A stretch of DNA of 64,000 bases, from the IMG/VR virus record IMGVR_UViG_3300046822_000192. One strand, given 5' to 3'. The DNA is from an uncultured virus (IMG/VR IMGVR_UViG_3300046822_000192) (lineage: Duplodnaviria; Heunggongvirae; Uroviricota; Caudoviricetes). Below, in pieces: positions 1-64,000 of the stretch. The notes under the pieces are model-generated. The model saw only the letters and a program-made list of their open reading frames with translations. It had not been told where the DNA came from and made no database searches. The translations under genes and the position numbers were made by a program. How positions within the stretch are numbered: the stretch's first letter is position 1; the number at the start of each line of letters is the position of its first letter.

Positions 1-807
1 ATCACCAATCCCGCACCTGCACTGTGGACCGTCGCAGGTATTACTCCCTGTGTTGTGCCCCGTCGAGCCGCAATCCTCGCACGCTTTATTGGCCCGGCTG
101 CCGTTAAGATTATTGGCCGTTTCCGCTATCCCCAAAACGGTGTCCGGAGCCTTCCCCGCGAGCTGTGATGCTTGAAGTGAGGCCATGACGGTACGGGCGA
201 CTATACCCTGGATATGCGCATTTACTTCCATCTTCGCCTTAGCAACGGTGTCTTCCATATGCTCGTTGAACTGATCGGCCACGAAGCTGAGATTACTCGT
301 CATGTTCATGCGAACCTGCTCTACTTGCCGGGAAAGTATCTCTCGCGCTTTTTTACCTGGAATGGCAGTCTCCAGCATCTTTTCAAGCTGGTCAAGCTTG
401 TCTAGCGCTACTTGGAGAGTTGCTGCGGATTCACGGGCGAATAGCGGCTTGACTTCCTGGACGGCTGCAATCTGCGGCACTTCTGTACCCTGAATGTGTT
501 CAAGCGTGCACTGGACCCCGCCAAAACTTGTATTAGGTGCTGACACGAAAGTTGCCCACTGCGCTTCTGACAGCTTCACGCAAATAAGTTCATCACCGGC
601 ATAAGACCAGTCTCGTGAAAGATCTCTCTGAATATCCGCTTTTCGAACGGTGATCTCCATATAGTTTTGGTGTTGTAAATCCGAGCCAAATAGCAGTGTG
701 CTACCGCAAACGCGTGCCGCTCCTACCATGGCATATGCCGGGTGCGTCTCGCGATAACCACGACCCGATTCTTCGATTTTGGGAAGCTCTGGTTGAGGTC
801 TCTTCAT
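1..807 (-). CDS. Conserved phage hypothetical protein, truncated by window edge
   Basis: Open frame from ATG 807 to base 1 (MKRPQPELPK...ETHPAYAMV...LFGSDLQH...LSEAQWATFVS); absent from ORF track because no stop is in the window. Confidence 0.75.
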   Translation of the reverse strand, partial: MKRPQPELPKIEESGRGYRETHPAYAMVGAARVCGSTLLFGSDLQHQNYMEITVRKADIQRDLSRDWSYAGDELICVKLSEAQWATFVSAPNTSFGGVQCTLEHIQGTEVPQIAAVQEVKPLFARESAATLQVALDKLDQLEKMLETAIPGKKAREILSRQVEQVRMNMTSNLSFVADQFNEHMEDTVAKAKMEVNAHIQGIVARTVMASLQASQLAGKAPDTVLGIAETANNLNGSRANKACEDCGSTGHNTGSNTCDGPQCRCGIGD

Positions 808-817
808 GCAAAAGATA

Positions 818-1873
818 CTACCTGAAACTGTGGAGAAACACAAGCTTATCTTTTTCCACGTCAAGTGTGATTGTATCGGCGGAGTCTACCTGATTGGTTA
901 AGATGATGTTTGACAGCTTCTGGACAACTTCCTGCTCGATTACACGGCGCAGTTCACGCGCACCATACTTCTTGCTGGTACCTTTGGCGAGAAGATACTC
1001 CTTAGCCGGAGGATTCCAGGACAGGATGAATATCGGGCATTGAGCCTGCGAACTTGCCATTGAGATGCGGTCCTGAATAGCCGCCATTTCACGGTTGAAA
1101 ATGAGACTGAGATCGTGTGGAGTGAGTTCATTAAATACGATAACTCGATCCAGACGATTCATGAATTCAGGAGAGAATTTTTTGTCGGCAGCGCCCCGGC
1201 TTATTTTGTCAATGTGATCCTTATCCGGAGTTTCGCTAGTAAAGCCGATCTGGCCATTGGACAATCTGGTTACCTCAGCCGCACCTAAATTCGATGTGAT
1301 AAATATCAGGGTACGTGAGAAGTCAACAGTACGGTTGTCGCCCGTGGTCAATCGGCCTTCCCAGAGAATCCCCAGCAGTAGCTGCCAGAGCGCGTCATTG
1401 GCTTTCTCGATCTCGTCGAAAAGTACAACACTAAGACGGTGTCGGCTATTTGAATACTGACGATCCAAAGCCTCTTGTGTCAATCTAGGAGCGGTCTCGC
1501 GATGCCCGATATAGCCGGGCGGTGAACCGATCAGTTTGGCAACATCGTGGCTGTGCTGAAATTCTCCGCAGTCGATGCGCACAAATTGTGTACTTCCGGA
1601 TAGCAGTTCTGAAGTAACTTCAGCAATTTTTGTCTTGCCGGTTCCTGTCGGGCCGAGTAGCAATATATTTGCGATAGGCCGGGTATTGGACGTCAAACCC
1701 GCCAAAGCTGTCTGGTATGCCATAATAACAGCATTGACAGCGTCCGGCTGTCCGAGAATTCTATTTTCAAGACTCTCTCTAAATGCCAAGACGGAATCGG
1801 ATGCTAGAGTAGGGTCTAGTTTAGCGTGAACGGTCTCCAACTTTGGGCGTGCAGGCACTTTAGCAACCGGCAT
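818..1873 (-). CDS. ClpA/ClpB-type AAA+ ATPase, C-terminal (D2) module only
   Basis: Walker A GPTGTGKT, pore loop GSPPGYIG, Walker B LFDEIEKA, PEFMNRLD, GARELRR; start at MPVAK after GGAGGT. Confidence 0.9.
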   Translation of the reverse strand: MPVAKVPARPKLETVHAKLDPTLASDSVLAFRESLENRILGQPDAVNAVIMAYQTALAGLTSNTRPIANILLLGPTGTGKTKIAEVTSELLSGSTQFVRIDCGEFQHSHDVAKLIGSPPGYIGHRETAPRLTQEALDRQYSNSRHRLSVVLFDEIEKANDALWQLLLGILWEGRLTTGDNRTVDFSRTLIFITSNLGAAEVTRLSNGQIGFTSETPDKDHIDKISRGAADKKFSPEFMNRLDRVIVFNELTPHDLSLIFNREMAAIQDRISMASSQAQCPIFILSWNPPAKEYLLAKGTSKKYGARELRRVIEQEVVQKLSNIILTNQVDSADTITLDVEKDKLVFLHSFR

Positions 1874-1970
1874 ATCAATTACCTCCGGAAAATAGCGCGG
1901 CTTCGTTGGCCGTGCAGAGCTAATCATAGACCTAGGTCTCTCTGGTAATAGAGGCATGATATGTTACACT

Positions 1971-2192
1971 TTACAATTGAACGGGTTGTGCACACTTAGT
2001 GTGGAATAGCGCCTCTTTAACAATCTCGTGACCAAATCCTCCTTCGTCCGAGATATAGCGTCGTGTAGATCGGCTACCAACTTTCTGTGCGTTTTCGCGT
2101 TTCGGATATTCCTTATCTCGAATTTCCAGGACAACGCGTGTAGCGGTTTCTCCGGGCTGGGACAATTGACGGCATTTTGCACATCTAAACAT
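1971..2192 (-). CDS. Small Zn-finger-like hypothetical protein
   Basis: CAKC and HTKC; overlaps end of upstream gene. Confidence 0.55.
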   Translation of the reverse strand: MFRCAKCRQLSQPGETATRVVLEIRDKEYPKRENAQKVGSRSTRRYISDEGGFGHEIVKEALFHTKCAQPVQL

Positions 2193-2790
2193 CAGTAAAC
2201 TCCTCAGTGGTTAAATCTTTTTCGAGCATTAGTGCTTCAATTTTCGCTACTTCGTCAGGATCTTCGGGAAGCATGTAGCGTTCACACAACCGCGTATACC
2301 GTTTTCTGGTGAGTCCTGGAATGTTTGAGTGTAACAGCCGGATCGGTTCTACCAACAACGTAGTCTCCGGAAGTACTGTGAGTATGCCACCCTGATTATA
2401 GGCAACGCAGTGCACGGACAGGTCAAAGTCTCGGAGTAAGTCTTCGACAGTCATAAACGGGCTGGCAATGAGCTGCACCGGCAAGCCGATAACTTTCATA
2501 GGGATATCAACAACGACATTGAAATGACCGTCTACGGCGCTGTCTGTCTCGATAGTTTCAGGATCTTTGACGAAAGTTTTGTCGGTACGAAATTTTACTT
2601 TCTTTGCCGCCAGGAACGTCCGCAATTGCGCCTCGAACGCCTCAATTTTCTCTTCATCATTGAGACCGAGAACGAACACATCAATATCACTGGCGGTTGT
2701 AATGTTTACCGCTGCGCCTCCGGCGACATAAGCTGTATTGCGATAGTCTGGCGGTAGAAGTGTGAATGCCTTTGCAATCAACGGGTGCAT
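2185..2790 (-). CDS. Nucleotidyltransferase, poly(A) polymerase/CCA-adding head-domain-like
   Basis: YVAGGAA...SDIDVF and RDFDLSVHCVAY motifs. Confidence 0.65.
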   Translation of the reverse strand: MHPLIAKAFTLLPPDYRNTAYVAGGAAVNITTASDIDVFVLGLNDEEKIEAFEAQLRTFLAAKKVKFRTDKTFVKDPETIETDSAVDGHFNVVVDIPMKVIGLPVQLIASPFMTVEDLLRDFDLSVHCVAYNQGGILTVLPETTLLVEPIRLLHSNIPGLTRKRYTRLCERYMLPEDPDEVAKIEALMLEKDLTTEEFTDV

Positions 2791-3131
2791 CGAATCTCCT
2801 TCATGACTTGTGCTTGGCGTTTTGCAAACTCGCGATCGGATTCCTGCTCGAATACAGACAAGCTGGCCGACTGTTTATCGCGTCTGGACTGCTCCAAACG
2901 AGTTTTCATCATTACAAACTCTCGAATTTTTCGAAATATTCTGTGCATAAGACGGCTAATCATACTCGATTGTATCCTCCGTTACAAGTCCATTTTTTTC
3001 ATTCCTGATACGGTTACAGACATAACACAGATAATTGAATCGCGCCAATTCTCTATAACTCAACTCAACGCCGCAATGTTCACAGCATCTGAGTTTCTTC
3101 AAAACAGTTTTGTTCTCTACTTTAGGCATAT

Positions 3132-4067
3132 TTATAACGCTCTCCGGTCCGGCCCGTAGAACTGGCGTGGATTAGTAAGCATCGTTTCAAATGCTCGGTA
3201 AACACGTAAATCGGGATCATAAAGTTTCGGTTTGCTTTGCTGGAAGGAGTCTGTTGTGTATATGGTATCGAAGTCTTCCAGGGCATGTAGTCCTTCTGGG
3301 AAAATACCGTGTGTTGCATACAGTCCGATGTTGAGCATTTCATCCCCAAATTGCTTCTGAATAGCCGCACCAATAGCATCGAATACGAATACACTACCGC
3401 CGATGCATTGATTGGTGATCATTAGCAGATGATCGGAGTGGAATTTGCTGCGGTCGGGAATATCGAAGCCGGTGAGTTCTCCGGCATCATTGAAGCGGTC
3501 TATAACGAAATGCTGTTTGATGCGGAGGCCTGCGGCGCTGCGCGGAAACAGTTTGTAGCGTCTGGCTGTCATTTCATCCTGGAAAAGAATATCAATACGA
3601 TCGGTCTCCTGCGCGAAATGATCAATGGACTGCATAAGGATACTGTCCGGCTTGACATTGTGAAAGTTCATGATCCAGTTGCCTGCAACTTGCGGATTAT
3701 AAGCATCCAGGGCAATCACGGCGCTGAATTGCGCGGTATTCAGAAGATTGCTGAAGGTACAGAGTCCGTGGCTATCTCCGTTGCTAAAGCGCTTGATAGC
3801 GTGTGAGTATGGCAGGTAGGGCGTCATGAGGACCTGACTAGCCTGCGGTTTTATACCTCGAAGGGCATCCGATAGCTGCAACAGGCCGATAATCGTGGCG
3901 TGCATGTTTTCATGTAGTCTGCACATGATGATGATTTCGTCGGCTTCGAGAATATTCTGATGATATTGCTCGCGAATTCGTATCTGCAGTTCTCCGGCAG
4001 GGGAATGGCTAATATCGTAAGCTTTATCAGATTCCCGGTTCAAGCTGAAATCAATTACAAATCTCAC
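3132..4067 (-). CDS. prs: Ribose-phosphate pyrophosphokinase-like protein with divergent motifs
   Basis: PAGELQIRI, PYLPYS, LYATHGIF, IYTTDS; canonical VDDIcdtG appears as ITNQCIGG. Confidence 0.75.
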   Translation of the reverse strand: MRFVIDFSLNRESDKAYDISHSPAGELQIRIREQYHQNILEADEIIIMCRLHENMHATIIGLLQLSDALRGIKPQASQVLMTPYLPYSHAIKRFSNGDSHGLCTFSNLLNTAQFSAVIALDAYNPQVAGNWIMNFHNVKPDSILMQSIDHFAQETDRIDILFQDEMTARRYKLFPRSAAGLRIKQHFVIDRFNDAGELTGFDIPDRSKFHSDHLLMITNQCIGGSVFVFDAIGAAIQKQFGDEMLNIGLYATHGIFPEGLHALEDFDTIYTTDSFQQSKPKLYDPDLRVYRAFETMLTNPRQFYGPDRRAL

Positions 4068-4183
4068 TTGTGATCCTCTTTGATTAGGTCGGACATCCCC
4101 AGAATGAGGATGCCCAGACCTAGGAAAGCCAGAACTAGCTCGAACACGATCAAAGCTGTGAGCGCCAGTCTAGCGTGGAACAT

Positions 4184-4843
4184 CTAAAAATAACACTCTT
4201 GAATAAGGCCCATTCGATGTTGCGTTGGCAGAATGAGCATTTCCCGCTTAAGGTGATCCGCCATACGCTGGGCAGCTTCGTATACATGTGGGATATCGAT
4301 ATCATCCACTAGAATAGAGCCGCCATCTGCAACCATTACAGAGGCAATATGCAGCTCGCGAAGAATTCCAGTTTCGGAGTGGTCGCCATCGACATGCACG
4401 AGATCGAAAGCACTATTTACGGACTTCGCCAGTGCTAGAATATTCAATGTCTGTGTATTCAGGTTGAGCTGGTACAGATCGGCAGATACACCTGTAAGAA
4501 TATTGTCGCGTGCGATGCTGTTGCATGGATGACCATCCACCTCGCCATCGATAGAGACCAGCTGCGGTTTCCGAGTACCGGCAGATACCGCACCTTTGGC
4601 CATGGCCAGTAGACTGTAACCGAATCGCGTGCCAAGTTCCAGAATACGGTGCGGTTCCAGAATACGGTGCGGGCATAATTGCCTGCCTACAGCGTAATAC
4701 CACGCATATGTGGCAAACTCGTTGTCGATCCATGCGGCATCGCACTCTTGAACTGCCGAACCGAGAATGTCACGATTCGATCCGGCGATTGCCATATCCA
4801 TAGCAAGATTTTGCAGGGTTACTGGGCTGGAGACGCCTATCAT
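4184..4843 (-). CDS. Class I SAM methyltransferase (Methyltransf_24-like)
   Basis: ILELGTRFGYS, FDLVHVDGDH, ILVDD; ATGA overlap with upstream peptide gene. Confidence 0.85.
   Translation of the reverse strand: MIGVSSPVTLQNLAMDMAIAGSNRDILGSAVQECDAAWIDNEFATYAWYYAVGRQLCPHRILEPHRILELGTRFGYSLLAMAKGAVSAGTRKPQLVSIDGEVDGHPCNSIARDNILTGVSADLYQLNLNTQTLNILALAKSVNSAFDLVHVDGDHSETGILRELHIASVMVADGGSILVDDIDIPHVYEAAQRMADHLKREMLILPTQHRMGLIQECYF
4636..4671. repeat. Perfect 18-bp tandem duplication (PHRILE x2)
   Basis: GTTCCAGAATACGGTGCG at 4636-4653 and 4654-4671. Confidence 0.95.
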
Positions 4844-4986
4844 GCTGTTTTCATCTTCCGCTTGCAGCCGCACTTCGAGTAACGCTTGCAGCCGCAGTTG
4901 TCACAATTGAATTCCGGCGACTTTGCCGTAACTCGCCGCAGTTTCTTGAGTCCACGTTCCTGTGTAAGTCTTGAATTATCAGCCAT
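4840..4986 (-). CDS. 48-aa basic Cys-rich peptide
   Basis: MADNSRLTQERGLKKLRRVTAKSPEFNCDNCGCKRYSKCGCKRKMKTA; AAGGAG RBS; below ORF-track cutoff. Confidence 0.65.
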   Translation of the reverse strand: MADNSRLTQERGLKKLRRVTAKSPEFNCDNCGCKRYSKCGCKRKMKTA

Positions 4987-5037
4987 TTACAACTCTCCTT
5001 GGTCAATGATGTACAATAGTACTGGATAGGACACGAT

Positions 5038-5700
5038 ATGTCAACAGAAATCGATACAGATAATTCGGAATTTGATGCGCTGGTTGCGAATGCGGAACGG
5101 GAAGCTGCGGTAGAGGCGGCAATAAACTCTCCGAAGCCGGTAAAGTGGGAGACGCCTGTTCCAGTGCCGGTTAAGAGTGCAATCCAACGAGCGCGTCAGG
5201 TTAAGTTCCTACAAGCTTTCTCCGAGTCCGGCAACATCACAGCTGCCTGCAAGGCGATCGGTGTGAATGTTACTACACAACGTCGCTGGCATGAAGATCC
5301 GTGGTATGCGGGGCAGTTTAAAGATGCTGTAGCAGCCTATCAGGATGTGTTACAGGAAGAGATCCATAATCGCGCTGTCAAAGGTGAGCAAGTTCCTATT
5401 ATCGGTCGTGTGGCCGTTGCACCGGGCATGGTCGAAGATCGTATTATCGGCTACAAGACTGTCAAGAGTGACATTCTGTTGATGTTTCACAGTAAGCGTC
5501 ACATACCGGAATATCGGGATGATTATAAGCCGCAGAAAGAGGAAGTGGCGCAAGTTGCGGAGTCTCCACTGGTGCGCATCACACTGCGTTTGGATATGAT
5601 GGACAATCGGCTGAATGTAGCCGTGCCGACTGGTGCAATTGATGTTACTCCGGAGCGTGCTCTGCTTCCAGAAAGTACAGAGCCGCAGGATGCCCAGTAA
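5038..5700 (+). CDS. terS: Terminase small subunit (putative)
   Basis: HTH FLQAFSESGNITAACKAIGV; directly upstream of and overlapping TerL. Confidence 0.75.
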   Translation: MSTEIDTDNSEFDALVANAEREAAVEAAINSPKPVKWETPVPVPVKSAIQRARQVKFLQAFSESGNITAACKAIGVNVTTQRRWHEDPWYAGQFKDAVAAYQDVLQEEIHNRAVKGEQVPIIGRVAVAPGMVEDRIIGYKTVKSDILLMFHSKRHIPEYRDDYKPQKEEVAQVAESPLVRITLRLDMMDNRLNVAVPTGAIDVTPERALLPESTEPQDAQ

Positions 5701-7216
5701 ATACATAGACGGTCCCGAAGAGAAGCCGCAGGACGTTATCAATCGTGTTGTTCGCTATCTTGCGAATCAATACCCTTCCAAGTCTCCATCTGAAGCTCTG
5801 AAAACTCTCGGCAAGAACTATCGCGATGCATGGCTGAAATCGCTGTCTGAAGCAGAGCTGCAAGCACTAGAATACGACTGGAATTTCTGGGCTAGACCAA
5901 ATCAGCGGGAACCGAAGGTAAAATATAAAATCCTCTTGTTACTTGCCGGAAGAGGATATGGAAAAACCAGAACTGCTGCCGAGACTGTGCGCGGCTGGGT
6001 AGAGTCTGGCGAGCGCAGACACATTGCATTAATCGGTGCGAATGCCGCAGACGTACGCGATACGATGGTTGAGCCTATCTACAAACAAGGTTCCGGCATT
6101 ATGCAGATTTGCCCACCGTGGAACATGCCGCACTATTCTCCAACAAAGAAAACTATTGTCTGGACGAATCCAAATTACAAGAGCTACGGGGCTGTCTGCT
6201 CGCTCTATTCGGGTGAAGAACCGGACGGTCTGCGCGGCCCCTCACACGATGCGGCTTGGATTGATGAATGGGCGAAAATGAAGTATGGCGAAACCGTCAT
6301 GCAAATGTTGAAGTTTACTCTTCGACGTGGAGAGAATCCGAAGACAGTTATCTCGACAACTCCGAAGCGTGTTCAGTTTCTCATTGACATGCTCAAAATG
6401 GCGGAGGAATCTAAGGCAGATGGTACGAATGACATTATCGTCGTGCGCGGAAATACATATGAGAACCGTGCCAACCTCGCGTCTGAATTTATTTTGGATA
6501 TTAATCAGCAATACGAAGGTACAACGCTGGGACGCCAGGAGATCTATGCCGATCTTGTAATTGACGCGGACGGGGCATTGTGGACTCTCGGACTGATTGA
6601 CATGTTCCGTATCAAAGATCCCGCATTAGTGCCGTCGATGCGCAAAATTGTTATCGCGATTGACCCACAAACTGGGTATAAAGTTGACAAGGAAATTCCA
6701 GTCTCCAAACTGCGCGTTGTGGCACGATCGACAATGACCGGTATTGTAGCTGTCGGACTTGGCATCACACCGAAAGGTATGCTGCCGCATGCTTATGTTC
6801 TGGATGATGCATCCATCAATGGTAAGCCGGAAGAGTGGGGTGCGCAGGCTGTGCGGTTATATCATCGCTACTCTCGGGTAACTCCGACAATTTTAATTGC
6901 TGAAGGTAATCAGGGTGGTGAAATGATTCGTTCCGTGATCCAGTCTGTTGATCGTAATGTACCGGTCCAGCTTGTAACCGCGAAAGTCAAGAAGCACGAA
7001 CGTGCAATTCCAGTTGTCGCGAAATATCAGAAAGGTCAGGTGCACCATCTTGGTGTACTTGCCGATTTGGAAACCGAGCAATGTCTATACGAGCCTGGAG
7101 ATGAAGATAGTAAGATGTCACCGAACCGTATGGATGCTCTAGTATGGGCAGTGCGCCATATACTTGTAGACGGTTTGCGTGCAGGAGCCGGAATCGCGCT
7201 CAGTCGGAGAGTTTAG
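5690..7216 (+). CDS. terL: Terminase large subunit
   Basis: WARPNQ, AGRGYGKT, LRGPSHDAAWIDE, IAIDP, AEGNQGGE, SPNRMDALVWA. Confidence 0.95.
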   Translation: MPSKYIDGPEEKPQDVINRVVRYLANQYPSKSPSEALKTLGKNYRDAWLKSLSEAELQALEYDWNFWARPNQREPKVKYKILLLLAGRGYGKTRTAAETVRGWVESGERRHIALIGANAADVRDTMVEPIYKQGSGIMQICPPWNMPHYSPTKKTIVWTNPNYKSYGAVCSLYSGEEPDGLRGPSHDAAWIDEWAKMKYGETVMQMLKFTLRRGENPKTVISTTPKRVQFLIDMLKMAEESKADGTNDIIVVRGNTYENRANLASEFILDINQQYEGTTLGRQEIYADLVIDADGALWTLGLIDMFRIKDPALVPSMRKIVIAIDPQTGYKVDKEIPVSKLRVVARSTMTGIVAVGLGITPKGMLPHAYVLDDASINGKPEEWGAQAVRLYHRYSRVTPTILIAEGNQGGEMIRSVIQSVDRNVPVQLVTAKVKKHERAIPVVAKYQKGQVHHLGVLADLETEQCLYEPGDEDSKMSPNRMDALVWAVRHILVDGLRAGAGIALSRRV

Positions 7217-7454
7217 TTTCACTTGATTGCAGTTCTTTGTGAAGTCTGACGTACTCTGACTTTCTTGGCTCGTTTAAATACTGTAGCTCTTTACCGCAGT
7301 ATTGCGCGTCAATCCCACTCCCACACTCACAGCGTGTAACGGTATCGTAACCCTCACTAGGGTTTTCACCGCGCTGTCGCATAATCTCACAGGTGTGGCA
7401 TGGTCCGGGTGAGCCGCTGTAACCGTGCCAGTAGCAATCAGCCACGTGGTGCAC
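7200..7454 (-). CDS. Cys-rich hypothetical protein
   Basis: ORF in tightly packed minus-strand cluster. Confidence 0.5.
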   Translation of the reverse strand: MHHVADCYWHGYSGSPGPCHTCEIMRQRGENPSEGYDTVTRCECGSGIDAQYCGKELQYLNEPRKSEYVRLHKELQSSETKLSD

Positions 7455-7704
7455 CTTCGGCGTTCTTGATGGCTTCCTTGGCGCGCTGAATTAATAGCCG
7501 TGCGTCCTTGTGCGGGGTTTCAGCCATCTCGACAAAATCCTTGCACGCCTCCAGCAAATCCGGTGCGGCGGAGATCAGGCAGGCGTTGGCTTGCCTGATC
7601 TCTTCATTGTATTCCACGCCAGCGAGATCGGCCTGTGCGATGACACGATCTCCGGCCCAGATTAAGACTCCATCGCTATGCCACGGTGCAGGAGTGTGCT
7701 TCAT
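7438..7704 (-). CDS. Conserved phage hypothetical protein (KHTPAPW...ANACLISAAPDLLEA type)
   Basis: Recurrent phage motif; GGAGG RBS. Confidence 0.75.
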   Translation of the reverse strand: MKHTPAPWHSDGVLIWAGDRVIAQADLAGVEYNEEIRQANACLISAAPDLLEACKDFVEMAETPHKDARLLIQRAKEAIKNAEGAPRG

Positions 7705-8321
7705 TTTCCCTCCAGTTCTTTCAAGGCCGACTTCCAGCAGTCGCATGGTCTTCCGCTATACCAAAACGAGCAAATCTCTGCATGTTCTCTCTCCTCGATA
7801 AACCTCCTCACCCTCGCCAACCGCTGCTCGGCCTTAACCAACTGCGGCGAATGGTGCATGCACACATCTCCGGGTTTGTCATAGGAGCACGCGCAACTTC
7901 CATGCGGGGCCAAGGACTTGACCTTCTCGGACATCGCTTCCGCTGACTTCTCGGCTTCGATGCTGCGGAGTAAGAACCCCTTACACTTCTCGTCGGCAAG
8001 TGCCTGCGATCCAGCCACTTGACCTGCGAGTTCGGTGACGCGGGATTCAGCTTTAACCGTTCGTAGTTGAAGCTCTTGGACGTTTATTAGCAAGTTCTCT
8101 TCGCAGCCCATAGACTCGTAGATATATTCAAGTTCTTCCAAGTAAGGCATCGCCTCTTTAATTTTGGATTCAGCCTGCTCCGCTTTGGCAACCGTATCGG
8201 CAATGGTAACTTGGATGTTTTTACGGAGAGCTTGGCATTTGGTGTCAGGCCAGCCTTGCGCACAGGAACAATGACGAACATGAACACTCTCTAACAACAG
8301 CATATTTAACTTTTCACTCAT
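7701..8321 (-). CDS. Coiled-coil hypothetical protein with C-terminal H..C..CxCWK module
   Basis: ORF track; overlaps downstream gene. Confidence 0.7.
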   Translation of the reverse strand: MSEKLNMLLLESVHVRHCSCAQGWPDTKCQALRKNIQVTIADTVAKAEQAESKIKEAMPYLEELEYIYESMGCEENLLINVQELQLRTVKAESRVTELAGQVAGSQALADEKCKGFLLRSIEAEKSAEAMSEKVKSLAPHGSCACSYDKPGDVCMHHSPQLVKAEQRLARVRRFIEEREHAEICSFWYSGRPCDCWKSALKELEGK

Positions 8322-8426
8322 GCATTTTTCCTCGGCAGAATCTTTTCAAACAATCTCCACTGTTCAGCAATTCGATTCTTTCGTGTCACCGTGCCTCCTT
8401 CTCGATAAGCGCGAGTGCGGCCTCAG

Positions 8427-8975
8427 TCATTCCAATTCCTTCACGGCCTCAGTTCCATCCTCAATTGCGTTCAGGCACATCTTGTCGAGAAAAAGAGCCA
8501 GTGGCGTTGTGCCATCTTCCTCTTCGCGTTCGATCTCGCGGATTAAATCTTTCGTGAACTGTTCAGGATCAGTGATTGACCACAGCCGCTTAAAATCATC
8601 AAGCGTCTCGTCGAAAGGATTGTTCACTTCCATTTCCTCGGCGGCAAAGGCGATCACGTTCACGCCGATCCGTATGACGAGACATCCATCTTCAACAGTT
8701 ATCTTGAGCGGAGTATCGGCATTTTTTTCTTCCCACGATTCCATGTCAGTCTCCTGTCCTGCGCGGGATTCGGCGGCGGCGAGCTTGGAGGTTAAATCTA
8801 TCCAATCACCTAGTTTTTTACCCGCCACATTCAGATCGCGGAGTTCTTGATTAGCGCGCTGCGCCTGCTTCAACTCGGCGCGGAGTGCGTCGATTTCGTC
8901 ATGAAGGCATCTAACGCAGAGTGGGATTGGGTTGCCATGTTTACAGAATTTCTCTTCTTCCGCTGACAGTCTCAT
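8427..8975 (-). CDS. Hypothetical protein (MRLSAEEE start family)
   Basis: GGAG RBS; start region shared with 9157-9606. Confidence 0.7.
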   Translation of the reverse strand: MRLSAEEEKFCKHGNPIPLCVRCLHDEIDALRAELKQAQRANQELRDLNVAGKKLGDWIDLTSKLAAAESRAGQETDMESWEEKNADTPLKITVEDGCLVIRIGVNVIAFAAEEMEVNNPFDETLDDFKRLWSITDPEQFTKDLIREIEREEEDGTTPLALFLDKMCLNAIEDGTEAVKELE

Positions 8976-8987
8976 GCGTTTTTCTCC
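8963..8987. repeat. 25-bp RBS+start repeat, copy 1
   Basis: CTGACAGTCTCATGCGTTTTTCTCC, identical at 9594-9618. Confidence 0.95.
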
Positions 8988-9160
8988 TGGAAGACTGAGT
9001 AAAATAAGCAGGAAGCGCCGATTATAAGGACAACTACTGTAACCTGCCAACTATTCACGTGATCGTAGATCCACCCTAAGAATAAGGGGGTGATGCCGAT
9101 CCGAAAGAGTACCCAGTACAGTAAAATAATTCCGATATCTCTGAAAATGAGCTTCTTCAT
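8972..9160 (-). CDS. Small membrane protein (2 TM)
   Basis: Two hydrophobic segments; ATGA overlaps at both ends. Confidence 0.65.
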   Translation of the reverse strand: MKKLIFRDIGIILLYWVLFRIGITPLFLGWIYDHVNSWQVTVVVLIIGASCLFYSVFQEKNA

Positions 9161-9606
9161 TGTAGTTCTTTCACGGCTGCGGCCTTCCAACAGTTACAAT
9201 GGTCTGCATATCTGTGAACTAGACCACAACCAAACCCGGAATTGTCATGTGGTGCTTTGTCGATAATCTCCCTCACCTTCACCAACCGCTGCTCGGACTG
9301 CTCGGCGCGACGTGCATTTTTCTTTGCTTCATTCCGAACATTGTCAAGGCAGTCCTGTGTCTGCTTCAGCTCGGCTTGAAGTTCACGAATGTGTGAACCA
9401 TGGGCCTGACAGTCGGCAAGGAGCGTATCAATTTGCTCATTCTCTTGCTTCAACTCCTCGCGAACGGCGTCCAGTTCGGAGAGTAATTCCTGGATTGTGC
9501 AGCCGATACACCGACAAGGTTGCGGATATACAGGATGCGTCATTCCGGTCCGCAATGTAGTCGTTACGATTTTCAACTCCGCTTCACGTTCCACTGACAG
9601 TCTCAT
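9157..9606 (-). CDS. Coiled-coil hypothetical protein with C-terminal H..C..CxCWK module
   Basis: GGAG RBS; similar segments to 7701 and 8427 ORFs. Confidence 0.7.
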   Translation of the reverse strand: MRLSVEREAELKIVTTTLRTGMTHPVYPQPCRCIGCTIQELLSELDAVREELKQENEQIDTLLADCQAHGSHIRELQAELKQTQDCLDNVRNEAKKNARRAEQSEQRLVKVREIIDKAPHDNSGFGCGLVHRYADHCNCWKAAAVKELQ

Positions 9607-9618
9607 GCGTTTTTCTCC
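9594..9618. repeat. 25-bp RBS+start repeat, copy 2
   Basis: Identical to 8963-8987. Confidence 0.95.
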
Positions 9619-9640
9619 AGATTTATCGTGAGTCTCTCGG

Positions 9641-9838
9641 TCATGGCTTTACGAACTCGCCGGTATCGAGTCGCAATCCGTACGAATTATCGAGTTGATA
9701 TTTCTTCACGAGTTGCGCTACTTCGAATTCAGGATCACCCATCGGGCGACCACCGGATAAGAACATGCCTGAGCATTCCTGCGCGGTCTTTACTGCTTCC
9801 AATTCTTCCTTTGTGATGAAAATGCCAGTATTGGTCAT
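9641..9838 (-). CDS. Hypothetical protein
   Basis: GAGGAG RBS, ATGA overlap. Confidence 0.65.
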   Translation of the reverse strand: MTNTGIFITKEELEAVKTAQECSGMFLSGGRPMGDPEFEVAQLVKKYQLDNSYGLRLDTGEFVKP

Positions 9839-10071
9839 ATCTTCTCCTCTGCTTCCACGATTACGGTTCCTTGATCGGACACCGGATAGCCGAAGTCCGT
9901 TTCGGATTCATTCGGCCACAGTGAGCCGCTCAGCGGAGCCTGATAGAATCCGCCGCACTCTGAATTGCACAACGACAATCCACTCGGTGCGCTTCGTCCA
10001 ATCGGCTGCTTGGTACGACCGCAGATAACGCACTCGACCATTGCGCCGAATTTGTTAGGATTTAGTTCCAT
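9835..10071 (-). CDS. Cys-rich hypothetical protein
   Basis: CVIC...CNSEC; GAGG RBS. Confidence 0.6.
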   Translation of the reverse strand: MELNPNKFGAMVECVICGRTKQPIGRSAPSGLSLCNSECGGFYQAPLSGSLWPNESETDFGYPVSDQGTVIVEAEEKI

Positions 10072-10459
10072 GTTTTTCCTCTGCTTTCACGATGGCGCGG
10101 GCGATGGCTTCAGCGATGTCGTCACCGCGCTGAAATGTTATTATCGTGAGGTTCTGATTCCTGGTTATCATCCCGCGTCGGAAGATGAACACGCGTAGCA
10201 GGTCCGTCTCCTTGATCCGCCATCCATAATTGCGTTTCTTGCAATAATCACGAAGCGCAGAGCACGCCACGCCAATGTCGGACTCGATGGCGGGGAGGCC
10301 TGCAATATTCGCCAGCCGGACGCCGCAGCCGGTCATGCATCCATTCTCTTTACCGCACCACGGGTGATGCCAGAAGCGGTCGCCGTGATGCCACCCCAGC
10401 GCCTCGCAGCAAGCTTTACGTAATTCGAGTCCAGTGAGCTGTCTCTCGCCTTTTTCCAT
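10055..10459 (-). CDS. Hypothetical protein, weakly NinX-like
   Basis: EL...EALGW start and AEAIARAIV end. Confidence 0.55.
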   Translation of the reverse strand: MEKGERQLTGLELRKACCEALGWHHGDRFWHHPWCGKENGCMTGCGVRLANIAGLPAIESDIGVACSALRDYCKKRNYGWRIKETDLLRVFIFRRGMITRNQNLTIITFQRGDDIAEAIARAIVKAEEKHGTKS

Positions 10460-10460
10460 G

Positions 10461-10859
10461 TCAATTCTTCTTACTGTTTCGCCAGAGAGTTTGAGTCTCC
10501 AACGCTGTCGATAGGAATTGCCGTCTGCGGTGCTCGTAATCGATACCCCGATTTTTCAGTTCATCGCAGTAGTGTATAGAGTCTAACATTTCCTGGAACA
10601 GTTCCTCCATCGGATCGCCATCAAATTCTGTACTGTTTCGGTGAGATAGTACACCGTCTGCATATTTCAAGTCAAGCGCTTCTTTAATAGGAAGTTTGAT
10701 GTACCGGTAGAAAGAGCTGGAAGAGTCCAGTTGCAGTTCGGACGCCGGTTTACATGCCATGAGTTTGAGAAATATAGCGGCACGTTCCGTAGAAGTAAAC
10801 CCGCTATGATGAGACTCAAGTAGTTCGCAAATGATCTCTGAGGCTTTCGAGGCACTCAT
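10461..10859 (-). CDS. Hypothetical protein
   Basis: KY...DGDPMEELFQEMLDSIHY could be a dATP/dGTP diphosphohydrolase-like helix (weak). Confidence 0.55.
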   Translation of the reverse strand: MSASKASEIICELLESHHSGFTSTERAAIFLKLMACKPASELQLDSSSSFYRYIKLPIKEALDLKYADGVLSHRNSTEFDGDPMEELFQEMLDSIHYCDELKNRGIDYEHRRRQFLSTALETQTLWRNSKKN

Positions 10860-11119
10860 GCGATAGGCGTTCCAGTAACGGGATTTGGTGTTCCAGTAAC
10901 GGGATTTTGTGTAATTTTAGGTCTACGTCCGCGACCGGCTAATTTCGGGCGGTCCCAGTGTTTGGATTTACATGTCGGGCAAATGCGCGGCAGTCCCTCG
11001 GAGAGCTTACTACGTTTCTCCCAGTTATGTCCGCACTTCTGGCAAGAGTAGCCGGTAGCGGTAATGTGCGGCCCTTCGGGGGCTATGATTCCTGTGACTA
11101 AGATGATTTTAGATTCCAT
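10856..11119 (-). CDS. Zn-ribbon protein
   Basis: CQKCGHNW...PRICPTCKSKHW; NPVTGTP x2 at C-terminus. Confidence 0.75.
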   Translation of the reverse strand: MESKIILVTGIIAPEGPHITATGYSCQKCGHNWEKRSKLSEGLPRICPTCKSKHWDRPKLAGRGRRPKITQNPVTGTPNPVTGTPIA

Positions 11120-11515
11120 GCCGGGGAGTGTACCACAACTTGTACGTAGTTAGGTGGATATTCGTAATGATACCCGCAAATACCCGCAAATTGGACGATC
11201 GGCAAAGAATAGCTGTACACGCGGGGTACTGGGGCATTGGGGCACACAATTGTGTATATTTATACATTTACACATGTCATACGTGGCACACGCGGAGATT
11301 GGCTAGTGTAATCTCCGCACTATCTATATAGAAAAAGCACTTCCGGTTCTGTCGAATTCAGTCTATCACACTTATCGTATAAATGGAAGATATACGAAGA
11401 AGCGTAAATGTGTATGAGTATTCGACTTGTGCTCCAATACCCCATGCATGCAGGTAGCACATGATGTGTAAATGTCTATGACACAGTGATACAATCCAGC
11501 GTGGGGTAAGAAATT

Positions 11516-11767
11516 ATGCGTTTGAATGTTGATCTCGATCCAGCCGTTCATGCGGCGTTTAAGGTCCGATGCGCCATGACCGGTATTAGTATGTCTGCGC
11601 AGGTCCAGGAGTGGATTTCGCGGGAATTGCAGGCTGAACCACGGCAGCGTAAGCTTGCGTTGTCACAGCTCGATAAAGACCGGGATATCATGCGCACGGC
11701 TGGCGGTATACTCAGTATGATCCAAGAAGTGGAAAATAAGTCTGGAGATACCGATGATGGCGAGTAA
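11516..11767 (+). CDS. Ribbon-helix-helix (ParG/CopG-like) DNA-binding protein
   Basis: MRLNVDLDPAVHAAFKVRCAMTGISMSAQVQEWI. Confidence 0.75.
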   Translation: MRLNVDLDPAVHAAFKVRCAMTGISMSAQVQEWISRELQAEPRQRKLALSQLDKDRDIMRTAGGILSMIQEVENKSGDTDDGE

Positions 11768-12098
11768 TCCATATCTCGGACTCGACCCGGAGCGCAAGAA
11801 AGCGTTTGATAAAGTCCAGTCGCATGAGAAGCCGTCACAGATTCCCGTAATCGTGACTCGCGAAAGTTATCAGCGGGCACTGGCTCACGGTAAGATGGAA
11901 GGCGGCATTTGGGGCTGCATGCTCAGCGGTGCACGATTTCAAGCTCGAATGGTTATGCGCAATGTTTACGACTCAAACAGTCAACTCGTTGACCGATCGC
12001 CAGTCGCGGAACTGTATTGTAGCGGCTGTGAGAAGCCTCCGACCACCCCGGCTGAGGCGGCGGTCTGGAGTGCTGATCTCACGACTGTGAGTATGTAA
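11757..12098 (+). CDS. Hypothetical protein
   Basis: GGAG RBS; overlaps upstream gene. Confidence 0.6.
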   Translation: MASNPYLGLDPERKKAFDKVQSHEKPSQIPVIVTRESYQRALAHGKMEGGIWGCMLSGARFQARMVMRNVYDSNSQLVDRSPVAELYCSGCEKPPTTPAEAAVWSADLTTVSM

Positions 12099-12576
12099 TC
12101 GGCTTGGTATCTGTATAGCAGAGCGGATATATTTCAGCATCAAGCAGTTTGAGTGCGGGGGTTTTCCAGCAAGTGCACGGACTCCAGTAGTTTTTGTAGT
12201 TTAGGCATTCTTCTGTGTGTGCTCCCTCAAAAACTTTCGAACGGATTACCTTGAGTCTGTAACACAATTCAGAGTCTTGTACCGGCGTTTTGCCGGTCTG
12301 CGTATCCAGTTCGCGCAGCAATTCATCACGGTCACGCTGTAATGCAGCAATGCGGCTCAGGTGATCAGATGTGAAATTTTCAGGCTCGATCCCAAGAATC
12401 TCGCCAATGGACCGGTTTACATTCATGATAGCGGAGCGGATATCATCTGCGTTTCGTCGAATCAGCGGAATTATAGCCTCCACCGCATTTTTTGCATCTT
12501 TCAGTCCGAGTACTGGGAACATATCCCGGAGTTTTTTGATTGCTTTTATTTTCCGGTCTGTATCACTTACCATCAT
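12079..12576 (-). CDS. Protein with ribosomal bL12 (L7/L12) CTD-like N-terminus and C-terminal CxCWK module
   Basis: KIKAIKKLRDMFPVLGLKDAKNAVE; AAGGAG RBS. Confidence 0.65.
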   Translation of the reverse strand: MMVSDTDRKIKAIKKLRDMFPVLGLKDAKNAVEAIIPLIRRNADDIRSAIMNVNRSIGEILGIEPENFTSDHLSRIAALQRDRDELLRELDTQTGKTPVQDSELCYRLKVIRSKVFEGAHTEECLNYKNYWSPCTCWKTPALKLLDAEIYPLCYTDTKPITYSQS

Positions 12577-12958
12577 TGTTAATTCTCCTTTATAGAACCT
12601 TGTATCGACGGAAGCAGCGGCGGCACTCTTTCCAACCGTTGCCGGGCATCATGAACCCGCCGTCTTGGCGACGATGAATATTCTCACAAATCCACTTCGG
12701 AAGTCCAGCTCGAAATTTACGAATCGATGTATGAATTCTGCTCACTGCTGTGTTCTCAGTTTCTCAGTTTCTCAGCAACCATATGCAGCAAACTTGCAAC
12801 CGCTTCTATGTCATCACCGGGCACCAGAAGTGTGAATTTTATAGCCTGAATAAGCTTGTTTATCGCTTTATCATGCTCTGCATATGTGCCACACAGGATT
12901 TTATTAGCTAGGATTGCATGACGCAACCTTAATGCAATCCGGAAAGCGTTATACACTT

Positions 12959-13480
12959 TCATCGTCCCACTATCCCCAAGCAGCGGGAGAACAGTTTTTG
13001 TTTGTCCACGTTCTTGTGTTTACGCAACAGCTTGCGAATTGCGTAACTTAGGCCGGTAATTTCGGCATTTTCAGCGGCCCGCTCTGCAGCTTCAAGAAAG
13101 AGTGTCTTTAATCCGTCCGTAATCGCGAGGTCGAATTTTAATCCACGGAGAAGTGTATCGGATATGCCTCCATTGAAGACACTTTCAAGAGCACGCCCTA
13201 CAGCACTGTTTTGGCCTCGACGGAAATTGAAATTTGGAGCGTCTTCCGGAGTACAGACACTGATACCGAGAACGCCGGTATACAAGTTCTGACCTATAAC
13301 AATAATCGCGACGGTTGCGATATAGCCATTGGTATGACGCACTGCTGGAAACGTATAGATAGTGCAGTCCTGCCGACTTGTTTTCCCTGCCGGGCCGAAT
13401 ATATCTGGCACGCTAAGGCTACATATAGACCGCTCGACGGGCTGTACAGGATTGATGAAAGAGAGTTTTTTGTTAAGCAT
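12959..13480 (-). CDS. Hypothetical protein
   Basis: GISVCTPED..NFNFRRGQNSAVGRA, a recurrent phage motif. Confidence 0.65.
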   Translation of the reverse strand: MLNKKLSFINPVQPVERSICSLSVPDIFGPAGKTSRQDCTIYTFPAVRHTNGYIATVAIIVIGQNLYTGVLGISVCTPEDAPNFNFRRGQNSAVGRALESVFNGGISDTLLRGLKFDLAITDGLKTLFLEAAERAAENAEITGLSYAIRKLLRKHKNVDKQKLFSRCLGIVGR

Positions 13481-13488
13481 TTTCTGTT

Positions 13489-13680
13489 TTACCTGCGCGA
13501 TCGGTCAACGGTGATGTGACCGAGATCTTCAAGAATGGCAATTGCCTCTTCCAGTGTTTCAGCCTGTTTGGCGGTTTCGTTGTTCGCCAGAGCATCGGAA
13601 GCCCATGCCATAATCTCGCTGGCTTTGACCCACCGGGTTTCGGGATAGATCAGTTTGACGTTCAAAGTAGGGGTGATCAT
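13489..13680 (-). CDS. Hypothetical protein
   Basis: ORF in minus-strand cluster. Confidence 0.55.
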   Translation of the reverse strand: MITPTLNVKLIYPETRWVKASEIMAWASDALANNETAKQAETLEEAIAILEDLGHITVDRSRR

Positions 13681-14016
13681 TACGCTTTCACCCCACGCGC
13701 TTCGATAGCAGCCTTAAACTGCTTTCGTTGTTTTGCCGCCTTGTGGAATCCGAGCTTCGCGACCTTCTCTTCGAGGGTGAGACCGGAATACACAGCATTT
13801 CGTGTAATTGCCTCACTCCTTTTCTGTTCTTTTGATTTCATCGGCTTTGCCTCCATCTAAACGTTTCGGACGAATGAGAATGTAACAGAGTCTAGGTGTA
13901 ATTGTCAAATCTTTTTATTTACCTTTTGTGCTAAAACGGAAATCGAATTTCCGAAAATTCTACGGCGAAAATAGGTTTTTTAATTGACATGGGTTATTGT
14001 GGTATGATATAGCCCG

Positions 14017-15543
14017 ATGCCGCGCAAGAAAAAGTCTGTAAGTCCATCAATTAGTGGAGAACAAGCAGCCCTTCTAAAGAACTTGACGTCAGCAATCCTG
14101 ACGCGCAAGAAATTTGCGGAGAGTCTCGGTTATCAATTCAATGGCCAGCGTTCGCTGTATGACGTACTCGGCTACAAGATATCTCTTGTATTTCAAGACT
14201 ACTATGCCGCGTATGATCGTGGGGATATCGCACAGCGTATCGTGGATGCTCCGCCAAACGCTACGTGGCGACGAAAGCCTATCATTTCTAATGGGGGTGA
14301 TCCGAAGCAGTTCACGAAGTTTGAGACAGATTGGGCAAAGCTTGTCCAACTACGTAAAGTTTTCCATTACATGGAACGCGCAGACCGGCTTGCAGGTATC
14401 GGAGAGTATGGCGCTCTTCTAATTGGTACAGATGACGTTCGCCAACAAGATGATATGCAACTGCCGATGGCTAAATTGCGTCACGGTATCAATAGCGTGC
14501 TCTATCTCGCGCCGTTATCGCAAGAGTTCTGCGAAGTACAGACGGCAGATCCGAACCCGGCATCTCCACGATATGGCTTGCCGGAATTCTATTCCGTGAT
14601 GATTGCTGAGAATAACAGCATCGCTAGTGAGCAGAATATAGCTCGCAATTCCAAGATTCCAGTTCATTGGAGTCGTATTATCCATGTTGCCGAGAATCTA
14701 AAAGAGAATGATATCTACGGTACTCCTAGACTCCGTCATGTGATGAACAGACTCTATGACCTGGATAAGATTGCAGGTGGAGCTGCCGAGATCTTCTGGC
14801 AAGCTGCAAAGCGTATCATGGTCCTGCAGGCTAAAGATAACTTCGCGGCAGTCGATTCCGATGACGCGCTTACAGATATGATGGACGAGCTTATCCACGG
14901 TCTGCGCCGGGTTGTGGATGTCCAGGGTTATGATGTGAAAACTTTGGAAAGCTCTGACGTCAAGCCGGACGAAGCATTTCGCGTTACGGTAGCTTTAATT
15001 TCCAGCGCAACCGGTATTCCGCAGCGTATCTTACTTGGCAGCGAAGAGGGTAAGATGGCCAGTGAACAGGATGAAGTGAACTGGAATGGTAAAATTACCG
15101 ATCGTCAGACTAACTTTGCAGAACCGGTTATCCTGCGTCCATTTATCGATAGACTTATTCTAGCTGGCGCACTGTCAAATCCAGGAAACGAATATATCGT
15201 TTCATGGCCATCATTGTTTGAGTTATCGGATAAGGAGAAGGCTACTGTTGGTTTGATTAGAGCCAAAGCTATCGCAGCGTATGTTGGAATGGGCGGAGTC
15301 AACGCCGCTTTCTCTGAAATTATTTCCCCGGTTGAAGAGTTTCGAAGAGAAGTGCTTGGACTGCGGTCCGAAGCAGCTGAGACACTTGACGGTTCGCTGG
15401 AGGGTGATGGTGCTGTAAGTGCATTCCCGGCTGCCGTGAATCCGGCTGCCACATCAGATGCCGGTACGCCTCCGAGTATTATCGATCCAGAAAACGCCGC
15501 TACGGTAAAGCCGGTCGGCAAAGCAGACCAACCTAACGCATAG
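14017..15543 (+). CDS. Portal protein (DUF1073 type)
   Basis: IAQRIVDAPP, YGLPEFY, VHWSRIIH, ATGIPQRILLG, WPSL. Confidence 0.9.
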   Translation: MPRKKKSVSPSISGEQAALLKNLTSAILTRKKFAESLGYQFNGQRSLYDVLGYKISLVFQDYYAAYDRGDIAQRIVDAPPNATWRRKPIISNGGDPKQFTKFETDWAKLVQLRKVFHYMERADRLAGIGEYGALLIGTDDVRQQDDMQLPMAKLRHGINSVLYLAPLSQEFCEVQTADPNPASPRYGLPEFYSVMIAENNSIASEQNIARNSKIPVHWSRIIHVAENLKENDIYGTPRLRHVMNRLYDLDKIAGGAAEIFWQAAKRIMVLQAKDNFAAVDSDDALTDMMDELIHGLRRVVDVQGYDVKTLESSDVKPDEAFRVTVALISSATGIPQRILLGSEEGKMASEQDEVNWNGKITDRQTNFAEPVILRPFIDRLILAGALSNPGNEYIVSWPSLFELSDKEKATVGLIRAKAIAAYVGMGGVNAAFSEIISPVEEFRREVLGLRSEAAETLDGSLEGDGAVSAFPAAVNPAATSDAGTPPSIIDPENAATVKPVGKADQPNA

Positions 15544-15558
15544 AAAGGCTATCTCGCC

Positions 15559-16569
15559 GTGTACAAATTTCAGGCTGCAGTTCTCGAAGAACTAAACCAA
15601 CCGTTCGTGATAAGAGAGCTGTGTCATTCCAGTTCATTAGATATCGGGCAAGTTTTAGTCCGTGTGAAGTATGCCGGTATCTGTGGTGCCCAGCTTGGAG
15701 AACAGGCAGGGATAAAAGGTCCTGACAGATATCTACCTCACTGTGTCGGGCATGAAGGTGGTGGAATTGTCGAGGATACGGGACCGGGTGTAAAGTACGT
15801 CAAGCCAGGAGATCATGTTGTTATCCACTGGCGTAAAGGGGTTGGTATCGATGCTAAGTTTCCAGCCTATGAGTGGGCAGAAGAGACTCGGGGCGCTGTG
15901 CGTGTCGGTGCCGGAGCAAACAATACATGGCAGGAGTACTCGATCGTCTCTGAAAACCGCGTTACGAAGATCGATGATGATGTGCCGTTAGATATTGCGG
16001 CTCTTCTAGGCTGTGCTGTTACTACGGGAATTGGAGTTGTCGCGAATGATGCTCGTGTGAAAATAGGCGAAAGCGTCATTGTTTACGGTTGTGGCGGGGT
16101 TGGACTGACTATCCTCCAGGCGTGCAAACTTGCAGGAGCATACCCGATTATCGGTGTAGATATTAATCCTGATAAACTGAGATTAGCTGCAAATAACGGT
16201 GCAACACACAGCGAATTGTATCTGGAAGATCATCCGCACGCGGACGTGGCTATCGATACTACTGGAATTCCAAGTGTGATGGAAAGGGCTTGGAAATCTG
16301 CCGACCGTGTATGTTTTGTTGCACAATTACCCCTTGATAAGACACTTTCGTTACAGACAATACCATTCCAAAGTGGGCGTCAGCTATTTGGCAGCGACGG
16401 AGGATCGACTAATCCGACCGTGGACATTCCTAAATATATAAGGCTGTACAAGGCCGGTCGATTGCCAATAGACAATCTGATCACACATCGAATTAAACTA
16501 CCTCAACTGGATGAGACGATTGCAGATATCCGTGCTGGTAATATCGGACGTGCTGTTATTGAACTATAG
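15559..16569 (+). CDS. Zn-dependent alcohol dehydrogenase (MDR family)
   Basis: GICGAQ, GHEG, LLGCAVTTG, GCGGVG. Confidence 0.9.
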   Translation: MYKFQAAVLEELNQPFVIRELCHSSSLDIGQVLVRVKYAGICGAQLGEQAGIKGPDRYLPHCVGHEGGGIVEDTGPGVKYVKPGDHVVIHWRKGVGIDAKFPAYEWAEETRGAVRVGAGANNTWQEYSIVSENRVTKIDDDVPLDIAALLGCAVTTGIGVVANDARVKIGESVIVYGCGGVGLTILQACKLAGAYPIIGVDINPDKLRLAANNGATHSELYLEDHPHADVAIDTTGIPSVMERAWKSADRVCFVAQLPLDKTLSLQTIPFQSGRQLFGSDGGSTNPTVDIPKYIRLYKAGRLPIDNLITHRIKLPQLDETIADIRAGNIGRAVIEL

Positions 16570-16570
16570 G

Positions 16571-16852
16571 TCAGAACTTGTATACTAACCAACGTACAAA
16601 TTTACCCATTAGGGTTTGGCGTGGTTCGAAATTGCGAGCGTCCGGCCCGCATCTTGATATATTCTGCCGTTCGCTTGCGCAGGTATTGCAGTCACTTTCG
16701 GTCGTATCATAAGCAGCGCTGTAAGTAGGCCATTGTCCCGTGACTACGTTATTCGGATTACGAATCCGTTTTTTTGTAGTTGCACAAAACGCCTGATGAC
16801 TAAACAACGATTGTCTGAAATGTCGGCAGTCGATACAGAATTTTACTTGCAT
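16571..16852 (-). CDS. Cys-rich hypothetical protein
   Basis: CIDCRHF...C..ER...CGPDARNFEP. Confidence 0.7.
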   Translation of the reverse strand: MQVKFCIDCRHFRQSLFSHQAFCATTKKRIRNPNNVVTGQWPTYSAAYDTTESDCNTCASERQNISRCGPDARNFEPRQTLMGKFVRWLVYKF

Positions 16853-17097
16853 GTATGTACTTTGCGCACAGCCGCCTCAGACATTGGAACCCAGAGCCTG
16901 CCGTCCGGCGTAACCAGAACAATCTGTTTAAGATCGTCAGTATCTGTATCCATGAAACCGTCAGCGACCAGTAATGTATCACCCATACTGAGAATAGCCG
17001 ACACTCTCGGGCCAATTCCGGCTGATTTACGGGCCAGTGCAATCGCACTCGCAATACTGAATTTAGGTTTTTTTGATGTTGACAATTTTTTTGCCAT
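16843..17097 (-). CDS. Hypothetical protein, probably leaderless
   Basis: TTGACT-17-TATAAC ends 7 nt before ATG. Confidence 0.6.
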   Translation of the reverse strand: MAKKLSTSKKPKFSIASAIALARKSAGIGPRVSAILSMGDTLLVADGFMDTDTDDLKQIVLVTPDGRLWVPMSEAAVRKVHTCK

Positions 17098-17160
17098 GAG
17101 CTGTGTTATACTCCGTTCCGTTCGCGGAGTCAAGTCAAATCGAAAGGTTCCCTTTCTCGC

Positions 17161-19044
17161 ATGAAAGTCCGTCCAAACACATGGGATGCCGCCATTGCAC
17201 AGGCAATCACAACAGATAATTCCTATAATCTCCCAGAAAATCTAGAAGGTCAAGTTATTGTTGATGTCGGAGCGCATATCGGTGCATTCGCAGAGGCGTG
17301 CCGGGATCGTGGAGCTGCGCGTATCGTATGCTTTGAACCGGACAAGAGTAATTTTGAACTTCTAACTGTCAACAATGGCGGGAGCAATACCGACATTTAC
17401 AATACTGCGGTTACCGGTAAGCGGTCAGTAGGATTGAAACTCAGGCGTCTGCAAGCTGTAGATTACGGGAATGGTATCCATACCGGACGTGTAGACGTGT
17501 TTGGGTATGATGAGCAGAAAGGATTTTCTAGTATCAGTCTGGATGAAGTCTTGGAACTTATTCAGACTCCGGTAGATATCCTAAAACTTAGCTGTCAAGG
17601 TTCGGAGTGGGGTATCTTCGAGCACAGTTCCTTTGCCGGTGTCAAGAATATCATCGCGGAATTACATCCGATAACCTCCGGTGATCACCCATCTATTGAA
17701 ACCTATAAAGACAAGAGTCTGTCTGAACTGGCACAACAAGCTGTTCGTCAGCTGCGCCAGAAAGGATTTCTTGCTAAAGTCAGAATGCGCGACAAAGGTA
17801 CTGCATTGCTTACTGCCGCGCCAGCTACGGCAATATCGGTTGCTAGAGCCTCAACAAAGAAAGTTCTGTGGATCGGTCACGCTGGTGTGGTTTCCGGTTA
17901 CGGAAAGGTAACAGAAAACATTTGTACCCGGCTATATGAAAAGGGCTGGGATGTCAGTGTGTACGGTATCGGTTATACCGGGGAGCCGCACAAGATGCCA
18001 TATCCGATTTTCCCGGAAGATCCTACCGGCCAAAAGCTGCAAGGTATCCTGACGCGAGTCGATCCTGACATTGTAGTTGTTCTGGATGACCACTGGAACG
18101 TAGCGATACAGATGGAAATGCTAGCTAGTATGGGCAAGTTTCCTCCCGTGGTAGGCTATATCGCGGTGGACTCTGAGAATGTGCGCCGGGAAACTTGTGC
18201 GCAGTTACGTACTCTAAAACATACAATTGTCCACACGGAATACGGTATCGGTGAACTAGCTAAAGCTGGATTCACCGGGTCGTACAGTGTTGCCGGTCAC
18301 GGTGTAGATAGTTCCTTGTACATGCCATACGATAAGGCAGATGCTCGCCGTAAGATGCAGATTAGTATTGCCGGAAAATCTGTAGAAGACGCGTTTATCT
18401 GGGGTGTTGTCGGTATGAACCAGCCGCGTAAGCGCATTGATTTATCCATGGCATTCTTCGCGGCATGGTGGAAAGCTGCCGGTAAACCGGACAATGCGTA
18501 CCTCTACTTGCACACAAACTTTAGGGGTGGAGTATGGAATATCCCGCAGTTGGCTGAATTCCTCGGCATTAAAGGTCATGTGATGACTACGGCGAAGGAA
18601 GGCATACCGGAAAATAGTATGCCCGCGATGTACAGCATATTCGATTGTATGATCTCTACCTCGGAAGGTGAGAGCTGGGGAATGTGTAATCACGAAGGTA
18701 TGGCATGTGGCATTCCACAAATTGCTGTCCAGTGCGGCGGTATGGCAGACTGGGCTAAAGATGCTATGTTGTGGGTCAAGCCGTCACATTACGCCTTTAC
18801 TCCAAATGGAATGAATACCAAGCGCTACATAGCGTCAGAGCGGGATTTCGTTGATGCTATGCAGCGTATGTATTTGCACCCGGAATTGCGCGAAGACTAC
18901 AGCAAGCGTGCAATCGAGCTAACAAAAACTCTACCGTCCTGGGATGATATAGGAGATCACTTTCACGATAGCCTGCTGTCCACAATTCGAAAGGTTGAGG
19001 GTGCAAAAGCGTTCGATGCTGCTGCAGAGTTCGATAATGAGTAG
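17161..19044 (+). CDS. FkbM-family methyltransferase fused to GT4 glycosyltransferase
   Basis: VDVGAHIG, FEP, DILKLSCQGSE; then SGYG, NQPRKR, STSEGESWGMCNHEGMACGIP. Confidence 0.9.
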   Translation: MKVRPNTWDAAIAQAITTDNSYNLPENLEGQVIVDVGAHIGAFAEACRDRGAARIVCFEPDKSNFELLTVNNGGSNTDIYNTAVTGKRSVGLKLRRLQAVDYGNGIHTGRVDVFGYDEQKGFSSISLDEVLELIQTPVDILKLSCQGSEWGIFEHSSFAGVKNIIAELHPITSGDHPSIETYKDKSLSELAQQAVRQLRQKGFLAKVRMRDKGTALLTAAPATAISVARASTKKVLWIGHAGVVSGYGKVTENICTRLYEKGWDVSVYGIGYTGEPHKMPYPIFPEDPTGQKLQGILTRVDPDIVVVLDDHWNVAIQMEMLASMGKFPPVVGYIAVDSENVRRETCAQLRTLKHTIVHTEYGIGELAKAGFTGSYSVAGHGVDSSLYMPYDKADARRKMQISIAGKSVEDAFIWGVVGMNQPRKRIDLSMAFFAAWWKAAGKPDNAYLYLHTNFRGGVWNIPQLAEFLGIKGHVMTTAKEGIPENSMPAMYSIFDCMISTSEGESWGMCNHEGMACGIPQIAVQCGGMADWAKDAMLWVKPSHYAFTPNGMNTKRYIASERDFVDAMQRMYLHPELREDYSKRAIELTKTLPSWDDIGDHFHDSLLSTIRKVEGAKAFDAAAEFDNE

Positions 19045-20230
19045 AGCGTTTATCTGCGGTACAGATGTTCCAGACGGTTTATATAGACGGCACTACGACG
19101 CTGCTGCAATCAACTCTCCCATAACTGTGAAAAATATGCCAGCAACCTTGGCAGCGGTGAAAGGGCTGCTCAAGCGCGATGGTGTGTTGTGGGTCACGTA
19201 TCCAATAGCGCAGATACCCGCGAATGATATGGCAAAGGAATTGGAGACTGCAGGTTTCTTCGTTACTAATATCAAAATAACCGGTGAAACTGTAAGTATC
19301 TCCGCTATGCCCGAAGTGCGTATCGAAACGATTACCATCTACGGGCCTCCGGGAGTTGGTGATGTCATCTGGACACTAAATAAAGTTAGAGATATTCGCG
19401 AGCGTGAAGCTCCGTGCAAGATCTGCTATACCGTCTGTGCGAATAAGTTTGCCGGATCGCGATCGTTCGATCTACTCAATAATTGTGGATTGATTGATTC
19501 TTGCACCTTCGAAGAGTTGCCATTGCCACGCGGGCGTGTATGTCCGGATGTGAGTATGCCAATCTACAATCTCTTCGCTAACCCACATGTGGATGCGGGT
19601 ATTCCAGTGTCGGAATGGCTGCCGGAATATAAATGCGATTTCAACATTGAATTTGAATTACCGGAGATTGTCGAACGGCAGGTCAAAGCGCGAATGGGCG
19701 ACCGTAAATACGCAACAGTATATTTTTCTTCGAACGCCTGGAATCAGGAATGTACTGCCGGGCAAGCATGGACTCCCAAAGAATGGGCAGCGACATGTAT
19801 TTATCTTAGTAAACTAGGAATTAAACCGGTTGTACTAGGGCGCGAATGGGACGTCACCTATATTCACCGGGTCGCTGAAGAGATCATCGAAGCTGGCGAG
19901 AATCCGTCAAAAATCTGGATCAACATGGTAAGCAAGACTCCGCTGCTACTGGCGCTAGCTTTGATGAAGAATGCAGTTCTTACAGTAGGTAGCGGCTCCA
20001 GTGGTCTAACGATCACCGCAGCTTATTTAGGCTACAATGTACTGACTCTGTGGCCGAAGCCTGGAGTACTGCCGATCGAGCCATATTTGTGTACATTGAT
20101 TAAAGATGGCTTTTCTACGAAATGGATGCCGCCAGACGTCATGGCACGTGGAAAATATACCGCGTTACATTTTGGCGAATTCACGCTGGACGATGTCAAA
20201 CAAAATATCAATAGAATGGCGGGACTATAA
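19037..20230 (+). CDS. GT-B glycosyltransferase, GT9 (heptosyltransferase)-like
   Basis: PPGVGDVIW; C-terminal SGLTITAAYLG. Confidence 0.65.
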   Translation: MSRAFICGTDVPDGLYRRHYDAAAINSPITVKNMPATLAAVKGLLKRDGVLWVTYPIAQIPANDMAKELETAGFFVTNIKITGETVSISAMPEVRIETITIYGPPGVGDVIWTLNKVRDIREREAPCKICYTVCANKFAGSRSFDLLNNCGLIDSCTFEELPLPRGRVCPDVSMPIYNLFANPHVDAGIPVSEWLPEYKCDFNIEFELPEIVERQVKARMGDRKYATVYFSSNAWNQECTAGQAWTPKEWAATCIYLSKLGIKPVVLGREWDVTYIHRVAEEIIEAGENPSKIWINMVSKTPLLLALALMKNAVLTVGSGSSGLTITAAYLGYNVLTLWPKPGVLPIEPYLCTLIKDGFSTKWMPPDVMARGKYTALHFGEFTLDDVKQNINRMAGL

Positions 20231-20812
20231 ATGAATCTAACGGATCTGGCGATTAAATACAGCTCAGATAAATATTACAAGCACAGCTATATTCCAGTGT
20301 ATGAGAAGCTGTTCGCCGGGTTCACTCCGAAACGGGTGCTGGAGATCGGTATCGGCTACCCGGAATTGATGCAACGGCAACTTCCGGCTGATGTGGAGTG
20401 GAAGTCTGCATCTAGCTTACATATGTGGGCGGAATTGTGGCCGGATGCTGAAATCACCGGAGTGGATATTCGTGAAGATGTGTGTATCAATGAGGGGAAT
20501 ATTCGCAGCCTTGTTGTCGATCAGTCCAGCGCAGCCAGCTTGATGAAGCTATATGAATATGGTCCGTTCGACTTGATTATTGATGATGGCAGTCACCGGC
20601 AGTATGATCAGCTTCTAACGTCGCATATATTACTTCCGTGGTTAACCTATGCAGGTGTGTATGTGATCGAGGATGTATTACCGACACATGGAATATCACT
20701 AGCTGCAACTTGCGGAGGCTTGTATCTGAATCTGGGACGCTGTTACGACGATAATATGGTGGTGATTCCGGGAAGGGATTACCCGAGATACACCCGAGAG
20801 GATTTTATATGA
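20231..20812 (+). CDS. Class I SAM sugar O-methyltransferase-like
   Basis: SDK..HSY..YE, VLEIGI, FDLIIDDGSH, YVIED. Confidence 0.85.
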   Translation: MNLTDLAIKYSSDKYYKHSYIPVYEKLFAGFTPKRVLEIGIGYPELMQRQLPADVEWKSASSLHMWAELWPDAEITGVDIREDVCINEGNIRSLVVDQSSAASLMKLYEYGPFDLIIDDGSHRQYDQLLTSHILLPWLTYAGVYVIEDVLPTHGISLAATCGGLYLNLGRCYDDNMVVIPGRDYPRYTREDFI

Positions 20813-21450
20813 CAGTAGACCACAGCCTTGCGGACGTGAAGCTTCCAGATTTCATTGAATGGTGGACTCCGGAACGCATCGAAGCAGCCGTCGCAACATG
20901 GAAAGAACAGAAGGGTCATTTGGAGTTCTCCGGATGGATTCGCGGCGTCATGCGCAAATATCACCTGTCCTCTGTTATAGAACTGGGGTGCGGTGCAGGC
21001 TTCAATGGCGCGGAATTGGCGGAGTTCGACTATCTAGGTACAGATGGCAGTCCTGCAATGATTGCTGTAGCTAAGGAGCACAATCCTGAAGGCAAGTATG
21101 CGGTTGCAAATATCCGGAACTTGGAAGGGCGCTCTGCAGAACTATCGTGCTCGTTTGCTGTTCTCAAACATTTCAATGTGGAAGATCAGCGAGAGATTCT
21201 AACCAAGATGCTTGCGGCAGGCCGGAAGTACGCTCTGATTCACATTCAAGTCACAGACGGCCCAAGTATCAATATCCCAGAAGACTACAATCATACGTGG
21301 TTAAATCGTGACGACCTAGCAGATATCATCACGGCGGCTGGGTTCGAAATTATAGACATGCTAGGCTGCAAAACTAACGGCGATACTAGATGGGAAGGCG
21401 CAATTGTCATGAGGAGAATTGATGTCACTACTGACAATCACGGCGGCTAA
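20809..21450 (+). CDS. Class I SAM methyltransferase
   Basis: VIELGCGAG, GTDGSPAMI, AVLKH. Confidence 0.85.
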   Translation: MTVDHSLADVKLPDFIEWWTPERIEAAVATWKEQKGHLEFSGWIRGVMRKYHLSSVIELGCGAGFNGAELAEFDYLGTDGSPAMIAVAKEHNPEGKYAVANIRNLEGRSAELSCSFAVLKHFNVEDQREILTKMLAAGRKYALIHIQVTDGPSINIPEDYNHTWLNRDDLADIITAAGFEIIDMLGCKTNGDTRWEGAIVMRRIDVTTDNHGG

Positions 21451-22441
21451 TGCTTATCCAGGTTTCGTGCAGGTAGAGTTTATGTTGCGCAACTTGGCAG
21501 CGCAAACATACCGAGATTTTGAGCTTATTTTTCTGGATATTTCTTACGAAGAGAATAAAGCTGCAGTTGACGAATTGTCCAGACACTTAGGACTGCAAAA
21601 GGTTGTGCACATGCCTACCTGTAGAGCTAAGCATGTTGCTCAGCAGGTACATTGGGAACTGTTCAATAACAGTTTAGTGCTAGCGAGTAATCCCTGGATA
21701 CTACAATTTGGTATCTACAGATACATGCATCGTAGATCGGTAGAGATTGCTGTAGGATACATGCAACGTAATACATGTATCGTGTTTGCTCAGAATCCAG
21801 TAGACTATAGTACCCTATTATTACAAGACTACGATTTAATAGAAAGACTGAATGGGATGTCTATCGACACTAAACCATATCCATACTTAGCGCAATCTGG
21901 GTTTTTTTCAATTCCAAGGGATGTATTCATTGATCAGCTAAACGGCCATAGTGAACCGCTTACCGCGCATCATTGGGTAGACTGTGATTTGATGCAGCGT
22001 TCGCGTCACCTTCCATTGGAAGTCAGTTATATGGAAAGGGCGCTTTTGCGCATTTCTCGGCTGCCGGGGGATATGCGCTATCTCGGAGCGCGTACAGAAA
22101 AAGTAGTTTGTGCACCAGAATATTTAGACTGTCCGTGGAATATGTTTGCTGCAGCTAGTTATAAAGATAGCAACCTTCCAGAAAATCCCAACACATCGCA
22201 TATTATACACGCCGGGTATGAATGGTTACAATGCCGCCGCTGTGGGATATTAATTGTTGAACAACCAGAGAAGTTCGCATCTTATCTATTAACAAATAAG
22301 ATTGTGAAAGCTCCCATCAATCTTGGTGGAGTTGGCCGAAACCTGCGGATACTGGCAGACGATTTGCGCGGTAAAACAATTTCCGAAAAGACGCAGATTT
22401 TACGTGACAGTCATACAAATCCGAGGTATCTTAGCGCGTGA
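21422..22441 (+). CDS. GT-A (GT2-like) glycosyltransferase
   Basis: L..QTYRDFELIFLD; DCDLMQR. Confidence 0.7.
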   Translation: MSLLTITAANAYPGFVQVEFMLRNLAAQTYRDFELIFLDISYEENKAAVDELSRHLGLQKVVHMPTCRAKHVAQQVHWELFNNSLVLASNPWILQFGIYRYMHRRSVEIAVGYMQRNTCIVFAQNPVDYSTLLLQDYDLIERLNGMSIDTKPYPYLAQSGFFSIPRDVFIDQLNGHSEPLTAHHWVDCDLMQRSRHLPLEVSYMERALLRISRLPGDMRYLGARTEKVVCAPEYLDCPWNMFAAASYKDSNLPENPNTSHIIHAGYEWLQCRRCGILIVEQPEKFASYLLTNKIVKAPINLGGVGRNLRILADDLRGKTISEKTQILRDSHTNPRYLSA

Positions 22442-23433
22442 CAACAGCACGAATTCTCATACCGCCCGGTATTGGTGATATCTATTGGGTCCTCGTGAAG
22501 CTCCGCGCCTTTCTGAAATCTAAAGGTATCGACAGAGCCGAGCTGACAATGGTAACCGATCCGCACGAGCACGACTCGCATTTGAGAGCGCTGCCATACC
22601 TGCAGATGTTTGATTGGTTTGACGTTAGCGACATAGTCACAGTACCGAATGACCGGCAGAATGTGGATATCTGGCAAGAAGCATATCTCGGGCCAGGACG
22701 CTCTATCTTTGAAAATGTTCAGGGTTACGATTACTTTCTGTGCTATAACGGGCGTATCAATTCCGGTGGATTTATCGAGACGGATGAACTGGCATGCGAA
22801 TGGCAACCGCAAATGTCTCCTATCGCGGAGAAAGTAATTAATCAATATGCTGCCGAGTATGCCAGTCTCCCATCTTATTTCAAAGATCGTCCCGGCCAAG
22901 GCTATATGGTTCTGTTTTGGCCTTTCTATGGAGACCATCTGCACACATTGGCGGACTTCTCTATCAAAGAGATAGCCGAAGTATTGAATGCCTTCCGGGA
23001 TCGTACGCGCCTAATTCCTATATTCATTGGAGCGGCATTCGACAAGATCTACAATACAGCACTGCAGGATCTAGTCGATCTTGTACCATGTTCCTGTAAC
23101 TGGACCGGAGAATTAACGCTACATGAGACGCTTGGATTGATAAAGTCTGCCGGTATGGTAACTGGTTATCACTCCGGTATCACCAATCTTGCTGCCGCAA
23201 TGGGCGTCAAAACGTGCTTATTGTGGGGTGACAGGTATCCGAGTACTACCTCATGGGCCGTTGTTCCGCCAGACTCCCGAGGTACTAACTATCTAGCACT
23301 GGAGAGTGTTGGATTGGCAGCAGAGACGTATTTCTATACCTTAGCGGGGTTGTATGGCGGGCCTTTCATCGAAAAAATATCTCCACGTCCGGGCGATCCA
23401 TGGTATAAAGATCCGGCAATTGAAGGAGTTTAG
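22438..23433 (+). CDS. GT9-like glycosyltransferase, paralog of 19037-20230
   Basis: PPGIGDIYW; HSGITNLAAAMGVKTCLLW. Confidence 0.7.
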   Translation: MTTARILIPPGIGDIYWVLVKLRAFLKSKGIDRAELTMVTDPHEHDSHLRALPYLQMFDWFDVSDIVTVPNDRQNVDIWQEAYLGPGRSIFENVQGYDYFLCYNGRINSGGFIETDELACEWQPQMSPIAEKVINQYAAEYASLPSYFKDRPGQGYMVLFWPFYGDHLHTLADFSIKEIAEVLNAFRDRTRLIPIFIGAAFDKIYNTALQDLVDLVPCSCNWTGELTLHETLGLIKSAGMVTGYHSGITNLAAAMGVKTCLLWGDRYPSTTSWAVVPPDSRGTNYLALESVGLAAETYFYTLAGLYGGPFIEKISPRPGDPWYKDPAIEGV

Positions 23434-23434
23434 A

Positions 23435-24400
23435 TTGTTACCGACAGACCTACTACTTGAAGCGTACGAGCGGATGCTGACAATTCGCAGAGTTGAAGAG
23501 CGCATCGCAAAAGACTTTCTGGAGAATAAGATCTTCAGTTTCTATCACAGTTCTGCGGGCCAGGAAGCCGTGGCAGTTGGTGTCGCCCTGAATATGTCGG
23601 ATAACGATCGTATGTTCGGCAATCACCGCTCGCATGGGCACTATCTCGCCAAAGGTGGATCAATAAGTGGTCTATTTGCGGAGATCTACGGCAAGGCTAC
23701 AGGCTGCTGTAAAGGCTATGGCGGCTCAATGCATATGCTGGCTCGCGACAAAGGTTTCATGGGCACCACACCGATCCTGGGGAGTATAGCGCCCATCGGT
23801 ACTGGCAGCGCATTCCAACAGAAGGTTGCCGGTACAAAGGATGTTACTGTTGTGTTTGTCGGGGATGGCGCTACCGAAGAGGGTGCATTCTATGAGAGTG
23901 TGAACCTCGCAGCAACCATGAAACTTCCGATTGTATTTGTGATTGAAGATAATTTATATGCTGTCAATTCGCCGGAGTCTGCCCGGCGCTCACCGCTGTT
24001 TATTCGTAAGTTTGTTTACGAGGGTCTCGGTGCCCGCTACTTGATGTGCGACGGAAATGACTTCACAAATGTTTTCAGTCAAGCTGGCATGCTGATCAAA
24101 GCTGCGCGTAACGGTAAACCCGGCGTACTCTACGCTAGATGTTTCCGGCATATGTCGCACTCGGGACCGCTCAAGGATGAAAGTGTGCGTACTGTGGATA
24201 CGGAAGATGTTCGCAAGAAAAATGATCCTATCGAATTACTCCGGGATTCTATGCTGGAAGCCAGCATAGGAACTGTCGAAGATTTCGAATTGATCGACGA
24301 TCGGATTTCCGCGTACGCAGATTCTATCTTGAGTCAAGTTCCGGATCTACCGGTACGGCGCGGCACTGAGATTTTTGAAGGAGTCTATCATGACGCGTAA
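23435..24400 (+). CDS. TPP-dependent dehydrogenase E1 alpha-like subunit
   Basis: GQEAVAVG, HRSHGHYLAKG, GGSMH, GDGA..EG...N; TTG start after AAGGAG. Confidence 0.9.
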   Translation: MLPTDLLLEAYERMLTIRRVEERIAKDFLENKIFSFYHSSAGQEAVAVGVALNMSDNDRMFGNHRSHGHYLAKGGSISGLFAEIYGKATGCCKGYGGSMHMLARDKGFMGTTPILGSIAPIGTGSAFQQKVAGTKDVTVVFVGDGATEEGAFYESVNLAATMKLPIVFVIEDNLYAVNSPESARRSPLFIRKFVYEGLGARYLMCDGNDFTNVFSQAGMLIKAARNGKPGVLYARCFRHMSHSGPLKDESVRTVDTEDVRKKNDPIELLRDSMLEASIGTVEDFELIDDRISAYADSILSQVPDLPVRRGTEIFEGVYHDA

Positions 24401-25424
24401 ATTTACAGAAGCTATCCAGCTGGCTACACGGTCTGTTATGGAAGAGGATTCCAGTGTTCATGTTCTCGGACTTGGCGCAAACTATCCTAATGGTCTGGAC
24501 GGCACAATGGGTGATATTGCCGAGACCTTTCACGACCGTGTACATGATACACCTTGCAGTGAGAACGCTGTTACTGGTATGGCAGTAGGCATGGCAATCT
24601 CCGGTTTACGTCCGATCGTCCATCACGGACGAATCGAATTCGCTCTACATGCCATGGATCAGATTATCACGCAAGCTGCGAAGTGGAATTACATGTTCGG
24701 CGGGAACTATCCGTGTCCGTTGACGCTGCGCATTGCAATGGGCCGTCAATGGGGAAATGGACCGCAGCATACACTGTCCTATAAAGGGCTGTTCTCTGTA
24801 CCAGGACTTCAAGTAGTATGCCCATCCACCCCGCAGGCAGCATATTCGTTACTGCAAGCTGCTGTAGAGAATCCGAATCCGGTAGTATTTCTCGAATCAC
24901 GCTGGCTATACAAGACTCAAGGGACGATTATTAACACGTCCATGTTAATTAACAAGGCCATGATAATGCGCAGTGGTACAGACCTGACTATTGTGGCGGC
25001 AGGCGAGTTTGTCCTGGAAGCCTTACGTGCTGCAAAGGTACTTGGTGAGCATGGTATTTCGGTGGAAGTTATCGATCTTGTATCTGTCTACCCAATCGAC
25101 ATGGAGACTCTTCGCGAGTCTGTCGGTAAGACCGGCAAGTTGATGGTGATCGATTCTACATCCCAGTTTGCGATGGAAATTGCGGCGCGTGCCAATGTTC
25201 AAGGAGCTTCCGTGGTGACTCTGTCGTGTGTAGAATCGCCGTGCCCTACTGCTCCGTCTATGTCAGACTCGTACTATCCAACAGATCAGGATATTATCGG
25301 TGCGGTAAGCCAGTGGTTCGGTAAGTTTGATATCCCAGTCCTGGAAAAGACATTTGCGGAATTGAATCTTGCACCTACAGATAACTTTGACGAACTATAT
25401 GGAATCGATACAACGTCCGATTAA
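24390..25424 (+). CDS. TPP-dependent dehydrogenase E1 beta-like subunit
   Basis: DTPCSE, GLRPI, AMDQI, GPQH, NPVVFLE, EVIDL. Confidence 0.9.
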   Translation: MTRKFTEAIQLATRSVMEEDSSVHVLGLGANYPNGLDGTMGDIAETFHDRVHDTPCSENAVTGMAVGMAISGLRPIVHHGRIEFALHAMDQIITQAAKWNYMFGGNYPCPLTLRIAMGRQWGNGPQHTLSYKGLFSVPGLQVVCPSTPQAAYSLLQAAVENPNPVVFLESRWLYKTQGTIINTSMLINKAMIMRSGTDLTIVAAGEFVLEALRAAKVLGEHGISVEVIDLVSVYPIDMETLRESVGKTGKLMVIDSTSQFAMEIAARANVQGASVVTLSCVESPCPTAPSMSDSYYPTDQDIIGAVSQWFGKFDIPVLEKTFAELNLAPTDNFDELYGIDTTSD

Positions 25425-25749
25425 GCACGATAAGGGCTGGGGCTATGAATTGTGGATAGCCAATTCCCCGTTATACTGCGGTAAAGTTCTAGTGTTCAAT
25501 GCTGGCAAAGCCTGCAGCATGCACTTTCATCTTTTGAAACATGAAACATTCTTCCTGGAAAGTGGTCGTATTTCAGTGGAAATTCTGGAAGATGGAGTGC
25601 TTAGTACGCGACATATGGAGCCGGGGGATTCTATGGAGATTCCTCCCGGCACGATGCACAGAATTTGGGCAACTGAAGCAAGCCGCCTGTTCGAATTCAG
25701 TACGCAGCATTTCGAGACAGACAGCTATAGAATTGCGCGAGGCGATTGA
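25399..25749 (+). CDS. Cupin, sugar isomerase-like
   Basis: KGWGYE, CSMHFHLLKHETF, IPPGTMHR. Confidence 0.8.
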   Translation: MESIQRPIKHDKGWGYELWIANSPLYCGKVLVFNAGKACSMHFHLLKHETFFLESGRISVEILEDGVLSTRHMEPGDSMEIPPGTMHRIWATEASRLFEFSTQHFETDSYRIARGD

Positions 25750-26501
25750 TGTTATACCCGTGCGGTTCATCTAAACCGCCTAAAATAGAACACGGATCTC
25801 CGGCCAACAAAGGACAGGCATCACTGATCACAGGTGCCTCCAGCGGTCTCGGTCGCGAACTTTCCATTTTGTTTTCCAACATCGGCCATGTTATCCTCTC
25901 CGGCAGGAACAAAGTTGAGCTGGAAAAGACGGCAAGCTTATGCAAAGATCCTCACAACACGACATGCATTTACGGCGACTTGCACGACTCCGCAATTCAA
26001 GCACGCTTGGCGTATACTGGAGATTTGTACGGGATTCGATATCTGATTTTGTGCGCCGGTATCTACCAGCGAGCGCCGCTCATCGAATCGAGAATACTGT
26101 TACCCGGCCCGAGACATTCAATCGAACAGATGTTCGAGACCAACGTACTCGGTCACATTCAGCTTATTGAATCTCTGCATAATGTTCTGATACGCGGAGC
26201 TGTAGTCAATATCAACTCTCTCAGCGGGAAGTCATTTTCTCCCAGCGAGGCTGTCTATTCAGCTACCAAACACGCCATGGCTGGGTTCCTGAAAGCCTAC
26301 CGGATTGAGGCGCGTCATCGGCTTACTCGTGTGCTTGACGTGTTTCCTGGGGCTATCCAGACGCCAATGCTTGCCGGGCAGACGAACTATGAGAAAGCGA
26401 TGCTGCCGGTCGAGGTCGCCAAAACAATCTTCACAGTAGCTACCCTGGAATATCCGTCCTTGCAGATCGAAGAATTACATCTTGGAAGATTTATCTTGTA
26501 A
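25749..26501 (+). CDS. Short-chain dehydrogenase/reductase
   Basis: TGASSGLG, YSATK, PGAIQTPM. Confidence 0.9.
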   Translation: MLYPCGSSKPPKIEHGSPANKGQASLITGASSGLGRELSILFSNIGHVILSGRNKVELEKTASLCKDPHNTTCIYGDLHDSAIQARLAYTGDLYGIRYLILCAGIYQRAPLIESRILLPGPRHSIEQMFETNVLGHIQLIESLHNVLIRGAVVNINSLSGKSFSPSEAVYSATKHAMAGFLKAYRIEARHRLTRVLDVFPGAIQTPMLAGQTNYEKAMLPVEVAKTIFTVATLEYPSLQIEELHLGRFIL

Positions 26502-26533
26502 AGTGTTGTCAATTGTGATAACATTCTCTTCTC

Positions 26534-26764
26534 ATGTGGCGAAAAGGTGAAATCCCGATAGATCAAGCACAAGTTGTCGCGTTATTGAAAAGTCAGCAGG
26601 GTGATCAATCTCTGCGGGCGTTCTCCAGCCAGCTTGGCGTACAGCCTGCCTATCTCTGCCGTCTCTATCAAGGCACTAGACCGGTCAATACGACGGTGTT
26701 GGACTTTCTAGGTTACGAGCCGCAAATAATTTACACAAAGAAGTGGCGAAATGACAATTCATAG
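26534..26764 (+). CDS. Small HTH protein
   Basis: SLRAFSSQLGVQPAYLCRLYQG. Confidence 0.7.
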   Translation: MWRKGEIPIDQAQVVALLKSQQGDQSLRAFSSQLGVQPAYLCRLYQGTRPVNTTVLDFLGYEPQIIYTKKWRNDNS

Positions 26765-26942
26765 AAACGAAATTATGCATCATTATCTGTGCACGTGTGT
26801 ACGCTGCAGACCGTATTTGTATCACTATCCGTATCCACACTGGTTACCGTATCCGGTATATCCAGTGCCGGTGCCGGTCTGTGTTCCAATTCAAGTTCCA
26901 GTCCCAATATTCATTCCGGCGAGACCGGAGAGATGGAGATAA
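26751..26942 (+). CDS. Pro/Tyr-rich small protein
   Basis: YHYPYPHWLPYPVYPVPVPVCVP; fills gap between two genes. Confidence 0.5.
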   Translation: MTIHRNEIMHHYLCTCVRCRPYLYHYPYPHWLPYPVYPVPVPVCVPIQVPVPIFIPARPERWR

Positions 26943-26946
26943 AATT

Positions 26947-27639
26947 ATGGCAAAGAAGAGCATTAAAGTTGCGCCAAAACAGCGCGTGCTTGTAGATTTC
27001 ATTCAAGACCGTTCCGGTTCTATGTGCTCTACATGGAAGGATTGTTTGGGAGGGTTCGCCTCGTTTATCGAGGATCTGCGCAAGAATCCCGAAGTGGAAT
27101 ATCTTATTTCACTTACAGCATTTGATACCACTGTAGACAGAATCTACACAGCAATTCCATTGGGCAAAATCAACCCGGCTATTTTGGAAGATTACGGGCC
27201 GCGTGGCGGAACTGCTCTCTATGACGCTTTGGGAGACACGATTCTAGCAACAGAAACCGCTGAAAGTTTTGTTGACAAAGTCATCTATATCATTGTTACA
27301 GATGGCGAAGAGAATGCGAGCAGGCGCTTTGCAAAAGACATTGCATCGCTGGAATACCAGAGTCTCCACACTTTAATTGACCGGAAAATCCGGGAAGGTA
27401 AATCTACATTTCAGTATATCGGTGCACAGCCGGAGAGCTGGACGGATGCTAAGGCAATTGGATTGTCAGCCGGGCAGACCGTGCGGTATGATCTCGGAAG
27501 TACCGGTGCGATGTACGGGGCAATAGCGTCCGGAGTCAACAACTTCTCATGTTCAGCGTTCCGCTCGACACAGAGTATGACAGCCGACTTTGCAGATGAA
27601 ACACTGATCAAAGCTGCAAATCTCACTGTCAGTAAGTGA
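26947..27639 (+). CDS. von Willebrand factor A domain protein
   Basis: MIDAS DRSGS, GGTALYDA, IVTDGEENAS. Confidence 0.9.
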   Translation: MAKKSIKVAPKQRVLVDFIQDRSGSMCSTWKDCLGGFASFIEDLRKNPEVEYLISLTAFDTTVDRIYTAIPLGKINPAILEDYGPRGGTALYDALGDTILATETAESFVDKVIYIIVTDGEENASRRFAKDIASLEYQSLHTLIDRKIREGKSTFQYIGAQPESWTDAKAIGLSAGQTVRYDLGSTGAMYGAIASGVNNFSCSAFRSTQSMTADFADETLIKAANLTVSK

Positions 27640-27920
27640 GTGGTGACATGCGCCGAGCTATTGTAGTCGCAATCTTCTCGCTAGTGGTTGCTGCGTGCGT
27701 TCGCAAGACGCACGTGGCAGCCGTCCCGTCCATCGACCTGCCAAGAATCGCTAGCAATTCTTATGCTATATGGACTGTGAAGAAAGATACTTATGCAGTC
27801 TGGACACTCACCCCGCGAGATCTCAATGCTGCAAAGGACGCATTAAAATGCGGCATCTGCACGACACAGCCGACCGGTATGATGTGGTTCATAACGGTAA
27901 AAGTTCCGCACAAAGAATAG
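27636..27920 (+). CDS. Putative lipoprotein
   Basis: MRRAIVVAIFSLVVAAC, lipobox-like. Confidence 0.55.
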   Translation: MSGDMRRAIVVAIFSLVVAACVRKTHVAAVPSIDLPRIASNSYAIWTVKKDTYAVWTLTPRDLNAAKDALKCGICTTQPTGMMWFITVKVPHKE

Positions 27921-27938
27921 TTCCAGCACAGAAAATAG

Positions 27939-27967
27939 TTGACAGCTTGTTCAGTTTCTTGTAGCAT
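27939..27967 (+). promoter_or_regulatory. sigma70-type promoter for leaderless gene at 27975
   Basis: TTGACA-17-TAGCAT with extended TG; ATG 7 nt downstream. Confidence 0.65.
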
Positions 27968-27974
27968 ACATTTC

Positions 27975-28202
27975 ATGATTGATATTCATGATATGCTTGA
28001 TATTGAAGGCGTTATTGCAAATGCAGCTGTTGAAATTTCAAACAAGCTGCGTACTCAGCTTAAACCTGCATTTCGCTTAAAAGATTGTGATATTAACGAT
28101 AATCACGGGTCTTACACCGCTTGCGTTGGAACACTCAAAGTCAATATTGAAGCTCTCCGGGCAATGCTGAATCGGGTTGAAAAGGAAATTGGCAACTCAT
28201 GA
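27975..28202 (+). CDS. Hypothetical protein
   Basis: ORF directly after promoter. Confidence 0.55.
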   Translation: MIDIHDMLDIEGVIANAAVEISNKLRTQLKPAFRLKDCDINDNHGSYTACVGTLKVNIEALRAMLNRVEKEIGNS

Positions 28203-28441
28203 ATTGTACAATCTGCACACTTTCAATCTATGAGATGGACGCATCCATTGGGGATGGAGACGGTAGCGGCCAGAAGTTTGCGCACCCCGAGTGCTATTAC
28301 CGGCGCGAGGCGTCTAGGGCTTTACAGTCCAGAGAAGAAATGCAGGATACTCTTACTCGTGCGCAAGCGGAGTGTACCCGTCTAGTTAATGAAAATCGTG
28401 CACTGCGCAATATACTATTCCCCGCACCGTCCAAGACCTAA
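28199..28441 (+). CDS. Hypothetical protein (Zn site + coiled coil)
   Basis: CTIC...HPEC; ATGA overlap. Confidence 0.6.
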   Translation: MNCTICTLSIYEMDASIGDGDGSGQKFAHPECYYRREASRALQSREEMQDTLTRAQAECTRLVNENRALRNILFPAPSKT

Positions 28442-28840
28442 CGTAAATATCTGCTTGATCCTGCAACCGAAACCGGTTCCGGGCTGCTTCTTGACAGACG
28501 AGTAAAGCTCTTTATACGTCTCAGCTCTCTCCTTCTCGACAGTGGACTCACGCTCCGCAGCGGTAGTCAAAGCTTTCTGAGCATCCAGTTCTTTGGCACT
28601 CAGAGCCTGCTCACGCACTTCAAACTGCTTCTCCCGGTCCAAAGCATCATTCGTCGTCGAAAGCTTCGTGGTGACCTGTTCCAGCTGAATTAACTGGATA
28701 AGGATTTCACGCAACTCTTCGGACGTCAGCGGTTTATTGTCCTGGGGTAATGCTGGGGATGGCTGTTGCGATAGCCCGGTTGCGTACAACTTGGGCACGA
28801 ATAGCATCAGGCAAATCAGAAACAGGCACTTGTAACGCAT
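28415..28840 (-). CDS. Exported coiled-coil protein, probable outer spanin component
   Basis: N-terminal hydrophobic signal; start embedded in the i-spanin 3' end; no clean lipobox. Confidence 0.5.
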   Translation of the reverse strand: MRYKCLFLICLMLFVPKLYATGLSQQPSPALPQDNKPLTSEELREILIQLIQLEQVTTKLSTTNDALDREKQFEVREQALSAKELDAQKALTTAAERESTVEKERAETYKELYSSVKKQPGTGFGCRIKQIFTLGLGRCGE

Positions 28841-29192
28841 TTGATGTGGCTTCCTTTGCACGCGCATCGATCGTATCGAGCTGCGCCTTGAATTGCTGGC
28901 TGGCCGCACTACGAGCCTGCTGGAGCGCTAATAGCTGGGCATTGTTGCCTTGGATCAGTATCTCAACATCGGCGCGATCTTTGGCAATCTGAGCTTCCTG
29001 ATCGGCCCATTCCTTAGCCTTGGTTTTCTCGATCTCCGAGGCCATAGCCTTGCGACCTGATGTATCTCCCTTATAATACTGGGTGTTACCCCAGTACCGT
29101 AGACCCATGAAGATGGCTACAGCGATACCGGCGTAAATGAAATATTGCTGATATTTCTTGACAAACGGCAGAAATTGTAATAGCCAGAGCAT
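28734..29192 (-). CDS. Probable i-spanin (Rz-like)
   Basis: N-terminal TM plus coiled coil, after holin. Confidence 0.65.
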   Translation of the reverse strand: MLWLLQFLPFVKKYQQYFIYAGIAVAIFMGLRYWGNTQYYKGDTSGRKAMASEIEKTKAKEWADQEAQIAKDRADVEILIQGNNAQLLALQQARSAASQQFKAQLDTIDARAKEATSNALQVPVSDLPDAIRAQVVRNRAIATAIPSITPGQ

Positions 29193-29209
29193 GATTGATT
29201 ATACCACGA

Positions 29210-29443
29210 CTATTTTTGTTCTGACGGGGTCACTCCGGGAATTTTCCATTTGGAGACAGCATCCACAAGAGCCTGCCCGCCGATCGTGAAGAATCCGCAC
29301 GCGCCGACTACCCACAAAGCTTGCACAGATACATTCTCCGGTGTATGCATTTTTGTGGTTACAGCGACCAAGGCGAGAACTCCCATGACAACCACAACAA
29401 ACGATACTATTTTTCTAGATTTCAAACTTTCAGCCACAGACAT
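29210..29443 (-). CDS. Probable holin (2 TM)
   Basis: LKSRK followed by two hydrophobic helices; 77 aa. Confidence 0.65.
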   Translation of the reverse strand: MSVAESLKSRKIVSFVVVVMGVLALVAVTTKMHTPENVSVQALWVVGACGFFTIGGQALVDAVSKWKIPGVTPSEQK

Positions 29444-29463
29444 TGTCCTTTCTCCGATAAAGT

Positions 29464-31686
29464 TTACTTACGACCTAGCCGCTTTCTAGCTCCACCGCCT
29501 ACGGATACGGCAGTACCGGCAGTGGTACCTCCCCCGCCACCACCACCACCACCCCCGCTAGTTGTTACAGTAAAGTTCAATGCATTACTTGCCCCATTAT
29601 CTGTTGTTAGCGATATTGTACGTACACCGGCTATAGCATTCGCTGCAATTGTGAGAGTAGCAGTCACCGTAGTTGAGTTTACGCAAACAACAGAACTGGC
29701 TGTAATACCGGATGCGCCAGTTATGGTCAAACCGCATGCCGTTGTCGTGCTGAGTGTTGTTCCTGTGAAGGTAACTGGCACAACCGCACTCTGAGCACCA
29801 GTACTCGGCGTCATGGATGTCAATACAGGAGCTGCTCCAGGTGCATCAAAAGCGCCCTTATTCGGCGCAACATTGCCCGGTGACGGCGGCCACGCGGTTC
29901 CGGTTCCAGCAAAGTTAGGGATAGCTATACCTGTACCCCATGCCGGGCTGCCGTTACTAACCTGCAGTATCTGAGTATTGCTAGTTTTGTTTGTAAATAC
30001 CGGGTCTCCTGTCGCTCCACCAACTTCTTGACACGGAGTCGGGCACGATTGGAAAGACGGCGCTCCGTTTATCACTCCGTTTGATCCGTAGGATACACCA
30101 CTCCAATTTTTAGCATAAGTATTGCTGAGCAGCCTGATATATCCGAGATCATACTCGAAGGTCATACCGTGCGAAGCGTCTACGGTCGTCGTACCGGTAT
30201 CGATAAAATGTCCATTCAAAGTTGTGCATATGTTGTTTGCTGCGAAGATTATGTCCCCGCCGTTAACGAAACATATCCAGTTACCGGTAGCATCGTCAGT
30301 ATAAAATGAATTGTTGATAAACCAAATAGGGGCAGTTCCCGTACCGCTTTTGATTACAGTCTCAGCGCCAGCACCATCATAACCACTCTTCACGCGTCCT
30401 GTGTTCCGGTAGACGTAAATAGGCCCGTAAGGAATGAAACCATCACCCGCAGGTTCCCCGGTCGGAGCCATGAAAGTCTCACCATATGCACCGTTAGCGT
30501 TGTAAACATACATGATGTTACTGCCCATACGCAGAAACGGTCCATCACCTTTGTTTTCTATTCCGTCATCCTTATAGCCAGAACAGTAGTTATTGATCTC
30601 CTCTTCGTTTTCTCCTGTAACTGAATCGTCTAATGTAACGCAATCACGGAATCCGCCTGTGATAGTATTGCCATCTATTGAAATGTTGTAGTCTCCACTT
30701 CCCATTTGAACACCGGCAGCTGGACTGTCATAAATATTCGTACTTCCTCCAGAGCACGGGTTTGAGACACTACAGGTGCATGCAGCGGAGTCTAGTCCAG
30801 TAGACGCGACAATGACATTATTTCGAACGTAGATATTGCTAGCGCCCGTGCCGATCGTCACTCCACCATCACCGTAGTGTGTATTCGATGACAGGCCTAC
30901 CGCACATAATGTAGATACGGAGTCCTCGGTAATGTTCTCAACCAGCACATGATTCTGATTATTTCCAATACGCAAAGCGGTTCCATCAGACGTTGTAAGT
31001 TCGAATCCCCTTACCCACCAGAAATTGGCATTGATGGTTATGTTGGTAGCCCCCACGCCGGATATCTTGCAGGCATTCGGAGTTGCGCATATCAATTTAA
31101 TCCACGCACCGGAATTGCCGACCGAACGACTGATAGTAAATGCCGAATAATTTCCAGCCGAGACTGTAATGGTGTCTCCAGCCGTTAATGTGGCTGCACC
31201 GTTGACTAATGCTCCGAGTGTACTATCGTCTGTAGCTGTACGCGCACTGCCACCAAGCGGCGGAGTATATGTGTCAGTAACTACGCTAGACATCGTAGTC
31301 GGATTGGTTCCAGTGACGCCGTCTGTATCCGACACCGTAGTGCGAACATCGTAGGCCGTATTCGGAGTCAGTCCGACAATAGATACACGAAATTCGTGAT
31401 AGTGTGTATTTGGATTGTTATTCTGAATGATCGCACGGCGATCAATTTGCGGAGCAATAGCTGCCGACCAAGTTCCAGCCCCGGCCAGCGAATATTCAAT
31501 GAGTGCACTGTTGTTGTTGTTGTCGTCACCGCTGTACTGGCAGATTACAGATATTGAGGTAAATGATACTCTAGGGTATGCTGGACTGCCGGGAGTACAC
31601 GATCCTGTTGTTGTGCTGTTTGCACCGAATGCCGTGCTCAACCCCAAGAATAGGAACGCGAAAATAGTCAATAATACTCGGCGCAT
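29464..31686 (-). CDS. Signal-peptide protein: FN3-like + parallel beta-helix (pectin-lyase fold) + Ig/IPT-like + poly-Gly
   Basis: MRRVLLTIFAFLFLGLSTAFG; GLTPNTAYDVR; AGDTITVSAGNY; DDGIE; PVLTSMTPS. Confidence 0.75.
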   Translation of the reverse strand: MRRVLLTIFAFLFLGLSTAFGANSTTTGSCTPGSPAYPRVSFTSISVICQYSGDDNNNNSALIEYSLAGAGTWSAAIAPQIDRRAIIQNNNPNTHYHEFRVSIVGLTPNTAYDVRTTVSDTDGVTGTNPTTMSSVVTDTYTPPLGGSARTATDDSTLGALVNGAATLTAGDTITVSAGNYSAFTISRSVGNSGAWIKLICATPNACKISGVGATNITINANFWWVRGFELTTSDGTALRIGNNQNHVLVENITEDSVSTLCAVGLSSNTHYGDGGVTIGTGASNIYVRNNVIVASTGLDSAACTCSVSNPCSGGSTNIYDSPAAGVQMGSGDYNISIDGNTITGGFRDCVTLDDSVTGENEEEINNYCSGYKDDGIENKGDGPFLRMGSNIMYVYNANGAYGETFMAPTGEPAGDGFIPYGPIYVYRNTGRVKSGYDGAGAETVIKSGTGTAPIWFINNSFYTDDATGNWICFVNGGDIIFAANNICTTLNGHFIDTGTTTVDASHGMTFEYDLGYIRLLSNTYAKNWSGVSYGSNGVINGAPSFQSCPTPCQEVGGATGDPVFTNKTSNTQILQVSNGSPAWGTGIAIPNFAGTGTAWPPSPGNVAPNKGAFDAPGAAPVLTSMTPSTGAQSAVVPVTFTGTTLSTTTACGLTITGASGITASSVVCVNSTTVTATLTIAANAIAGVRTISLTTDNGASNALNFTVTTSGGGGGGGGGGTTAGTAVSVGGGARKRLGRK

Positions 31687-31708
31687 TTAAAGATACCCCT
31701 CTGCCATC

Positions 31709-32584
31709 CTAGTTCTGTGTCGTAATAGTGTATGAAATGAAAACTTCCGAACTCTGCGATGCTGTGCGATGGATGCATAGATTGCGCCCCACGGGAGATT
31801 TTAGCCCGCCCCATAATGCACTGCCGATTACGATACCTGGAATCATTCCACCTGATGTACTGGTACCAAATGAGACTGCCGGAGTAATATCTGTTGCACC
31901 GGTTGTGCAATCATTAGCCGTTGCGTATCGAAGGTTCACAGCACTGGCAGTTGTATTCTCATTTGTTATGGCATATGAGCAAATGCGAATTGTCTGATTC
32001 GCTGTCGCCGCGACAGCCTCCACATCAGCGGTGGATGCCCCCGCATAATATGTCAAATCACAAGTAGAGATAATAAGACGAGCACGAGGATCTATTTGCA
32101 AATCTGTTGCTGTGCCCGCATCCGCAATCGGTCCCGGCAATGTCGCATTGTAGGTAATTCCAGGACGAATTAAGCCGGATGTAGCTGCGGTATATCCGTG
32201 GTATGTGACGTCAATAACCGCAGTAGATGGTGAAATTGTCAACTCAACCCGGAATATGTGATATGTTCCGGTTGTCGTGATTGTATCGCCAGCTGCTACA
32301 GACGTGCTTGTGATAGCAGAGTATGCTGTAGTATCCGCGCCCTGCGAAACGACCATGTTCACACCGCTTGCTTTGACATTATCCTTAGCTGTCATGTAAG
32401 TAAACGTATGTGTCGTCGCGCCGGTAGATGATACATCAATATCGATAGTGCACGAACCCGTGCAGCGCGTATTATAGAAAAACGAGCCATCCGATATCAG
32501 TGTCGGCACCTTGACTTGCGCGAAAGCGGTGATAGACAGACAAACTGCCAATATAGCCGCTATTAAGAAATTTCTAACTCTCAT
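31709..32584 (-). CDS. Signal-peptide beta-rich protein
   Basis: MRVRNFLIAAILAVCLSITAFA-Q; Thr/Ser rich. Confidence 0.7.
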   Translation of the reverse strand: MRVRNFLIAAILAVCLSITAFAQVKVPTLISDGSFFYNTRCTGSCTIDIDVSSTGATTHTFTYMTAKDNVKASGVNMVVSQGADTTAYSAITSTSVAAGDTITTTGTYHIFRVELTISPSTAVIDVTYHGYTAATSGLIRPGITYNATLPGPIADAGTATDLQIDPRARLIISTCDLTYYAGASTADVEAVAATANQTIRICSYAITNENTTASAVNLRYATANDCTTGATDITPAVSFGTSTSGGMIPGIVIGSALWGGLKSPVGRNLCIHRTASQSSEVFISYTITTQN

Positions 32585-32598
32585 TTTGAGTCTCCCTT

Positions 32599-32964
32599 TT
32601 AGATGACAACTTCAAGCCGCCGATCTGAACTACCTGCAACGAATTGTCGAATTGCCTTATTCTGCACAATACAACCCTCACTAGCGTTTCCAGGATCAGC
32701 AATCGAATCCCCGTGTATACGGAATAGCGATCGGTCACACATATCATTGGAGGCATCCGGCGTCAAATTCATGCATACCGGTCCCTTAGTTTCGTGCTTG
32801 TAAGCCGGACCGATCGTGTAAAATCCGCGAGGTAGAGGACCTTCACCTTTTATACACTGAGCCGTGGGATTATTTTTATATAAACCCTTGCCAGCATATC
32901 CGTGACCTGTAACAGTTCTGTCCGCTGATATTAAAATTCCAGTCGATTGTGAGTATGTCCACAT
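32599..32964 (-). CDS. Tlde1/DUF2778-family L,D-peptidase-like protein, candidate endolysin
   Basis: YSQSTG, GYAG, NNP, GPLPRGFYTIG, FRIHGD...ASEGCI. Confidence 0.8.
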   Translation of the reverse strand: MWTYSQSTGILISADRTVTGHGYAGKGLYKNNPTAQCIKGEGPLPRGFYTIGPAYKHETKGPVCMNLTPDASNDMCDRSLFRIHGDSIADPGNASEGCIVQNKAIRQFVAGSSDRRLEVVI

Positions 32965-33049
32965 AATTTAGTACAAAACGGGCATGACTAACTTACCACA
33001 TAGCTACGGTATCGGTGTAACTCATTCTATGGTATATAGTTACACGTAT

Positions 33050-34996
33050 CTAAAATATACCTCCGCCGACCACTCTAAGAAGCCCCGCCCCACTCTGTTG
33101 CATTGTTGCTTCAATACGACCACGAAAACCAGCCGATGTCCCATTACCGTTGTCTGCTTTTATCATCATACGGTACGTCCCGCCATCCAAGTATAAGTTC
33201 ACAGAATTAGCTATGATGTCCTCAAAAGCGTTGGTTCCTGTAGCATTCACATTCTTCGTCAGAACTGGATTAAAGCTTCCTCTTGTCCACGCTTTTGCAT
33301 CGTTGCTATACGCAAATCCTATCCCATCAGTATCGGTGAATACGCCAGTAGGACACCCACCATACCATGCGATGTATTTACCGGTTGTAGTATCGTAGGT
33401 AAAACCGGGTTGAAAAACGGAGCCAACGTCCCACGAACCCGCTGCGCCTTTCGCAATTACTGGGTTACCGGCGTATGGAGTCCATGTCAAACCTCGGTCT
33501 GTAGATTCAGCTTCGCCAATCTGATTTACATTGCTGCCATCGGCCCCCTCAAAAATCATCACCATCAGATTTGAAGACCGCCGCACAACAATAGCTCCAT
33601 CAGACCGGCCAGAATTCCAGGAACCCCCAGCGCCCTCGCAGACGACACAAACACCACCATTCTGTACCTGCCAATTACCTGCAGTTGTGCAGGTAACAAT
33701 AGATGATGAGTTACATTTGGCGTAATAGATTCGTCTAGTACCGGGAGAATTATTTCCACCGTGGAACCACGCCTTCCAGACATTATCGTCCGGATCGAAC
33801 ATAAGTGTACTGACTGAGGTCTCAGCAGAAACCGCAGCTTTAAATGTTGTCGTTTGCCCGGCAGTTAGACCACTAACGATATTATTAACGTTAAAAACAG
33901 CACTAGACGAGACATCCTGTTGACCGTTAAAATTCCATGTTGTACCGTCTGGCGATGTCGCATATATAGATGGCGTGTCATATTGGAATGTCCCACCTTG
34001 ATTGCCGACATCGAGAGCTTTCGCCCCAGTATCATTTTCTATAAATCCGATATAATTACCCGCGCCCAACTTCAAAATAGCCCCCGGACCTATCTGGTCG
34101 GAAACTCCGGCATTGGCCCCTCCAGACCATCCAAGGTTTTGCATAAATGGCTCAGGTGTAGTCTTAGTTAGCTGTCCAGATAGAGTTGTGACACCAGTTG
34201 TGCCGATGTTTGGACCACGCGTTTTAATACCGGCTGGATCGGTCGATGAATAAACCGCTCCCGTAACTCGTCCCCAATTGCCATTGCCGGAAAGGTCGGT
34301 AACGAGAGTTGCTCCATCGTCCTTCGCGCCGAATTCGTACCACGCCTGCAAGCCGCTGATGGAGTACGGCGTCACGGCATCGTTATAGAGATCAGTAACG
34401 TTCTGCGCCGTCAATGCGACATTATAGAGCAGCAATCGTCTTTCAAGACCATTCAGGAAATTCACAGGTGCGCCAGTTCCACCCTTCGCCCCTATCTGGG
34501 CGGGGACGGCATTCAAGATAGTAGATCCCACCAAATTATCAGCGACTGTTGTTTTAGATACCGAAGCCCCATCCACATACATCGTGACGCCGGATGCCAG
34601 CCCGTTACCGTTATAAGTCATCACCACGTGATGGTAAGTATTCAATGTCAGCTGATCTGCCGCCGACTGAACAACAACGTGAGCCGTGGTCGCATTCTGA
34701 ATTGTGAACTGTAGTTTAGGAAATGACGATCCGGTTGCAACGAAAAAGATCCAGCCTCGATTATTTGCCGTAGCGTCTGACTTGCCCATCATGCAAGCAC
34801 CGGCATTTGTCTTCATACTAATCCAAACAGCGGCACTCCACGCCTGTGTATACTCCCAGTTGCCGAGCGTTGTGTTCAAATCGATCCGCTGAGATGAGGC
34901 TGACGTGAAGTCACGCGAGGCAAATGCGGAGTTGGTGGCTAGTACAAACAGTACCGATGCTAGGAACAGTGAGCGTTTTATGAATAGATTTCTCAT
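33050..34996 (-). CDS. Signal-peptide protein: LamG + beta-propeller glycosidase-like domain
   Basis: Signal ending SAFA; YHHVVMTY..MYVDG; SPDGTTW, STDRGLTW..NPV, SNDAKAW..NPV. Confidence 0.75.
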   Translation of the reverse strand: MRNLFIKRSLFLASVLFVLATNSAFASRDFTSASSQRIDLNTTLGNWEYTQAWSAAVWISMKTNAGACMMGKSDATANNRGWIFFVATGSSFPKLQFTIQNATTAHVVVQSAADQLTLNTYHHVVMTYNGNGLASGVTMYVDGASVSKTTVADNLVGSTILNAVPAQIGAKGGTGAPVNFLNGLERRLLLYNVALTAQNVTDLYNDAVTPYSISGLQAWYEFGAKDDGATLVTDLSGNGNWGRVTGAVYSSTDPAGIKTRGPNIGTTGVTTLSGQLTKTTPEPFMQNLGWSGGANAGVSDQIGPGAILKLGAGNYIGFIENDTGAKALDVGNQGGTFQYDTPSIYATSPDGTTWNFNGQQDVSSSAVFNVNNIVSGLTAGQTTTFKAAVSAETSVSTLMFDPDDNVWKAWFHGGNNSPGTRRIYYAKCNSSSIVTCTTAGNWQVQNGGVCVVCEGAGGSWNSGRSDGAIVVRRSSNLMVMIFEGADGSNVNQIGEAESTDRGLTWTPYAGNPVIAKGAAGSWDVGSVFQPGFTYDTTTGKYIAWYGGCPTGVFTDTDGIGFAYSNDAKAWTRGSFNPVLTKNVNATGTNAFEDIIANSVNLYLDGGTYRMMIKADNGNGTSAGFRGRIEATMQQSGAGLLRVVGGGIF

Positions 34997-35001
34997 ATAT
35001 T

Positions 35002-35334
35002 TTAAATTTTCTGTTTGTTTCCATTTCTGTATGTCAATAGAAGTAAAATACCCTGCAACATGGTCAACGTTACTCCGATGCCAATGCCGATGCCTGTAAA
35101 TCTATCCATTGAAGATTTCAATGCTTCAAACTGTTTCACTTCCGCATCCTGGCGTATTGTATTGTCCGAGACTTCTTTATCTAGACGGTCAAGTCTCGCT
35201 TCGAGAAGCGCATTAGTAGTCTCCTGAGATTGTTTCACCGGAAGTGTATAGACACCTTGGCCGACAAGAGCGGTGCTGCAAAGTAAGAATATGAAAAACA
35301 CTATCTGTAGCATTATCTGTAACCTGCGCATCAT
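35002..35334 (-). CDS. Membrane protein (signal/TM + coiled coil + C-terminal TM)
   Basis: Hydrophobic N- and C-termini. Confidence 0.65.
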   Translation of the reverse strand: MMRRLQIMLQIVFFIFLLCSTALVGQGVYTLPVKQSQETTNALLEARLDRLDKEVSDNTIRQDAEVKQFEALKSSMDRFTGIGIGIGVTLTMLQGILLLLTYRNGNKQKI

Positions 35335-35421
35335 CTTCGATGAACCTCTAGCTAAGCCTTTCTACAACAAGCACAGACTATTGTAGAGGATGGTCACCTA
35401 AGCCATTTTGTGCCCCAGTTC

Positions 35422-38400
35422 TTATGCGCCGTTCGACAGCATGTTAGTAATACCGGTTACCTGCATAGTTGGGTTTTCCGGGCTGAGATCCATGGATATA
35501 CGTAATACACGTACCGTCTGCCCACTATAAACTACTGAATAGGTAGGTGATCCGGTATGATTGAACTTTCGCGCTCTCCAATGAGTGACACCTAGCACTG
35601 TATTAACATCAATCAAGTCATACATGTTCGATCCGAATACAAGAACGCCGGAAGCGTAATGCTGGTATACACGATCGGCACCGATTGCCGTGTTATAAAG
35701 TGCCACATTCGCCATGTTCCCAGCAAAGTGAGAAGTTCCGCCGACAGACATACCCAGTTCCAAATTGACTGCATTATCTGCTAGTGTTGAAGTGCTCGTA
35801 ACATCGGAAACATCTACCCCATTGAGATAGACATGCACATCTGTACCGTTTTTGGTGCAGCAGATATGCGACCACTGATTAATCTGGACAGCTACCGTAG
35901 AAAATGCCAGCACAGCTGCCCCGGATTTTACAAAAGAAATAATTCCACTGGACCCGATCTGCACTCCGTAGGCATTTGCTCCCTTGTCGATAATATACGG
36001 AGAAGTACTCAAATCGGTCGGGTATACCCAAACTTCGCAGGTGCATACATCCCCGAGATCGATAAGAGAACTGTCCAATACAAGAGCATTACTTGTCGAA
36101 CCATTGAATAAAGTTGAGGTATTCGAATCTTCCAACAACGGACCAGTCTGCCCATTCGTACAGAAAAGAAAACTTCCACTGTAATTATTGCCACTGGAAT
36201 CGAGCATCGTAGATGTCACATCATTCATGCGATACAATACGGATGGAATATCCCGCAGCACTTGCAGTGCGTAGATCAAGTCTCTATTCACACAAGACAA
36301 TGGAAATTTAACTGACGGGAATTGGACAGCTGGCCCCATCAATTCTGAGTATCGATACGTCATTGATGTAGATACACCGGCCAAATCATCTCCAATCAAT
36401 CTTTCATTAAGCACGAGAGGAATGTAGTCTTTAACAACAGCCGTGCCCAGAGTACCGCGAAGATCAGTCGGGGCTAACGGGGATACGAGATATGCATTCT
36501 TGAGCGGACTAAACAGCCGGTTAATCTGAATAGCCGACATGAATTGCTGATTTGACGGCACCATCAAACTGTCCCTGAGAATGTCGTACTTATCAGTTAC
36601 CTGGAAATCTGCAGACTGTGTCGAGCTTGCACTGGTATAGATGTAAGGCGCGTAAAGATTGCTTCTAGTACTGTACACAGATAGCAAAAACGATACTTGG
36701 AATTCAAGCAGCAAATCTTGCTGTGTCATTGTTGCTTCAGTTAAAACAAAACCAGCTCTAAGTGGAGTGCTGACGGCTGATACTGTATTGGCCTCAGCTT
36801 TCAAGGCTTCGGATACCCAAAGATTGACCTTCAAACTTGCTGCAGCAAACCCGAAGAACTGTGTCATGAATTGATACAGGACAGTAACTGGATTTTCCAG
36901 AAAAATAGGCTCTGTACCGTTATTGTAATGTACTAGAATGCGAGCAGCCGACAAGGCTGTCGGGTAAATAGCCATTTCATCTATCGTGCCGTTGAAAAAA
37001 TCCGCAGTTGTAGAGATCGTACGGCCCATGTTCAACGCGGATGCTGTACCGGCAATTGTTCTATTTAAGATGACAGTTGTAGAATCGGCACCGTTGATAT
37101 AGATATGAATTGCAGAGCCGTTCTTAGTAACCGCGATATGCGTCCAGACTCCATTTGTTAACGATGACAGATTCTGTGCAATAAGCCCCACACTCTCCTT
37201 GGAGAGCATAACTAGAATTGTGCCGAGAGTATTCTGCAGTGTAACGAGATAACCATTCGCACCCTTCGAAAATATAGTGTGTGTTGTCCCGGCTGATGTA
37301 TTAGGTTTTACCCAGCATTCTAATGTGAATACGTCTCCTGGATCGAGCAATGCATTGTCTGGAACTGTAATATATTGAGTGCTGCCGTTTAGCAGAACAG
37401 CCTTGTTTGGATCACCCAATAAAGGACCGGTTTGCTGCTTAGTTGGTGCTCCGACATACGTGCCGGTTTGCGCATTAGCTGTGTTATCAGCTGCAGTTGT
37501 TGCCGCAGAAGCATCATTAAGACGCCAGTAAGCACTTGGCGAGTCGGCCATGACTTCAAGATCATATCGGGTATTGCCGGATGTCATGCCACGCGCAACG
37601 ACTGCAATCTCCTGTAACTGTGCACGGTCGGGATCTCGCTGATCGAAATCGAAATCTATGACGGTCATTAGGACTCCGCCATATGTTGCAGTTGTTACGG
37701 TATATGCGGTCCAGTAGTCTGTAGGCTGTTCTAAAACTTCGTACCGATAGACAGCATCGACAGACATGCATACATGCTGGGCGACGACATAACGATATTT
37801 AGCTGAACCGATCGCCGGGTCGATTAGAAATGCCGGAGAAATGCCAGGAATACCGATCCCCGAACTCATATCACCAACAATGATCGGCACAAGCTGATTT
37901 AAATAACGGCATGGAGAGCCGTCCAGCTCTGTTGGAAGATTCGGAAATAATGCAGCTGTGAATGTTTTCCCGGCAGAGTTGCCATATCCATAAGTGGATA
38001 ATGGATTTGCAAATACAGACCACACATTCGATTGTGTCTGGACTTCCCCAGTCAGAATATTGTGTGCGGTGATTTCACATTGCAGTTCACTCATTGTCCA
38101 GGATGAGATAGATCCGGTGAACAGCGTTGTGAATGAAGCCTCCCCATAGTCTGGATCACCAATCTTGATTACAACAGTCTTGCCCTCTGGATTGCCTTGG
38201 TATGTTGTCAGAGCCGTTGAAATCTCTCCGTTGCGGTCCATCAAAGTAACAACAGCGTCTGTCTTGGAAAACGACCCTGTTAGATGGTCAACAGAGCGCT
38301 CAAGTCCACTGATGCCAAGTAATAGATCCGTATAATCATGCGAGGCTGTACGCAATCTCTGGTACGAATAATACCCGGTAAAGTCTACTCCGTCCGTGGC

Positions 38401-38439
38401 GAGTACGCCCCATGTGATGGCAACTGTGATGACGTTCAT
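35422..38439 (-). CDS. Tail hub/tip protein with two inserted LamG domains
   Basis: After TMP and Dit; AYWRLND...WTHIAVT..IYING...GTIDEMAIY, and a second copy. Confidence 0.75.
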   Translation of the reverse strand: MNVITVAITWGVLATDGVDFTGYYSYQRLRTASHDYTDLLLGISGLERSVDHLTGSFSKTDAVVTLMDRNGEISTALTTYQGNPEGKTVVIKIGDPDYGEASFTTLFTGSISSWTMSELQCEITAHNILTGEVQTQSNVWSVFANPLSTYGYGNSAGKTFTAALFPNLPTELDGSPCRYLNQLVPIIVGDMSSGIGIPGISPAFLIDPAIGSAKYRYVVAQHVCMSVDAVYRYEVLEQPTDYWTAYTVTTATYGGVLMTVIDFDFDQRDPDRAQLQEIAVVARGMTSGNTRYDLEVMADSPSAYWRLNDASAATTAADNTANAQTGTYVGAPTKQQTGPLLGDPNKAVLLNGSTQYITVPDNALLDPGDVFTLECWVKPNTSAGTTHTIFSKGANGYLVTLQNTLGTILVMLSKESVGLIAQNLSSLTNGVWTHIAVTKNGSAIHIYINGADSTTVILNRTIAGTASALNMGRTISTTADFFNGTIDEMAIYPTALSAARILVHYNNGTEPIFLENPVTVLYQFMTQFFGFAAASLKVNLWVSEALKAEANTVSAVSTPLRAGFVLTEATMTQQDLLLEFQVSFLLSVYSTRSNLYAPYIYTSASSTQSADFQVTDKYDILRDSLMVPSNQQFMSAIQINRLFSPLKNAYLVSPLAPTDLRGTLGTAVVKDYIPLVLNERLIGDDLAGVSTSMTYRYSELMGPAVQFPSVKFPLSCVNRDLIYALQVLRDIPSVLYRMNDVTSTMLDSSGNNYSGSFLFCTNGQTGPLLEDSNTSTLFNGSTSNALVLDSSLIDLGDVCTCEVWVYPTDLSTSPYIIDKGANAYGVQIGSSGIISFVKSGAAVLAFSTVAVQINQWSHICCTKNGTDVHVYLNGVDVSDVTSTSTLADNAVNLELGMSVGGTSHFAGNMANVALYNTAIGADRVYQHYASGVLVFGSNMYDLIDVNTVLGVTHWRARKFNHTGSPTYSVVYSGQTVRVLRISMDLSPENPTMQVTGITNMLSNGA

Positions 38440-39341
38440 TATAGTAAAGTAATAACCCTGTCCGTGAACTGATGAATCTCATAGTAGATATCATCTACTG
38501 GAGATGTTAAACTACTGTCAGGCTGCATATTCACTGTGATCTTTCCTGAACCATTTGTAATCGTTGCGGTAGTGATCAAGATAGTTCCTGATGAAGCCAC
38601 CGTAGCCTGCTGCAGCGCGAGATCAATCGAACTTGCGATCGTTCCAGCTTTGTTCACAGCCGATACAAAATAGTGCAATTGACGAACTTGGTATTCTGTA
38701 CCATTGTTCGCCATTACTGTGAACATGACATAACAACTAAAACTAGCTGCCGATGGCAAATCTACATCAAATAATGCAGTACTAACGTTATCCGAAACGC
38801 CGAGCTTCGATGCCCGGATAATCTGACTTTGCGCAAATGGCTGCACTGTAGAGCTGCTCGCTCCACGTACTGGAGTCCATATTTGATACGGCGCTACCTT
38901 ACCCGCCCCAGTACCTGCCCCAGAATATATATTTCCAGATATTCCAGCCTGATCTGAACCTGACGCGTCTGCCGGACGTAAAGCTCCCGGCATGCGATAG
39001 GTTATCGTAATGGTATAGACTACAGCTCCGACACCGTTATTGAAGATTCTCGAATGAATTACTCCTGTTGCCCCCTCGTCCTCATATGGATGATCAAAAA
39101 TTTCACTGTCCATAACAGGACCGATAACCGTACCGAGCGGCGGAATAATCTTATGTAGTACACGCTTTGTTCCAGTCCTTGCGCTGTCTTTGTACACATC
39201 AAAGATTCCAAGTCCGGCAGAAATCTTGATCGATACAATATCTACAACATTAGCCGCACTAGCTAGTGTTATGTCATAGTCGAATGATGTACCAGCGGGG
39301 ATACTGCTGACTACAAATGTTTCAGTTTGATAGACACTCAT
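38439..39341 (-). CDS. Virion/tail-associated protein
   Basis: Beta-rich, within tail operon. Confidence 0.6.
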   Translation of the reverse strand: MSVYQTETFVVSSIPAGTSFDYDITLASAANVVDIVSIKISAGLGIFDVYKDSARTGTKRVLHKIIPPLGTVIGPVMDSEIFDHPYEDEGATGVIHSRIFNNGVGAVVYTITITYRMPGALRPADASGSDQAGISGNIYSGAGTGAGKVAPYQIWTPVRGASSSTVQPFAQSQIIRASKLGVSDNVSTALFDVDLPSAASFSCYVMFTVMANNGTEYQVRQLHYFVSAVNKAGTIASSIDLALQQATVASSGTILITTATITNGSGKITVNMQPDSSLTSPVDDIYYEIHQFTDRVITLL

Positions 39342-40099
39342 TAGCTAGAACTTTGACCTCGACTATCTTCCAGAAAAGTTAGTGTTGCTGAACTGTATAA
39401 ATCTACCTGACGATCGAGCTGATTCTGGAAACGCCCGAAGTAGCCGTCTGTTCCAGTGGACGCCGGTAGTATAAAAATGCCATAAACATTACGTTTGTTC
39501 TGGATATACAAGTTGCGCAGCACCGTAAATTCTGCATTACTGAGCGGCCCAAATGGCAACATCAGTTTTGTTTGTCTATACATCGACTCGATATGTTGAA
39601 TACCGAACACAGATGTCTGCTCCAGGTTCACAAAATCGTCTTCCTGATGCCAGCCGTAGCGAAACTGGTAAGTAGACGTAGTAAATGGCCCGATCATTAG
39701 ATAGCCCACTTCGATATTCGAAGAGTTACCGGTATCCGAGAACAGTACTTTCCAATAACGCCATGTTTGCGTGGCAAACAAAACGAATGCATCAAATTGC
39801 CTCCATGTCATGGTTGTCGTAAACTGGCTACCATTCGGATTTGCGGATGATCCACCGTTAACGGTAATTACCGCAGCCGCAGTCAAGTTGTGATTGATAA
39901 TCGCCACACCGGTAATAGCCTTTGCCGATCCAAGATCGATCTGATAGTCACCAGTCTTAGCCCCAAATTTATGCGTCAATGAAATAGGTGTTGTTTTCAC
40001 ATTTGCCGCAGGAAAAGCGCTGTTCGTCGAAGATGCCGCTAGTGTCGATGCGGGAATAGTATTGTCAACTTCACTCAAATATGCCCAATGTAACGCCAT
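39341..40099 (-). CDS. Distal tail-like protein with discoidin/CBM-like domain
   Basis: Right after TMP; IDLGSA..IINHNL..WRYWKV. Confidence 0.65.
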   Translation of the reverse strand: MALHWAYLSEVDNTIPASTLAASSTNSAFPAANVKTTPISLTHKFGAKTGDYQIDLGSAKAITGVAIINHNLTAAAVITVNGGSSANPNGSQFTTTMTWRQFDAFVLFATQTWRYWKVLFSDTGNSSNIEVGYLMIGPFTTSTYQFRYGWHQEDDFVNLEQTSVFGIQHIESMYRQTKLMLPFGPLSNAEFTVLRNLYIQNKRNVYGIFILPASTGTDGYFGRFQNQLDRQVDLYSSATLTFLEDSRGQSSS

Positions 40100-40100
40100 C

Positions 40101-43100
40101 CTAGACTCCTAATACAGAACGTGCCCTTGTGCGACTCCTGGTCGCGTCTGTTCTCCACATACGCTCTAGAGCCGGGAAGATCTGCTCGCGTACCGATTTT
40201 TCTACACTAGGGCCATCCATCGCATTAATCGAGAAGTGCACGTGAACATCACCAGCACTAGTATTGCCGCCGCGATTCCGGCTTGCTGGAATAACCTCTT
40301 CACCCCGGTGAAGGTAAGCATACCCATCACGCGGAATATATGAACTACCGGATGCGAACGCTCCCAATCCAAGCCATACATTGTTTGGGTTGGTATTCAC
40401 TGGAGGATTATTCGTTCCTGGAGGATTTTGTACTGTTACAGTGCTGCCGCTAGCTGTATTAGTATTGTCTTCCGTTGTCGTAATCGTCGGCTGAATAGTT
40501 GTACCACCCGGTGTTGTAGACGTTCCAGCAGGCAGTCCTCCGCCGACAGGAACCCCGCCGATGATCAAAGTACCTGGAGGTAGAATCAATCCAGTACCTT
40601 TATCGATCGTATCGACCGGCGCACCATAAGGATTTCCATTTCCACCGGAAGCTGTATCCGCAGCACTACCCGCTTCAGCGATAGCTAAAGCCAACTTGTG
40701 GAAAATATCAGCACTCTTTGCTGCGATGCCTGTCAACAATTCAAGCTGAGTACGCTGATCTTCCAGCGCGAGACCCTCTTTCATGAGCTGATCAATAGTG
40801 GCATTAATCTTGTCGATATCGCTCTGTTGAGCGACACCGAGAATGTTCATGTATGCCATGGTCTGCTGAGCGAGAGCATCCAAAGTAGAAATTTGATTCT
40901 GCTCCGTCGTGATCGTATTTCTCAGTGTAGCAATCTGGATTGTCTGTGTAGTGATCTGCTCTTCTAATGCAGCCTTCTGTGCTGTAATCTGCGCCGTAGC
41001 ATCCGTCTTAGCCTTATCAAGATCGGCTGTAGCCTGCGCTACATCACCGACAGACTGTGCAAGCTGCTGCTGCAGTGTTTGTAACAAGGTTACACGGCTC
41101 GCGGCATCCTGTTGTGCAAACTGATTCTTGAGTGCATCGAGACTTCTCTGTGCATAAACAGCCTGGACCGAACCCTTTGTTGCATTGATAATAATCTGGA
41201 ATTGATCTTCAGCAACCTGACGCGATAAATCCTGAATTTGCGTGGCAAGATCCGCCTGCTTGCGTACAGCATCGTCATAAGCCTTCTGCGTTTCACTGAT
41301 GGCATTTGTATACTGGTTTGTCCAGTAAACGTTATCCCCAAGCTGCTTTTGCGCAGCAGAAACCGATGCCGTCAAACTGATAATGGATGAATTTGCACCG
41401 TCGATAACAGTCTGTGCAGCCTGGATCTTTGAATTGAGAAGATCCAATTTCTGTTGATAAGCGTCTGCTAACTGTTGTTGGAGATCCGCCAATTTGTTTT
41501 CTACGTCAGCCTGAGTAGCGATAGCTGTCTGTAATTTAGCTGCCGCATCCGCCGCATCCTGCTGAGCCTGCTGCAGAGCGGCAAATTGTGCAATAAGAGG
41601 CGGTACGGTTATACCTACGGCAATCAGTGCGGCATTCATATTTGTAATATCGGTACCGAGTACCTCAAGAATACGGCTGCTCGCTACACCAGTATCGCTC
41701 ATCATCTGCAAAGCCTGTTCCATGGCATCCACACCGGTAGGAGCGCCGGTAACTTTATCGATGATCTGCATCGCAGCCGCGAGATCATCGGCTTGCTTCT
41801 TGAGAGCCGCTACGGCAGCTTCCTGTTCAGTGGCTGTAGCAATACCCTTATCCATATCCGACAGGATCTGGTTGAGCAACGGGCGCATATTCTGGTACAT
41901 CTGATTTACGACAATGGCATTGTCTCTTCCCTTTGCAGCAAAGGTATCCGCCGCAGTCTGGAACTTCGACCACAAATCTTCTACCGCAGTTTTGGCGTCT
42001 GTCGCACCCTGCATAGTCTGCTTACCGGAAGCGAGCAGGGCATTGTTCTCGTCAACAATAGATGCTAAAGCTTGTGCAAATGGATTCTGAAAACTCTGAA
42101 CGAACTCATTAGCAACCAAGTGAGTCTTGCTAATAAGAACTGTAACAATAGCGGACACAGCGGCAACGGCGGCTGCGATAGCGGCAGCTTCTGGATGCCC
42201 GGCCTGTAATAATCCAAGCGCCGCACCTGCAGCTCCCCCAGTTATAGCACCGCCAATACCTCCAATTTTACCACCGATACCAGCTCCAGCCATCGCTAGT
42301 GCTCCGGTGAACTTACCCATCTTATTGAACAACCCATCGGGTCCATTAAAGAAGGTGTCCATCCAATCGGTGAGAGGCTTAACAATAGCTTTCATCAACC
42401 CATCCTTGATCTGCTTCGTGAACGCATCAATAACAGGTTTGAACATGTCTGTTGCAAATGTTGCGAAGTCTCTCCATGTAATTTTACCCTTCGCCAGAAA
42501 CTGCTCAAACAGACGATCGAATGCGTGGCTAAATTCACGCTCATATGCAGCCGCGCTAGCCTTCGCCAATTCATCTCCCTGCTTCTTGATCTTCTCCATA
42601 TCTGCCGGACTGATCATTGGATTCTCGCCAGGAAGATTGCGCCCTGGATGTGTAGGATCGTTATTATTCACTTCATTAAGAATTTCAATTGGACTCAATC
42701 CGCCACTATTCACATTATTCATAGCAGCCTGATTGCTCCGTATGGAAGCGATAGCTACAAGTTCTGCATAATAGCTCTTAGCAGTATCTGTACCGACATC
42801 TAGCACGTGATTAATCTCGCGCTGAAACTGGAGATAGTCGTTCTCGTGCTTTAATAATTCAATCAAAGCGGAACTGGATTCCTCGACCATCTGCTTGCCC
42901 TTACGCGCATCTTCGATATACGCCAGAAGTGCCGCATCTTGGAGATTTAGAGCATGTCCGAGTGCAAGTTCGAGATCAATCTGCTTTTTAATTTCATTCC
43001 CGTGAACAAGCATAATTGCTTGGAAAGATGTACCAGATGCAAGCAGATTCTTAATAGCGTCATCCCATGATTTATCTTTTGCAGTTACATTATTCACTTC

Positions 43101-44774
43101 ATCCATGTGCTTTTGAACTAAAGCATTATATTTAGCCTGCTCTGCACCAGCAATTTTGATAAGTTCGGTATGTGCCTGCGTAGCGGCAGCTGTTGCACGC
43201 ACAGCTTTCTCATGCTCACGGTAATCAGCTGCGGCAGCTAGCACATCCTTCCGCAACTGATCAACGGTCGTACGGTAAATCTCAATGTGATATCCGAGAT
43301 TGTTGAAATTCTCTGCAGCTTTCTTGAGATTCTGCATTTCCTCATCATGCGCAGTTGCTTGGTCCGCCTGAGCCTGCTTAACAGTGTCGTAAGTATCCTT
43401 TAGATCTCTCAAGAGAACGGCAACAGCTAAAATTGCAGCTCCCCAAGCCGCTATAGATATATTTAGCGCATCTACTGCTGCGGCAGCGGACATAACCCAC
43501 TTCGTAAGCCCGAAGCCTATAATAACCGTTAATGCCAATCCTAACGTTTTCAGTTCTGAACTGTAAGTTATCGTGCCTTGTGCAAGATCGGCAAATGCTT
43601 TTGCAGTACTTAGTAAGGCCGGTGTTACAGCGTTAGAAAGTTCAATTTCAACCGCGTTCAATCGATCTCTGACTATTTTTAGCTGGCCTGCTGCATCTTC
43701 AGCTTTCTTAGCAACACCGTCTTGAAGTGCGTGTCCGGTACCGTCCATTGCATCTGTGCTGGCTTTCAGCGCACGCGTGGCTAGATCTGTCACATTGCCC
43801 AAGCGTGTCATAACATCTTCGACACGCACACCCTTGAGACCAAGTGCGTCCATGATGGCAATCGTATCTGCACCGGCTTTCTTCTGCTCCGCAAGACCTG
43901 CAGTAAACGAAAGTACAGCTTTGGTCGGATTGTCCTTCCAAGCATCTGTAAATTCTTTTGCAGTTAAACCTGATACTTGAGCGAACAAAGCCAGATGATG
44001 ATTGCTGCCGTTAATAGCTTCACCGATATCCGTAACTACTTTGATCATGCTGGATGAAGACTTCTCAGCACGCAGCCCGGCAGACGCCATAGCCGTAGCC
44101 ATAGCCAATGTCTGGCTTGCTGACATATTAGCCATTGCCGCCACGCCGGACAATGCCAGAGAGAAGTGCAAGACTTCTTCAGTTGTTGTCGGGAATTCTT
44201 TACTACCGAGAGTGAACACCGCATTCGCAAGAGTTTTGATCTGGTCTTGAGGTATATGCAGGTTGTCTGCAAGACGCACGAACGCCGTTGTCGCCTCATC
44301 ACCGGATAGTTTCGATACGGTACCGATACCGGCAATAGACTCCGTGAACTGCATCAAATTGCTCTTAGAGATACCTAACTGTCCACCAACTTCTGCAATT
44401 CTCGCGAGATCTGCTGCAGCTACGGGTAGTTTTGTGGATAGATCAATAAGACTCTGAGCCATGCGCTCAAACTCGGCATTTGTGCCGGAGACCTTGGTTT
44501 GAATACCAACCATGGCATCCTGGAACTGAATACCAGTGTTGATAACATCCTGGATACCGGAAATGATACGCGTGAATATAAATGCTGCCACAAAGCCGGT
44601 AACTGCCGACTGCATTTTCTTCATGGTAGCTTCGAGACGATCAAAGGCTGTAGTAGCCTGCTGAGAAGACTTTGATGCAACTGGTCCGATTTGGGCGAGC
44701 GCAGAACCGTAGGCATTGACAGCCGTAATGGCTCCTTGTGCGTTCGTCGTGATGTTGAAAATAATATTCGGCAT
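40101..44774 (-). CDS. Tail tape measure protein (TP901 type)
   Basis: 1557 aa, Ala/Gln-rich helical; LARIAEVGGQLGI; FASGSSYIP..LHRGEEVIPA. Confidence 0.95.
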   Translation of the reverse strand: MPNIIFNITTNAQGAITAVNAYGSALAQIGPVASKSSQQATTAFDRLEATMKKMQSAVTGFVAAFIFTRIISGIQDVINTGIQFQDAMVGIQTKVSGTNAEFERMAQSLIDLSTKLPVAAADLARIAEVGGQLGISKSNLMQFTESIAGIGTVSKLSGDEATTAFVRLADNLHIPQDQIKTLANAVFTLGSKEFPTTTEEVLHFSLALSGVAAMANMSASQTLAMATAMASAGLRAEKSSSSMIKVVTDIGEAINGSNHHLALFAQVSGLTAKEFTDAWKDNPTKAVLSFTAGLAEQKKAGADTIAIMDALGLKGVRVEDVMTRLGNVTDLATRALKASTDAMDGTGHALQDGVAKKAEDAAGQLKIVRDRLNAVEIELSNAVTPALLSTAKAFADLAQGTITYSSELKTLGLALTVIIGFGLTKWVMSAAAAVDALNISIAAWGAAILAVAVLLRDLKDTYDTVKQAQADQATAHDEEMQNLKKAAENFNNLGYHIEIYRTTVDQLRKDVLAAAADYREHEKAVRATAAATQAHTELIKIAGAEQAKYNALVQKHMDEVNNVTAKDKSWDDAIKNLLASGTSFQAIMLVHGNEIKKQIDLELALGHALNLQDAALLAYIEDARKGKQMVEESSSALIELLKHENDYLQFQREINHVLDVGTDTAKSYYAELVAIASIRSNQAAMNNVNSGGLSPIEILNEVNNNDPTHPGRNLPGENPMISPADMEKIKKQGDELAKASAAAYEREFSHAFDRLFEQFLAKGKITWRDFATFATDMFKPVIDAFTKQIKDGLMKAIVKPLTDWMDTFFNGPDGLFNKMGKFTGALAMAGAGIGGKIGGIGGAITGGAAGAALGLLQAGHPEAAAIAAAVAAVSAIVTVLISKTHLVANEFVQSFQNPFAQALASIVDENNALLASGKQTMQGATDAKTAVEDLWSKFQTAADTFAAKGRDNAIVVNQMYQNMRPLLNQILSDMDKGIATATEQEAAVAALKKQADDLAAAMQIIDKVTGAPTGVDAMEQALQMMSDTGVASSRILEVLGTDITNMNAALIAVGITVPPLIAQFAALQQAQQDAADAAAKLQTAIATQADVENKLADLQQQLADAYQQKLDLLNSKIQAAQTVIDGANSSIISLTASVSAAQKQLGDNVYWTNQYTNAISETQKAYDDAVRKQADLATQIQDLSRQVAEDQFQIIINATKGSVQAVYAQRSLDALKNQFAQQDAASRVTLLQTLQQQLAQSVGDVAQATADLDKAKTDATAQITAQKAALEEQITTQTIQIATLRNTITTEQNQISTLDALAQQTMAYMNILGVAQQSDIDKINATIDQLMKEGLALEDQRTQLELLTGIAAKSADIFHKLALAIAEAGSAADTASGGNGNPYGAPVDTIDKGTGLILPPGTLIIGGVPVGGGLPAGTSTTPGGTTIQPTITTTEDNTNTASGSTVTVQNPPGTNNPPVNTNPNNVWLGLGAFASGSSYIPRDGYAYLHRGEEVIPASRNRGGNTSAGDVHVHFSINAMDGPSVEKSVREQIFPALERMWRTDATRSRTRARSVLGV

Positions 44775-44777
44775 CGT

Positions 44778-45302
44778 TTACTCGGACGGTTGTTCTAGAA
44801 AATGAAATTCAGGACCTCGATTCTTATTGGACTCTGCCTCAGCAGCCCTTGCATGAGCCTCTTCACGACGTTCATCGTTCTGCCTGTTTAGCTCCGCTTT
44901 GGAAGCAATAAGTTCTGTAACCGTAATAGGGTCCAGCTCTGACTCTACCAGCAGGCCAAGGTCTGCAGAGTTTACTAGTCTAAATAGTCTATCTACAGCA
45001 GGATAGACATTCTCTCTATTGGCGAAGATATCTTCGTTATGCGCATACACATTGTGCGGGCATACTGTTCCACCTTCTATACCATCCACCCCATAGGGCA
45101 AGCTTTCACAAGCTGCCGGACTTCTGCGCAGCCAAGGACAGTGATGCTTATTTGGAGTATTGCTGCGAATAGCATCCTGGGATTCTTTATCCCCCAGTAA
45201 TCTAAAAAGTTCTACGAACGATTCCTCACGCGGACAACTCTCAATTTCATTCGCGTCATTCCACGTCCGTAGAGCTTCAATAGCGCTATCCGCAGCTATA
45301 CG
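44778..45302 (-). CDS. Tail assembly chaperone -1 frameshift extension (gpT-like)
   Basis: Open -1 frame from 45302 (RIAADSAIEALRTW...) runs into the 44778-45101 ORF. Confidence 0.8.
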   Translation of the reverse strand, partial: RIAADSAIEALRTWNDANEIESCPREESFVELFRLLGDKESQDAIRSNTPNKHHCPWLRRSPAACESLPYGVDGIEGGTVCPHNVYAHNEDIFANRENVYPAVDRLFRLVNSADLGLLVESELDPITVTELIASKAELNRQNDERREEAHARAAEAESNKNRGPEFHFLEQPSE

Positions 45303-46084
45303 TTTTTTTCCACAAGGTCCGTAAAGATCTTGTCAACCAGCCAGATTTTGTGCCACAACGGAACGCTATCGATCCAGGCAGTTTTATTATCCGATCGGCA
45401 TTCGATACCACTCACGAGAGCGCCGGATATCGATTGGACTGTCGCATCGTAAAGCTTTTCCAGCGTGTTGTAGTTTTCAGCTACCGTCCAGAGATTCTTT
45501 TTCTGAAGATAGCGGTTACGCTTGGATGCCTTATATTCGCGATACTGGGCCTCTGTAGGCTGCACGTAAGAATGAACCATCTCAATGTCCGCAATTGTAT
45601 CGGTGATCTCGTCATAGATCGGCTGATGCGTTACAACGGCATTCAGGACAGTCGCATCGACATTGATATCAAATTCGGTGCTGTCTTCAGCTTCAATAGG
45701 CTCGCTGCGCAGACCCCCAAATGTGTGTTCGACAACACTCGGCTTGAGATTCGGATTGTTATCAAAGAACCGGCGCTGCTGATCCGGTGTGCCGGTCGCA
45801 TTGGACATTCTTACGAAATGATCATTGAAAAGAGATGCATAGACAGAGTTATCGGCATTCTCGATCTCCAAGTCACGTTTCGTGCGCCGGTAACCCGCAA
45901 CAATCTTACTCAGTACATCCTTCAGCTCTTCAGGCTTGTAAGGAGACATGAATACATAGACAGTCGGACTCTTTGCACCTTGCTTCAATTCAAGCGGATA
46001 TGCTGTAACTGCGGCAAGATCGAGAAGTGGTTTCTTATTTTTCCAGGTAATGGATTGGACAGTGGTCGGGGAGACAGTAGACAT
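45296..46084 (-). CDS. Tail assembly chaperone (gpG-like)
   Basis: Between tail tube and TMP; ends in slippery A AAA AAC. Confidence 0.75.
   Translation of the reverse strand: MSTVSPTTVQSITWKNKKPLLDLAAVTAYPLELKQGAKSPTVYVFMSPYKPEELKDVLSKIVAGYRRTKRDLEIENADNSVYASLFNDHFVRMSNATGTPDQQRRFFDNNPNLKPSVVEHTFGGLRSEPIEAEDSTEFDINVDATVLNAVVTHQPIYDEITDTIADIEMVHSYVQPTEAQYREYKASKRNRYLQKKNLWTVAENYNTLEKLYDATVQSISGALVSGIECRSDNKTAWIDSVPLWHKIWLVDKIFTDLVEKNV
45302..45308 (-). promoter_or_regulatory. Programmed -1 frameshift heptamer A AAA AAC
   Basis: GAA AAA AAC GTA TAG with open -1 frame. Confidence 0.8.
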
Positions 46085-46120
46085 GAGTTACTCCAAGTGG
46101 CCCTAGCTGGGCGAGTTGAA

Positions 46121-46149
46121 TTTGCCGGATTTTTAAGGAATCCGGCAAA
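46121..46149. terminator. 11-bp hairpin after tail tube gene
   Basis: TTTGCCGGATT-7-AATCCGGCAAA; weak U-tract. Confidence 0.5.
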
Positions 46150-46166
46150 ACCTTTGCAAACCAGAG

Positions 46167-46607
46167 TTATATGATACGACGAGTTAGCTGACCGGCTACG
46201 GTAAATGTAACCTGAGCTTCCAAGTTTGCACCGTGAGCGCCCTGAAGAATCTTATAGCTCGACAGAACAGCTGCACCGCTGAATCGCGGATTGGTTGCAC
46301 TGACTGAACTGCTAGCATCCGCGCCAACTTCAATACCAAACGGTGTATGAGCTGCACCGAAACCGCTGCTACCGAGAAGACCGGAAATCGTCGCATCGAC
46401 CTTGGCTGAAGCAAAATCCTGCAGGAATGTAGCCTGCACAGACCAGCTTTCCAGCCCAGAGATCATCTTCAGAACATTATCGCCGTGTGTATCGTTCGGA
46501 AGAGTTGCAACCGTTGTATCGAGAGTAATGTCACGTGCATGGTCAGAAAGGTTCACACCACCAATACCGATGAACCCGTTCTTCCAGCAACCGAAGCCGT
46601 TGGCCAT
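46167..46607 (-). CDS. Major tail (tube) protein
   Basis: GVNLSDH, GLESWSV, TNPRFSG..., synteny. Confidence 0.8.
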   Translation of the reverse strand: MANGFGCWKNGFIGIGGVNLSDHARDITLDTTVATLPNDTHGDNVLKMISGLESWSVQATFLQDFASAKVDATISGLLGSSGFGAAHTPFGIEVGADASSSVSATNPRFSGAAVLSSYKILQGAHGANLEAQVTFTVAGQLTRRII

Positions 46608-46716
46608 AAAATTTTTCTACTCCTAATCGTTACAACAGGGAGGCGTGCTGCGTGCCTGCGCCGCAATGATGCGGTAAAAAGGCAAGTATGCAGTATAGTC
46701 ACGGGCTGGAAGAAGA

Positions 46717-47118
46717 TTATTTGGCCAAGTCTATAAGCCAGATACGGTAGGTCTTAATTGCACCTTTGTACCAGCGTAGTAGCTGCTCATGAAACAGTTT
46801 CGATGCCGGATAGTATCGGAAAGTCTCAAGAGTACTTCTGTCAAGCCATTCTTGCCAACGATGCTGAAAAGCAATTCCTGCGGTAATAAGATCCTCGTGC
46901 AGTTGTTTTTTATTCTTCGTGATGTAAAACTTATCGAGAACGGCAGATATATCCTTAGAGAGCAGGAGTCCAGCCTCGTATAAAACTATATGTCCAGATG
47001 GGATATTCCAGTCACCGGCCTCGAAACATTCCATCATGTCTACGGTAAAGTCTCTAAGATGCCTGATTACTAGGTATAACACGTTAGGATCTAATCGCTT
47101 GAGCTTGGAACTCTGCAT
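46717..47118 (-). CDS. Hypothetical protein
   Basis: ORF in structural operon. Confidence 0.55.
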   Translation of the reverse strand: MQSSKLKRLDPNVLYLVIRHLRDFTVDMMECFEAGDWNIPSGHIVLYEAGLLLSKDISAVLDKFYITKNKKQLHEDLITAGIAFQHRWQEWLDRSTLETFRYYPASKLFHEQLLRWYKGAIKTYRIWLIDLAK

Positions 47119-47485
47119 AGAAAGTTTTACTTCCTGTCTCACCGCGCTGCATGACTGCTGGGCCGTTAATCTTGAAGATATCTGTATATTCCACGCCATT
47201 TATTGTGGTATCCCCAAGCCCGTCTAATAGATCAATAATACTTAGTATATTCATCAATGCAGTCTGCGCCGATGTATGTCTGGATAAAATTTGGAATCTG
47301 GAAGTGTCGAATTTGATACCGCCAGGATTAGCCTGTTTCCCGTGTGTTCTAGTGCTGCGTCTATCATATTCAATGATAGCAATTTGATTAATCGGTTGCG
47401 CAGCTAGCTCATAGATAGTAATCGGAGTTACACCTTGCCCTATTAAATAGGTATATATGTCTGCTCCAATGTTAGGCGCTCCCAC
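47084..47485 (-). CDS. Tail terminator (putative)
   Basis: Synteny; FQILSR...L.G. Confidence 0.7.
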   Translation of the reverse strand: MGAPNIGADIYTYLIGQGVTPITIYELAAQPINQIAIIEYDRRSTRTHGKQANPGGIKFDTSRFQILSRHTSAQTALMNILSIIDLLDGLGDTTINGVEYTDIFKINGPAVMQRGETGSKTFYAEFQAQAIRS

Positions 47486-47624
47486 TATCGTCGTCTCCTA
47501 GGAAAGTCTTCACAGATAGCCATCTTACGCCCGCGTCACATACACAGCAGGATTCACATCCCCAACATCGGACGCAGATATACTCAGATTCATGGAAATC
47601 ACAATCCAGACAAGTCGATACCAC

Positions 47625-48047
47625 TTACCTATATGTCCTTTCAATGTCATCTACTAATTCCTGCAGGGTTTCTGAAGCACCTTCCGGTAAATCTTCTGCA
47701 ATATCCAGCATGTGAGCTTCTACAAACTTCGGACCCGATCCCGGCAATGTATATTTGCGATCCCGTAAATCGTCATGCACATAAGCCGCGTAGTCCACAA
47801 ATCCGCCAGCCGGTGTCTCTCCACCGTAGATGACAGCATACCCCTCTTGTACGGCTTCCACGCGCCCTGTAGAGCGCAAAGCCCCGGTATCCTTCGGGCA
47901 CGTTGGATAACTGCCATACAGCGAATCGTAGAGAACTTTATTTGCGATGATCTTTGAAGACTGTTTCGCTGCAATAGGAATCCCATTAACCAGTGCCTTG
48001 ATACCAGCTACAATGCTATCAATATTGTGGGTAATTTTGACTGCCAT
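47625..48047 (-). CDS. HK97 gp10-like neck protein
   Basis: PKDTGALRST, YAAYVH, PKF. Confidence 0.8.
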   Translation of the reverse strand: MAVKITHNIDSIVAGIKALVNGIPIAAKQSSKIIANKVLYDSLYGSYPTCPKDTGALRSTGRVEAVQEGYAVIYGGETPAGGFVDYAAYVHDDLRDRKYTLPGSGPKFVEAHMLDIAEDLPEGASETLQELVDDIERTYR

Positions 48048-48406
48048 TAGAGTATCGCTTTGTATAGAGTCGTGCCACTGCTGCGCAGTTCAGAGGAACT
48101 ATCGACATGCAAAATACGAAATGCGCCGGATACCGCTTCTGGATTGGTCACCACACTGGTACCTAAGTAGAGATAACCACCTATTGCAAATGCAGTTTGC
48201 GTGGAATACACTATAGAATGACCGAGATCCTCATCCCCGCGCATATTCTGGAACTTAACTACCTTACTCTCGAAACGCACTCCGTTATTCGTTGCTGGGT
48301 CCAATACAACCGGAGCTGCGAAGACGGGATCTCCATAGACACCGTACGATCCTGTAGGTGCCCAGTATGTCGCCACGGCATTCATGGCTGCAGTAAACAA
48401 CGACAT
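48047..48406 (-). CDS. Head closure protein (putative)
   Basis: ATYWAP..YGDPVFAAP; synteny. Confidence 0.7.
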   Translation of the reverse strand: MSLFTAAMNAVATYWAPTGSYGVYGDPVFAAPVVLDPATNNGVRFESKVVKFQNMRGDEDLGHSIVYSTQTAFAIGGYLYLGTSVVTNPEAVSGAFRILHVDSSSELRSSGTTLYKAIL

Positions 48407-48416
48407 TTAGCTCCTC

Positions 48417-48839
48417 TTAATCCTTAGTAAGATGTCGCGTAAAATTCTTACTATCTTCACGCGGAGCGGCACGGAAAGTCCCGCGAGGTATGCCAAGATT
48501 AGCTAGAAAGCTACTGCGATCGAGAACAAGAACTTGCTGCCCGTATACCGTTAGATTCAAACCTTTTCCCCACGCTGTTGTAACAGAATATGGGAAACTG
48601 TGCTGTTCACCGTCCCCGACCTTGGATCGGATAGCAACCGGATCTCGAATGTCGGCAAAGTGAGCGGCTAGCCAGCGTTCTATCTCGAACAACTCAGCAT
48701 CACTTAATGGTGGATTTGCAGCACTTGCCGGGATAACATTGGTTAGAATATTAGCCACATTGATAAACGCACCTAGAGTGGTATCATCAAGAGCTGTAGA
48801 GAAAATTGCGCGGAGATCGGTTACAGTTATACGTGCCAT
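48417..48839 (-). CDS. Head-tail adaptor (putative)
   Basis: IERWLAAH, GLNLTVYGQQ..LD. Confidence 0.75.
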   Translation of the reverse strand: MARITVTDLRAIFSTALDDTTLGAFINVANILTNVIPASAANPPLSDAELFEIERWLAAHFADIRDPVAIRSKVGDGEQHSFPYSVTTAWGKGLNLTVYGQQVLVLDRSSFLANLGIPRGTFRAAPREDSKNFTRHLTKD

Positions 48840-48888
48840 GAGTGACAGTATGAATCCACGCCACTCACGGCACAATTTGGTGGGAGTT

Positions 48889-49416
48889 TTAGCTGCTAAT
48901 TGTAACTATTCCACCACCTTCGCCGCTGCGATCCAATTTCGGTGTAGCAGCTTGCGCAACAAGAACTGTCCTGCGAGTTTCGATTGCAGTAATAACATCC
49001 TCGCGTGGGGCCGCAGCTTCGCATTCGAGATTAAAAATGCGATCCAGCTCTTCGGTAGTCTTGATACCAGATATGTATTCCAGAGCTTTTTTCTTGCTCA
49101 GCTTATCGATATCGAACTTGATATCCTTTTTCTGGGTATTTTCGGCTATCGTTACAGGTGGCATACTAGGAAGCTTTTCAGTTTTCACGGCGGTACTTGT
49201 CGGTGGATCGCTGATGGTTGCTTGTCCAACAATTGTCTTCGGGACACTTGCAGGATCTGGCGAACCGTCATCACGAACGGCTACCATCCGCCACTTGTTT
49301 GCAGCTAGTTCGGAGGGTAGTGGAACAAAATCATACGGCGCTCTGTGTAATTTCATTACACCTTCAGCATCTGGCCGGGAAATCGCTCCTGAGAGGAGCC
49401 GATAAATTATTGCCAT
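48889..49416 (-). CDS. Hypothetical protein after capsid gene
   Basis: AAGG RBS; E....R..VI.AIE motif. Confidence 0.6.
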   Translation of the reverse strand: MAIIYRLLSGAISRPDAEGVMKLHRAPYDFVPLPSELAANKWRMVAVRDDGSPDPASVPKTIVGQATISDPPTSTAVKTEKLPSMPPVTIAENTQKKDIKFDIDKLSKKKALEYISGIKTTEELDRIFNLECEAAAPREDVITAIETRRTVLVAQAATPKLDRSGEGGGIVTISS

Positions 49417-49487
49417 GGGATTCCTTTTTTATTTGACATACAGAACAGCTGAGTATAGCATATCTTTCGAAGGAGACAGGAACCTAA

Positions 49488-49802
49488 ATGATGTATTCGA
49501 AAGGACCGTACAGAGTAACCGGTTTGGATACTCCGGGCATGAAAGTTGTAAATAGCGCTGCCGGTAAAGTTGTCGCTACGATGAGCACATACGCTGTCGG
49601 AGAAGATACAGGTACCGGTAATGCCATTATCCTCTCCAAAGCACCGCAGATGTTCGAGTTGATCGAGCAGTTGTACAGATTCATGCAACGTAATGGCATT
49701 GTAGGCTATGAGGGTAGTCAGCTTGCCATTCTCCGGTTTATGATTGCCGAAGCAGGCGACATTATTGAAGTCGCGAATCGTGAATATCAGGAGAATACAT
49801 AA
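49488..49802 (+). CDS. Hypothetical protein inserted on opposite strand
   Basis: AAGGAG upstream; SKGPY...NAIILSKAPQM resembles 7438 ORF. Confidence 0.65.
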   Translation: MMYSKGPYRVTGLDTPGMKVVNSAAGKVVATMSTYAVGEDTGTGNAIILSKAPQMFELIEQLYRFMQRNGIVGYEGSQLAILRFMIAEAGDIIEVANREYQENT

Positions 49803-49803
49803 C

Positions 49804-49832
49804 AAAAAAGGGGAGGCATTTAGCCTCCCCTT
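49804..49832 (-). terminator. Rho-independent terminator after capsid gene
   Basis: AAGGGGAGGC-TAAAT-GCCTCCCC-TTTTTT on minus strand. Confidence 0.85.
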
Positions 49833-49852
49833 AATCTTTACAACTCAGCTAT

Positions 49853-50899
49853 TTAGCTGATTCCGGTCACTGTGCAGATACCCGATCCGGCAGCTGCGTC
49901 AGACTTAACTCGCGGTGCAAGCGCTGCCATCACCTTGAAGTGAAGCATAAGACCGCCCTTTGTTTCCCACTCGACAACCGTCAGGTCCTGACCGATAGCC
50001 AAATCTACCACGTCACGGCGCATGGTAACCATGACACCAGTTCCAGAAGTCAGACGATCACCAGGACGTACATCTTCGATACCCTGGATACGACGGAGAC
50101 GATCGAAAATCTGATCACCAGAACCGTCCGTCAGGAAATTACGAAGTTTGTTGTACTGCGCTGTCGGAGCGTAAAGAACATACTGACCACCGAAGTAGCG
50201 AGCACCTTCCAGGACACCGATAACGTTGATGACGTCAGTCTGCGGGTTAGTTGCAGTTCCCCATGACGACCCAGCCTGAGTATTGATGCTCGGATGCGTT
50301 GTGTAGCCGTACAGGTTATTCGATGTCACGTTACCGGCACCGGTCTGTACTGAACCGCCAGGAGCAGTACCAAGAGCACCTACTGTGCTATTCATTCCAT
50401 TGAACAGAACTTCTTCCATCTGCTCTGTAACCTTCTGAGCAGCCGTCTCGATCTGAGTACGATCGATAGGAGCACCGATACTATTCGGACCGCGTGAAGC
50501 TTCCAAGCGACGAATATTGATACTGAAATCCTTGTGGAAGATCGGGACCGGAACACTCACAAGAGTGAATGTCACACTATCCTTTTCACCTTCGGTTACG
50601 CCGGAGAAGTCCACGTTCGCAGCCGTCATATCACCCAGCTGTTCATACTGCGAAAGAACCACACCAAGTCCACCGAGGTTGAATGACAGCCCACGGCTAA
50701 CAAGGTCGCTGATACCGATGAGACGCTGACGAGCAACGCCCACAAGGGTCTCGTCCAACTGTTGCCATTCTTCCTTACGGAGTACATCGTTGGTACGAAG
50801 AGCGCCGATGGCATTGAGTCCGTTGGTAGCGAGGAATCTCGCCGGACTGCCGCCACTGCGCAAAAAGTCTGCTGCGTGTTGAATAAGTGCCTTGTCCAT
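49853..50899 (-). CDS. Major capsid protein (HK97 fold, encapsulin/linocin-like type)
   Basis: LRKEEWQQLD, VPVPIFHKDFSINIRRL, YGYTTHP; synteny. Confidence 0.9.
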   Translation of the reverse strand: MDKALIQHAADFLRSGGSPARFLATNGLNAIGALRTNDVLRKEEWQQLDETLVGVARQRLIGISDLVSRGLSFNLGGLGVVLSQYEQLGDMTAANVDFSGVTEGEKDSVTFTLVSVPVPIFHKDFSINIRRLEASRGPNSIGAPIDRTQIETAAQKVTEQMEEVLFNGMNSTVGALGTAPGGSVQTGAGNVTSNNLYGYTTHPSINTQAGSSWGTATNPQTDVINVIGVLEGARYFGGQYVLYAPTAQYNKLRNFLTDGSGDQIFDRLRRIQGIEDVRPGDRLTSGTGVMVTMRRDVVDLAIGQDLTVVEWETKGGLMLHFKVMAALAPRVKSDAAAGSGICTVTGIS

Positions 50900-50904
50900 A
50901 ATTC

Positions 50905-51339
50905 TTAGATAACCCTCGCTCTGAATCGAATTCCGGCTGTGGTCGTACCGGCTACTGTTGCGTTTGCAGCTTCATCAGCCTGCGCCACGTAGTAGTTGGT
51001 GCTAGTCTGCGCTGTTAGCGTACCGTCACCAGCAGACATCAGGAACGCGCCACGTGAAACGTTCTGACCGGATGCCAGGAATGCCCAAACGATCGTACCC
51101 TGCGGGCAGTCCGCGTAAACCACACGATCACCAGATGCGTAAGCCGTTGAGACTCCGCCTCCCTGAAAGTCCGTCTCAAGTGCAAACAGCCGAGCCGCCG
51201 CACCACCTGACGTTGCGTGCTTCTGGACGCGTCCTGTTGAAGAGTTGAATTCAAGCAAGTGTCCTGGACTCAGGATAGCGTTACCCTTATCCTCTCGGAC
51301 TACAAATGCTTCGCCGCGAAGAATGACTGTGTTCGGCAT
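50905..51339 (-). CDS. Capsid decoration/cement protein
   Basis: Between protease and MCP; PGHL, YASGDRV, LMSAGDGTL. Confidence 0.75.
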   Translation of the reverse strand: MPNTVILRGEAFVVREDKGNAILSPGHLLEFNSSTGRVQKHATSGGAAARLFALETDFQGGGVSTAYASGDRVVYADCPQGTIVWAFLASGQNVSRGAFLMSAGDGTLTAQTSTNYYVAQADEAANATVAGTTTAGIRFRARVI

Positions 51340-51341
51340 GA

Positions 51342-53510
51342 TTAGTTAGTACCTCTCTGTGCGTTCTTGCTGGTCTGAACTGCAAAGTCCACACCCTTAA
51401 CTCCGGGCTTTGCCAAGAGAATAGTCGGAGCAATTGCAATCTCTTCAGCATTTTCAATGCGTGCGCCAGCGGCGACACGGAAAGGCGAAGTGGTATTCGG
51501 TACCAACATTGCCAAGGTCTTATCGAGCGATGCTTCGCTGAAAGCTGCAAGCTCTTCCTGCGTGAAAGTGTTACCGTTCACAGCCAGGATCTGTGTGATC
51601 TTGTTTGCACGAGTCGCCTTCTGCGCATTCGTCACACTCTTAACTGATGCAAGCTCTTCCTCGGACAGACCGAGAGTGGCCATCATCACTTCTTTTGTAA
51701 TAGTTGGCGCAACCGGGGCTACGACTGCTGCAACATTCTGCACTGGGGCCGTTACCGGAGCTGCAACTGCAGGATCTGCTACCACAGCCAAGTCGAGCAA
51801 TTCGAGATCTGCATCGGCCATAGCCGTCAGTTGAACACGGTGAGCTTCGGTGAACTTGTTCTTGTTCGAAGCGATCAGCCCGTCAACCTTAATTTTCTTC
51901 TGCTCTGGAGTCATGTTGTTAAGAACCTCTTTCGAATCGTCAGACTTAATTATTCCTAAAGTCTGCAGAATTTCTTTGATCTTCACCGTCAGCGACTTTG
52001 CGCAAGGTGCACAAGTACCAGTTCCTGACTGCTCGATTTCATGATTATCGGGTATGGTCACGCCTGTGCCATCATTTGTTGCAACTATTTTCTTAGCTGC
52101 ATTCGCTGCCATTGCCATATCACCCTCACCGGCATCGTCGATATCAGGCGCGTCATAGCGAGCGTCACAGTTATCATTACTTGCTGCCATCTGCATATCA
52201 AATGGATCAATATCCAGAATTGCTGCCCAGATAGCTAGCCACTGTCGCGGAACAAAATCAATCTTACCGGCAACAATCTGAGACATAGTAGCGGCATCGA
52301 TATCGGCTGCCTGCGCGAGATCTGCGATTGTTTCATCAGAGCCGGTTTCGTTGGCGTAGCACTCTAAAGCACCCTGAAGGACTGCTGCGAGCTGTGAGCC
52401 ATTTACCTTGATACCAACAGCCTGATTATTTTTTGTATCCATTTGAAATTCAGACTTGAGAAGTGCACGCGCTTCATTTTGAGCCGATGTAATTGCACTT
52501 GCCGGGATACTTGCCTGAGATCCTCTACCGCTAATAACTGCGAGTAGGGCACCCTTATTCAATTTTCCAGTGCCAGGATTAACTACAGGGAAAAAAATAA
52601 GATCGCGGAGAGTCGTAGCACTAGCTTCCCCAAGAAGAGTTTTGGAAGCAATCCACTTCTTCATACCATCAGAGGCATCATTGATTGAACTGGGAACACT
52701 GTCCGAAGAGTTAGTTGACTTGATGTATGCACGCGCATAAGCACCAAAGCTCTTATCTACAGCTCCCCATGATGACGTTTCGGTACCACTAAAAGAAGGG
52801 TGACGTGCCTTGGATGCAACATTGTAAGTAACAGCGGCTGTAGCCATAGTGTTCAAATTTACAGCATAGTCATCCGTTTGTTGATTTATTCTCGGAGCAC
52901 CGCAGCCATCTTTCCAGCTACATGCCCCTTCATCGTTCGGGAGAAGAGCTAAATGATCCGGCTTAAGTTGGACTTGCACACCGGTATACTTCTCTTCTGC
53001 ACCGGTACGAGGATTGATAAATACACCCTTCGTATTGTCTACAAAAGTGTAATAGCCGGTAGAAACTTCAAGAGGTTGCCCGGCTTGAAGTAGCTGTACG
53101 ACCTTACTCCCGCCAGGAACAGTCTCAGCTTTAACTAAATCAATCCACAACTCGCCCGATATACCGCGAATATCCTCACGCGCCTGTACATTGAACAAGA
53201 AACCGACCACAGAACTTTCCATGACTGTAGGACTGCCAGCCGTAACAGGTTCGTTATTGGCATCCATCGGATGAGTAACAGGTAATGGACGCCCATTCCA
53301 AATATCGGCATAAGGGCTAACTAACTCTTCGTAAGATACATACTCGCCATTGTGCACACCTTCGACTATCGGTGTGACAGGTGCGACTAGATAATCTTTT
53401 CCATCCAATTTCTCTGTACGTATGAGATCTTGTCGTCCTTCAAGTACGGAAAAGTTAGAATTGCGGAGTTGTGCTTTTTTGCTTGTCACTTTTTCGCTTG
53501 TCACAGCCAT
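51342..53510 (-). CDS. Prohead protease/scaffold (DUF2213 type)
   Basis: WNGRPLPVTHP, LEVSTG, PDHLALLP..GACSW.DGCG. Confidence 0.85.
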   Translation of the reverse strand: MAVTSEKVTSKKAQLRNSNFSVLEGRQDLIRTEKLDGKDYLVAPVTPIVEGVHNGEYVSYEELVSPYADIWNGRPLPVTHPMDANNEPVTAGSPTVMESSVVGFLFNVQAREDIRGISGELWIDLVKAETVPGGSKVVQLLQAGQPLEVSTGYYTFVDNTKGVFINPRTGAEEKYTGVQVQLKPDHLALLPNDEGACSWKDGCGAPRINQQTDDYAVNLNTMATAAVTYNVASKARHPSFSGTETSSWGAVDKSFGAYARAYIKSTNSSDSVPSSINDASDGMKKWIASKTLLGEASATTLRDLIFFPVVNPGTGKLNKGALLAVISGRGSQASIPASAITSAQNEARALLKSEFQMDTKNNQAVGIKVNGSQLAAVLQGALECYANETGSDETIADLAQAADIDAATMSQIVAGKIDFVPRQWLAIWAAILDIDPFDMQMAASNDNCDARYDAPDIDDAGEGDMAMAANAAKKIVATNDGTGVTIPDNHEIEQSGTGTCAPCAKSLTVKIKEILQTLGIIKSDDSKEVLNNMTPEQKKIKVDGLIASNKNKFTEAHRVQLTAMADADLELLDLAVVADPAVAAPVTAPVQNVAAVVAPVAPTITKEVMMATLGLSEEELASVKSVTNAQKATRANKITQILAVNGNTFTQEELAAFSEASLDKTLAMLVPNTTSPFRVAAGARIENAEEIAIAPTILLAKPGVKGVDFAVQTSKNAQRGTN

Positions 53511-53674
53511 AGACGATAGAGTAATATCACGCCATGTATCTGTTCAGGAGAAGTGTGAATAACAAAATTAGTTTATGCATGAAATAATCATAAAGATACT
53601 TTACGGAATACTAATTGGCTGCGGCGTGGGGATTCCGTTGTTTTTTGTCTGGTTTGTTTTTTGTGAGAGAACGT

Positions 53675-54334
53675 GTGACTGATCTCGAAGAGAAACAATT
53701 CTTACAAGCGTTACGGGCTAGAATCGTAGCAGCAGCGGATCAATCAACATACGATCATCGCCCGTTTATGATCCCGGAAGTTGTGCAGAAATTCCCGCAC
53801 ATGTCAGACGAAGAACAGTTGCAATATTCGCGGTTCAAATTGGCAGTTGCACGTATACTGCAGCCGTATACGATCTATGAAGTTGGAGTTGGCTGGGGTG
53901 TATCGGCGCAGGCATTCCTTGAAGGATATCCGGACACTAAATTCTTCGGAATAGATAACATGGCTATGGGAGTTGACCCGAATAGGGCGGTTTTATATAA
54001 TCCCTTATTACCGTGCCGGGTTGTGGACTCTGCCGATCTGGATGAATTTGTACATCCAGACGGTCCAATCGATCTCTTGCACATCGACGGCGGGCATGCA
54101 CTAGAGCATAAAGCCGATGACATGGTCCGGGCATTTAAATCAAAACCTGAATGGATTCTGATTGATGACTGTCACGACGTCATGGTAGCTGCTGGCGTCT
54201 TTGCCGGGATCTACCGCGCCGGTCGTAACGCATTATCTATGATGTACTTCGAGAATTCACACACTGGAAATCTTTTGATCCACGCCAAGCGTAGAGAACC
54301 TGAATTTCGTGGCCTGGAATGTAAACGAGTTTGA
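53675..54334 (+). CDS. Class I SAM methyltransferase (Methyltransf_24-like)
   Basis: IYEVGVGWGVS, IDLLHIDGGH, ILIDD. Confidence 0.8.
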   Translation: MTDLEEKQFLQALRARIVAAADQSTYDHRPFMIPEVVQKFPHMSDEEQLQYSRFKLAVARILQPYTIYEVGVGWGVSAQAFLEGYPDTKFFGIDNMAMGVDPNRAVLYNPLLPCRVVDSADLDEFVHPDGPIDLLHIDGGHALEHKADDMVRAFKSKPEWILIDDCHDVMVAAGVFAGIYRAGRNALSMMYFENSHTGNLLIHAKRREPEFRGLECKRV

Positions 54335-54338
54335 AACA

Positions 54339-54911
54339 ATGCATATCAGTTATTCGGCAATGGATCGCTTCCTACAGTCTCGCTGCGGGCAGCCGTGGGA
54401 TAAAGTATACTCAGAAATACGCAAACGAGATCTCTTCACATTCTGGCGTAGAATGTACCCGCACGATCACCTGCCTGTAGCCGAGAAAACCTATACAGGT
54501 GCCGATGGACATATCTACGGGTGCGGATGGCAAGGAGTCCATCGTATCGGCGGGGCTAACTGGACACGATACAGCTTTTATGTCGATCAAGCTGGCATCC
54601 TGCGTAGCCGGGCTAAATTGCGATTGGAATATAAACGGGAACAATCGGCCAAAAGAACGGCCAAATCTGTCGATAGAATACCGGCTAGCGGAAACTGCAC
54701 ATACGTTAAAGAAAATGGAATCTGGTACTTGGAAACGAAATCCGTTCTTACTTACACCTATAGACATCCGGCCATAGATCCGGTCACGGGTGAAAAAAAC
54801 TCCAAGCTGGACACTGTCGATAAGATAATCGTTAGGAAAAAACAACTCAATAAAAAGGAATTGAAACAGTTATGTCAGATGCAATTGACTGTCTCGACAC
54901 GAACGAGATAG
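54339..54911 (+). CDS. Conserved hypothetical protein
   Basis: RFLQSRCGQPWDKVYSEI...FYVD..GIL. Confidence 0.7.
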   Translation: MHISYSAMDRFLQSRCGQPWDKVYSEIRKRDLFTFWRRMYPHDHLPVAEKTYTGADGHIYGCGWQGVHRIGGANWTRYSFYVDQAGILRSRAKLRLEYKREQSAKRTAKSVDRIPASGNCTYVKENGIWYLETKSVLTYTYRHPAIDPVTGEKNSKLDTVDKIIVRKKQLNKKELKQLCQMQLTVSTRTR

Positions 54912-55060
54912 TATGCCCATACTGCGGCTATGAATTTTCCGAATCATGGACATACTTTGAGTCCTCTGGTAATGAAGAAAAAATACAATGTCCAGAATGC
55001 GATCAAAAATTTACTTGTTCGCCAGACTACACTGTGACATACTACTCTCGTAAGTTATAA
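54872..55060 (+). CDS. Zn-ribbon protein
   Basis: CPYCG...CPEC. Confidence 0.75.
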   Translation: MSDAIDCLDTNEIVCPYCGYEFSESWTYFESSGNEEKIQCPECDQKFTCSPDYTVTYYSRKL

Positions 55061-55062
55061 AC

Positions 55063-55140
55063 GGGCGTGAGAATGGCTTCGACGGCAAGTAAGCCCTACA
55101 AGGAACTTGTCGGACGCGGGATCGATACCCGCCACGTCCA
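55063..55140 (+). ncRNA. Mini-tmRNA: tRNA-like domain only, no tag ORF
   Basis: Acceptor GGGCGTG/CACGTCC with G3.U70 and A73; stemless D-loop AGAATGGCTTCGAC; helix GGCAAGT/ACTTGTC; GGAC; T-arm GCGGG-ATCGATA-CCCGC. Confidence 0.85.
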
Positions 55141-55145
55141 CTTTT

Positions 55146-55259
55146 ATGATTGTCAAAGTCTATATGAGATCAGCAGATGATTGGAGTTACGAAGAATGGA
55201 TGGCAGCACAAACTCAAGAAGATCTTAATGAGGAAGATGAGCCAGGAACCTGCTTTTAA
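55146..55259 (+). CDS. 37-aa acidic peptide (MIVKVYMRSADDWSYEEW...)
   Basis: Short ORF; first 6 codons identical to the 55390 gene. Confidence 0.4.
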   Translation: MIVKVYMRSADDWSYEEWMAAQTQEDLNEEDEPGTCF

Positions 55260-55389
55260 AGGCATCTTAAATCACTTTATCTGCTTTTGAAAGCACTAAC
55301 GCTAATGGGCGAAACCTCATGACCACCTCACTCGTTGTTATGAGGCTGGTAGGCAGCGTGTACTTACCGGACCGGCTCAGGTAGGAAAT

Positions 55390-55779
55390 ATGATTGTCAA
55401 AGTCTATCGTAATCTCAAACACGGACGGTCGGCAGCCCCGCTGTATTCAGTATTATACAAAGGAAAAGTGATTGCCAGGAAACACAGAGTCCTACTCCGT
55501 GATGCGCATTTCATTGTCAATGAAGCTGGTAGGCGGCGTGTACTCGAAAGCGGACATAAAAATGTGCATGCTTTTGTCGTCGGAACCTTAACAAATGAAC
55601 ATGGATGTTTCGGTATAGATGCCGATGGAAATGATTTTAGAATGCGCGTAACTTACGACCCGCGAAAAGGCCCGCACTTCGTTACAGCAACGGCTCCGGT
55701 AGGAAGAATTGTAAAAAGTGCTCTCGGCGTACTGCTGAATGAGCGTGGTATCAGCGCCTGCTATCTGGAAACTGCTTGA
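55390..55779 (+). CDS. Conserved phage hypothetical protein
   Basis: VYRNL...VNEAGRRRVL..GHKNVHAFVVG...VTYDP; AGGA RBS. Confidence 0.8.
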   Translation: MIVKVYRNLKHGRSAAPLYSVLYKGKVIARKHRVLLRDAHFIVNEAGRRRVLESGHKNVHAFVVGTLTNEHGCFGIDADGNDFRMRVTYDPRKGPHFVTATAPVGRIVKSALGVLLNERGISACYLETA

Positions 55780-55979
55780 AATATATAAATCTGACAGTAC
55801 GCGATAATCTTCCAGAATCTAGCGTAGATGTCTACGATACAGATACAAAAGAGCTATTACGCAGATATCCTTTACATCTTATCCATTCTGGGTACTGGCA
55901 CGCTACACAGAACGACCTTGCTCGACTCGCCTCGGTACGTATACCAGACCGGCTCAACGAATGCAAACTCTGGTGCTGA
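55776..55979 (+). CDS. Hypothetical protein
   Basis: Overlaps upstream stop. Confidence 0.45.
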   Translation: MKYINLTVRDNLPESSVDVYDTDTKELLRRYPLHLIHSGYWHATQNDLARLASVRIPDRLNECKLWC

Positions 55980-55989
55980 AAATTTCTTG

Positions 55990-56017
55990 TTGACTTTGCC
56001 GGACGTTGTGGTATAGT
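55990..56017 (+). promoter_or_regulatory. sigma70-type promoter of leader + tRNA operon
   Basis: TTGACT-16-TATAGT with extended TG. Confidence 0.7.
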
Positions 56018-56148
56018 TCTTATCAATGCAGCAAACAAGCTGCAGAAACTTAAGCGTAAAAACGTCGCTATCAATGGCGTATTGGGTAAGGGCGGCACCG
56101 GCATATTTCCGGCCCGCCCGAACCGCTTAAGTTTGAAAAAGAGACGAT

Positions 56149-56274
56149 ATGAAGAACACATCTACAATTCGAACAGCAAGACTTCAGTCGTCACAGCTCC
56201 ATTCCTATCCACAGCACCCGCTGTTGCCTTGCTCGCAAAGCTGGCTGAGTTTACCTCAGTCCTTTAGCCTGTAA
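56149..56274 (+). CDS. Putative leader (attenuator) peptide of the tRNA operon
   Basis: MKNTSTIRTARLQSSQLHSYPQHPLLPCSQSWLSLPQSFSL; last 30 codons use only amino acids served by the array. Confidence 0.85.
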   Translation: MKNTSTIRTARLQSSQLHSYPQHPLLPCSQSWLSLPQSFSL

Positions 56275-56313
56275 GGCTAGCCTGCAAATCGGGCATATTC
56301 AAATTTAAATCAC

Positions 56314-56387
56314 GCTCCAGTAGTCCAATTGGCAGAGGCGTCTCATTCAAAATGAGAATGTTGGGGGTTCGAATCCCTTCTGGAGTA
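56314..56387 (+). tRNA. trnL: tRNA-Leu(CAA), short variable loop
   Basis: TCTCA-TTCAAAA-TGAGA; 5-nt V loop; A73. Confidence 0.85.
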
Positions 56388-56398
56388 TTAATTAGTTC

Positions 56399-56474
56399 CG
56401 GGCAGTAGCTCCAAATTTGGTAGAGCGGCAGATTGAAACCCTGCGCGTTGCTGGTTCGAGTCCAGCCTGCTCGA
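56399..56474 (+). tRNA. trnF: tRNA-Phe(GAA)
   Basis: Loop TTGAAAC; acceptor CGGGCAG/CTGCTCG. Confidence 0.85.
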
Positions 56475-56478
56475 CTTT

Positions 56479-56565
56479 GTCCTAGTAGACCCGTACGGCG
56501 CGGGGGCGCACTGTAAATGCGTTGTCCCTTTGTGGACCCAGTCGGTTCGATTCTGACCTAGGGCA
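56479..56565 (+). tRNA. trnY: tRNA-Tyr(GTA)
   Basis: GCGCA-CTGTAAA-TGCGT; long V arm. Confidence 0.9.
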
Positions 56566-56569
56566 CTTT

Positions 56570-56654
56570 GGAGAGTCCGGCATTGGTGCGCCAAGCACGT
56601 TGGAAGCGTGTGGCCGACTAAACTCGGTTAGAGATTCAATTTCTCTACTCTCCG
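56570..56654 (+). tRNA. trnS: tRNA-Ser(GGA)
   Basis: GCACG-TTGGAAG-CGTGT; long V arm; G73. Confidence 0.9.
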
Positions 56655-56657
56655 CTT

Positions 56658-56739
56658 GGTAACGCAGCCATTGGTGAAGCAAATTGTTTCGAAAACAGTG
56701 CTCCTCCGGGAGTTTAGAGTTCAAATCTCTACGTTACCG
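56658..56739 (+). tRNA. trnS: tRNA-Ser(CGA)
   Basis: ATTGT-TTCGAAA-ACAGT; long V arm; G73. Confidence 0.9.
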
Positions 56740-56828
56740 CTGCCCTTAATGGGACATGCACTCGTATCCTGTACCATCCGTATCCGCAAGGTCTGATGGT
56801 TGTGCCGGGAAAAAGCAGTGATATTTGA

Positions 56829-56916
56829 TGCCACGTGGCGGAATTGGCCCAACGCTCGCAGTACGTAACTGCGCAACCGATATATCGGTATGAAGTTTCG
56901 AACACTTCCGTGGCAA
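56829..56916 (+). tRNA. Atypical class II tRNA, identity undetermined (loop TACGTAA)
   Basis: TGCCACG/CGTGGCA; CGCAG-TACGTAA-CTGCG; long V arm; GAAGT-TTCGAAC-ACTTC. Confidence 0.75.
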
Positions 56917-56922
56917 GTTTTT

Positions 56923-57011
56923 GGAAGCATGGCTGAACGGCTAAAGCACCGGCTTTGAATACCGGCGAGACGTTGAGAGACGTCGTACGAGTTCGAATCT
57001 CGTTGCTTCCT
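56923..57011 (+). tRNA. trnS: tRNA-Ser(TGA)
   Basis: Loop TTTGAAT; long V arm; U73. Confidence 0.9.
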
Positions 57012-57015
57012 CTCT

Positions 57016-57100
57016 GGCCTTGTGGTGAAATTGGCAAACGCAGCAGCTTCAGAGGCTGCCGCTCATTACGAGCTTAAGGGTTCGATTCCCTTCAGGGCCA
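57016..57100 (+). tRNA. trnL: tRNA-Leu(CAG)
   Basis: GCAGC-TTCAGAG-GCTGC. Confidence 0.92.
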
Positions 57101-57103
57101 CTT

Positions 57104-57185
57104 GCTCTCATGCTGGAAATGGCAGACAGCTACGCCTGAGAAGCGTAGGTCGAGAGACGTAAGGGTTCGATTCCCTTTGAGAGCA
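57104..57185 (+). tRNA. trnL: tRNA-Leu(GAG)
   Basis: TACGC-CTGAGAA-GCGTA. Confidence 0.92.
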
Positions 57186-57190
57186 CTCAC

Positions 57191-57273
57191 GGTCCTGTGG
57201 CGGAATTAGGCAGACGCGCCAGACTTAGAATCTGGTGCCTTCGGGTGTGAGGGTTCGATTCCCTCCGGGACTA
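57191..57273 (+). tRNA. trnL: tRNA-Leu(TAG)
   Basis: CCAGA-CTTAGAA-TCTGG. Confidence 0.92.
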
Positions 57274-57276
57274 CTT

Positions 57277-57349
57277 GTACGGTTGCCGGAATGGTTAACG
57301 GGCTGGTCTGCAAAACCAGCTTCTAAGGGTTCGATCCCCTTACCGTACT
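57277..57349 (+). tRNA. trnC: tRNA-Cys(GCA)
   Basis: CTGGT-CTGCAAA-ACCAG; U73. Confidence 0.92.
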
Positions 57350-57352
57350 CTT

Positions 57353-57424
57353 AGGCGTGTAGTTCAGCGGCAGAACGGTTGCCTTTGAAGCAACTAGTCA
57401 TCGGTTCGAGTCCGATCGCGCCTT
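57353..57424 (+). tRNA. trnQ: tRNA-Gln(TTG)
   Basis: GTTGC-CTTTGAA-GCAAC. Confidence 0.9.
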
Positions 57425-57428
57425 CTTT

Positions 57429-57517
57429 ACGGACGTGGCTGAGTGGTCGAAAGCTCCGGATTCCAAACCCGGATGACTGTAATAGTCGCATCGTGTGTCC
57501 GAATCACACCGTCCGTG
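57429..57517 (+). tRNA. trnW: tRNA-Trp(CCA) with long variable arm
   Basis: Loop TTCCAAA; A1-U72, G73; 20-nt V region; T-loop TCCGAAT. Confidence 0.8.
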
Positions 57518-57522
57518 CTTAT

Positions 57523-57595
57523 GCCGAGGTAGCCTTAATGGTAGAGGTGGCGCACTGTGAATGCGTCTGTCAGAGTTCGAATCTCTGTCTCGGTA
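57523..57595 (+). tRNA. trnH: tRNA-His(GTG), no G-1, A73
   Basis: GCGCA-CTGTGAA-TGCGT. Confidence 0.9.
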
Positions 57596-57599
57596 CTTC

Positions 57600-57687
57600 G
57601 GAAGAGTGTCCGGAATTTGGTCAACGGACCTGACTGCTAATCAGGCGACGAGTAATCGTCATGGAGGTTCGAGTCCTCTCTCTTCCG
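57600..57687 (+). tRNA. trnS: tRNA-Ser(GCT)
   Basis: CCTGA-CTGCTAA-TCAGG; long V arm; G73. Confidence 0.92.
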
Positions 57688-57695
57688 CTTTTAAT

Positions 57696-57780
57696 GCCCT
57701 TGTGGTGGAATTTGGTAGACGCGGTCGGCTTAAACCCGGCTATCCTTCGGGATATCACGGTTCGAATCCGTGCAGGGGCA
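57696..57780 (+). tRNA. trnL: tRNA-Leu(TAA)
   Basis: GTCGG-CTTAAAC-CCGGC. Confidence 0.92.
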
Positions 57781-57785
57781 CTCAT

Positions 57786-57861
57786 CGTGACGTATAGAAG
57801 TCTGGTTTTTCTAACCGGTCCTGGAAACCGGCAAGCGCAGGTTCGAATCCTGCCGTCACGA
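57786..57861 (+). tRNA. trnP: tRNA-Pro(TGG), C33 and A37
   Basis: CCGGT-CCTGGAA-ACCGG; C1-G72, A73. Confidence 0.85.
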
Positions 57862-57866
57862 CTTAT

Positions 57867-57942
57867 AGCGTAGTGCGGAAGTCTGGTCATCCTTCCTGCT
57901 TCGGAAGCAGGCAATTCGTGGGTTCAAATCCCACCTACGCTA
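57867..57942 (+). tRNA. trnP: tRNA-Pro(CGG)
   Basis: CCTGC-TTCGGAA-GCAGG. Confidence 0.88.
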
Positions 57943-57946
57943 CTAT

Positions 57947-58019
57947 GGGGGCATAGCAAAGTCTGGCAATGCATCCGGCTCTGACCCGGACATCGGAGGT
58001 TCAAATCCTTCTGCCCCTT
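57947..58019 (+). tRNA. trnQ: tRNA-Gln(CTG)
   Basis: TCCGG-CTCTGAC-CCGGA. Confidence 0.9.
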
Positions 58020-58045
58020 CTTACACTAACTGCCTACGATAATTT

Positions 58046-58285
58046 TCACTTCGTACGACCTCCAGAGTCTTTCGCATCCATATTCTTTTCGATATTCTGC
58101 ATCAAATCGCGAAGTTCCTGAAATTTACGTTTAATCACGCGTACTTCCATGTAATTTTTAGGCGCACAAAGGCAATCTTTTTGGCGCAGCACACGCGCCT
58201 GAGCGGTTGAAAGATCCTTAAATAGAATCTTGTAAGCCTTATCGGCGGATTCTTCCAGTGATTTCAAATCGTGAATATCCAACAT
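58046..58285 (-). CDS. Hypothetical protein, probably leaderless
   Basis: TTGACA-18-TAGCCT ends 6 nt before ATG. Confidence 0.6.
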   Translation of the reverse strand: MLDIHDLKSLEESADKAYKILFKDLSTAQARVLRQKDCLCAPKNYMEVRVIKRKFQELRDLMQNIEKNMDAKDSGGRTK

Positions 58286-58334
58286 GCGGAGAGGCTAGCA
58301 TGAAACTAGCGTAAATGTCAATGGGGGCAGCGAA

Positions 58335-58357
58335 GAGTGATGCCGTAGGCATCACTC
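58335..58357. repeat. Perfect 10-bp hairpin flanked by GGGGGCA direct repeats
   Basis: GAGTGATGCC-GTA-GGCATCACTC. Confidence 0.9.
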
Positions 58358-58824
58358 GGAGCGGGGGCAATACATATATATTACATGTAGATAGTACCTC
58401 CCCTACTCGCAGGTCCCAAGTACGTGCGACAGGCAGACATAAACAAACTATCCGGCTCTTGAATTGAATTTACTTCCCACTGCGAGTTGATGAGAAGTGC
58501 TTGCCTCGATACCGCAAGTTTCGATGGACTGGCGGCACAAGAGTAGGGCCTCGTTGTCCCATACTCCTTTTCAAGTATCACATCTGGCAGCTTACAAACA
58601 CGCCAGAGTTGCGTAAATAGTTATACTAGCGAAATATCGATATTGTTGTTCTTTGCCAGCGTTTCATTTTGCTCCATATATTTCGTTAATGGTGCTCGAC
58701 GTTCACAGGCAGCAACGTCGATTTCGGGTACATTGCCCGCAATAAATTTTGTATTCGTGATTGCACTTCATTTGTGGATACGCTGAGGATTCTAACACGC
58801 CAGCCGGACTCTCAAAATTTTTAT

Positions 58825-58853
58825 TTGACATCTACCTTGCATTTGAGTATTCT
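58825..58853 (+). promoter_or_regulatory. sigma70-type promoter
   Basis: AT-rich UP element, TTGACA-17-TATTCT. Confidence 0.75.
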
Positions 58854-58871
58854 CTTTCGCGAGGTATTCAA

Positions 58872-59225
58872 ATGAATCAGAATGCGACAATAAAACACGA
58901 CGAGATAGATATGGCGGGAAAAGCCGCTACGATTCCGGCTGGAGTGGACGCTCGGCTGAGGAAGTTAGTAAACGACTGGGCACTGTGGTGTCTAAAACCC
59001 GCTACAAAACCTACACAGGCTCAGTTGGATATTATTACGTTATCTGCGTATAGCGGCGGAATAACGGCTCTTATGGATATGCGCCTCATCGCGATGATGC
59101 ATTTCGAGCTGTGCAAGACCAGCCAGGAATACCGCAAGATCTGCGATGTTATGCTGGATGAAGTTCTTGGCGGGCCACAGGACTGTCTGGACACGTTACT
59201 GGCTGATATGCTGCAGGGGCGTTAA
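58872..59225 (+). CDS. Hypothetical protein
   Basis: GAGGT RBS after promoter. Confidence 0.65.
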   Translation: MNQNATIKHDEIDMAGKAATIPAGVDARLRKLVNDWALWCLKPATKPTQAQLDIITLSAYSGGITALMDMRLIAMMHFELCKTSQEYRKICDVMLDEVLGGPQDCLDTLLADMLQGR

Positions 59226-59226
59226 G

Positions 59227-59625
59227 ATGAACCAGAAACTCAACATTCGCAATTTCAAACGTCTCCGGAATTATATCGCCAAACACGTCACGCCGGGAGA
59301 AGTCTACATGGACTGGTATTTTGCCGTTAAAACGCGAAATATATTTGAAGAATTCTCTGTCGGTTGTGACACTCCGGGTTGTATTTACGGGCACTGCGCT
59401 GCACATTTCAAGAACAACAAAAGCGGCAGGTATACAGCACAGTCTATCGTAAATTTCTGTAATAAATTTCTCGGAATAGACCCCCTGTATGCAAGAAGAC
59501 TTATGTGCATAGCCTGCTGGCCCGAGGAGTTACAGAATGATTACAGGTTCGGTATGGCTATCGAAAAGAAAAATGCCGTGCTGGAGCGGCTGGATCGTGT
59601 GATTGAGCGCGGAGATCTATATTAG
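59227..59625 (+). CDS. Hypothetical protein (CDTPGCIYGH motif)
   Basis: Recurrent phage CxTxxCxxG motif. Confidence 0.7.
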   Translation: MNQKLNIRNFKRLRNYIAKHVTPGEVYMDWYFAVKTRNIFEEFSVGCDTPGCIYGHCAAHFKNNKSGRYTAQSIVNFCNKFLGIDPLYARRLMCIACWPEELQNDYRFGMAIEKKNAVLERLDRVIERGDLY

Positions 59626-59626
59626 C

Positions 59627-60238
59627 ATGCCGAAGAAACGTAGTGCGCCGAAGAAACGTCGAATCAAGACTGCAATTTGCGTTGATCCGATGGGATGTGG
59701 CTGGCATACTCCGGAAGAAGAGATTGAATCACACATCAAGTATGCCAGTTCTGCATTGGATGCGACTCTCGATTGGTATCAGATACATTGTATCGGTCCA
59801 AGCTATATAAAGCCTGGAACCGAGTTGGTAATTTTCGATTTTGGCGGGATGTCTTGCGGTAACTATCTTATGGCTTGCAATTCTCGCGAGCTGATTAAAT
59901 GGGCTTTAGATCATCCTGATGCACTCGTTTTGGTAGCATCCGGGTTTACCTACAGCAACGGTGTCCAATGTGAAATGGAGGCATTAGGATTCGCCAAGCT
60001 GCCAAACGTTATCGATGCCGGGTGTATTTCGGACGAGATTATTCCTGAATGGTTCAAGACTGGAAAGTCCGGACCGGCGTCTGTGCCAGAGGCAGTTTGC
60101 ATGCGCTGCGAGCATCTTATCAGCAATCCTCTATACGGCGCTGGAGAGGCACACATCTGTTCGAAGTGTCTGAATCTCGTTTGCGGTGCGTGTTGGGAAG
60201 AAAAGAAATCTATTTGCGGCGATTGCGCAAAGTGGTAA
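59627..60238 (+). CDS. Hypothetical protein with C-terminal Cys-rich Zn finger
   Basis: Four CxxC motifs. Confidence 0.65.
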   Translation: MPKKRSAPKKRRIKTAICVDPMGCGWHTPEEEIESHIKYASSALDATLDWYQIHCIGPSYIKPGTELVIFDFGGMSCGNYLMACNSRELIKWALDHPDALVLVASGFTYSNGVQCEMEALGFAKLPNVIDAGCISDEIIPEWFKTGKSGPASVPEAVCMRCEHLISNPLYGAGEAHICSKCLNLVCGACWEEKKSICGDCAKW

Positions 60239-60239
60239 A

Positions 60240-60268
60240 TTGACATTTGTACCCAGTGCTGGTATAAT
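60240..60268 (+). promoter_or_regulatory. Consensus sigma70 promoter
   Basis: TTGACA-17-TATAAT with extended TG. Confidence 0.9.
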
Positions 60269-60284
60269 GCTTTTCGGAGGCACA

Positions 60285-60539
60285 ATGACACGACTGACAA
60301 AACAGGTTTCGAGATTCACCGATGCAATGGTCCGCGATCGCGGTAGATTGCGGAATATTGTTGTTACTCTTTTTCCGAACGACACGCTAGGATTGCGTCT
60401 GGCCAAGACCCGCAAGACAGAAATTGTTACCCTGGAGTCGATTTACAGTCTTGCTGTGAAACAGCGCGTAGCCTTGGAACGGGCCGAGAAGCGCAAAGCT
60501 CGCACTGAGAAATTGAAACTTCGAGGGAGACAGCGGTGA
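60285..60539 (+). CDS. Basic hypothetical protein
   Basis: GGAGG RBS after promoter. Confidence 0.75.
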   Translation: MTRLTKQVSRFTDAMVRDRGRLRNIVVTLFPNDTLGLRLAKTRKTEIVTLESIYSLAVKQRVALERAEKRKARTEKLKLRGRQR

Positions 60540-60728
60540 TCTATCCGGAATTAGCATTGCAATGGTTTTGGCTGCGTCAGCTTTGTACAATTTGCAGTGG
60601 AAATGAGAGACGCGAACGCCGCTCAAACGGGAAGTACTACGGTTCCAGATGCAAGTGGTATTTGCTTAGAGACGGGTGGCATTACATTGTATAGTATTTT
60701 GGATTCGCTTTACCGGCAAAGCGAACAG

Positions 60729-61250
60729 ATGATGCTGTCGAGTCCTGTAACGCTCAGTGACACAAAATTCTTTTTACCGAATTCCAAGTTCGGTGCATTT
60801 ATGTCAGCTCAGTTTGATGGCAGACTGATTTATGATGTTGGGGCTGGAGTCGGGCATGTCGCGAAAGAGCTTACGGAACGCGGTCTGAAAGTTATCGCGA
60901 TTGATATCATCAGACGGCAGGACACAGAATTCAATGTAGAAATGGTGCCTGGATCGGCGTGCGGTTACCGTCGCGGTTCGGTTGTCATGCTATGCCGTCC
61001 GTGTCACGGGTCTTTTATAGAGATGGTGTTTCGGCAAGCTGTTATGTGTAAAGCTGGGACACTAGTCTATGTCGGCAAGCAATCCAATGTTGCTGGAGAT
61101 CTCGGCGGGTGGCGTTACCGTGGAAAGAATCCTGCTCGTATTCAGTTTAAGAAAATGCTGTCGAATGCCGGAAAAGATGGTGAGCATGTATGGGTTGCAA
61201 ATTTACCCCTATTTGGTCAGACGCCGGTAGCCGCGCCGGGTAATGTCTAA
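60729..61250 (+). CDS. Minimal class I SAM methyltransferase-like protein
   Basis: IYDVGAGVG, VIAID; start uncertain. Confidence 0.7.
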   Translation: MMLSSPVTLSDTKFFLPNSKFGAFMSAQFDGRLIYDVGAGVGHVAKELTERGLKVIAIDIIRRQDTEFNVEMVPGSACGYRRGSVVMLCRPCHGSFIEMVFRQAVMCKAGTLVYVGKQSNVAGDLGGWRYRGKNPARIQFKKMLSNAGKDGEHVWVANLPLFGQTPVAAPGNV

Positions 61251-61691
61251 CTTGAGCCTGTTATCATCTTTGAACTTGGAGCGCTCGCGATAGATTTTGC
61301 GGATCTTGAATAGTTCTTCGGTAGCTTGTTGCGGATTGCGTTTATAGCCATCCTTGGTGATTTCGATCCAGCGATGGCAGCGGCTGCAAACTGACCACAA
61401 GTCACTAGGAACCATTCCAGACAGGTTCTCCAGGGTATACGCTCCGTGATGTACCTGCATTATAGCCTGACCGTCTCGTCTGGCACAGGCGTAACACTCC
61501 GGATCTTGTGCCAGTTTCTGCTCTCGAATAGATTTCCACAGCGGTGACCGCAAATACGCCGGATAATCCTTGAAACCCAGTTCGATCAAAATCTGATTTC
61601 TTTCAGCATAGGCATCCATATTTTGTCCTGGTTTTACCTTATTTCGGAACCTGCTGGTAAATCTACGTTTACGACGTCTTCGACGAACCAT
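61209..61691 (-). CDS. HNH endonuclease
   Basis: YLRSPLW, CYAC, QVHH..Y, VCSRCH. Confidence 0.8.
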   Translation of the reverse strand: MVRRRRRKRRFTSRFRNKVKPGQNMDAYAERNQILIELGFKDYPAYLRSPLWKSIREQKLAQDPECYACARRDGQAIMQVHHGAYTLENLSGMVPSDLWSVCSRCHRWIEITKDGYKRNPQQATEELFKIRKIYRERSKFKDDNRLKLDITRRGYRRLTK

Positions 61692-61739
61692 TGCATTATT
61701 CTGCTACCATGCCGTGGCATACCCTCATAATCCAGATCT

Positions 61740-61988
61740 ATGAAGTCACGAAATATTGGACCGGTCGGTGGAAAGGTAGCTGTTAATGGCCCGGCAAGCT
61801 CTACAGGCTCGATTAAAGAGTCTGGGCTGTCTCCTATGAGTACGCATCCTGTTAACGCGGTGCCTGTTATCCAGCCGCTGCCTATTGATGTGAAGACGCC
61901 TCCAGGTGTCGGCATTGGCAAGAAACCGCATGACCGTCCGTCAGATCCGATGGTTCCCGGCCCGCCAGTAAGCACGATTGGGAACTAA
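61740..61988 (+). CDS. Pro/Gly-rich hypothetical protein
   Basis: ORF only. Confidence 0.45.
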   Translation: MKSRNIGPVGGKVAVNGPASSTGSIKESGLSPMSTHPVNAVPVIQPLPIDVKTPPGVGIGKKPHDRPSDPMVPGPPVSTIGN

Positions 61989-62039
61989 TCATAAATTCTT
62001 ATAAGCACACGGTAAACCTGTGATACTATCCGTGTGCTT

Positions 62040-62396
62040 ATGTCTATTCAAGCAATTCTTCGCCACAATTTATCCGGTACTTGGGAGCTTCTAACCAACG
62101 ATCCTGCGCAGGATGTTCTTGCGGACGCGCCTACCGAAGACGAGGCTTATGTCCTTGCGGCTGAGCTGGATTTGGAGATAGTTAAACCGGCTCCGGTGTT
62201 GTCCGGAAAAGCTACAAATGCCTGCAAGACTGTCGGTTCTCTACCTTTGAATACTCTCTTTCGTATCGACAATATGTGGTATAGAAATATCAAAATGGGA
62301 AAGGTCTGCACTGTTACCGTAGTCGGTCAGAAGCGTGAAATAGAAATGTCCGGTAATATGGCAATCAGTGCTGTGAGCGTAATGAATCTAGTATGA
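62040..62396 (+). CDS. Hypothetical protein
   Basis: TGnTACTAT just upstream; ATGA overlap downstream. Confidence 0.6.
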   Translation: MSIQAILRHNLSGTWELLTNDPAQDVLADAPTEDEAYVLAAELDLEIVKPAPVLSGKATNACKTVGSLPLNTLFRIDNMWYRNIKMGKVCTVTVVGQKREIEMSGNMAISAVSVMNLV

Positions 62397-62872
62397 CAAA
62401 AGGTGTAAAGACTCCGTTGGAGATCCGTGCTGCGAAAATGAAAGCCAGGATGTTGCGCAAATCCGAACCTGAAGGTATTCCGGTATACTGGGCGGATAAA
62501 GATGTACGACAGGCTAGATTGCGTGTATTGTGCGAGTATATGGGGCTTACCCATACCGAGTTTGCTTCAAAACTTGGCGTCTCTTTATCATTTCTTGACA
62601 AAGTTATTCATGGTAAGCGCCCGTGTCCTATGCCGATGTTAAAGCTTGCTGAAGTTATCTATCGCGCATTCATCCAGCAGATGAAGCGTGATCGTGCCAA
62701 AGAGGCTCTGGAAGTGGTGAAGCTGGAATTACCGGATATCGCGACAATTGATCAGGCTATACGCATAGCTATTTTCAAATTGCATGCGCGTGGGAAGTCT
62801 CAAGAAGAGATAGCAGCGGAATTGGCTATCAGTCCAGATAAAGTAGAGGCTTGTATTACAGCTTTGCACTAG
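62393..62872 (+). CDS. Transcriptional regulator with two HTH motifs
   Basis: GLTHTEFASKLGVS; GKSQEEIAAELAIS. Confidence 0.8.
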   Translation: MTKGVKTPLEIRAAKMKARMLRKSEPEGIPVYWADKDVRQARLRVLCEYMGLTHTEFASKLGVSLSFLDKVIHGKRPCPMPMLKLAEVIYRAFIQQMKRDRAKEALEVVKLELPDIATIDQAIRIAIFKLHARGKSQEEIAAELAISPDKVEACITALH

Positions 62873-62902
62873 TGGCTTGGGAGTATAATAAGAGCCTTCT
62901 TA

Positions 62903-63460
62903 ATGCCTGAAAATGACACCGGCCCGCAGATCTCCGATGATGAATTTCTAGCGGCTGTTTCTCCGCGAGATCTCCACGGGCGTATCAACTTGCGTATCGA
63001 GAAATCACTCCAGCACGAGATTGAGAATATTGCCGAGGATAGTCGATATCCACTCAACTCTTCGTCTGAAGTTGTACGCTATTGCTGTCTCTACGGTCTG
63101 GAGAGATTACGCGAATGGAAGCCTGGACCGACACTTCTAGGTAACATCAAAGCCGCAAATGCTCTAATGGCGCGAGATAAGATTCAATGTGAAACTGTAG
63201 ATCTACTTGCACGTTTGGATGAGCGCATCGACTGGTACATCACGAATAATTATTTCGACGAGGCCATTGACTTAGTGGCCAGAGTTCGTGCATACTTCGA
63301 CAGCTCCGAAGACTTCTGGGCGTCGAGAATACGTTCTGAGATTGATGCGAAGTTCTCCGGATGGTTGGATCAGATAGATGCAAGGAGAGCTATAAATGAC
63401 AAGGAAGGCCCCGACAATGAAATCCACGCAGATGATATCGAAGTTGACCCTTTTGCATAG
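62903..63460 (+). CDS. Hypothetical protein, RHH-like N-terminus
   Basis: INLRIE...SSEVVRYC. Confidence 0.6.
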   Translation: MPENDTGPQISDDEFLAAVSPRDLHGRINLRIEKSLQHEIENIAEDSRYPLNSSSEVVRYCCLYGLERLREWKPGPTLLGNIKAANALMARDKIQCETVDLLARLDERIDWYITNNYFDEAIDLVARVRAYFDSSEDFWASRIRSEIDAKFSGWLDQIDARRAINDKEGPDNEIHADDIEVDPFA

Positions 63461-64000
63461 ACCAGGATTCTTTGGTCGCCGGAAACCAGAAATCATAGCA
63501 GACTTGAATCGCGAGCACGGTGAAAATAACTGGACGCTAGTCTGGCACGATGGAATTGGTGATCCTGAAGATCCTAACGCGGTTCTAGTAGAATTTTTCG
63601 CTGCGTGCCTGCTGTTCTATGAACAGAGCTACATTCAATATTTTCGCGAGCATCCCGAGGAATTAGATTTTATTTGCTCGTTTGGTGAAGTTATCGACAA
63701 TGCTATGTCGAATATCGAGTCCGGTTGCAATTATGCGCAGCAGGAAACGGCAGCGACTCACATTCAGGATATCGCAATTCGCAATGCTCTCGAACTAAAT
63801 GGTCGGTGGTTCGAAGGTCCGCAGGATAGGATCTTAGTAGTTCGCAGTCACGATAGCGAAGGCTACCGATTCAGTCCTGGTGTTATTCCTTATCATGATA
63901 AGGAGCACATCACAATGCCGTCAAAATGCCCGAAATGGGCTGCACGGTTCTCGCTAGAAGACTTCTGGCAGTCGAACAAGTATATTGCGGTGATTAATGC
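63417..64000 (+). CDS. Conserved hypothetical protein, truncated by window edge
   Basis: Open frame to window end (RPGFFG...YEQSY...HIQDIAIRN...SLEDFWQSNK). Confidence 0.7.
   Translation, partial: MKSTQMISKLTLLHRPGFFGRRKPEIIADLNREHGENNWTLVWHDGIGDPEDPNAVLVEFFAACLLFYEQSYIQYFREHPEELDFICSFGEVIDNAMSNIESGCNYAQQETAATHIQDIAIRNALELNGRWFEGPQDRILVVRSHDSEGYRFSPGVIPYHDKEHITMPSKCPKWAARFSLEDFWQSNKYIAVIN

What the first reader, a model, noticed from the sequence alone, without database searches (positions are those of the whole stretch)
55063..55140. 78-nt mini-tmRNA: tRNA-like domain with no mRNA-like domain
Seen: GGGCGUG-AGAAUGGCUUCGAC-GG at the 5' end and GGAC-GCGGG-AUCGAUA-CCCGC-CACGUCC-A at the 3' end match tmRNA termini in length and motif (E. 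coli, from memory: GGGGCUG-AUUCUGGAUUCGAC-GG ... GGAC-GCGGG-UUCAACU-CCCGC-CAGCUCC-A). It has G3.U70 and A73 for alanylation and a stemless D-loop. Helix 2a (GGCAAGU/ACUUGUC) is closed by only about 14 nt, so the pseudoknots and tag ORF are absent. It ends in the same N73-CT trailer as the array tRNAs. Established: SmpB binds the TLD; tag-less tmRNAs occur in jakobid mitochondria; phage tmRNAs I know of are full length. Inference: an SmpB decoy or competitor that prevents ssrA tagging and proteolysis of phage proteins on stalled ribosomes, or a tag-free rescue RNA. Either would complement the tRNA operon 1.2 kb downstream.
Basis: partly seen in the sequence, partly recalled or inferred. Interest (0 to 1): 0.9.

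Follow-up and report, generated by a model that had tools for sequence, protein, structure and literature searches.

The report
Phage tag-less mini-tmRNA gene
This soil phage carries a real 78-base gene for only the alanine-accepting, tRNA-like end of the bacterial ribosome-rescue RNA (tmRNA), a type already known from mycobacteriophage DS6A that probably competes with the host's rescue-and-tag system.

Summary
Window 55063-55140 (+) scores 57.5 bits against Rfam tmRNA (cut-off 47, E 7e-20). Both tRNA-like halves align and 306 central model positions are replaced by 12 nt. It has a 7-bp acceptor stem with G3.U70, A73, the UUCGAC/GGAC core, a 7-bp helix 2a closed by 14 nt, and a T-arm. There is no tag frame.

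It belongs to a family. A covariance model built from such elements in uncultured phages finds 21 distinct sequences, including the published "TLD only" tmRNA of mycobacteriophage DS6A. In these, 99.7% of cells are paired, 10 of 17 pairs show compensatory changes, and G3.U70 is kept in 21 of 21.

The kind is already in print (PMC4131195, PMC11915505, both citing Mao et al. 2009). A similar RNA inhibits tmRNA in E. coli, perhaps by titrating SmpB.

I found no SmpB, no second tmRNA, no integrase and no RNA-seq data.

Verdict: a new member of a known kind, of moderate interest. Side observation: the most similar elements found (71% identity) lie in TerY-P-like VWA/kinase/PP2C operons of Lentisphaeria.

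The parts
55063..55140 (+). TLD-only (tag-less) tmRNA gene, 78 nt, from G1 to the discriminator A73
   Evidence: Rfam RF00023 57.5 bits, cut-off 47. Own model R1 72.2 bits. Identical in three IMG/VR contigs.
55063..55069 (+). Acceptor stem, 5' strand GGGCGUG. G3 (55065) forms the G.U pair with U70 (55137).
   Evidence: 7 of 7 pairs with 55133-55139. The G3.U70 pair is GU in 21 of 21 family members.
55070..55083 (+). Stemless D-loop analogue AGAAUGGC plus the conserved UUCGAC core
   Evidence: Aligned to the conserved consensus positions of RF00023. UUCGAC is invariant in alignments A1 and A2, though partly forced by the search pattern.
55084..55111 (+). Helix 2a (GGCAAGU / ACUUGUC, 7 bp) closed by a 14-nt cap, AAGCCCUACAAGGA, with an inner 3-bp CCU/AGG hairpin. 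It stands where the pseudoknots and tag frame of a full tmRNA would be.
   Evidence: Helix 2a pairs covary across the family. RNAalifold also predicts the apical 3-bp hairpin.
55112..55132 (+). GGAC junction and T-arm GCGGG-AUCGAUA-CCCGC. The T-loop is unusual, with A at its first and last positions.
   Evidence: The same T-loop type occurs in other phage tmRNAs, both full-length and mini, and in Lentisphaeria minis.
55133..55143 (+). Acceptor stem 3' strand CACGUCC, discriminator A73 (55140), and trailer CTT. CCA is not encoded.
54872..55060 (+). Upstream 62-aa zinc-ribbon-like ORF whose stop codon ends 2 nt before the RNA
   Evidence: phrog_6504, E 1.4e-10. Only sub-threshold zinc-ribbon Pfam hits.
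55145..55389 (+). Spacer holding decayed pieces of the downstream gene: a 19-nt exact repeat of its start, and about 45 nt resembling 55510-55555
   Evidence: local alignment score 46; 200 shuffles gave mean 22.6, maximum 34.
55390..55779 (+). Downstream gene, Phage_L5_gp82 family, function unknown
   Evidence: PF25735 E 2e-24. phrog_586. No informative PDB or Atlas match.
56314..58020 (+). Array of 17 tRNA genes on the same strand, none for alanine. 15 of 17 have an N73-C-T trailer.

Best explanation
The element is a phage gene for a TLD-only (tag-less) tmRNA. Inferred steps, none shown here: it is transcribed with the + strand block that runs from about 53.6 kb into the tRNA array. It is cut out like a tRNA, by RNase P at G1 and by 3' trimming after A73, followed by CCA addition by a host enzyme. 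AlaRS charges it with alanine through G3.U70 and A73. The host's SmpB binds it through the conserved UUCGAC/GGAC core. It then competes with the host's full-length tmRNA for SmpB, EF-Tu and stalled ribosomes. Because it has no resume codon, tag frame or stop codon, the net effect is fewer ssrA degradation tags on proteins made in the infected cell. What is shown here is the sequence, the structure, the family conservation and the phage context. Inhibition of tmRNA by a similar RNA in E. coli was shown elsewhere (Mao et al. 2009, known to me only as cited).
For: Identity: Rfam tmRNA 57.5 bits over a cut-off of 47, with both TLD halves aligned.

Family and selection: model R1, built from 10 such elements, finds 21 distinct sequences at E<=1e-9, including the published DS6A element at JN698994 28478-28557 (55.8 bits). 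On that alignment 99.7% of 353 cells pair. 10 of 17 pairs change on both sides. The covariation score is 0.476 against 0.102 in shuffles (0 of 500 reach it) and at most 0.065 when partners are slid. RNAalifold on the unfitted MAFFT alignment A2 predicts the same three helices plus an apical hairpin, with 11 of 21 pairs showing compensatory change.

Charging seems to be under selection: G3.U70 is GU in 21 of 21 while four of the other acceptor pairs (4-7) covary. A73 is present in all 14 distinct viral sequences and in DS6A.

Phage context: terminase, portal, capsid, tape measure and major tail protein genes are present.

Dependence on the host: no SmpB was found in 78 window ORFs or in three near-identical viral records, one of which by my coordinate arithmetic reaches about 16 kb past the window.

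Literature: the DS6A TLD-only form, and inhibition of tmRNA by a similar molecule 'perhaps by titrating SmpB', appear in PMC4131195 (passages) and PMC11915505 (passages).
Against: There is no expression, processing, charging or SmpB-binding evidence for this element, and no RNA run holds it. The host is unknown: the best cultured-phage matches are about 35% identical terminase and capsid proteins of Brevundimonas phages. As cited, Mao et al. found inhibition whether or not the RNA could be charged. Strict retention of G3.U70 is therefore not explained by pure SmpB titration and hints at a role on the ribosome. The T-loop departs from the tmRNA consensus (A instead of U at its first and last positions), with unknown effect. 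The family was retrieved with a pattern that fixed UUCGACG, GGACG and the GGG/CCC of the T-stem, and alignment A5 is fitted to the model, so conservation of those positions is partly built in. Some phages need host trans-translation, so inhibiting it is not obviously beneficial (recalled, not checked).
Confidence: 0.55

Rival explanations
1. It is an active tag-free rescuer. Ala-TLD with SmpB enters stalled ribosomes and accepts the nascent chain, adding one alanine, or several over repeated rounds. The ribosome is then freed by ArfB/ArfA-type factors, drop-off or a further round. Phage proteins made from broken mRNAs thus escape the degradation tag while ribosomes are still recycled.
For: G3.U70 and A73 are strictly kept (21 of 21), which a pure SmpB sponge would not need. 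A review (PMC3929946, passages) reports that SmpB with a TLD fragment supports polyalanine synthesis in vitro without mRNA (Shimizu and Ueda 2006). PMC11915505 argues that CDS-less mitochondrial tmRNAs still help with incomplete mRNAs, and reports natural tmRNAs whose tags are only Ala-Ala.
Against: No release step is encoded, since there is no stop codon. No ArfA, ArfB or Pth-like gene was seen among the window ORFs scanned. A C-terminal alanine tail might itself be a degron. Nothing was tested here.
Confidence: 0.25
2. It is a decoy or mimic aimed at a host defence or conflict system that reads a tmRNA-like RNA, rather than at trans-translation itself. Candidate systems are those with SmpB-like domains, or TerY-P-type VWA/kinase/PP2C modules.
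For: The most similar elements found (67-71% identity, same 78-nt length, same A...A T-loop type) lie in Lentisphaeria MAG contigs inside operons of VWA, kinase-like and PP2C genes. They are co-oriented with those genes and multi-copy. The CoCoNuT preprint (PMC10542128, passages) predicts SmpB-like tmRNA-binding domains in defence systems that usually include TerY-P triads. It cites Gao et al. 2020 for TerY-P-like modules acting as stand-alone antiphage systems.
Against: The 71% identity is only slightly above that to other family members (up to 65%). No VWA, PP2C or kinase gene lies in the window. PADLOC models did not recognise the Lentisphaeria genes as a known defence system. The host of this phage is unknown. 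The link is by association only.
Confidence: 0.08
3. It is a non-functional remnant: a recent internal deletion of a full-length phage ssrA that has not yet decayed.
For: Phages do carry full-length tmRNAs with very similar TLDs. XacN1's two-piece tmRNA has the identical acceptor stem. Viral contigs L080 and L081 carry 316- and 356-nt tmRNAs with the same T-loop type. No sister phage was found for this window, so local history is unknown.
Against: The deleted region is replaced by a tidy capped helix. All pairs and identity elements are intact. At least 21 distinct sequences of similar size (67-81 nt) in unrelated phage and MAG contexts keep the same architecture through compensatory changes. 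A variant contig from another sample differs at 4 listed places in the upstream ORF, and none is listed in the RNA (about 3x depth, so weak).
Confidence: 0.07
4. It is an attP-type fragment of host ssrA, or a degenerate tRNA-Ala.
For: Phages often integrate into ssrA and carry its 3' end (PMC11915505, PMC9004378, passages).
Against: Both the 5' and the 3' halves are present and pair perfectly. No integrase was found among 61 proteins scanned with PHROGs or 78 scanned with Pfam. ARAGORN reports no tRNA or tmRNA here, and Rfam's best match at the locus is tmRNA rather than tRNA. The permuted tmRNA model scores 15.8 bits against a cut-off of 47.
Confidence: 0.02

Closest known systems
'TLD only' (CDS-less, standard-form) tmRNA of Mycobacterium phage DS6A (JN698994 28478-28557; tmRNA Website entry named in PMC4131195 and PMC11915505)
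   Same: It is phage-borne and about 80 nt long. It has a complete acceptor stem with G.U at pair 3, A73, a T-arm and a helix 2a capped by a short hairpin. It has no tag frame and does not encode CCA. My model R1, built without it, detects it (55.8 bits).
   Different: It is only 57.5% identical to the window element. DS6A's core reads GUCGAC/GCAC and its T-loop is the usual UUCGAUU. Its host is an actinobacterium. DS6A is temperate, with a tyrosine integrase, whereas no integrase is seen in this window. The element is unannotated in the DS6A record.
Full-length phage tmRNAs: cluster C mycobacteriophages such as Bxz1 (PMC4131195), the two-piece tmRNAs of Xanthomonas phage XacN1 and OM43 phage Melnitz (PMC9004378)
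   Same: They are phage-encoded, have the same TLD and often lie near tRNA genes. XacN1 has the identical acceptor stem GGGCGUG/CACGUCC.
   Different: They keep a tag reading frame and the surrounding structure. The window element has none.
CDS-less organellar tmRNAs: jakobid and other mitochondria (Rfam RF02544) and the ~65-bp Mallomonadaceae plastid forms (PMC11915505)
   Same: They have lost the tag frame yet are conserved, and are presumed to act with SmpB.
   Different: They are organellar, mostly permuted and AT-rich, with a different evolutionary origin. No RF02544 match was listed for the window, though clan competition shows only the best family.
Laboratory TLD fragments used with SmpB in vitro and in crystals (Shimizu and Ueda 2006; Bessho et al. 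2007; both as cited in PMC3929946)
   Same: The design is the same: the 5' and 3' ends of tmRNA joined by a short loop. These fragments bind SmpB and support peptidyl transfer and polyalanine synthesis.
   Different: They are artificial constructs. The window element is a natural phage gene with an unusual T-loop.
Multi-copy TLD-only RNAs in TerY-P-like operons of Lentisphaeria
   Same: Same 78-nt length, same GAGAA(A/U)GG D-loop analogue and same T-arm with an A...A T-loop. They are 67-71% identical to the window element.
   Different: They are chromosomal (next to cysS), tandem or multi-copy, and embedded among VWA, kinase-like and PP2C genes. Their helix 2a and cap sequences differ.

Membership tests
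tmRNA (Rfam RF00023) | Score at or above the curated gathering threshold, with both termini aligned | tested here: met
   57.5 bits against 47, model positions 1-374.
tmRNA (Rfam RF00023) | tRNA-like domain: 7-bp acceptor stem with G3.U70, discriminator A73, T-arm, and the UUCGAC/GGAC core that forms the SmpB site | tested here: met
   One deviation: the T-loop is AUCGAUA where the Rfam consensus has U at the first and last loop positions.
tmRNA (Rfam RF00023) | mRNA-like domain: resume codon, tag reading frame ending in a stop codon, and flanking pseudoknots | tested here: not met
   306 model positions are replaced by 12 nt. ARAGORN finds no tmRNA or tag peptide in the window. No second tmRNA was found in the window or in record G006, which by my coordinate arithmetic extends about 16 kb further.
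tmRNA (Rfam RF00023) | Alanylation by AlaRS, SmpB and EF-Tu binding, entry into stalled ribosomes | not testable with these tools
   Only the sequence determinants can be read.
TLD-only / CDS-less standard-form tmRNA (DS6A type) | Complete TLD in standard (unpermuted) order, with helix 2a closed by a short cap and no tag frame | tested here: met
   The permuted model scores only 15.8 bits against 47.
TLD-only / CDS-less standard-form tmRNA (DS6A type) | One structural model covers both this element and the published prototype | tested here: met
   R1 scores the window at 72.2 bits and DS6A at 55.8 bits. Structure is supported by covariation.
TLD-only / CDS-less standard-form tmRNA (DS6A type) | Carried by a phage genome | tested here: met
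   Terminase, portal, capsid, tape measure and major tail protein genes lie in the window. Three IMG/VR viral contigs are near-identical.
TLD-only / CDS-less standard-form tmRNA (DS6A type) | Inhibits host tmRNA function when expressed | not testable with these tools
   Known only for 'a similar molecule' in E. coli (Mao et al. 2009, as cited in PMC4131195 and PMC11915505). That paper is not held.
tRNA (Rfam RF00005) | Cloverleaf with D-arm and anticodon arm | tested here: not met
   ARAGORN makes no tRNA call here. The Rfam match listed at this locus is tmRNA, not tRNA (overlapping clan members are hidden). There is no D-stem or anticodon arm.
Two-piece (permuted) tmRNA (RF04321) | Acceptor piece precedes the coding piece in the gene | tested here: not met
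   15.8 bits against 47. The 5' and 3' halves are in standard order.

The most novel reading that the evidence does not exclude
The phage RNA is not merely an SmpB sponge. One possibility is that it is a working alanine-only rescue RNA that adds untemplated alanine to stalled chains. Another is that it mimics the tmRNA-like RNAs that sit inside TerY-P-type VWA/kinase/PP2C operons, such as those found here in Lentisphaeria, which would make it an anti-defence decoy. That would tie TLD-only RNAs to conflict systems that monitor translation. My evidence excludes neither reading. The invariant G3.U70 argues for a ribosome-level role, and the shared odd T-loop links the element to the operon RNAs.
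Probability: 0.12. Interest if true: 0.75.

Novelty: new member of a known kind. Interest (0 to 1): 0.35.

Why it matters
TLD-only tmRNAs show that phages interfere with, or short-circuit, the host's ribosome-rescue and protein-tagging pathway. In the papers I could search and read, the only experimental result mentioned is the 2009 E. coli inhibition experiment. This element is a clean, divergent example from a soil phage with a large tRNA array. Together with its relatives it shows that the architecture recurs and is under selection, including selection to stay chargeable with alanine. It adds no new principle. The more interesting lead is the side observation that related RNAs are built into bacterial VWA/kinase/PP2C operons.

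Tried and rejected
Relatives of this phage:
- Megablast of 53000-57000 against cultured phages found no match.
- Neighbour-protein searches with the 200-aa ORF and the 721-aa head protein returned only three near-identical IMG/VR contigs.
- I therefore could not test whether sister phages carry a full ssrA at this site.

Expression:
- No RNA holder was listed among 21 sequencing runs, all of which are soil or rhizosphere DNA.
- Laid contigs give no ends or strand information.

Partner proteins:
- SmpB (PF01668) was not found in the window ORFs or in three viral records that are only about 14-42% complete. Absence from the whole phage is therefore not shown.
- The gp82-like neighbour has no informative PDB match (best E 0.092) or Atlas match (its Atlas model has pLDDT 0.38).
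- The AAA+ protein at 818-1954, which I first suspected to be ClpX-like, is ClpB/ClpC-D2-like. I dropped the link to ssrA-tag recognition.
- The flanking genes of the window element do not recur next to other minis.

Rfam and family membership:
- The 401-nt local Rfam search gave a misleading truncated alignment.
- L012 from the pattern scan is a false positive (R1 gives only a partial 20.7-bit match).
- L005 and L010 have only 5 of 7 acceptor pairs and 1-2 bp of helix 2a. I left them out of A5.
- In genome contigs, 30 loci matched the pattern. Only 16 R1 matches had E<=0.001, and 7 of those scored 50 bits or more.

Literature and earlier notes:
- Mao et al. 2009 is not held, so its result is second-hand.
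- Searches for an in-phage functional test of such an RNA found none.
- The notes index held nothing for this genome or this sequence.

Full report
**What is there.** The stretch 55063-55140 (+) reads as follows:
- acceptor strand GGGCGUG
- an unpaired AGAAUGGC, then UUCGAC
- helix 2a strand GGCAAGU
- a 14-nt cap, AAGCCCUACAAGGA
- ACUUGUC, then GGAC
- T-arm GCGGG-AUCGAUA-CCCGC
- acceptor strand CACGUCC
- A73, followed by CTT

Rfam's tmRNA model (RF00023) matches 55063-55143 at 57.5 bits. Its gathering score is 47, and E is 6.8e-20 for the whole window. The alignment runs from model position 1 to 374, with 306 central positions replaced by 12 nt. ARAGORN reports 17 tRNAs at 56314-58020 but no tmRNA, tag peptide or tRNA at this site. 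The single-sequence fold gives the acceptor stem, helix 2a and T-arm (-30.7 kcal/mol, z -2.38). A 401-nt local Rfam search gave only a 12.6-bit truncated alignment and a 15.8-bit hit to the permuted model. I treat that as an artefact of the short input, because four full-context searches all give 57.5 bits. That includes the trailer: 15 of 17 array tRNAs have C-T after the discriminator, as does this element.

**Context.** The window is part of a tailed phage with terminase, portal, capsid, a 1556-aa tape measure and a major tail protein.
- Three IMG/VR contigs are near-identical. CheckV rates them 14-42% complete, so the genome is probably larger than the window.
- The DNA occurs in soil and rhizosphere metagenomes.
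- No cultured relative is close. Megablast finds none, and the best terminase and capsid matches are about 35% identical, in Brevundimonas phages. The host is unknown.
- The RNA gene starts 2 nt after the stop codon of a 62-aa zinc-ribbon-like ORF. It lies on the same strand as the tRNA array 1.2 kb downstream.
- The only terminator-like site between 53.3 and 58.4 kb lies inside a tRNA. Co-transcription followed by tRNA-type processing is therefore the simplest inference, but it is not shown.
- No SmpB, integrase or recognisable CCA-adding enzyme was found among the ORFs scanned (61 by PHROGs; 78 by Pfam).
- No SmpB or second tmRNA was found in the viral records, one of which (by my coordinate arithmetic) reaches about 16 kb beyond the window.

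**It is one of a family.** A pattern that demands the two TLD halves within 15-45 nt of each other found 18 loci in IMG/VR.
- One locus (L012) is a false positive.
- The rest give 14 distinct sequences, including the window's own. Twelve of them have a perfect 7-bp acceptor stem.
- All 14 have G at position 3 opposite U, all have A73, and all encode C74. Eight of 14 encode the full CCA.

A covariance model (R1) built from ten of them scores the window at 72.2 bits and the array tRNAs at 24 bits or less. R1 also detects the published DS6A element at JN698994 28478-28557, in the gap between gp33 and gp34, at 55.8 bits.

On 21 distinct sequences, the counts are:
- 99.7% of 353 cells form standard pairs.
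- 10 of 17 pairs show changes on both sides.
- The covariation score is 0.476, against 0.102 +/- 0.020 in shuffles (0 of 500 reach it).
- With partners slid by 1-3 columns, the score is at most 0.065.

That alignment is fitted to the model. However, RNAalifold on the unfitted MAFFT alignment A2 predicts the same helices and an extra 3-bp apical hairpin, and 11 of 21 pairs show compensatory change. One caveat: the retrieval pattern fixed UUCGACG, GGACG and the GGG/CCC of the T-stem, so invariance there is partly built in. The acceptor stem and the rest of helix 2a were not constrained.

**What is known.** The kind is already in print.
- Hudson, Lau and Williams 2014 (PMC4131195, passages read) list 'Mycobacterium phage DS6A (TLD only)'. 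[quoted passage not shown] 2009).
- Nawrocki, Petrov and Williams 2025 (PMC11915505, passages read) count 9 'Standard, no CDS' and 72 'Permuted, no CDS' sequences among 97,179, of which 79 are from phages. They repeat the DS6A result.
- Mao et al. 2009 is not held, so I know it only through these citations.
- Four searches for a functional test of such an RNA during phage infection found none.
- Earlier notes of this scan describe eight other windows with phage TLD-only minis, all filed under the DS6A kind. They are AI notes. I re-derived the DS6A location and read the two papers myself.

**Mechanism.** Shown here: the sequence determinants for alanine charging (G3.U70, A73), the conserved core that forms the SmpB site in tmRNA, an EF-Tu-type acceptor/T-arm helix, and the absence of any template. 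Inferred: processing, CCA addition, charging, SmpB binding and competition with host tmRNA.

I favour competition with the host's tmRNA that lowers ssrA tagging (0.55). The closest molecule tested does exactly this.

The G.U wobble is kept in 21 of 21 sequences while pairs 4-7 of the same stem covary. A single U-to-C change would stabilise the stem, yet no sequence has it. This argues that charging is selected. A pure SmpB sponge would not need charging, according to the cited result.

That keeps the tag-free rescue reading alive (0.25). A review reports that SmpB plus a TLD fragment makes polyalanine without mRNA in vitro (PMC3929946, passages).

A recent non-functional deletion is unlikely (0.07), given the tidy cap and the family-wide conservation. 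I could not examine sister phages to test it.

**Peculiarities of this member.** The T-loop is AUCGAUA, with A at its first and last positions where the Rfam consensus has U. A scan for this T-arm type in IMG/VR found ten loci:
- three from the window's own phage
- two further minis (L074, L082)
- two full-length phage tmRNAs: L081 (356 nt, 115 bits) and L080 (316 nt, 50 bits)
- one tRNA (L079)
- two loci with no RNA-model match (L076, L078)

Between the RNA and the next gene (a Phage_L5_gp82-family protein) lie decayed pieces of that gene. These include an exact 19-nt repeat of its start, which looks like a recombination or duplication scar.

**Side finding.** The most similar elements I found (67-71% identity, 78 nt, same T-loop type) are not in phages. 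They lie in two Lentisphaeria MAGs.
- Each MAG also has a normal full-length tmRNA with the usual T-loop on another contig.
- The minis are multi-copy and co-oriented with an operon in this order: AAA_33 P-loop protein, VWA, a kinase-like protein, mini, VWA, PP2C, VWA, and a degenerate mini-like RNA. The operon lies beside cysS.
- The kinase-like protein scores below threshold for Pkinase (22 bits against 31.7), but does so in two orthologues.
- A metagenome scan for this subtype found 12 loci, all of the Lentisphaeria type. One holds four tandem copies, one of them cut by the contig end.
- In 9 of the 12, at least one operon gene lies within 2.5 kb. That includes three divergent loci (L088, L090, L091) whose VWA homologue, and in two of them also the kinase-like gene, is only 45-54% identical.
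- VWA + PP2C + Ser/Thr kinase is the 'TerY-P triad'. The CoCoNuT preprint (PMC10542128, passages) links TerY-P triads to defence systems with SmpB-like domains, and cites TerY-P-like modules as stand-alone antiphage systems.
- PADLOC did not recognise the Lentisphaeria genes as a known system.

This is association only. It is the basis of my most novel reading, that some TLD-only RNAs, perhaps including phage ones, act in or against such systems.

**Verdict.** This is a real, conserved, unannotated phage gene for a tag-less mini-tmRNA, and a new member of a known kind. Interest is moderate (0.35).

Noticed in passing
L063 (G002 contig 30) 9800-17900; L064 (G003 contig 62) 7100-16400; metagenome loci L083-L093: In Lentisphaeria MAGs and related metagenome contigs, multi-copy 78-nt TLD-only tmRNA genes sit inside a conserved operon. 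Its order is AAA_33 P-loop protein, VWA, a protein-kinase-like gene, mini, VWA, PP2C, VWA. This is a TerY-P-like triad next to cysS. The RNA-operon adjacency persists in loci whose operon proteins are only 45-54% identical. L091 has four tandem copies about 160 nt apart. Each MAG also has a normal full-length tmRNA elsewhere.
   Followed up: partly
window 55145-55389 versus 55389-55555: The spacer after the RNA holds an exact 19-nt copy of the start of the downstream gp82-like gene. It also holds a stretch of about 45 nt similar to an internal part of that gene. This looks like a decayed partial duplicate or a recombination scar.
   Followed up: partly
window 55121-55127; L074, L080, L081, L082: The T-loop type AUCGAUA/AUCGUUA (A at the first and last loop positions) recurs in phage tmRNAs, both full-length and mini. 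It is absent from the two host full-length tmRNAs examined. Its meaning is unknown.
   Followed up: partly
L080 (IMG/VR contig, 110 kb) 590-905 (-): This 316-nt phage tmRNA-like gene (Rfam 50.1 bits) has an acceptor stem that pairs G3 with C rather than U. It therefore lacks the alanine identity pair.
   Followed up: no
window 818-1954 (-): A stand-alone single-ring AAA+ protein resembles the second ATPase module of ClpB/ClpC (AAA_2 + ClpB_D2-small; best PDB match ClpC, E 3e-56). No ClpP-like gene was noticed among the ORFs scanned.
   Followed up: partly
window 15559-27636 (+): Between the portal gene and the tail genes the phage carries a long block of sugar- or metabolite-modifying genes. 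These include a zinc alcohol dehydrogenase, a glycosyltransferase/FkbM methyltransferase fusion, further methyltransferases, E1 dehydrogenase alpha and beta subunits, a cupin and a short-chain reductase.
   Followed up: no
window 32599-32961 (-): A 120-aa protein among the tail genes carries a Tlde1 domain (PF10908, E 1e-14), the family of type VI L,D-transpeptidase effectors.
   Followed up: no
L054 (G005 contig 175) about 1501-1580: An Achromobacter-labelled MAG contig has an 80-nt TLD-only element (Rfam 91.2 bits) between an MFS transporter gene and an acyltransferase gene, with no phage genes within 1.5 kb. RF00023 found no full-length tmRNA in that MAG.
   Followed up: no
L065/L066 (JN698994, phage DS6A): The published TLD-only tmRNA at 28478-28557 is not annotated in the GenBank record. 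The same phage encodes an RtcB-like RNA ligase (gp76).
   Followed up: no

Follow-up and report, generated by a model that had tools for sequence, protein, structure and literature searches.

The window, that is, the whole stretch of 64,000 nucleotides of uncultured virus DNA that was analysed, carries a large array of tRNA genes preceded by a promoter, a structured 5' untranslated region and a short open reading frame, hereafter the leader. The features of this locus are listed below.

55990..56017, + strand: sigma-70-type promoter (TTGACT, 16 nt, TATAGT), with TG preceding the -10 hexamer; 10 of 12 matches
56027..56134, + strand: structured 5' UTR; predicted fold with a hairpin at 56027-56044 and a three-way junction at 56046-56134
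56139..56151, + strand: Shine-Dalgarno-like AAGAG (56139-56143), 5-nt spacer and AUG start (56149-56151)
56143..56192, + strand: predicted start-region helix, in which GACGAU-A-UGAAG (56143-56154) pairs with codons 12-15, CUUCAGUCGUC (56182-56192)
56149..56274, + strand: leader ORF, MKNTSTIRTAR followed by a restricted run of 30 codons and a TAA stop
56157..56234, + strand: C-rich, G-poor stretch (C 0.37, G 0.14) of rut-like composition
56182..56271, + strand: restricted run of 30 codons (codons 12-41), encoding only L, Q, S, H, Y, P, C, W and F
56226..56277, + strand: predicted long hairpin, spanning the final third of the ORF together with its stop codon
56280..56294, + strand: small hairpin GCCUG-CAAAU-CGGGC, 5 pairs
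56295..56313, + strand: AU-rich spacer preceding the first tRNA
56314..58020, + strand: array of 19 tRNA genes (ARAGORN, Rfam)

The promoter is the best sigma-70-like site within positions 55300-58600 and lies directly 3' of the stop codon of an upstream 67-aa ORF. The leader ORF is located between this promoter and tRNA-Leu(CAA), the first gene of the array, which starts at 56314. It extends from the ATG at 56149 to the TAA ending at 56274 and ends 39 nt upstream of that gene; these coordinates, and the 41 sense codons announced by the original prediction, were reproduced.

The number of tRNA genes depends on the detection settings, default ARAGORN reporting 17 and relaxed ARAGORN 19. Their order is Leu(CAA), Phe, Tyr, Ser(GGA), Ser(CGA), an 88-nt gap, a type-II 'Thr(CGT)', Ser(TGA), Leu(CAG), Leu(GAG), Leu(TAG), Cys, Gln(TTG), a type-II Trp, His, Ser(GCT), Leu(TAA), Pro(TGG), Pro(CGG) and Gln(CTG). 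All but one belong to nine amino acids (five Leu, four Ser, two Pro, two Gln, and one each of Phe, Tyr, Cys, Trp and His), the nineteenth being the aberrant type-II 'Thr(cgt)', with an A at position 33. No gene for tRNA targeting or tRNA repair was found adjoining the array. As a side observation, 12 of the 19 tRNAs are of type II; this prompted a look at bacterial Schlafen tRNases, and the portions of PMC13056530 that were accessible held nothing relevant to the array.

Codon content of the leader and of the array

The 30 codons of the restricted run use all nine of its amino acids, which are exactly those carried by 18 of the 19 array tRNAs. There are 21 distinct codons, among them Ser AGY three times, and neither Arg nor any CGN codon occurs; a recount agrees with the original prediction on each of these points. 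The three AGY codons are also the only ones in the run that do not start with a pyrimidine, and the array does contain the corresponding tRNA(GCU). Since the exceptions are all Ser AGY and CGN is missing, the rule followed by the codons is set by the amino acid or the tRNA rather than by a nucleotide periodicity. It had further been claimed that 17 of the 18 tRNAs have a cognate codon in the run, with CTA missing. This holds for Watson-Crick pairing, CTA being the sole such cognate absent; when wobble is permitted, run codons match all 18 anticodons. The codon-restricted leader, as originally observed, is confirmed.

No other run of this kind in any of the window's six frames is as long, the next ones measuring 19 and 15 codons. 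Codons for the nine amino acids make up 0.34 of the in-frame codons of the phage, versus 0.44-0.46 off-frame. Mononucleotide shuffling of the 90 nt, repeated 400,000 times, never gave a run longer than 21, and shuffling within codon positions kept all 30 codons in the set in 12 of 3,000,000 cases. Over the whole leader, 31 of 40 codons fall in the array set (p = 6.5e-6 against the window's own background; p = 7e-6 for L003, another copy of the leader), and with Thr added to the set the count rises to 34 of 40 (p = 1.9e-6). Bias in composition, rut-like or other, was rejected as the sole cause, the base composition of the run giving analytically about 0.57 per codon and about 5e-8 for 30 codons. 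Shuffles, resampling and background tests agree, and the codon set of the leader and the amino-acid set of the array are linked beyond chance.

The resampling concerns a second frame of 61 codons (56082-56267) that overlaps the leader, and of which the run might be a shadow. This frame is open and protein-like, rich in small and hydrophobic residues (…VVTAPFLSTAPAVALLAKLAEFTSVL), with a pyrimidine at the second position in 26 of 29 codons. When its protein was held fixed and synonymous codons were resampled, however, a run of 30 appeared in only 2 of 200,000 trials, and one of at least 19 in 0.29% of them, on which ground the neighbouring protein was rejected as the cause of the run. Its sole start codon is moreover a TTG enclosed in a GC hairpin, its Shine-Dalgarno sequence is poorer (-1.5 kcal/mol), and the frame matches no Pfam family. 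As to plain coincidence, very many windows were scanned, which must favour striking cases to some extent; the location of the run is nevertheless precisely the 290-nt leader of an array that shares its unusual set of amino acids. Coincidence and shadow frame are together judged quite improbable.

Folding, termination and conservation of the leader

The 5' UTR is predicted to fold very stably (minimum free energy of -47.4 kcal/mol, z = -4.6), an equally good fold being found in 0 of 200 shuffles. The three-way junction is closed by the predicted pairing of AAACUUAAGCG with CGCUUAAGUUU. In the minimum-energy fold of 56025-56313 (z = -5.0), the AUG of the leader is itself paired, and the start-region helix may limit re-initiation. 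The Shine-Dalgarno sequence is weak, scoring -2.9 kcal/mol with a generic anti-Shine-Dalgarno sequence, as compared with -8 for the capsid and decoration genes, and its score is equalled or beaten at 44% of the ATGs in the window.

The pairings that the original prediction had named around the stop codon are recovered in the folds computed for the leader. The long hairpin has a purine-rich arm consisting of AGC, TGG and AGT, which are codons within the set, and masking of the hairpin's 5' arm lets UAGCCU/AGGCUA form instead. More generally, displacing the masked region, which stands for a ribosome, yields alternative helices in the leader, where no terminator exists for them to compete with. 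Two scans for an intrinsic terminator (GC hairpin and U tract) in 56149-56313 found none, in agreement with the earlier remark that the leader has no U-tract terminator. The small hairpin at 56280-56294 was considered for this role and rejected, having 5 pairs, an AU-mixed tail and no U tract. A canonical terminator is used elsewhere in the window, at 49808-49832.

The C-rich, G-poor stretch ranks in the top 0.3% of the 78-nt windows of the + strand for this property. It lies inside the ORF, the 3' part of which is folded. Its richness in C does not count as independent evidence, since it follows in part from the choice of codons, which favours C.

Two full-length IMG/VR copies (L001 and L003) have the leader with 100% identity; a third, incomplete copy (L002) covers its 5' part, likewise identical, and carries two changes in the 5' UTR. 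The leader is also invariant wherever it is covered by contigs of four soil or rhizosphere DNA sequencing runs. The arrays that follow it differ, L003 departing after about 56297 and the contigs branching at 56297-56306. The searches retrieved identical copies only, and no divergent homologue of the leader. Megablast against public phages detected no DNA similarity, distant blastn matches being restricted to tRNA genes. No protein homologue of the leader peptide was found, nor any Pfam family for the ATG frame. In Rfam, region 55500-58500 matched only tRNAs at E <= 1, and no T-box. When the 129-aa upstream protein (in IMG/VR and metagenomes) and the capsid were used as anchors, the searches returned near-identical copies or distant phages without an adjacent array. 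A second copy of the leader is absent from the window and from every locus examined.

Two readings without any sensing of translation have to be weighed against these data. The leader may be a structured RNA that is not translated, acting in processing, stability or protein binding, with the codon pattern as a side effect. The strength of the folds, the weak Shine-Dalgarno sequence, the paired AUG and the invariance of the leader in front of variable arrays all speak for it. Neither structure nor composition, however, produces the in-frame run, as judged from both series of shuffles; even the purine-rich arm of the hairpin remains within the codon set, and no Rfam family was matched. This explanation is considered unlikely. 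Alternatively, the ORF may encode a functional small protein whose sequence matters and which bears no relation to tRNAs. Its ATG start, its A-rich N-terminus and its perfect conservation among the copies found would fit. A stretch of 30 uncharged residues without I, V, A, G, T or N nevertheless corresponds to a grouping of the codon table and not to a chemical one, and neither homologue nor family was found; of all the explanations considered, this one is held to be the least probable.

Leaders of other tRNA arrays

It had been anticipated that the content of leaders would track that of arrays elsewhere. This was borne out for two arrays of one uncultured phage, G007, and failed at 14 other array loci. 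At seven of the latter (six public phages and the locus G003), an array-level test of 19 ORFs upstream of the first tRNA gave a smallest p of 0.085, and at seven further loci from four uncultured phages no such leader was seen by eye. Five jumbo-phage contigs contained only scattered single tRNAs. A test by blocks of tRNA genes, run on nine loci, gave roughly uniform p-values over 132 ORF-block pairs, the best being a Leu-rich 18-aa ORF of Rhodococcus phage Trina (p = 2.3e-4) and a Ser-run ORF of G003 (p = 0.003). For the window itself the array-level test is the valid one, since the block-level test split its array, default ARAGORN missing two Ser tRNAs. The codon-matched leader is not a general design among arrays.

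The first of the two G007 arrays is composed of GNN tRNAs only, and is preceded by an ORF rich in Ala, Val, Asp, Glu and Gly, 22 of whose 33 codons belong to the set (p = 6e-6). This ORF is followed by a terminator of 10 bp with a T run, and the antiterminator is predicted to form with a ribosome at codon 12 or 18, but not with one placed at codon 24, at codon 30 or at the stop. The second array, Tyr/Leu, follows a Leu/Tyr-rich ORF (13 of 44 codons, p = 0.004), with a canonical terminator 13 nt upstream of tRNA-Tyr. Codons of the other array's set are depleted in each leader (2 of 40 and 5 of 33). G007 and the phage of the window have one protease-like protein in common, 48% identical, and a search for the window's portal in G007 gave no match. 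As G007 is otherwise unrelated, its attenuators are analogues and not a proof for the window locus. An 18-nt piece of a G007 leader retrieved one identical second contig and otherwise chance matches.

A candidate gauge of decoding

The reading preferred here, at a probability of about one half, is that the leader is translated and serves as a candidate gauge of decoding that feeds back on the expression of the array, probably through Rho or through masking by ribosomes. The linkage between leader codons and array, the position of the ORF between promoter and first tRNA, the covariation in G007, the strong folding of the leader and the C-rich stretch speak for it; the missing intrinsic terminator, the weak Shine-Dalgarno sequence, the paired AUG, the restriction of homologues to identical copies and the absence of the design from the 14 other array loci detract from it. 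The sensor proposed in the original prediction is partly supported, and nothing observed connects it to tRNA destruction of the PrrC or PARIS type.

The mechanism envisaged would run as follows. The ORF would be translated as the leader of the array transcript and, after the A-rich start MKNTSTIRTAR, the ribosome would read 30 codons that need the nine amino-acid classes of the array. Because the run requires the same nine classes of tRNA, the time spent by the ribosome on the leader would report on the decoding of array-type codons. This time would be coupled to the amount of array RNA made or surviving, most likely through Rho, as in tnaC and speFL, since the leader has no terminator. A ribosome that is slow or waiting in a queue would shield 56157-56234 from Rho, and RNA polymerase would continue across the array. 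A fast one would be released at the UAA; the AUG would pair again with codons 12-15, and the bare leader would allow Rho to end transcription early. On balance, tRNA supply would be under negative feedback from decoding capacity.

The opposite logic can be drawn from much of the same evidence. Translation would then shield the leader from Rho or RNases, and the array would require a working translation of the set codons, as a feed-forward or licensing device. The codon restriction, the position of the ORF, the C-rich stretch and the lack of a terminator suit it just as well, and the sign of the response is not fixed by sequence. In G007, on the other hand, the geometry of the antiterminator implies read-through when the ribosome stalls, the sign known from classical attenuation, and shutting off the array when its own tRNAs are scarce would bring no obvious benefit. 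The licensing scheme is therefore regarded as improbable, about on a par with the structured RNA.

Several known systems resemble the proposed feedback in part. The thrL (Thr, Ile), ilvGMEDA (Leu, Val, Ile), hisL, trpL and pheL leaders are leader-peptide attenuators of enterobacterial amino-acid operons. The common points are a short ORF between promoter and genes, codons that match the downstream supply and competing helices around the end of the ORF, to which the G007 leaders add a terminator/antiterminator pair. The window leader differs in preceding tRNA genes and not biosynthetic enzymes, in sampling nine amino-acid classes, as against one to three, along a run of 30 codons, and in having no intrinsic terminator. 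Related literature includes PMC1183508 and PMC3082878.

The Rho-dependent leader-peptide switches tnaC (tna operon) and speFL (speF) respond to a small molecule by way of the nascent peptide, at a single defined site. The window leader resembles them as an ORF without intrinsic terminator and with a C-rich, G-poor stretch, a putative loading site for Rho, where a stalled ribosome would sit. In the window leader, by contrast, any of 30 codons could slow the ribosome, and the dependence on Rho is putative. PMC8429421 is a related article. If the leader is a gauge, it would also share with T-box riboswitches an expression tied to the state of specific tRNAs. The T-box, however, needs no ribosome: it makes direct contact with one uncharged tRNA, and the genes under its control are aminoacyl-tRNA synthetase or amino-acid genes. 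The window leader matches no T-box model of Rfam.

Whether phage tRNA genes supplement codons or permit escape from tRNA-cleaving defence is a matter of debate and, to our knowledge, their regulation is essentially unknown. The locus resembles described arrays as a phage-borne block of many tRNA genes. Arrays have been presented as codon supplements or as a counter to such defence (van den Berg et al. eLife 2023, PMC10264068; PARIS/AriB, PMC11464382), and the abstracts of these two sources mention neither a leader ORF nor a regulation of array expression. No published account of a codon-matched leader before tRNA genes was found in the literature.

If the proposed feedback is correct, phages would measure decoding capacity and then adjust their tRNA supply, and ribosome-mediated attenuation would gain tRNA genes as targets besides amino-acid biosynthesis, and would span nine amino acids where one to three had been the range. 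The YNN leader of the window and the GNN leader of G007, with its textbook terminator, form a testable pair, and comparing the composition of leaders with that of arrays supplies a search rule for more cases. A wider proposal, advanced tentatively and with the odds somewhat against it, is that some phages sort their tRNA blocks by the first base of the codon, each block having its own leader, read by the ribosome and written in the codons of that block. Slowed decoding in one sector of the genetic code would then be answered by replenishing that sector independently of the others, and the window would hold the purest known gauge, with 30 of 30 codons and nine amino acids. It would also reveal a new route, by Rho or by processing, from ribosome speed over many codons to the output of non-coding genes without an intrinsic terminator.

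The tRNA array and the unit at its head

The window belongs to an uncultured tailed phage carrying genes for terminase, portal, tape-measure, capsid and decoration proteins, the DNA of which is present in soil and rhizosphere metagenomes. A whole genome of about 118 kb is suggested by the nearest record, 49.8 kb long and rated 42% complete. The locus comprises the following features.

Features of the tRNA locus (window coordinates)
55990-56017, + strand: sigma-70-like promoter, TTGACT-16-TATAGT with a TG extension, the best of the region
Between promoter and leader ORF, + strand: 5' UTR, 122 nt
56149-56274, + strand: leader ORF
56226-56277, + strand: long hairpin of the predicted fold, enclosing the final third of the ORF together with its stop codon
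56280-56294, + strand: 5-bp hairpin of the predicted fold, followed by an AU-rich spacer
Leader ORF to first tRNA, + strand: spacer, 39 nt
56314-58020, + strand: tRNA gene array

The array contains 17 tRNAs according to ARAGORN at its default setting and 19 at a relaxed threshold: five Leu, four Ser, two Pro, two Gln, one each of Phe, Tyr, Cys, Trp and His, and an aberrant type-II "Thr(cgt)". With Rfam, 15 array genes were confirmed as tRNA and no other family was detected in 55500-58500, and the neighbouring genes encode no tRNA-related domains. The 129-aa protein encoded just 5' of the leader region (55390-55779) matches Pfam Phage_L5_gp82 (E = 2e-24) and PHROG 586. The "Thr(cgt)" gene (56829-56916, 88 nt, anticodon loop UACGUAA) has A in place of the U of position 33, and its seventh acceptor pair is mismatched; it is possibly a pseudogene, or else an unusual decoder. 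An adjoining 88-nt stretch of the array (56741-56828), which gives no tRNA call even by relaxed ARAGORN, may be a decayed tRNA. The tRNA with anticodon CCA (57429-57518, 90 nt) has a long variable arm, a type-II form that is unusual for Trp tRNA; its first pair A1-U72, followed by G73, corresponds to the bacterial Trp identity marks.

The gene of the 129-aa protein recurs with 100% identity in three IMG/VR contigs, L001, L002 and L003. The entire leader is unchanged in two of them, while L002 stops within the leader ORF and differs at two positions in the 5' UTR. L003 departs from the window sequence immediately past the small hairpin and carries another version of the array, in which 15 tRNAs cover the same set of nine amino acids and an HNH endonuclease is inserted; this version has the type-II Trp gene and lacks "Thr(cgt)". 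L001 bears another HNH insertion. No leader variants were found in the contigs of four metagenome runs, which branch at 56297-56306. Because the leader is identical in its copies while L003 and the metagenome contigs diverge past the small hairpin, one invariant promoter-leader unit stands at the head of variable arrays. The versions part within about 10 nt of this hairpin (56295-56310, against L003 and one metagenome run), at what looks like a recombination boundary. HNH homing-endonuclease ORFs lie within or just before tRNA arrays at L001:7031-7795, L003:7486-7929 and L171:2796-3200, the last in another uncultured phage, G007.

No array lies alongside in more distant carriers, which share the 129-aa protein at 53-59% identity or the capsid protein at 67-81%. 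A full array of 31 tRNAs does occur elsewhere in the genome of one of them, the uncultured phage G003, with a promoter directly 5' of the first tRNA and no leader at its head.

Codon content of the leader ORF

The product of the leader ORF begins with MKNTSTIRTAR and continues with 30 codons for only L, Q, S, H, Y, P, C, W and F, the nine amino acids carried by all but one of the 19 array tRNAs. This run uses 21 distinct codons, AGC, AGT and AGC among them, and zero CGN. Its restriction to the array amino acids, with Ser AGY and without Arg, had been put forward in the original prediction and was borne out by recount and shuffling. It is the longest over the six frames of the window (runners-up 19 and 15), in a phage where the share of the set is 0.34 in-frame and 0.44-0.46 off-frame (11,174 codons, 24 long ORFs). 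Mononucleotide shuffling of the 90 nt gave a longest run of at most 21 in 400,000 trials, and shuffling letters within codon positions retained the full run in 12 of 3,000,000. The set, which includes L, F, W, Y, C, P, S, Q and H and excludes I, V, M, A, G, T and N, is united by the codon table and not by chemistry, and Ser AGY accounts for all three codons of the run whose first base is not a pyrimidine. This argues for a rule acting at the level of amino acids or tRNAs, not of nucleotides.

The periodicity of the run could in principle derive from ORF 56082-56267, in the frame one base upstream, which has second-position pyrimidines and an ordinary-looking peptide of small and hydrophobic residues. 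When this peptide was held fixed and its synonymous codons were resampled by phage usage, however, a run of 30 arose in 2 of 200,000 cases, on which ground this ORF was rejected as a trivial cause, and a run of at least 19 in 0.29%; moreover, its sole start is a TTG within a GC hairpin. The codon match between leader and array is genuine; neither chance nor composition nor the neighbouring frame is a likely cause of it.

Predicted folding and probable mode of control

The Shine-Dalgarno sequence of the leader ORF is weak (AAGAG, -2.9 kcal/mol, matched by 44% of window ATGs), and this ribosome-binding site argues only weakly for translation. Predicted folding is pronounced, with z = -4.6 for the 5' UTR and -5.0 for the entire leader, and the minimum-energy fold pairs the start region (56143-56154) with codons 12-15 (56182-56192). 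Upon stepwise masking of the ribosome-covered part, UAGCCU/AGGCUA replaces the long hairpin in the predictions; the competing pairings originally proposed near the stop codon were recovered in this way.

Terminator scans of the leader returned zero GC hairpins with a U tract, in agreement with the earlier claim that such a terminator is missing. Across the 64 kb, the scan gave no more than three sites of canonical terminator type, at two places; one of them, the intrinsic terminator 3' of the major capsid gene (49808-49832), is strong and bidirectional. Since a terminator is missing from the leader, output is probably controlled through Rho, or else via processing or stability. In the Rho-dependent case, a stalled ribosome would mask a rut site within the leader. 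A C-rich, G-poor stretch does occur in the ORF (56157-56234; C 0.37, G 0.14; top 0.3% of the window), but it is not independent evidence, because the codon set itself favours C.

Leaders of other phage tRNA arrays

An array-level test covered ORFs ending near the first tRNA in the phages Bromden, Aeromonas 31, Trax, Trina, Mvi-JY20 and Brizo and in G003: 0 of 19 were enriched for the amino acids of their array (smallest p 0.085). At block level, p-values were roughly uniform across 132 tests, and seven more array loci from four uncultured phages had no such leader by eye. As the design is lacking in these six public phages, in G003 and in the seven further loci, it is not general; the expectation that leader content tracks array content elsewhere failed there and held in G007 only. 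In G003, a 30-codon ORF (L046, reverse strand 7534-7626) with SSSTSSSS (TCA TCA TCG ACT TCG TCT AGT AGC) runs into tRNA-Ser(gct), followed by tRNA-Ser(cga), a weaker hint (p = 0.003 among 132 tests). The T5-like array of Vibrio phage Brizo (MK895508.1) includes numerous small annotated CDSs that terminate 1-10 nt 5' of a tRNA gene; their composition, when tested, did not match the following tRNAs.

G007 was found via a 48%-identical protease-like protein and is not a close relative, since the portal of the window has no match in it. Its tRNA genes, at loci L171 (G007:C1:50500-56800) and L172 (G007:C1:82800-92800), are divided by first codon base into a GNN block (Val, Gly, Asp, Ala, Glu and one Cys) and a second block (Tyr, four Leu, Pro, Ser, Met, Phe); the YNN-only array of the window has the same sorting. 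The ORF MKNAAQVERDCNGATEPGVADAGTVSSDVIVEGG, 5' of the GNN block, has 22 of 33 codons in the set of that block (p = 6e-6) and ranks first of the 35 ORFs listed across six upstream regions. A terminator with a 10-bp stem and a T run lies 3' of it, and the segment of codons 24-28 pairs with the 5' arm of this terminator as a predicted antiterminator, which forms with a ribosome at codon 12 or 18 and is absent when the ribosome is at codon 24, at codon 30 or at the stop. The HNH insertion of this locus sits between the terminator and the first tRNA. Ahead of the Tyr/Leu block, a 45-codon ORF has Leu or Tyr at 13 of 44 codons (p = 0.004), with a terminator 13 nt 5' of tRNA-Tyr and an antiterminator option too; TAGCAACCGAT after the stop is common to both leaders. 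Cross-scoring is reciprocal, with 2 of 40 codons of the window leader in the GNN set and 5 of 33 codons of the GNN leader in the window's set. These predicted structures point to an analogous, classically built attenuator ahead of arrays opposite in composition to that of the window. A weaker hint is the 20-codon ORF MRFMNPMMRPPMSLGDGTGG (L172:5640-5702), with four Met past the start, Pro as CCA, CCG and CCT, and Phe, 120 nt 5' of tRNAs Pro(cgg), Ser, Pro(ggg), Pro(tgg), Met, Met and Phe; its region has no strict terminator and a fold z of only -1.8.

Given that the codon match is genuine, that chance, composition and the neighbouring frame are unlikely causes, and that G007 offers an analogue, the ORF of the window can be read as a leader, putatively translated, that gauges the capacity to decode the codons served by the array. 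No tie was found between this system and tRNA-cleaving defence. A full-text literature search, covering journals outside subscription, returned no account of tRNA genes, in phage arrays or otherwise, that are controlled by a leader peptide or an attenuator, and such control is not mentioned in the abstracts on phage tRNAs and defence. Ribosome-mediated attenuation is a textbook principle; what would be new is its application to tRNA genes, the test track of nine amino acids and the terminator-less form.

Follow-up and report, generated by a model that had tools for sequence, protein, structure and literature searches.

The purpose of phage tRNA genes has been argued for decades, with codon compensation, host shut-off, and counter-defence as the competing views. 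The window studied here (the whole 64-kb stretch of DNA that was analysed) carries a tRNA array that serves nine amino acids only, which raises the question of what such a restricted set does for a phage. On the evidence below, we lean towards a leader-gated tRNA operon, whose output would be coupled to the decoding of its own codons.

Genomic context of the tRNA array

The window encodes large terminase, portal, capsid, tape measure, and tail proteins (PHROGs), and its source is a novel soil siphovirus-like phage. Cultured relatives showed at most 35–39% identity in the portal and capsid proteins, and a search of genome contigs with the portal protein gave one weak match. Near-identical contigs exist in IMG/VR, and one of them, variant G003, extends the right end by 15.6 kb. 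Two near-identical fragments were rated 41–42% complete at 48–50 kb, giving a genome of ~118 kb. The sequence surveyed was therefore the window plus 15.6 kb of G003, that is, 79.6 kb of an estimated ~118 kb, with a remainder of ~38 kb. The exact pattern at the left end of the window had no match in viral or metagenome contigs, the right-end pattern of G003 matched only G003 itself, and an exact array-junction pattern had 0 matches in viral contigs. The N-terminal part of the DNA polymerase found no near-identical viral or metagenome contig (best metagenome match, 60% identity on a 3.6-kb contig). The long phage contigs G004, G005, and G008, which gave AAA protease matches, were rejected as relatives with only 3 of 99 ORFs in common. 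HNH endonuclease genes are associated with the tRNA cluster in strain variants.

Composition of the tRNA array

ARAGORN detected 17 tRNA genes at its default threshold and 19 at a relaxed one, which added Ser GGA and Ser CGA. All lie at 56314–58020 on the plus strand, the sole tRNA block of the window:

56314–56387 (+): tRNA, anticodon CAA, class I, A73 (ARAGORN; Rfam, 54 bits)
56399–56475 (+): tRNA-Phe GAA (ARAGORN, Rfam)
56479–56566 (+): tRNA-Tyr GUA, long arm (ARAGORN, MFE fold; under the Rfam cut-off)
56570–56655 (+): tRNA-Ser GGA, long arm (relaxed ARAGORN only)
56658–56740 (+): tRNA-Ser CGA, long arm (relaxed ARAGORN only; fold)
56741–56828 (+): 88-nt spacer, the sole long gap, unstructured (fold z = 0.13)
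56829–56916 (+): long-arm tRNA-like gene, CGU (ARAGORN, fold)
56923–57012 (+): tRNA-Ser UGA (ARAGORN, Rfam)
57016–57101 (+): tRNA-Leu CAG (ARAGORN, Rfam)
57104–57186 (+): tRNA-Leu GAG (ARAGORN, Rfam)
57191–57274 (+): tRNA-Leu UAG (ARAGORN, Rfam)
57277–57350 (+): tRNA-Cys GCA (ARAGORN, Rfam)
57353–57425 (+): tRNA-Gln UUG (ARAGORN, Rfam)
57429–57518 (+): long-arm class II tRNA, anticodon CCA (ARAGORN; Rfam, 50.5 bits)
57523–57596 (+): tRNA-His GUG (ARAGORN, Rfam)
57600–57688 (+): tRNA-Ser GCU, AGY reader (ARAGORN, Rfam)
57696–57781 (+): tRNA-Leu UAA (ARAGORN, Rfam)
57786–57862 (+): tRNA-Pro UGG, C33 (ARAGORN, Rfam)
57867–57943 (+): tRNA-Pro CGG (ARAGORN, Rfam)
57947–58020 (+): tRNA-Gln CUG, the final gene of the array (ARAGORN, Rfam)

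The gathering score of the Rfam tRNA model was reached by 15 of the 19 genes. For the four below it (Tyr GUA, Ser GGA, Ser CGA, and the CGU gene), ARAGORN drew 7-bp acceptor stems. MFE folds gave a cloverleaf with a long extra arm for Tyr GUA and the CGU gene, a near-cloverleaf with a long arm for Ser CGA, and a different structure for Ser GGA. The 19 genes occupy 1,707 nt (~11 per kb) on the same strand, with spacers of 2–11 nt apart from the single one of 88 nt. The array is thus a phage tRNA gene cluster in the sense of at least 15 genes at a density of at least 2 per kb in a viral genome. A long variable arm is present in 12 of the 19 genes, and none encodes a full CCA end. Recent duplication among the members was not evident, pairwise similarity being at most 73%.

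ARAGORN found all 18 anticodons given in the initial annotation, and the 19th, CGU, belongs to the gene alluded to there in the remark that no canonical Thr tRNA is present. The amino acids served, with all their codons read, are Phe, Leu, Ser, Tyr, Cys, Trp, Pro, His, and Gln. The same annotation had restricted the array to the amino acids of UNN and CNN codons except Arg. In agreement with this, position 36 is A or G in 17 of the 19 anticodons, the exceptions being Ser GCU and the CGU gene. The hypergeometric probability of drawing at least 17 such anticodons among 19 was 3.7e-7, against a background of ~43 bacterial anticodons of which 20 have A or G at position 36 (our own tally). The Leu and Ser isoacceptor sets are complete, as had been claimed, and so is that of Gln, without selection among codons. 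The set is delimited by amino acid and not strictly by codon row: it takes in every Ser tRNA, the AGY reader among them, and leaves out those for Arg. No tRNA for Lys, Met, Ile, Asn, Val, Ala, Asp, Glu, Gly, or Arg was found in the window or the 15.6 kb of G003. The reported absence of the first nine holds across the 79.6 kb. Outside the array, no further tRNA of any kind, ANN/GNN readers included, turned up on its left side (56 kb) or its right side (21.6 kb).

Several members depart from textbook tRNAs. The CAA tRNA is short (74 nt), of class I, with a short variable loop and A73, and its stems carry compensatory changes relative to G003. The CCA tRNA is a 90-nt class II tRNA with A1-U72, G73, a Ser-like D arm, and C at T-loop position 55; it had no match in the phage collection. 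The CGU gene, which is missing from G003, combines the anticodon loop UACGUAA with A33, A73, a long arm, and a Leu-like D arm. The anticodon loops of the CGU gene (A33) and of Pro UGG (C33) are unusual. The mismatch of body and anticodon with the textbook classes (short CAA; long-arm CCA and CGU) bears on the recognition of tRNAs by synthetases.

A leader ORF with the codons of the array

The region upstream of the array contains the following features:

55990–56017 (+): sigma-70-like promoter candidate, TTGACT, 16 nt, TATAGT, with TG before the -10 (consensus match only)
56025–56148 (+): structured 5' untranslated region with a GC-rich hairpin (fold)
56149–56274 (+): 41-codon leader ORF, ATG to TAA, 39 nt upstream of the first tRNA
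56182–56271 (+): 30-codon test run, only F, L, S, Y, C, W, P, H, and Q; the last 30 codons of the leader
56226–56277 (+): long hairpin containing the final 15 codons of the leader and its stop (fold)
56280–56294 (+): small 5-bp hairpin followed by an A/U-rich tract, a weak terminator candidate (fold; missed by the terminator scan)

The amino acids of the test run are exactly the nine of the array, and all nine occur. Among 159,240 codon positions (six frames, 79.6 kb), this is the longest run confined to these amino acids, the next longest being 19 codons. The number of runs of at least 30 codons expected by chance was 1.3e-6, and a hand calculation with the base composition of the test run itself gave ~5e-8 per position. 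Between the end of the run and the first tRNA, which is on the same strand, lie 42 nt. The run also mirrors the two exceptions of the array, with three AGY Ser codons and no CGN Arg codon. Because this upstream run uses exactly the nine amino acids of the array, the array is supported as a deliberate unit. The genes, their packing, and the codon match of the leader are read directly from the DNA.

At the level of single codons, strict wobble reads 28 of the 30, and the remaining two, both CCT, require four-way reading by U34. All 18 canonical tRNAs have a cognate codon in the test run. Such full coverage occurred in 5.3% of random 30-codon draws, which sampled 15.3 tRNAs on average. ACG, the cognate codon of the CGU gene, is absent from the leader.

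An in-frame TGA lies 5 codons before the leader ATG, and AAGAG is found 6 nt before it. The Shine-Dalgarno pairing is weak (-2.9 kcal/mol, equalled by 43% of random positions; median for the genes of this phage, -3.5). The leader peptide had no homologue in the protein collection. The leader was unchanged in G001, G003, and the contigs of 4 further DNA runs, and the array was mosaic in the contigs of those 4 runs. Since the leader is invariant while the array is mosaic, covariation between them offers no usable signal. None of the sequencing runs listed as containing the locus is an RNA run.

Promoter candidate and RNA structure upstream of the array

The promoter candidate, 125–130 nt upstream of the leader, matches the consensus at 10 of 12 positions and ties as the best of 10 sites in 54800–58800, a region whose shuffles yielded 4.5 ± 2.3 sites. 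It is the only one of the 10 with TG before the -10. No second copy of the promoter and 5' region was found elsewhere in the 79.6 kb. The fold of 56025–56320 had an MFE of -97.5 kcal/mol (z = -5.45), and none of 200 shuffles was as stable. A candidate long-range helix that would close the leader domain is lost in G003 and was rejected for this reason.

As in transcription attenuators, a short ORF lies upstream on the same strand and is enriched in codons cognate to the regulated product. No terminator/antiterminator pair overlapping the leader was found, and in this respect the region does not resemble an attenuator. The terminator scan detected no intrinsic terminator between 56149 and 56313, where both hairpins lack a U run, and the sole terminator-like site in 54800–58800 sits within tRNA-Phe (shuffles, 3.8 ± 1.9). 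On the other hand, the leader RNA is C-rich and G-poor, with C/G of 1.9–2.4 in 78-nt windows starting at 56145–56185, and in combining this with the lack of an intrinsic terminator it resembles the tnaC type. The C-richness is also a trivial consequence of codon choice. In masked folds, a ribosome at the stop codon abolished the hairpin at 56280–56294, and stalled ribosomes kept it. If this hairpin terminates transcription, control would run in the direction opposite to the one favoured below.

A possible leader-gated tRNA operon

We infer a coupling of leader translation to either the transcription or the processing of the array. The promoter-like site, the folded 5' region, the 41-codon leader, the 39-nt spacer, and the 19 tRNA genes would form a single transcription unit. 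A ribosome on the leader would test the supply of exactly the tRNAs encoded by the operon, because the last 30 codons are drawn only from the same nine amino acids. By analogy with the leaders of amino-acid operons, slow decoding of the leader would raise the output of the array, and the tRNAs would be made when the host supply drops, through either host shut-off or a tRNA-cutting defence. The favoured version is Rho-dependent termination that a stalled ribosome would mask, since the leader has much C and little G and is not followed by an intrinsic terminator.

We offer more tentatively a stronger version of this operon, in which the leader serves as a decoding gauge for the nine amino acids. 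Depletion of their tRNAs, by a host defence or by shut-off that the phage induces, would slow ribosomes on the leader, and the phage would then switch on a full set of replacements, among them a long-arm tRNA for the Trp codon. The restriction to nine amino acids most likely reflects one operon of a larger complement, and the unseen third of the genome may just as readily hold a second array as lack one.

We found no description of ribosome-mediated control of tRNA genes in the literature searched, and to our knowledge, leader-peptide control has so far been known for amino-acid and synthetase genes. If the proposal is true, such control reaches tRNA genes and nine amino acids simultaneously. 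Some phages would then gauge decoding capacity and respond to it, and phage tRNA arrays would follow a demand-driven logic.

Alternative explanations

The array could instead be one half of a split, constitutive, near-complete tRNA set, with the tRNAs for the other eleven amino acids elsewhere and the ORF irrelevant or encoding a small protein. Such an arrangement is compatible with 79.6 kb having been seen of an estimated ~118 kb. Published clusters of at least 15 genes mostly hold 16 of the 20 isotypes, and some phages keep 16–17 tRNAs outside the main cluster (PMC6409571). The unrelated contigs G005 and G008 also have tRNAs in several regions: G005 has GNN readers and Cys in one cluster and, at a distance of 28 kb, further clusters with Tyr, Leu, Pro, Phe, Ser GCU, and Met, and G008 has tRNAs in three regions. 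However, a split set leaves the 30-codon match (~1e-6 by chance) unexplained, and no tRNA was found in the sequence flanking the array, 56 kb on the left and 21.6 kb on the right. Since a second array is compatible with leader control, this explanation differs from ours solely in denying a role to the leader, and we regard it as unlikely.

The similarly sorted or split arrays of G005 and G008 had no run of at least 8 codons within 1 kb upstream of their 8 clusters, and no enriched window or significant leader was found there. One leader candidate in G005 (88439–88501) was rejected as weak, as its score was equalled by 57 of 265,170 windows and its Ser codon is incompatible with the Ser tRNA of the cluster. 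A shared origin of the array with the tRNAs of G004, G005, and G008 was not evident (similarity at most 75%).

According to the initial annotation, the set may reflect what a single tRNA-targeting activity of the host acts on, for example one recognising purine 36 or the long arm. If this activity is a defence that cuts tRNAs, the phage copies would replace those that are cut. This would agree with the 12 long-arm tRNAs and 17 purine-36 anticodons among the 19, with the unusual loops of the CGU gene and Pro UGG, and with a leader sensing these codons, which would suit a depletion alarm. Human SLFN11 reportedly cuts type II tRNAs, and we counted this in its favour. Yet the readers of Arg CGN codons have G36 and are absent. 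Moreover, PrrC, PARIS, retron effectors, and colicins have Lys, Tyr, Arg, Asn, Asp, and His targets, which mostly fall outside the nine amino acids, and we know of no nuclease that fits this range. Phage tRNAs have been proposed or shown to counter tRNA nucleases, according to PMC10264068, PMC11464382, and PMC11555353. However, a bacterial Schlafen cleaves the tRNAs for Lys, Met, Val, Phe, and Ile (PMC13056530). In PMC10264068, the targets of VapC, PrrC, and colicins do not match the set, and mycobacteriophages are reported to avoid Ser GGA, UGA, and CGA, all of which are present here. We consider this explanation improbable.

Codon-usage compensation, in which a phage carries tRNAs for codons more frequent in its own genes than in those of the host, is the least credible explanation, even though it is the classical view of phage tRNAs (PMC10264068). 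The phage has a GC content of ~48%. Whole isoacceptor sets are carried instead of tRNAs for chosen codons, and usage within families is nearly flat (Leu codons 0.11–0.22, Ser codons 0.14–0.20). The codons ATA, AGA, AGG, and AAA are typically rare in hosts. Readers of these four are absent from the array, and those of CTG, CCG, and CAG are present. The nine amino acids account for only 35% of 20,046 codons, which bears out the earlier doubt that phage codon bias explains the set. Module-specific amino-acid demand was also rejected, the share being 34–36% in each genome module.

Comparison with known systems

Enterobacterial amino-acid operons and pheST are controlled by leader-peptide transcription attenuators such as thrL, ilvL, hisL, and pheL. 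The phage leader resembles these in being a short upstream ORF on the same transcript, rich in supply-relevant codons. It differs in that the regulated genes are tRNAs instead of enzymes and in that no terminator/antiterminator pair was found in it. Multivalent attenuator leaders exist (Thr and Ile; Leu, Val, and Ile). Attenuators, however, test one to three amino acids with tandem runs, whereas the phage leader spreads nine amino acids, with 1–8 codons each, across 30 positions.

In tnaC, mgtL, and toiL, Rho-dependent control by the leader acts through ribosome stalling. The phage locus shares with them a leader ORF without a downstream intrinsic terminator, and its C-rich, G-poor RNA could load Rho unless it is covered by a stalled ribosome. 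These leaders sense one ligand, proline, or antibiotics and control mRNAs, whereas the phage array consists of tRNAs and Rho is a candidate factor.

T5 tRNA-Lys is said to counter PARIS, and tRNA-Tyr to counter retron effectors. In these cases and possibly here, phage tRNAs take the place of host tRNAs whose supply may have run low. In the counter-defence cases, a known nuclease is matched by a single phage tRNA or a few, in contrast to the whole nine-amino-acid set described here, for whose range we know of no nuclease. Anticodon-loop variants occur among counter-defence phage tRNAs (PMC10264068).

Like the phage clusters of Morgado and Vicente 2019, the array is a dense cluster in a tailed phage, with HNH genes in variants. 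It holds 9 isotypes and one odd gene, whereas theirs, at 15 or more genes, hold mostly 16 of 20 (PMC6409571).

The trn operon of Anabaena PCC 7120 is a horizontally mobile array with 23 functional tRNAs, which is silent until translation is impaired, is then induced 100- to 1000-fold, and supports survival (PMC8421152). Its induction takes another route, but the logic is the same as that proposed here, namely a spare tRNA set provided on demand.

Composition of the tRNA array

Across the 64-kb window, ARAGORN with default settings predicted 17 tRNA genes, every one on the plus strand at 56314-58020; relaxed settings added Ser GGA (56570-56655) and Ser CGA (56658-56740), giving an array of 19 genes. 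Their anticodons are, in gene order, CAA, GAA, GUA, GGA, CGA, CGU, UGA, CAG, GAG, UAG, GCA, UUG, CCA, GUG, GCU, UAA, UGG, CGG, and CUG. These include all 18 anticodons listed in the initial annotation, which stand for nine amino acids (Phe, Leu, Ser, Tyr, Cys, Trp, Pro, His, and Gln), plus the odd CGU. The final anticodon base is A or G in 17 of 19 genes (hypergeometric p = 3.7e-7, against our own tally of ca. 43 bacterial anticodons); the restricted anticodon set is real and not a product of chance.

The Rfam tRNA model matched 15 of the 19 genes above its cut-off and nothing else in the window. Tyr GUA, the CGU gene, Ser GGA, and Ser CGA fell below the cut-off; all four have 7-bp acceptor stems in the ARAGORN drawings. 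On folding, Tyr GUA and the CGU gene gave a cloverleaf with a long arm and Ser CGA nearly the same, while Ser GGA folded differently. Spacers are 2-11 nt with a single exception of 88 nt. Since most genes encode only one C after the discriminator base, the CCA end needs post-transcriptional completion. A37 is present in all 19 genes, those reading Leu CUN and Pro codons included, and likewise in the Pro and Leu tRNAs of three long contigs of unrelated phages (G004, G005, and G008). Two genes depart from U at position 33, the CGU gene (56829-56916) with A33 and Pro UGG (57786-57862) with C33.

A codon-matched leader ORF precedes the array

The main finding is a leader ORF just upstream of the array and matched to it in codons, which, if it functions as inferred, would be a new variant of leader-peptide control. 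The features of this region are as follows.

55990-56017, plus strand: promoter-like site with an extended -10 (consensus match, 10 of 12)
56149-56274, plus strand: leader ORF of 41 codons
56226-56277: long hairpin holding the last 15 leader codons and the stop codon
56280-56294: small hairpin, then an A/U-rich tract

The leader product reads MKNTSTIRTAR, then LQSSQLHSYPQHPLLPCSQS, then WLSLPQSFSL. Its final 30 codons specify F, L, S, Y, C, W, P, H, and Q exclusively, and all nine occur. This run is the longest of its kind among 159,240 codon positions (six frames, 79.6 kb), the runner-up being 19; the expected number of runs of 30 or more is 1.3e-6, or about 5e-8 by hand calculation with the run's own base composition. 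Ser AGY appears three times and Arg CGN never, and the array's two departures from a pure pyrimidine-start rule (Ser AGY in, Arg out) thus recur in the leader. Under strict wobble the array reads 28 of the 30 codons, the other two being CCT, which require four-way reading by UGG. Every one of the 18 canonical tRNAs has at least one codon in the run, a coverage equalled by 5.3% of random draws, and the run holds no ACG codon for the CGU gene. Because the leader matches the amino acids of the array, exceptions included, amino acid identity appears to be what defines the tRNA set, and the leader names it.

The leader peptide had no homologue in the protein collection searched, and its Shine-Dalgarno pairing was equalled or bettered at 43% of random positions. 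The leader was identical in all variants compared (G001 and G003, two near-identical fragments of the same phage, and contigs of four further runs), so covariation could not be used. No significant matched leader was found at the tRNA clusters of G005 and G008.

Unusual tRNAs and strain variants

The CAA tRNA (56314-56387) is short, class I, and has A73. Its stems show compensatory differences between the window and G003, pointing to a working tRNA, and similar short genes are annotated as tRNA-Leu in many cultured phages, such as the 76-nt tRNA-Leu(caa) of Rhodococcus phage Francesca. Short class I tRNAs with the Leu anticodon CAA or UAA, annotated as tRNA-Leu, occur in Gordonia, Rhodococcus, Streptomyces, Mycobacterium, Cronobacter, and Pectobacterium phages, and G004 also carries a short class I Leu-anticodon tRNA (105907-105983). 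The CCA tRNA (57429-57518) has a long arm, a Ser-like D arm, C at T-loop position 55, and A1-U72 with G73, which are Trp identity marks. It had no match among 50,697 phage records and is the sole reader within the array of the leader TGG codon. In the CGU gene the body is Leu-like and positions 73 and 33 are both A; since the gene is absent from G003 and unsampled by the leader, it may be decaying or serving another role.

G003 carries 15 of the array tRNAs, lacking GGA, CGA, CGU, and CAG, and an HNH endonuclease ORF is inserted between its Leu UAG and Cys genes (contig about 24930-25400). In G001, a different HNH ORF follows the CAA tRNA (1607-2371 of its stretch L011), and the Phe and Tyr genes are divergent. 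The tRNA genes flanking the insertions are just 73-80% identical to those of the window. HNH insertions at different places in near-identical strains look like homing-endonuclease-driven exchange. Skipped and replaced segments were also present in contigs from the four further runs; from these differences together, the array is a mosaic hot spot. The variants nevertheless stay within the same nine amino acids (the 15 genes of G003 and the four reached by G001). In the extra-arm region of tRNA-Leu GAG, one contig of run X3 shows paired G>C/C>G changes at a distance of nine bases (57134/57135 and 57143/57144); they look compensatory.

The phage and its other genes

The window belongs to a novel tailed phage with large terminase, portal, capsid, decoration protein, 1,557-aa tape measure, and tail tube genes; the portal and capsid proteins are merely 35-39% identical to those of the closest cultured phages. 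DNA of the locus was present in soil and rhizosphere metagenome runs. A metabolic block between portal and tail genes (15559-27639, plus strand) encodes a zinc alcohol dehydrogenase-like protein, a fused methyltransferase-glycosyltransferase, more methyltransferases, a cysteine dioxygenase-like protein, and a FabG-like reductase. At 818-4067, the minus strand encodes a ClpX/ClpB-like AAA protein and a ribose-phosphate pyrophosphokinase-like protein and has a nucleotidyltransferase-like ORF (2185-2790). At the right end of G003 (L030 6732-8147), an ORF incomplete at the contig end fuses a uracil-DNA-glycosylase-like domain to the 3'-5' exonuclease domain of a family A DNA polymerase. An 81-nt tRNA-like element (55063-55143, plus strand; also in G003) lies directly 3' of a small zinc-ribbon ORF (54872-55060) and matched only both ends of the Rfam tmRNA model (57.5 bits, cut-off 47). 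Its T arm resembles that of tmRNA, an anticodon loop is missing, and the acceptor stem has the alanine-type marks G3-U70 and A73; the element is followed by a T run.

Possible control by the leader

The fold of 56025-56320 is far more stable than those of shuffled sequences (z = -5.45), and the leader is C-rich and G-poor (C/G 1.9-2.4). A terminator scan called no intrinsic terminator between the leader and the tRNAs. The model starts from one dense same-strand tRNA block with a codon-matched ORF just upstream: translation of the leader would report the decoding quality of the array's own codons and would be coupled to array output. In masked folds, the small hairpin at 56280-56294 failed to form only when a ribosome sat at the stop codon; were this hairpin a terminator, rapid translation would promote read-through, contrary to classical attenuation. 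The favoured direction is induction of the array when decoding is slow, in which case a ribosome that stalls would cover a site where Rho loads.

Why nine amino acids

Most published clusters with 15 or more tRNA genes cover 16 of 20 isotypes (PMC6409571), which makes nine unusual. The rest may lie elsewhere. G005, an unrelated 132-kb contig, has tRNAs sorted by codon row: 14 of 15 genes at 53690-55992 read GNN, the remaining one being Cys, and clusters 28 kb away (84212-92079) hold Tyr, Leu, Pro, Phe, Ser GCU (AGY), and Met. Splitting by codon row into complementary clusters therefore does occur. In G008, a long-arm tRNA of 92 nt (6681-6772; anticodon UAU) and a permuted tmRNA gene (7402-7801) lie next to a tRNA cluster. 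G001 spans window positions 7644 to about 56650, and G003 spans 31902-64000 plus 15.6 kb further; both are rated 41-42% complete, implying a genome of ca. 118 kb. No tRNA gene lies outside the array in the 79.6 kb of window and G003 extension. Searches for contigs reaching further yielded none, and the chance of a second operon in the remaining ca. 38 kb is about even.

The initial annotation proposed that the set may mirror the substrate range of one host tRNA-targeting activity rather than phage codon bias; its observation was confirmed and its interpretation only partly supported. For a host nuclease as that activity there is no direct support, and the nucleases compared cut other tRNAs (PMC13056530 and PMC10264068). 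A depletion-sensing leader would, however, fit a counter-nuclease role, which may be kept as the boldest reading.

Phage codon bias was rightly set aside. Over 20,046 codons from ORFs no shorter than 120 aa, usage was almost even (0.11-0.22 for Leu codons and 0.14-0.20 for Ser codons; GC3 0.47), and the nine served amino acids made up 35% of codons (34-36% per genome module). The isoacceptor sets are complete rather than codon-selective, and readers are missing for codons such as ATA, AGA, and AGG, which hosts typically use rarely. Codon compensation thus explains the array poorly.

Comparison with known systems

Induction of the array on slow decoding through a masked Rho site is favoured by analogy with tnaC-type control and amino-acid operon leaders. 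A full-text literature search turned up no description of phage tRNA genes being controlled by a leader. Demand-driven tRNA arrays do exist: a tRNA array of Anabaena is induced by translational stress, its route being promoter repeats (PMC8421152).
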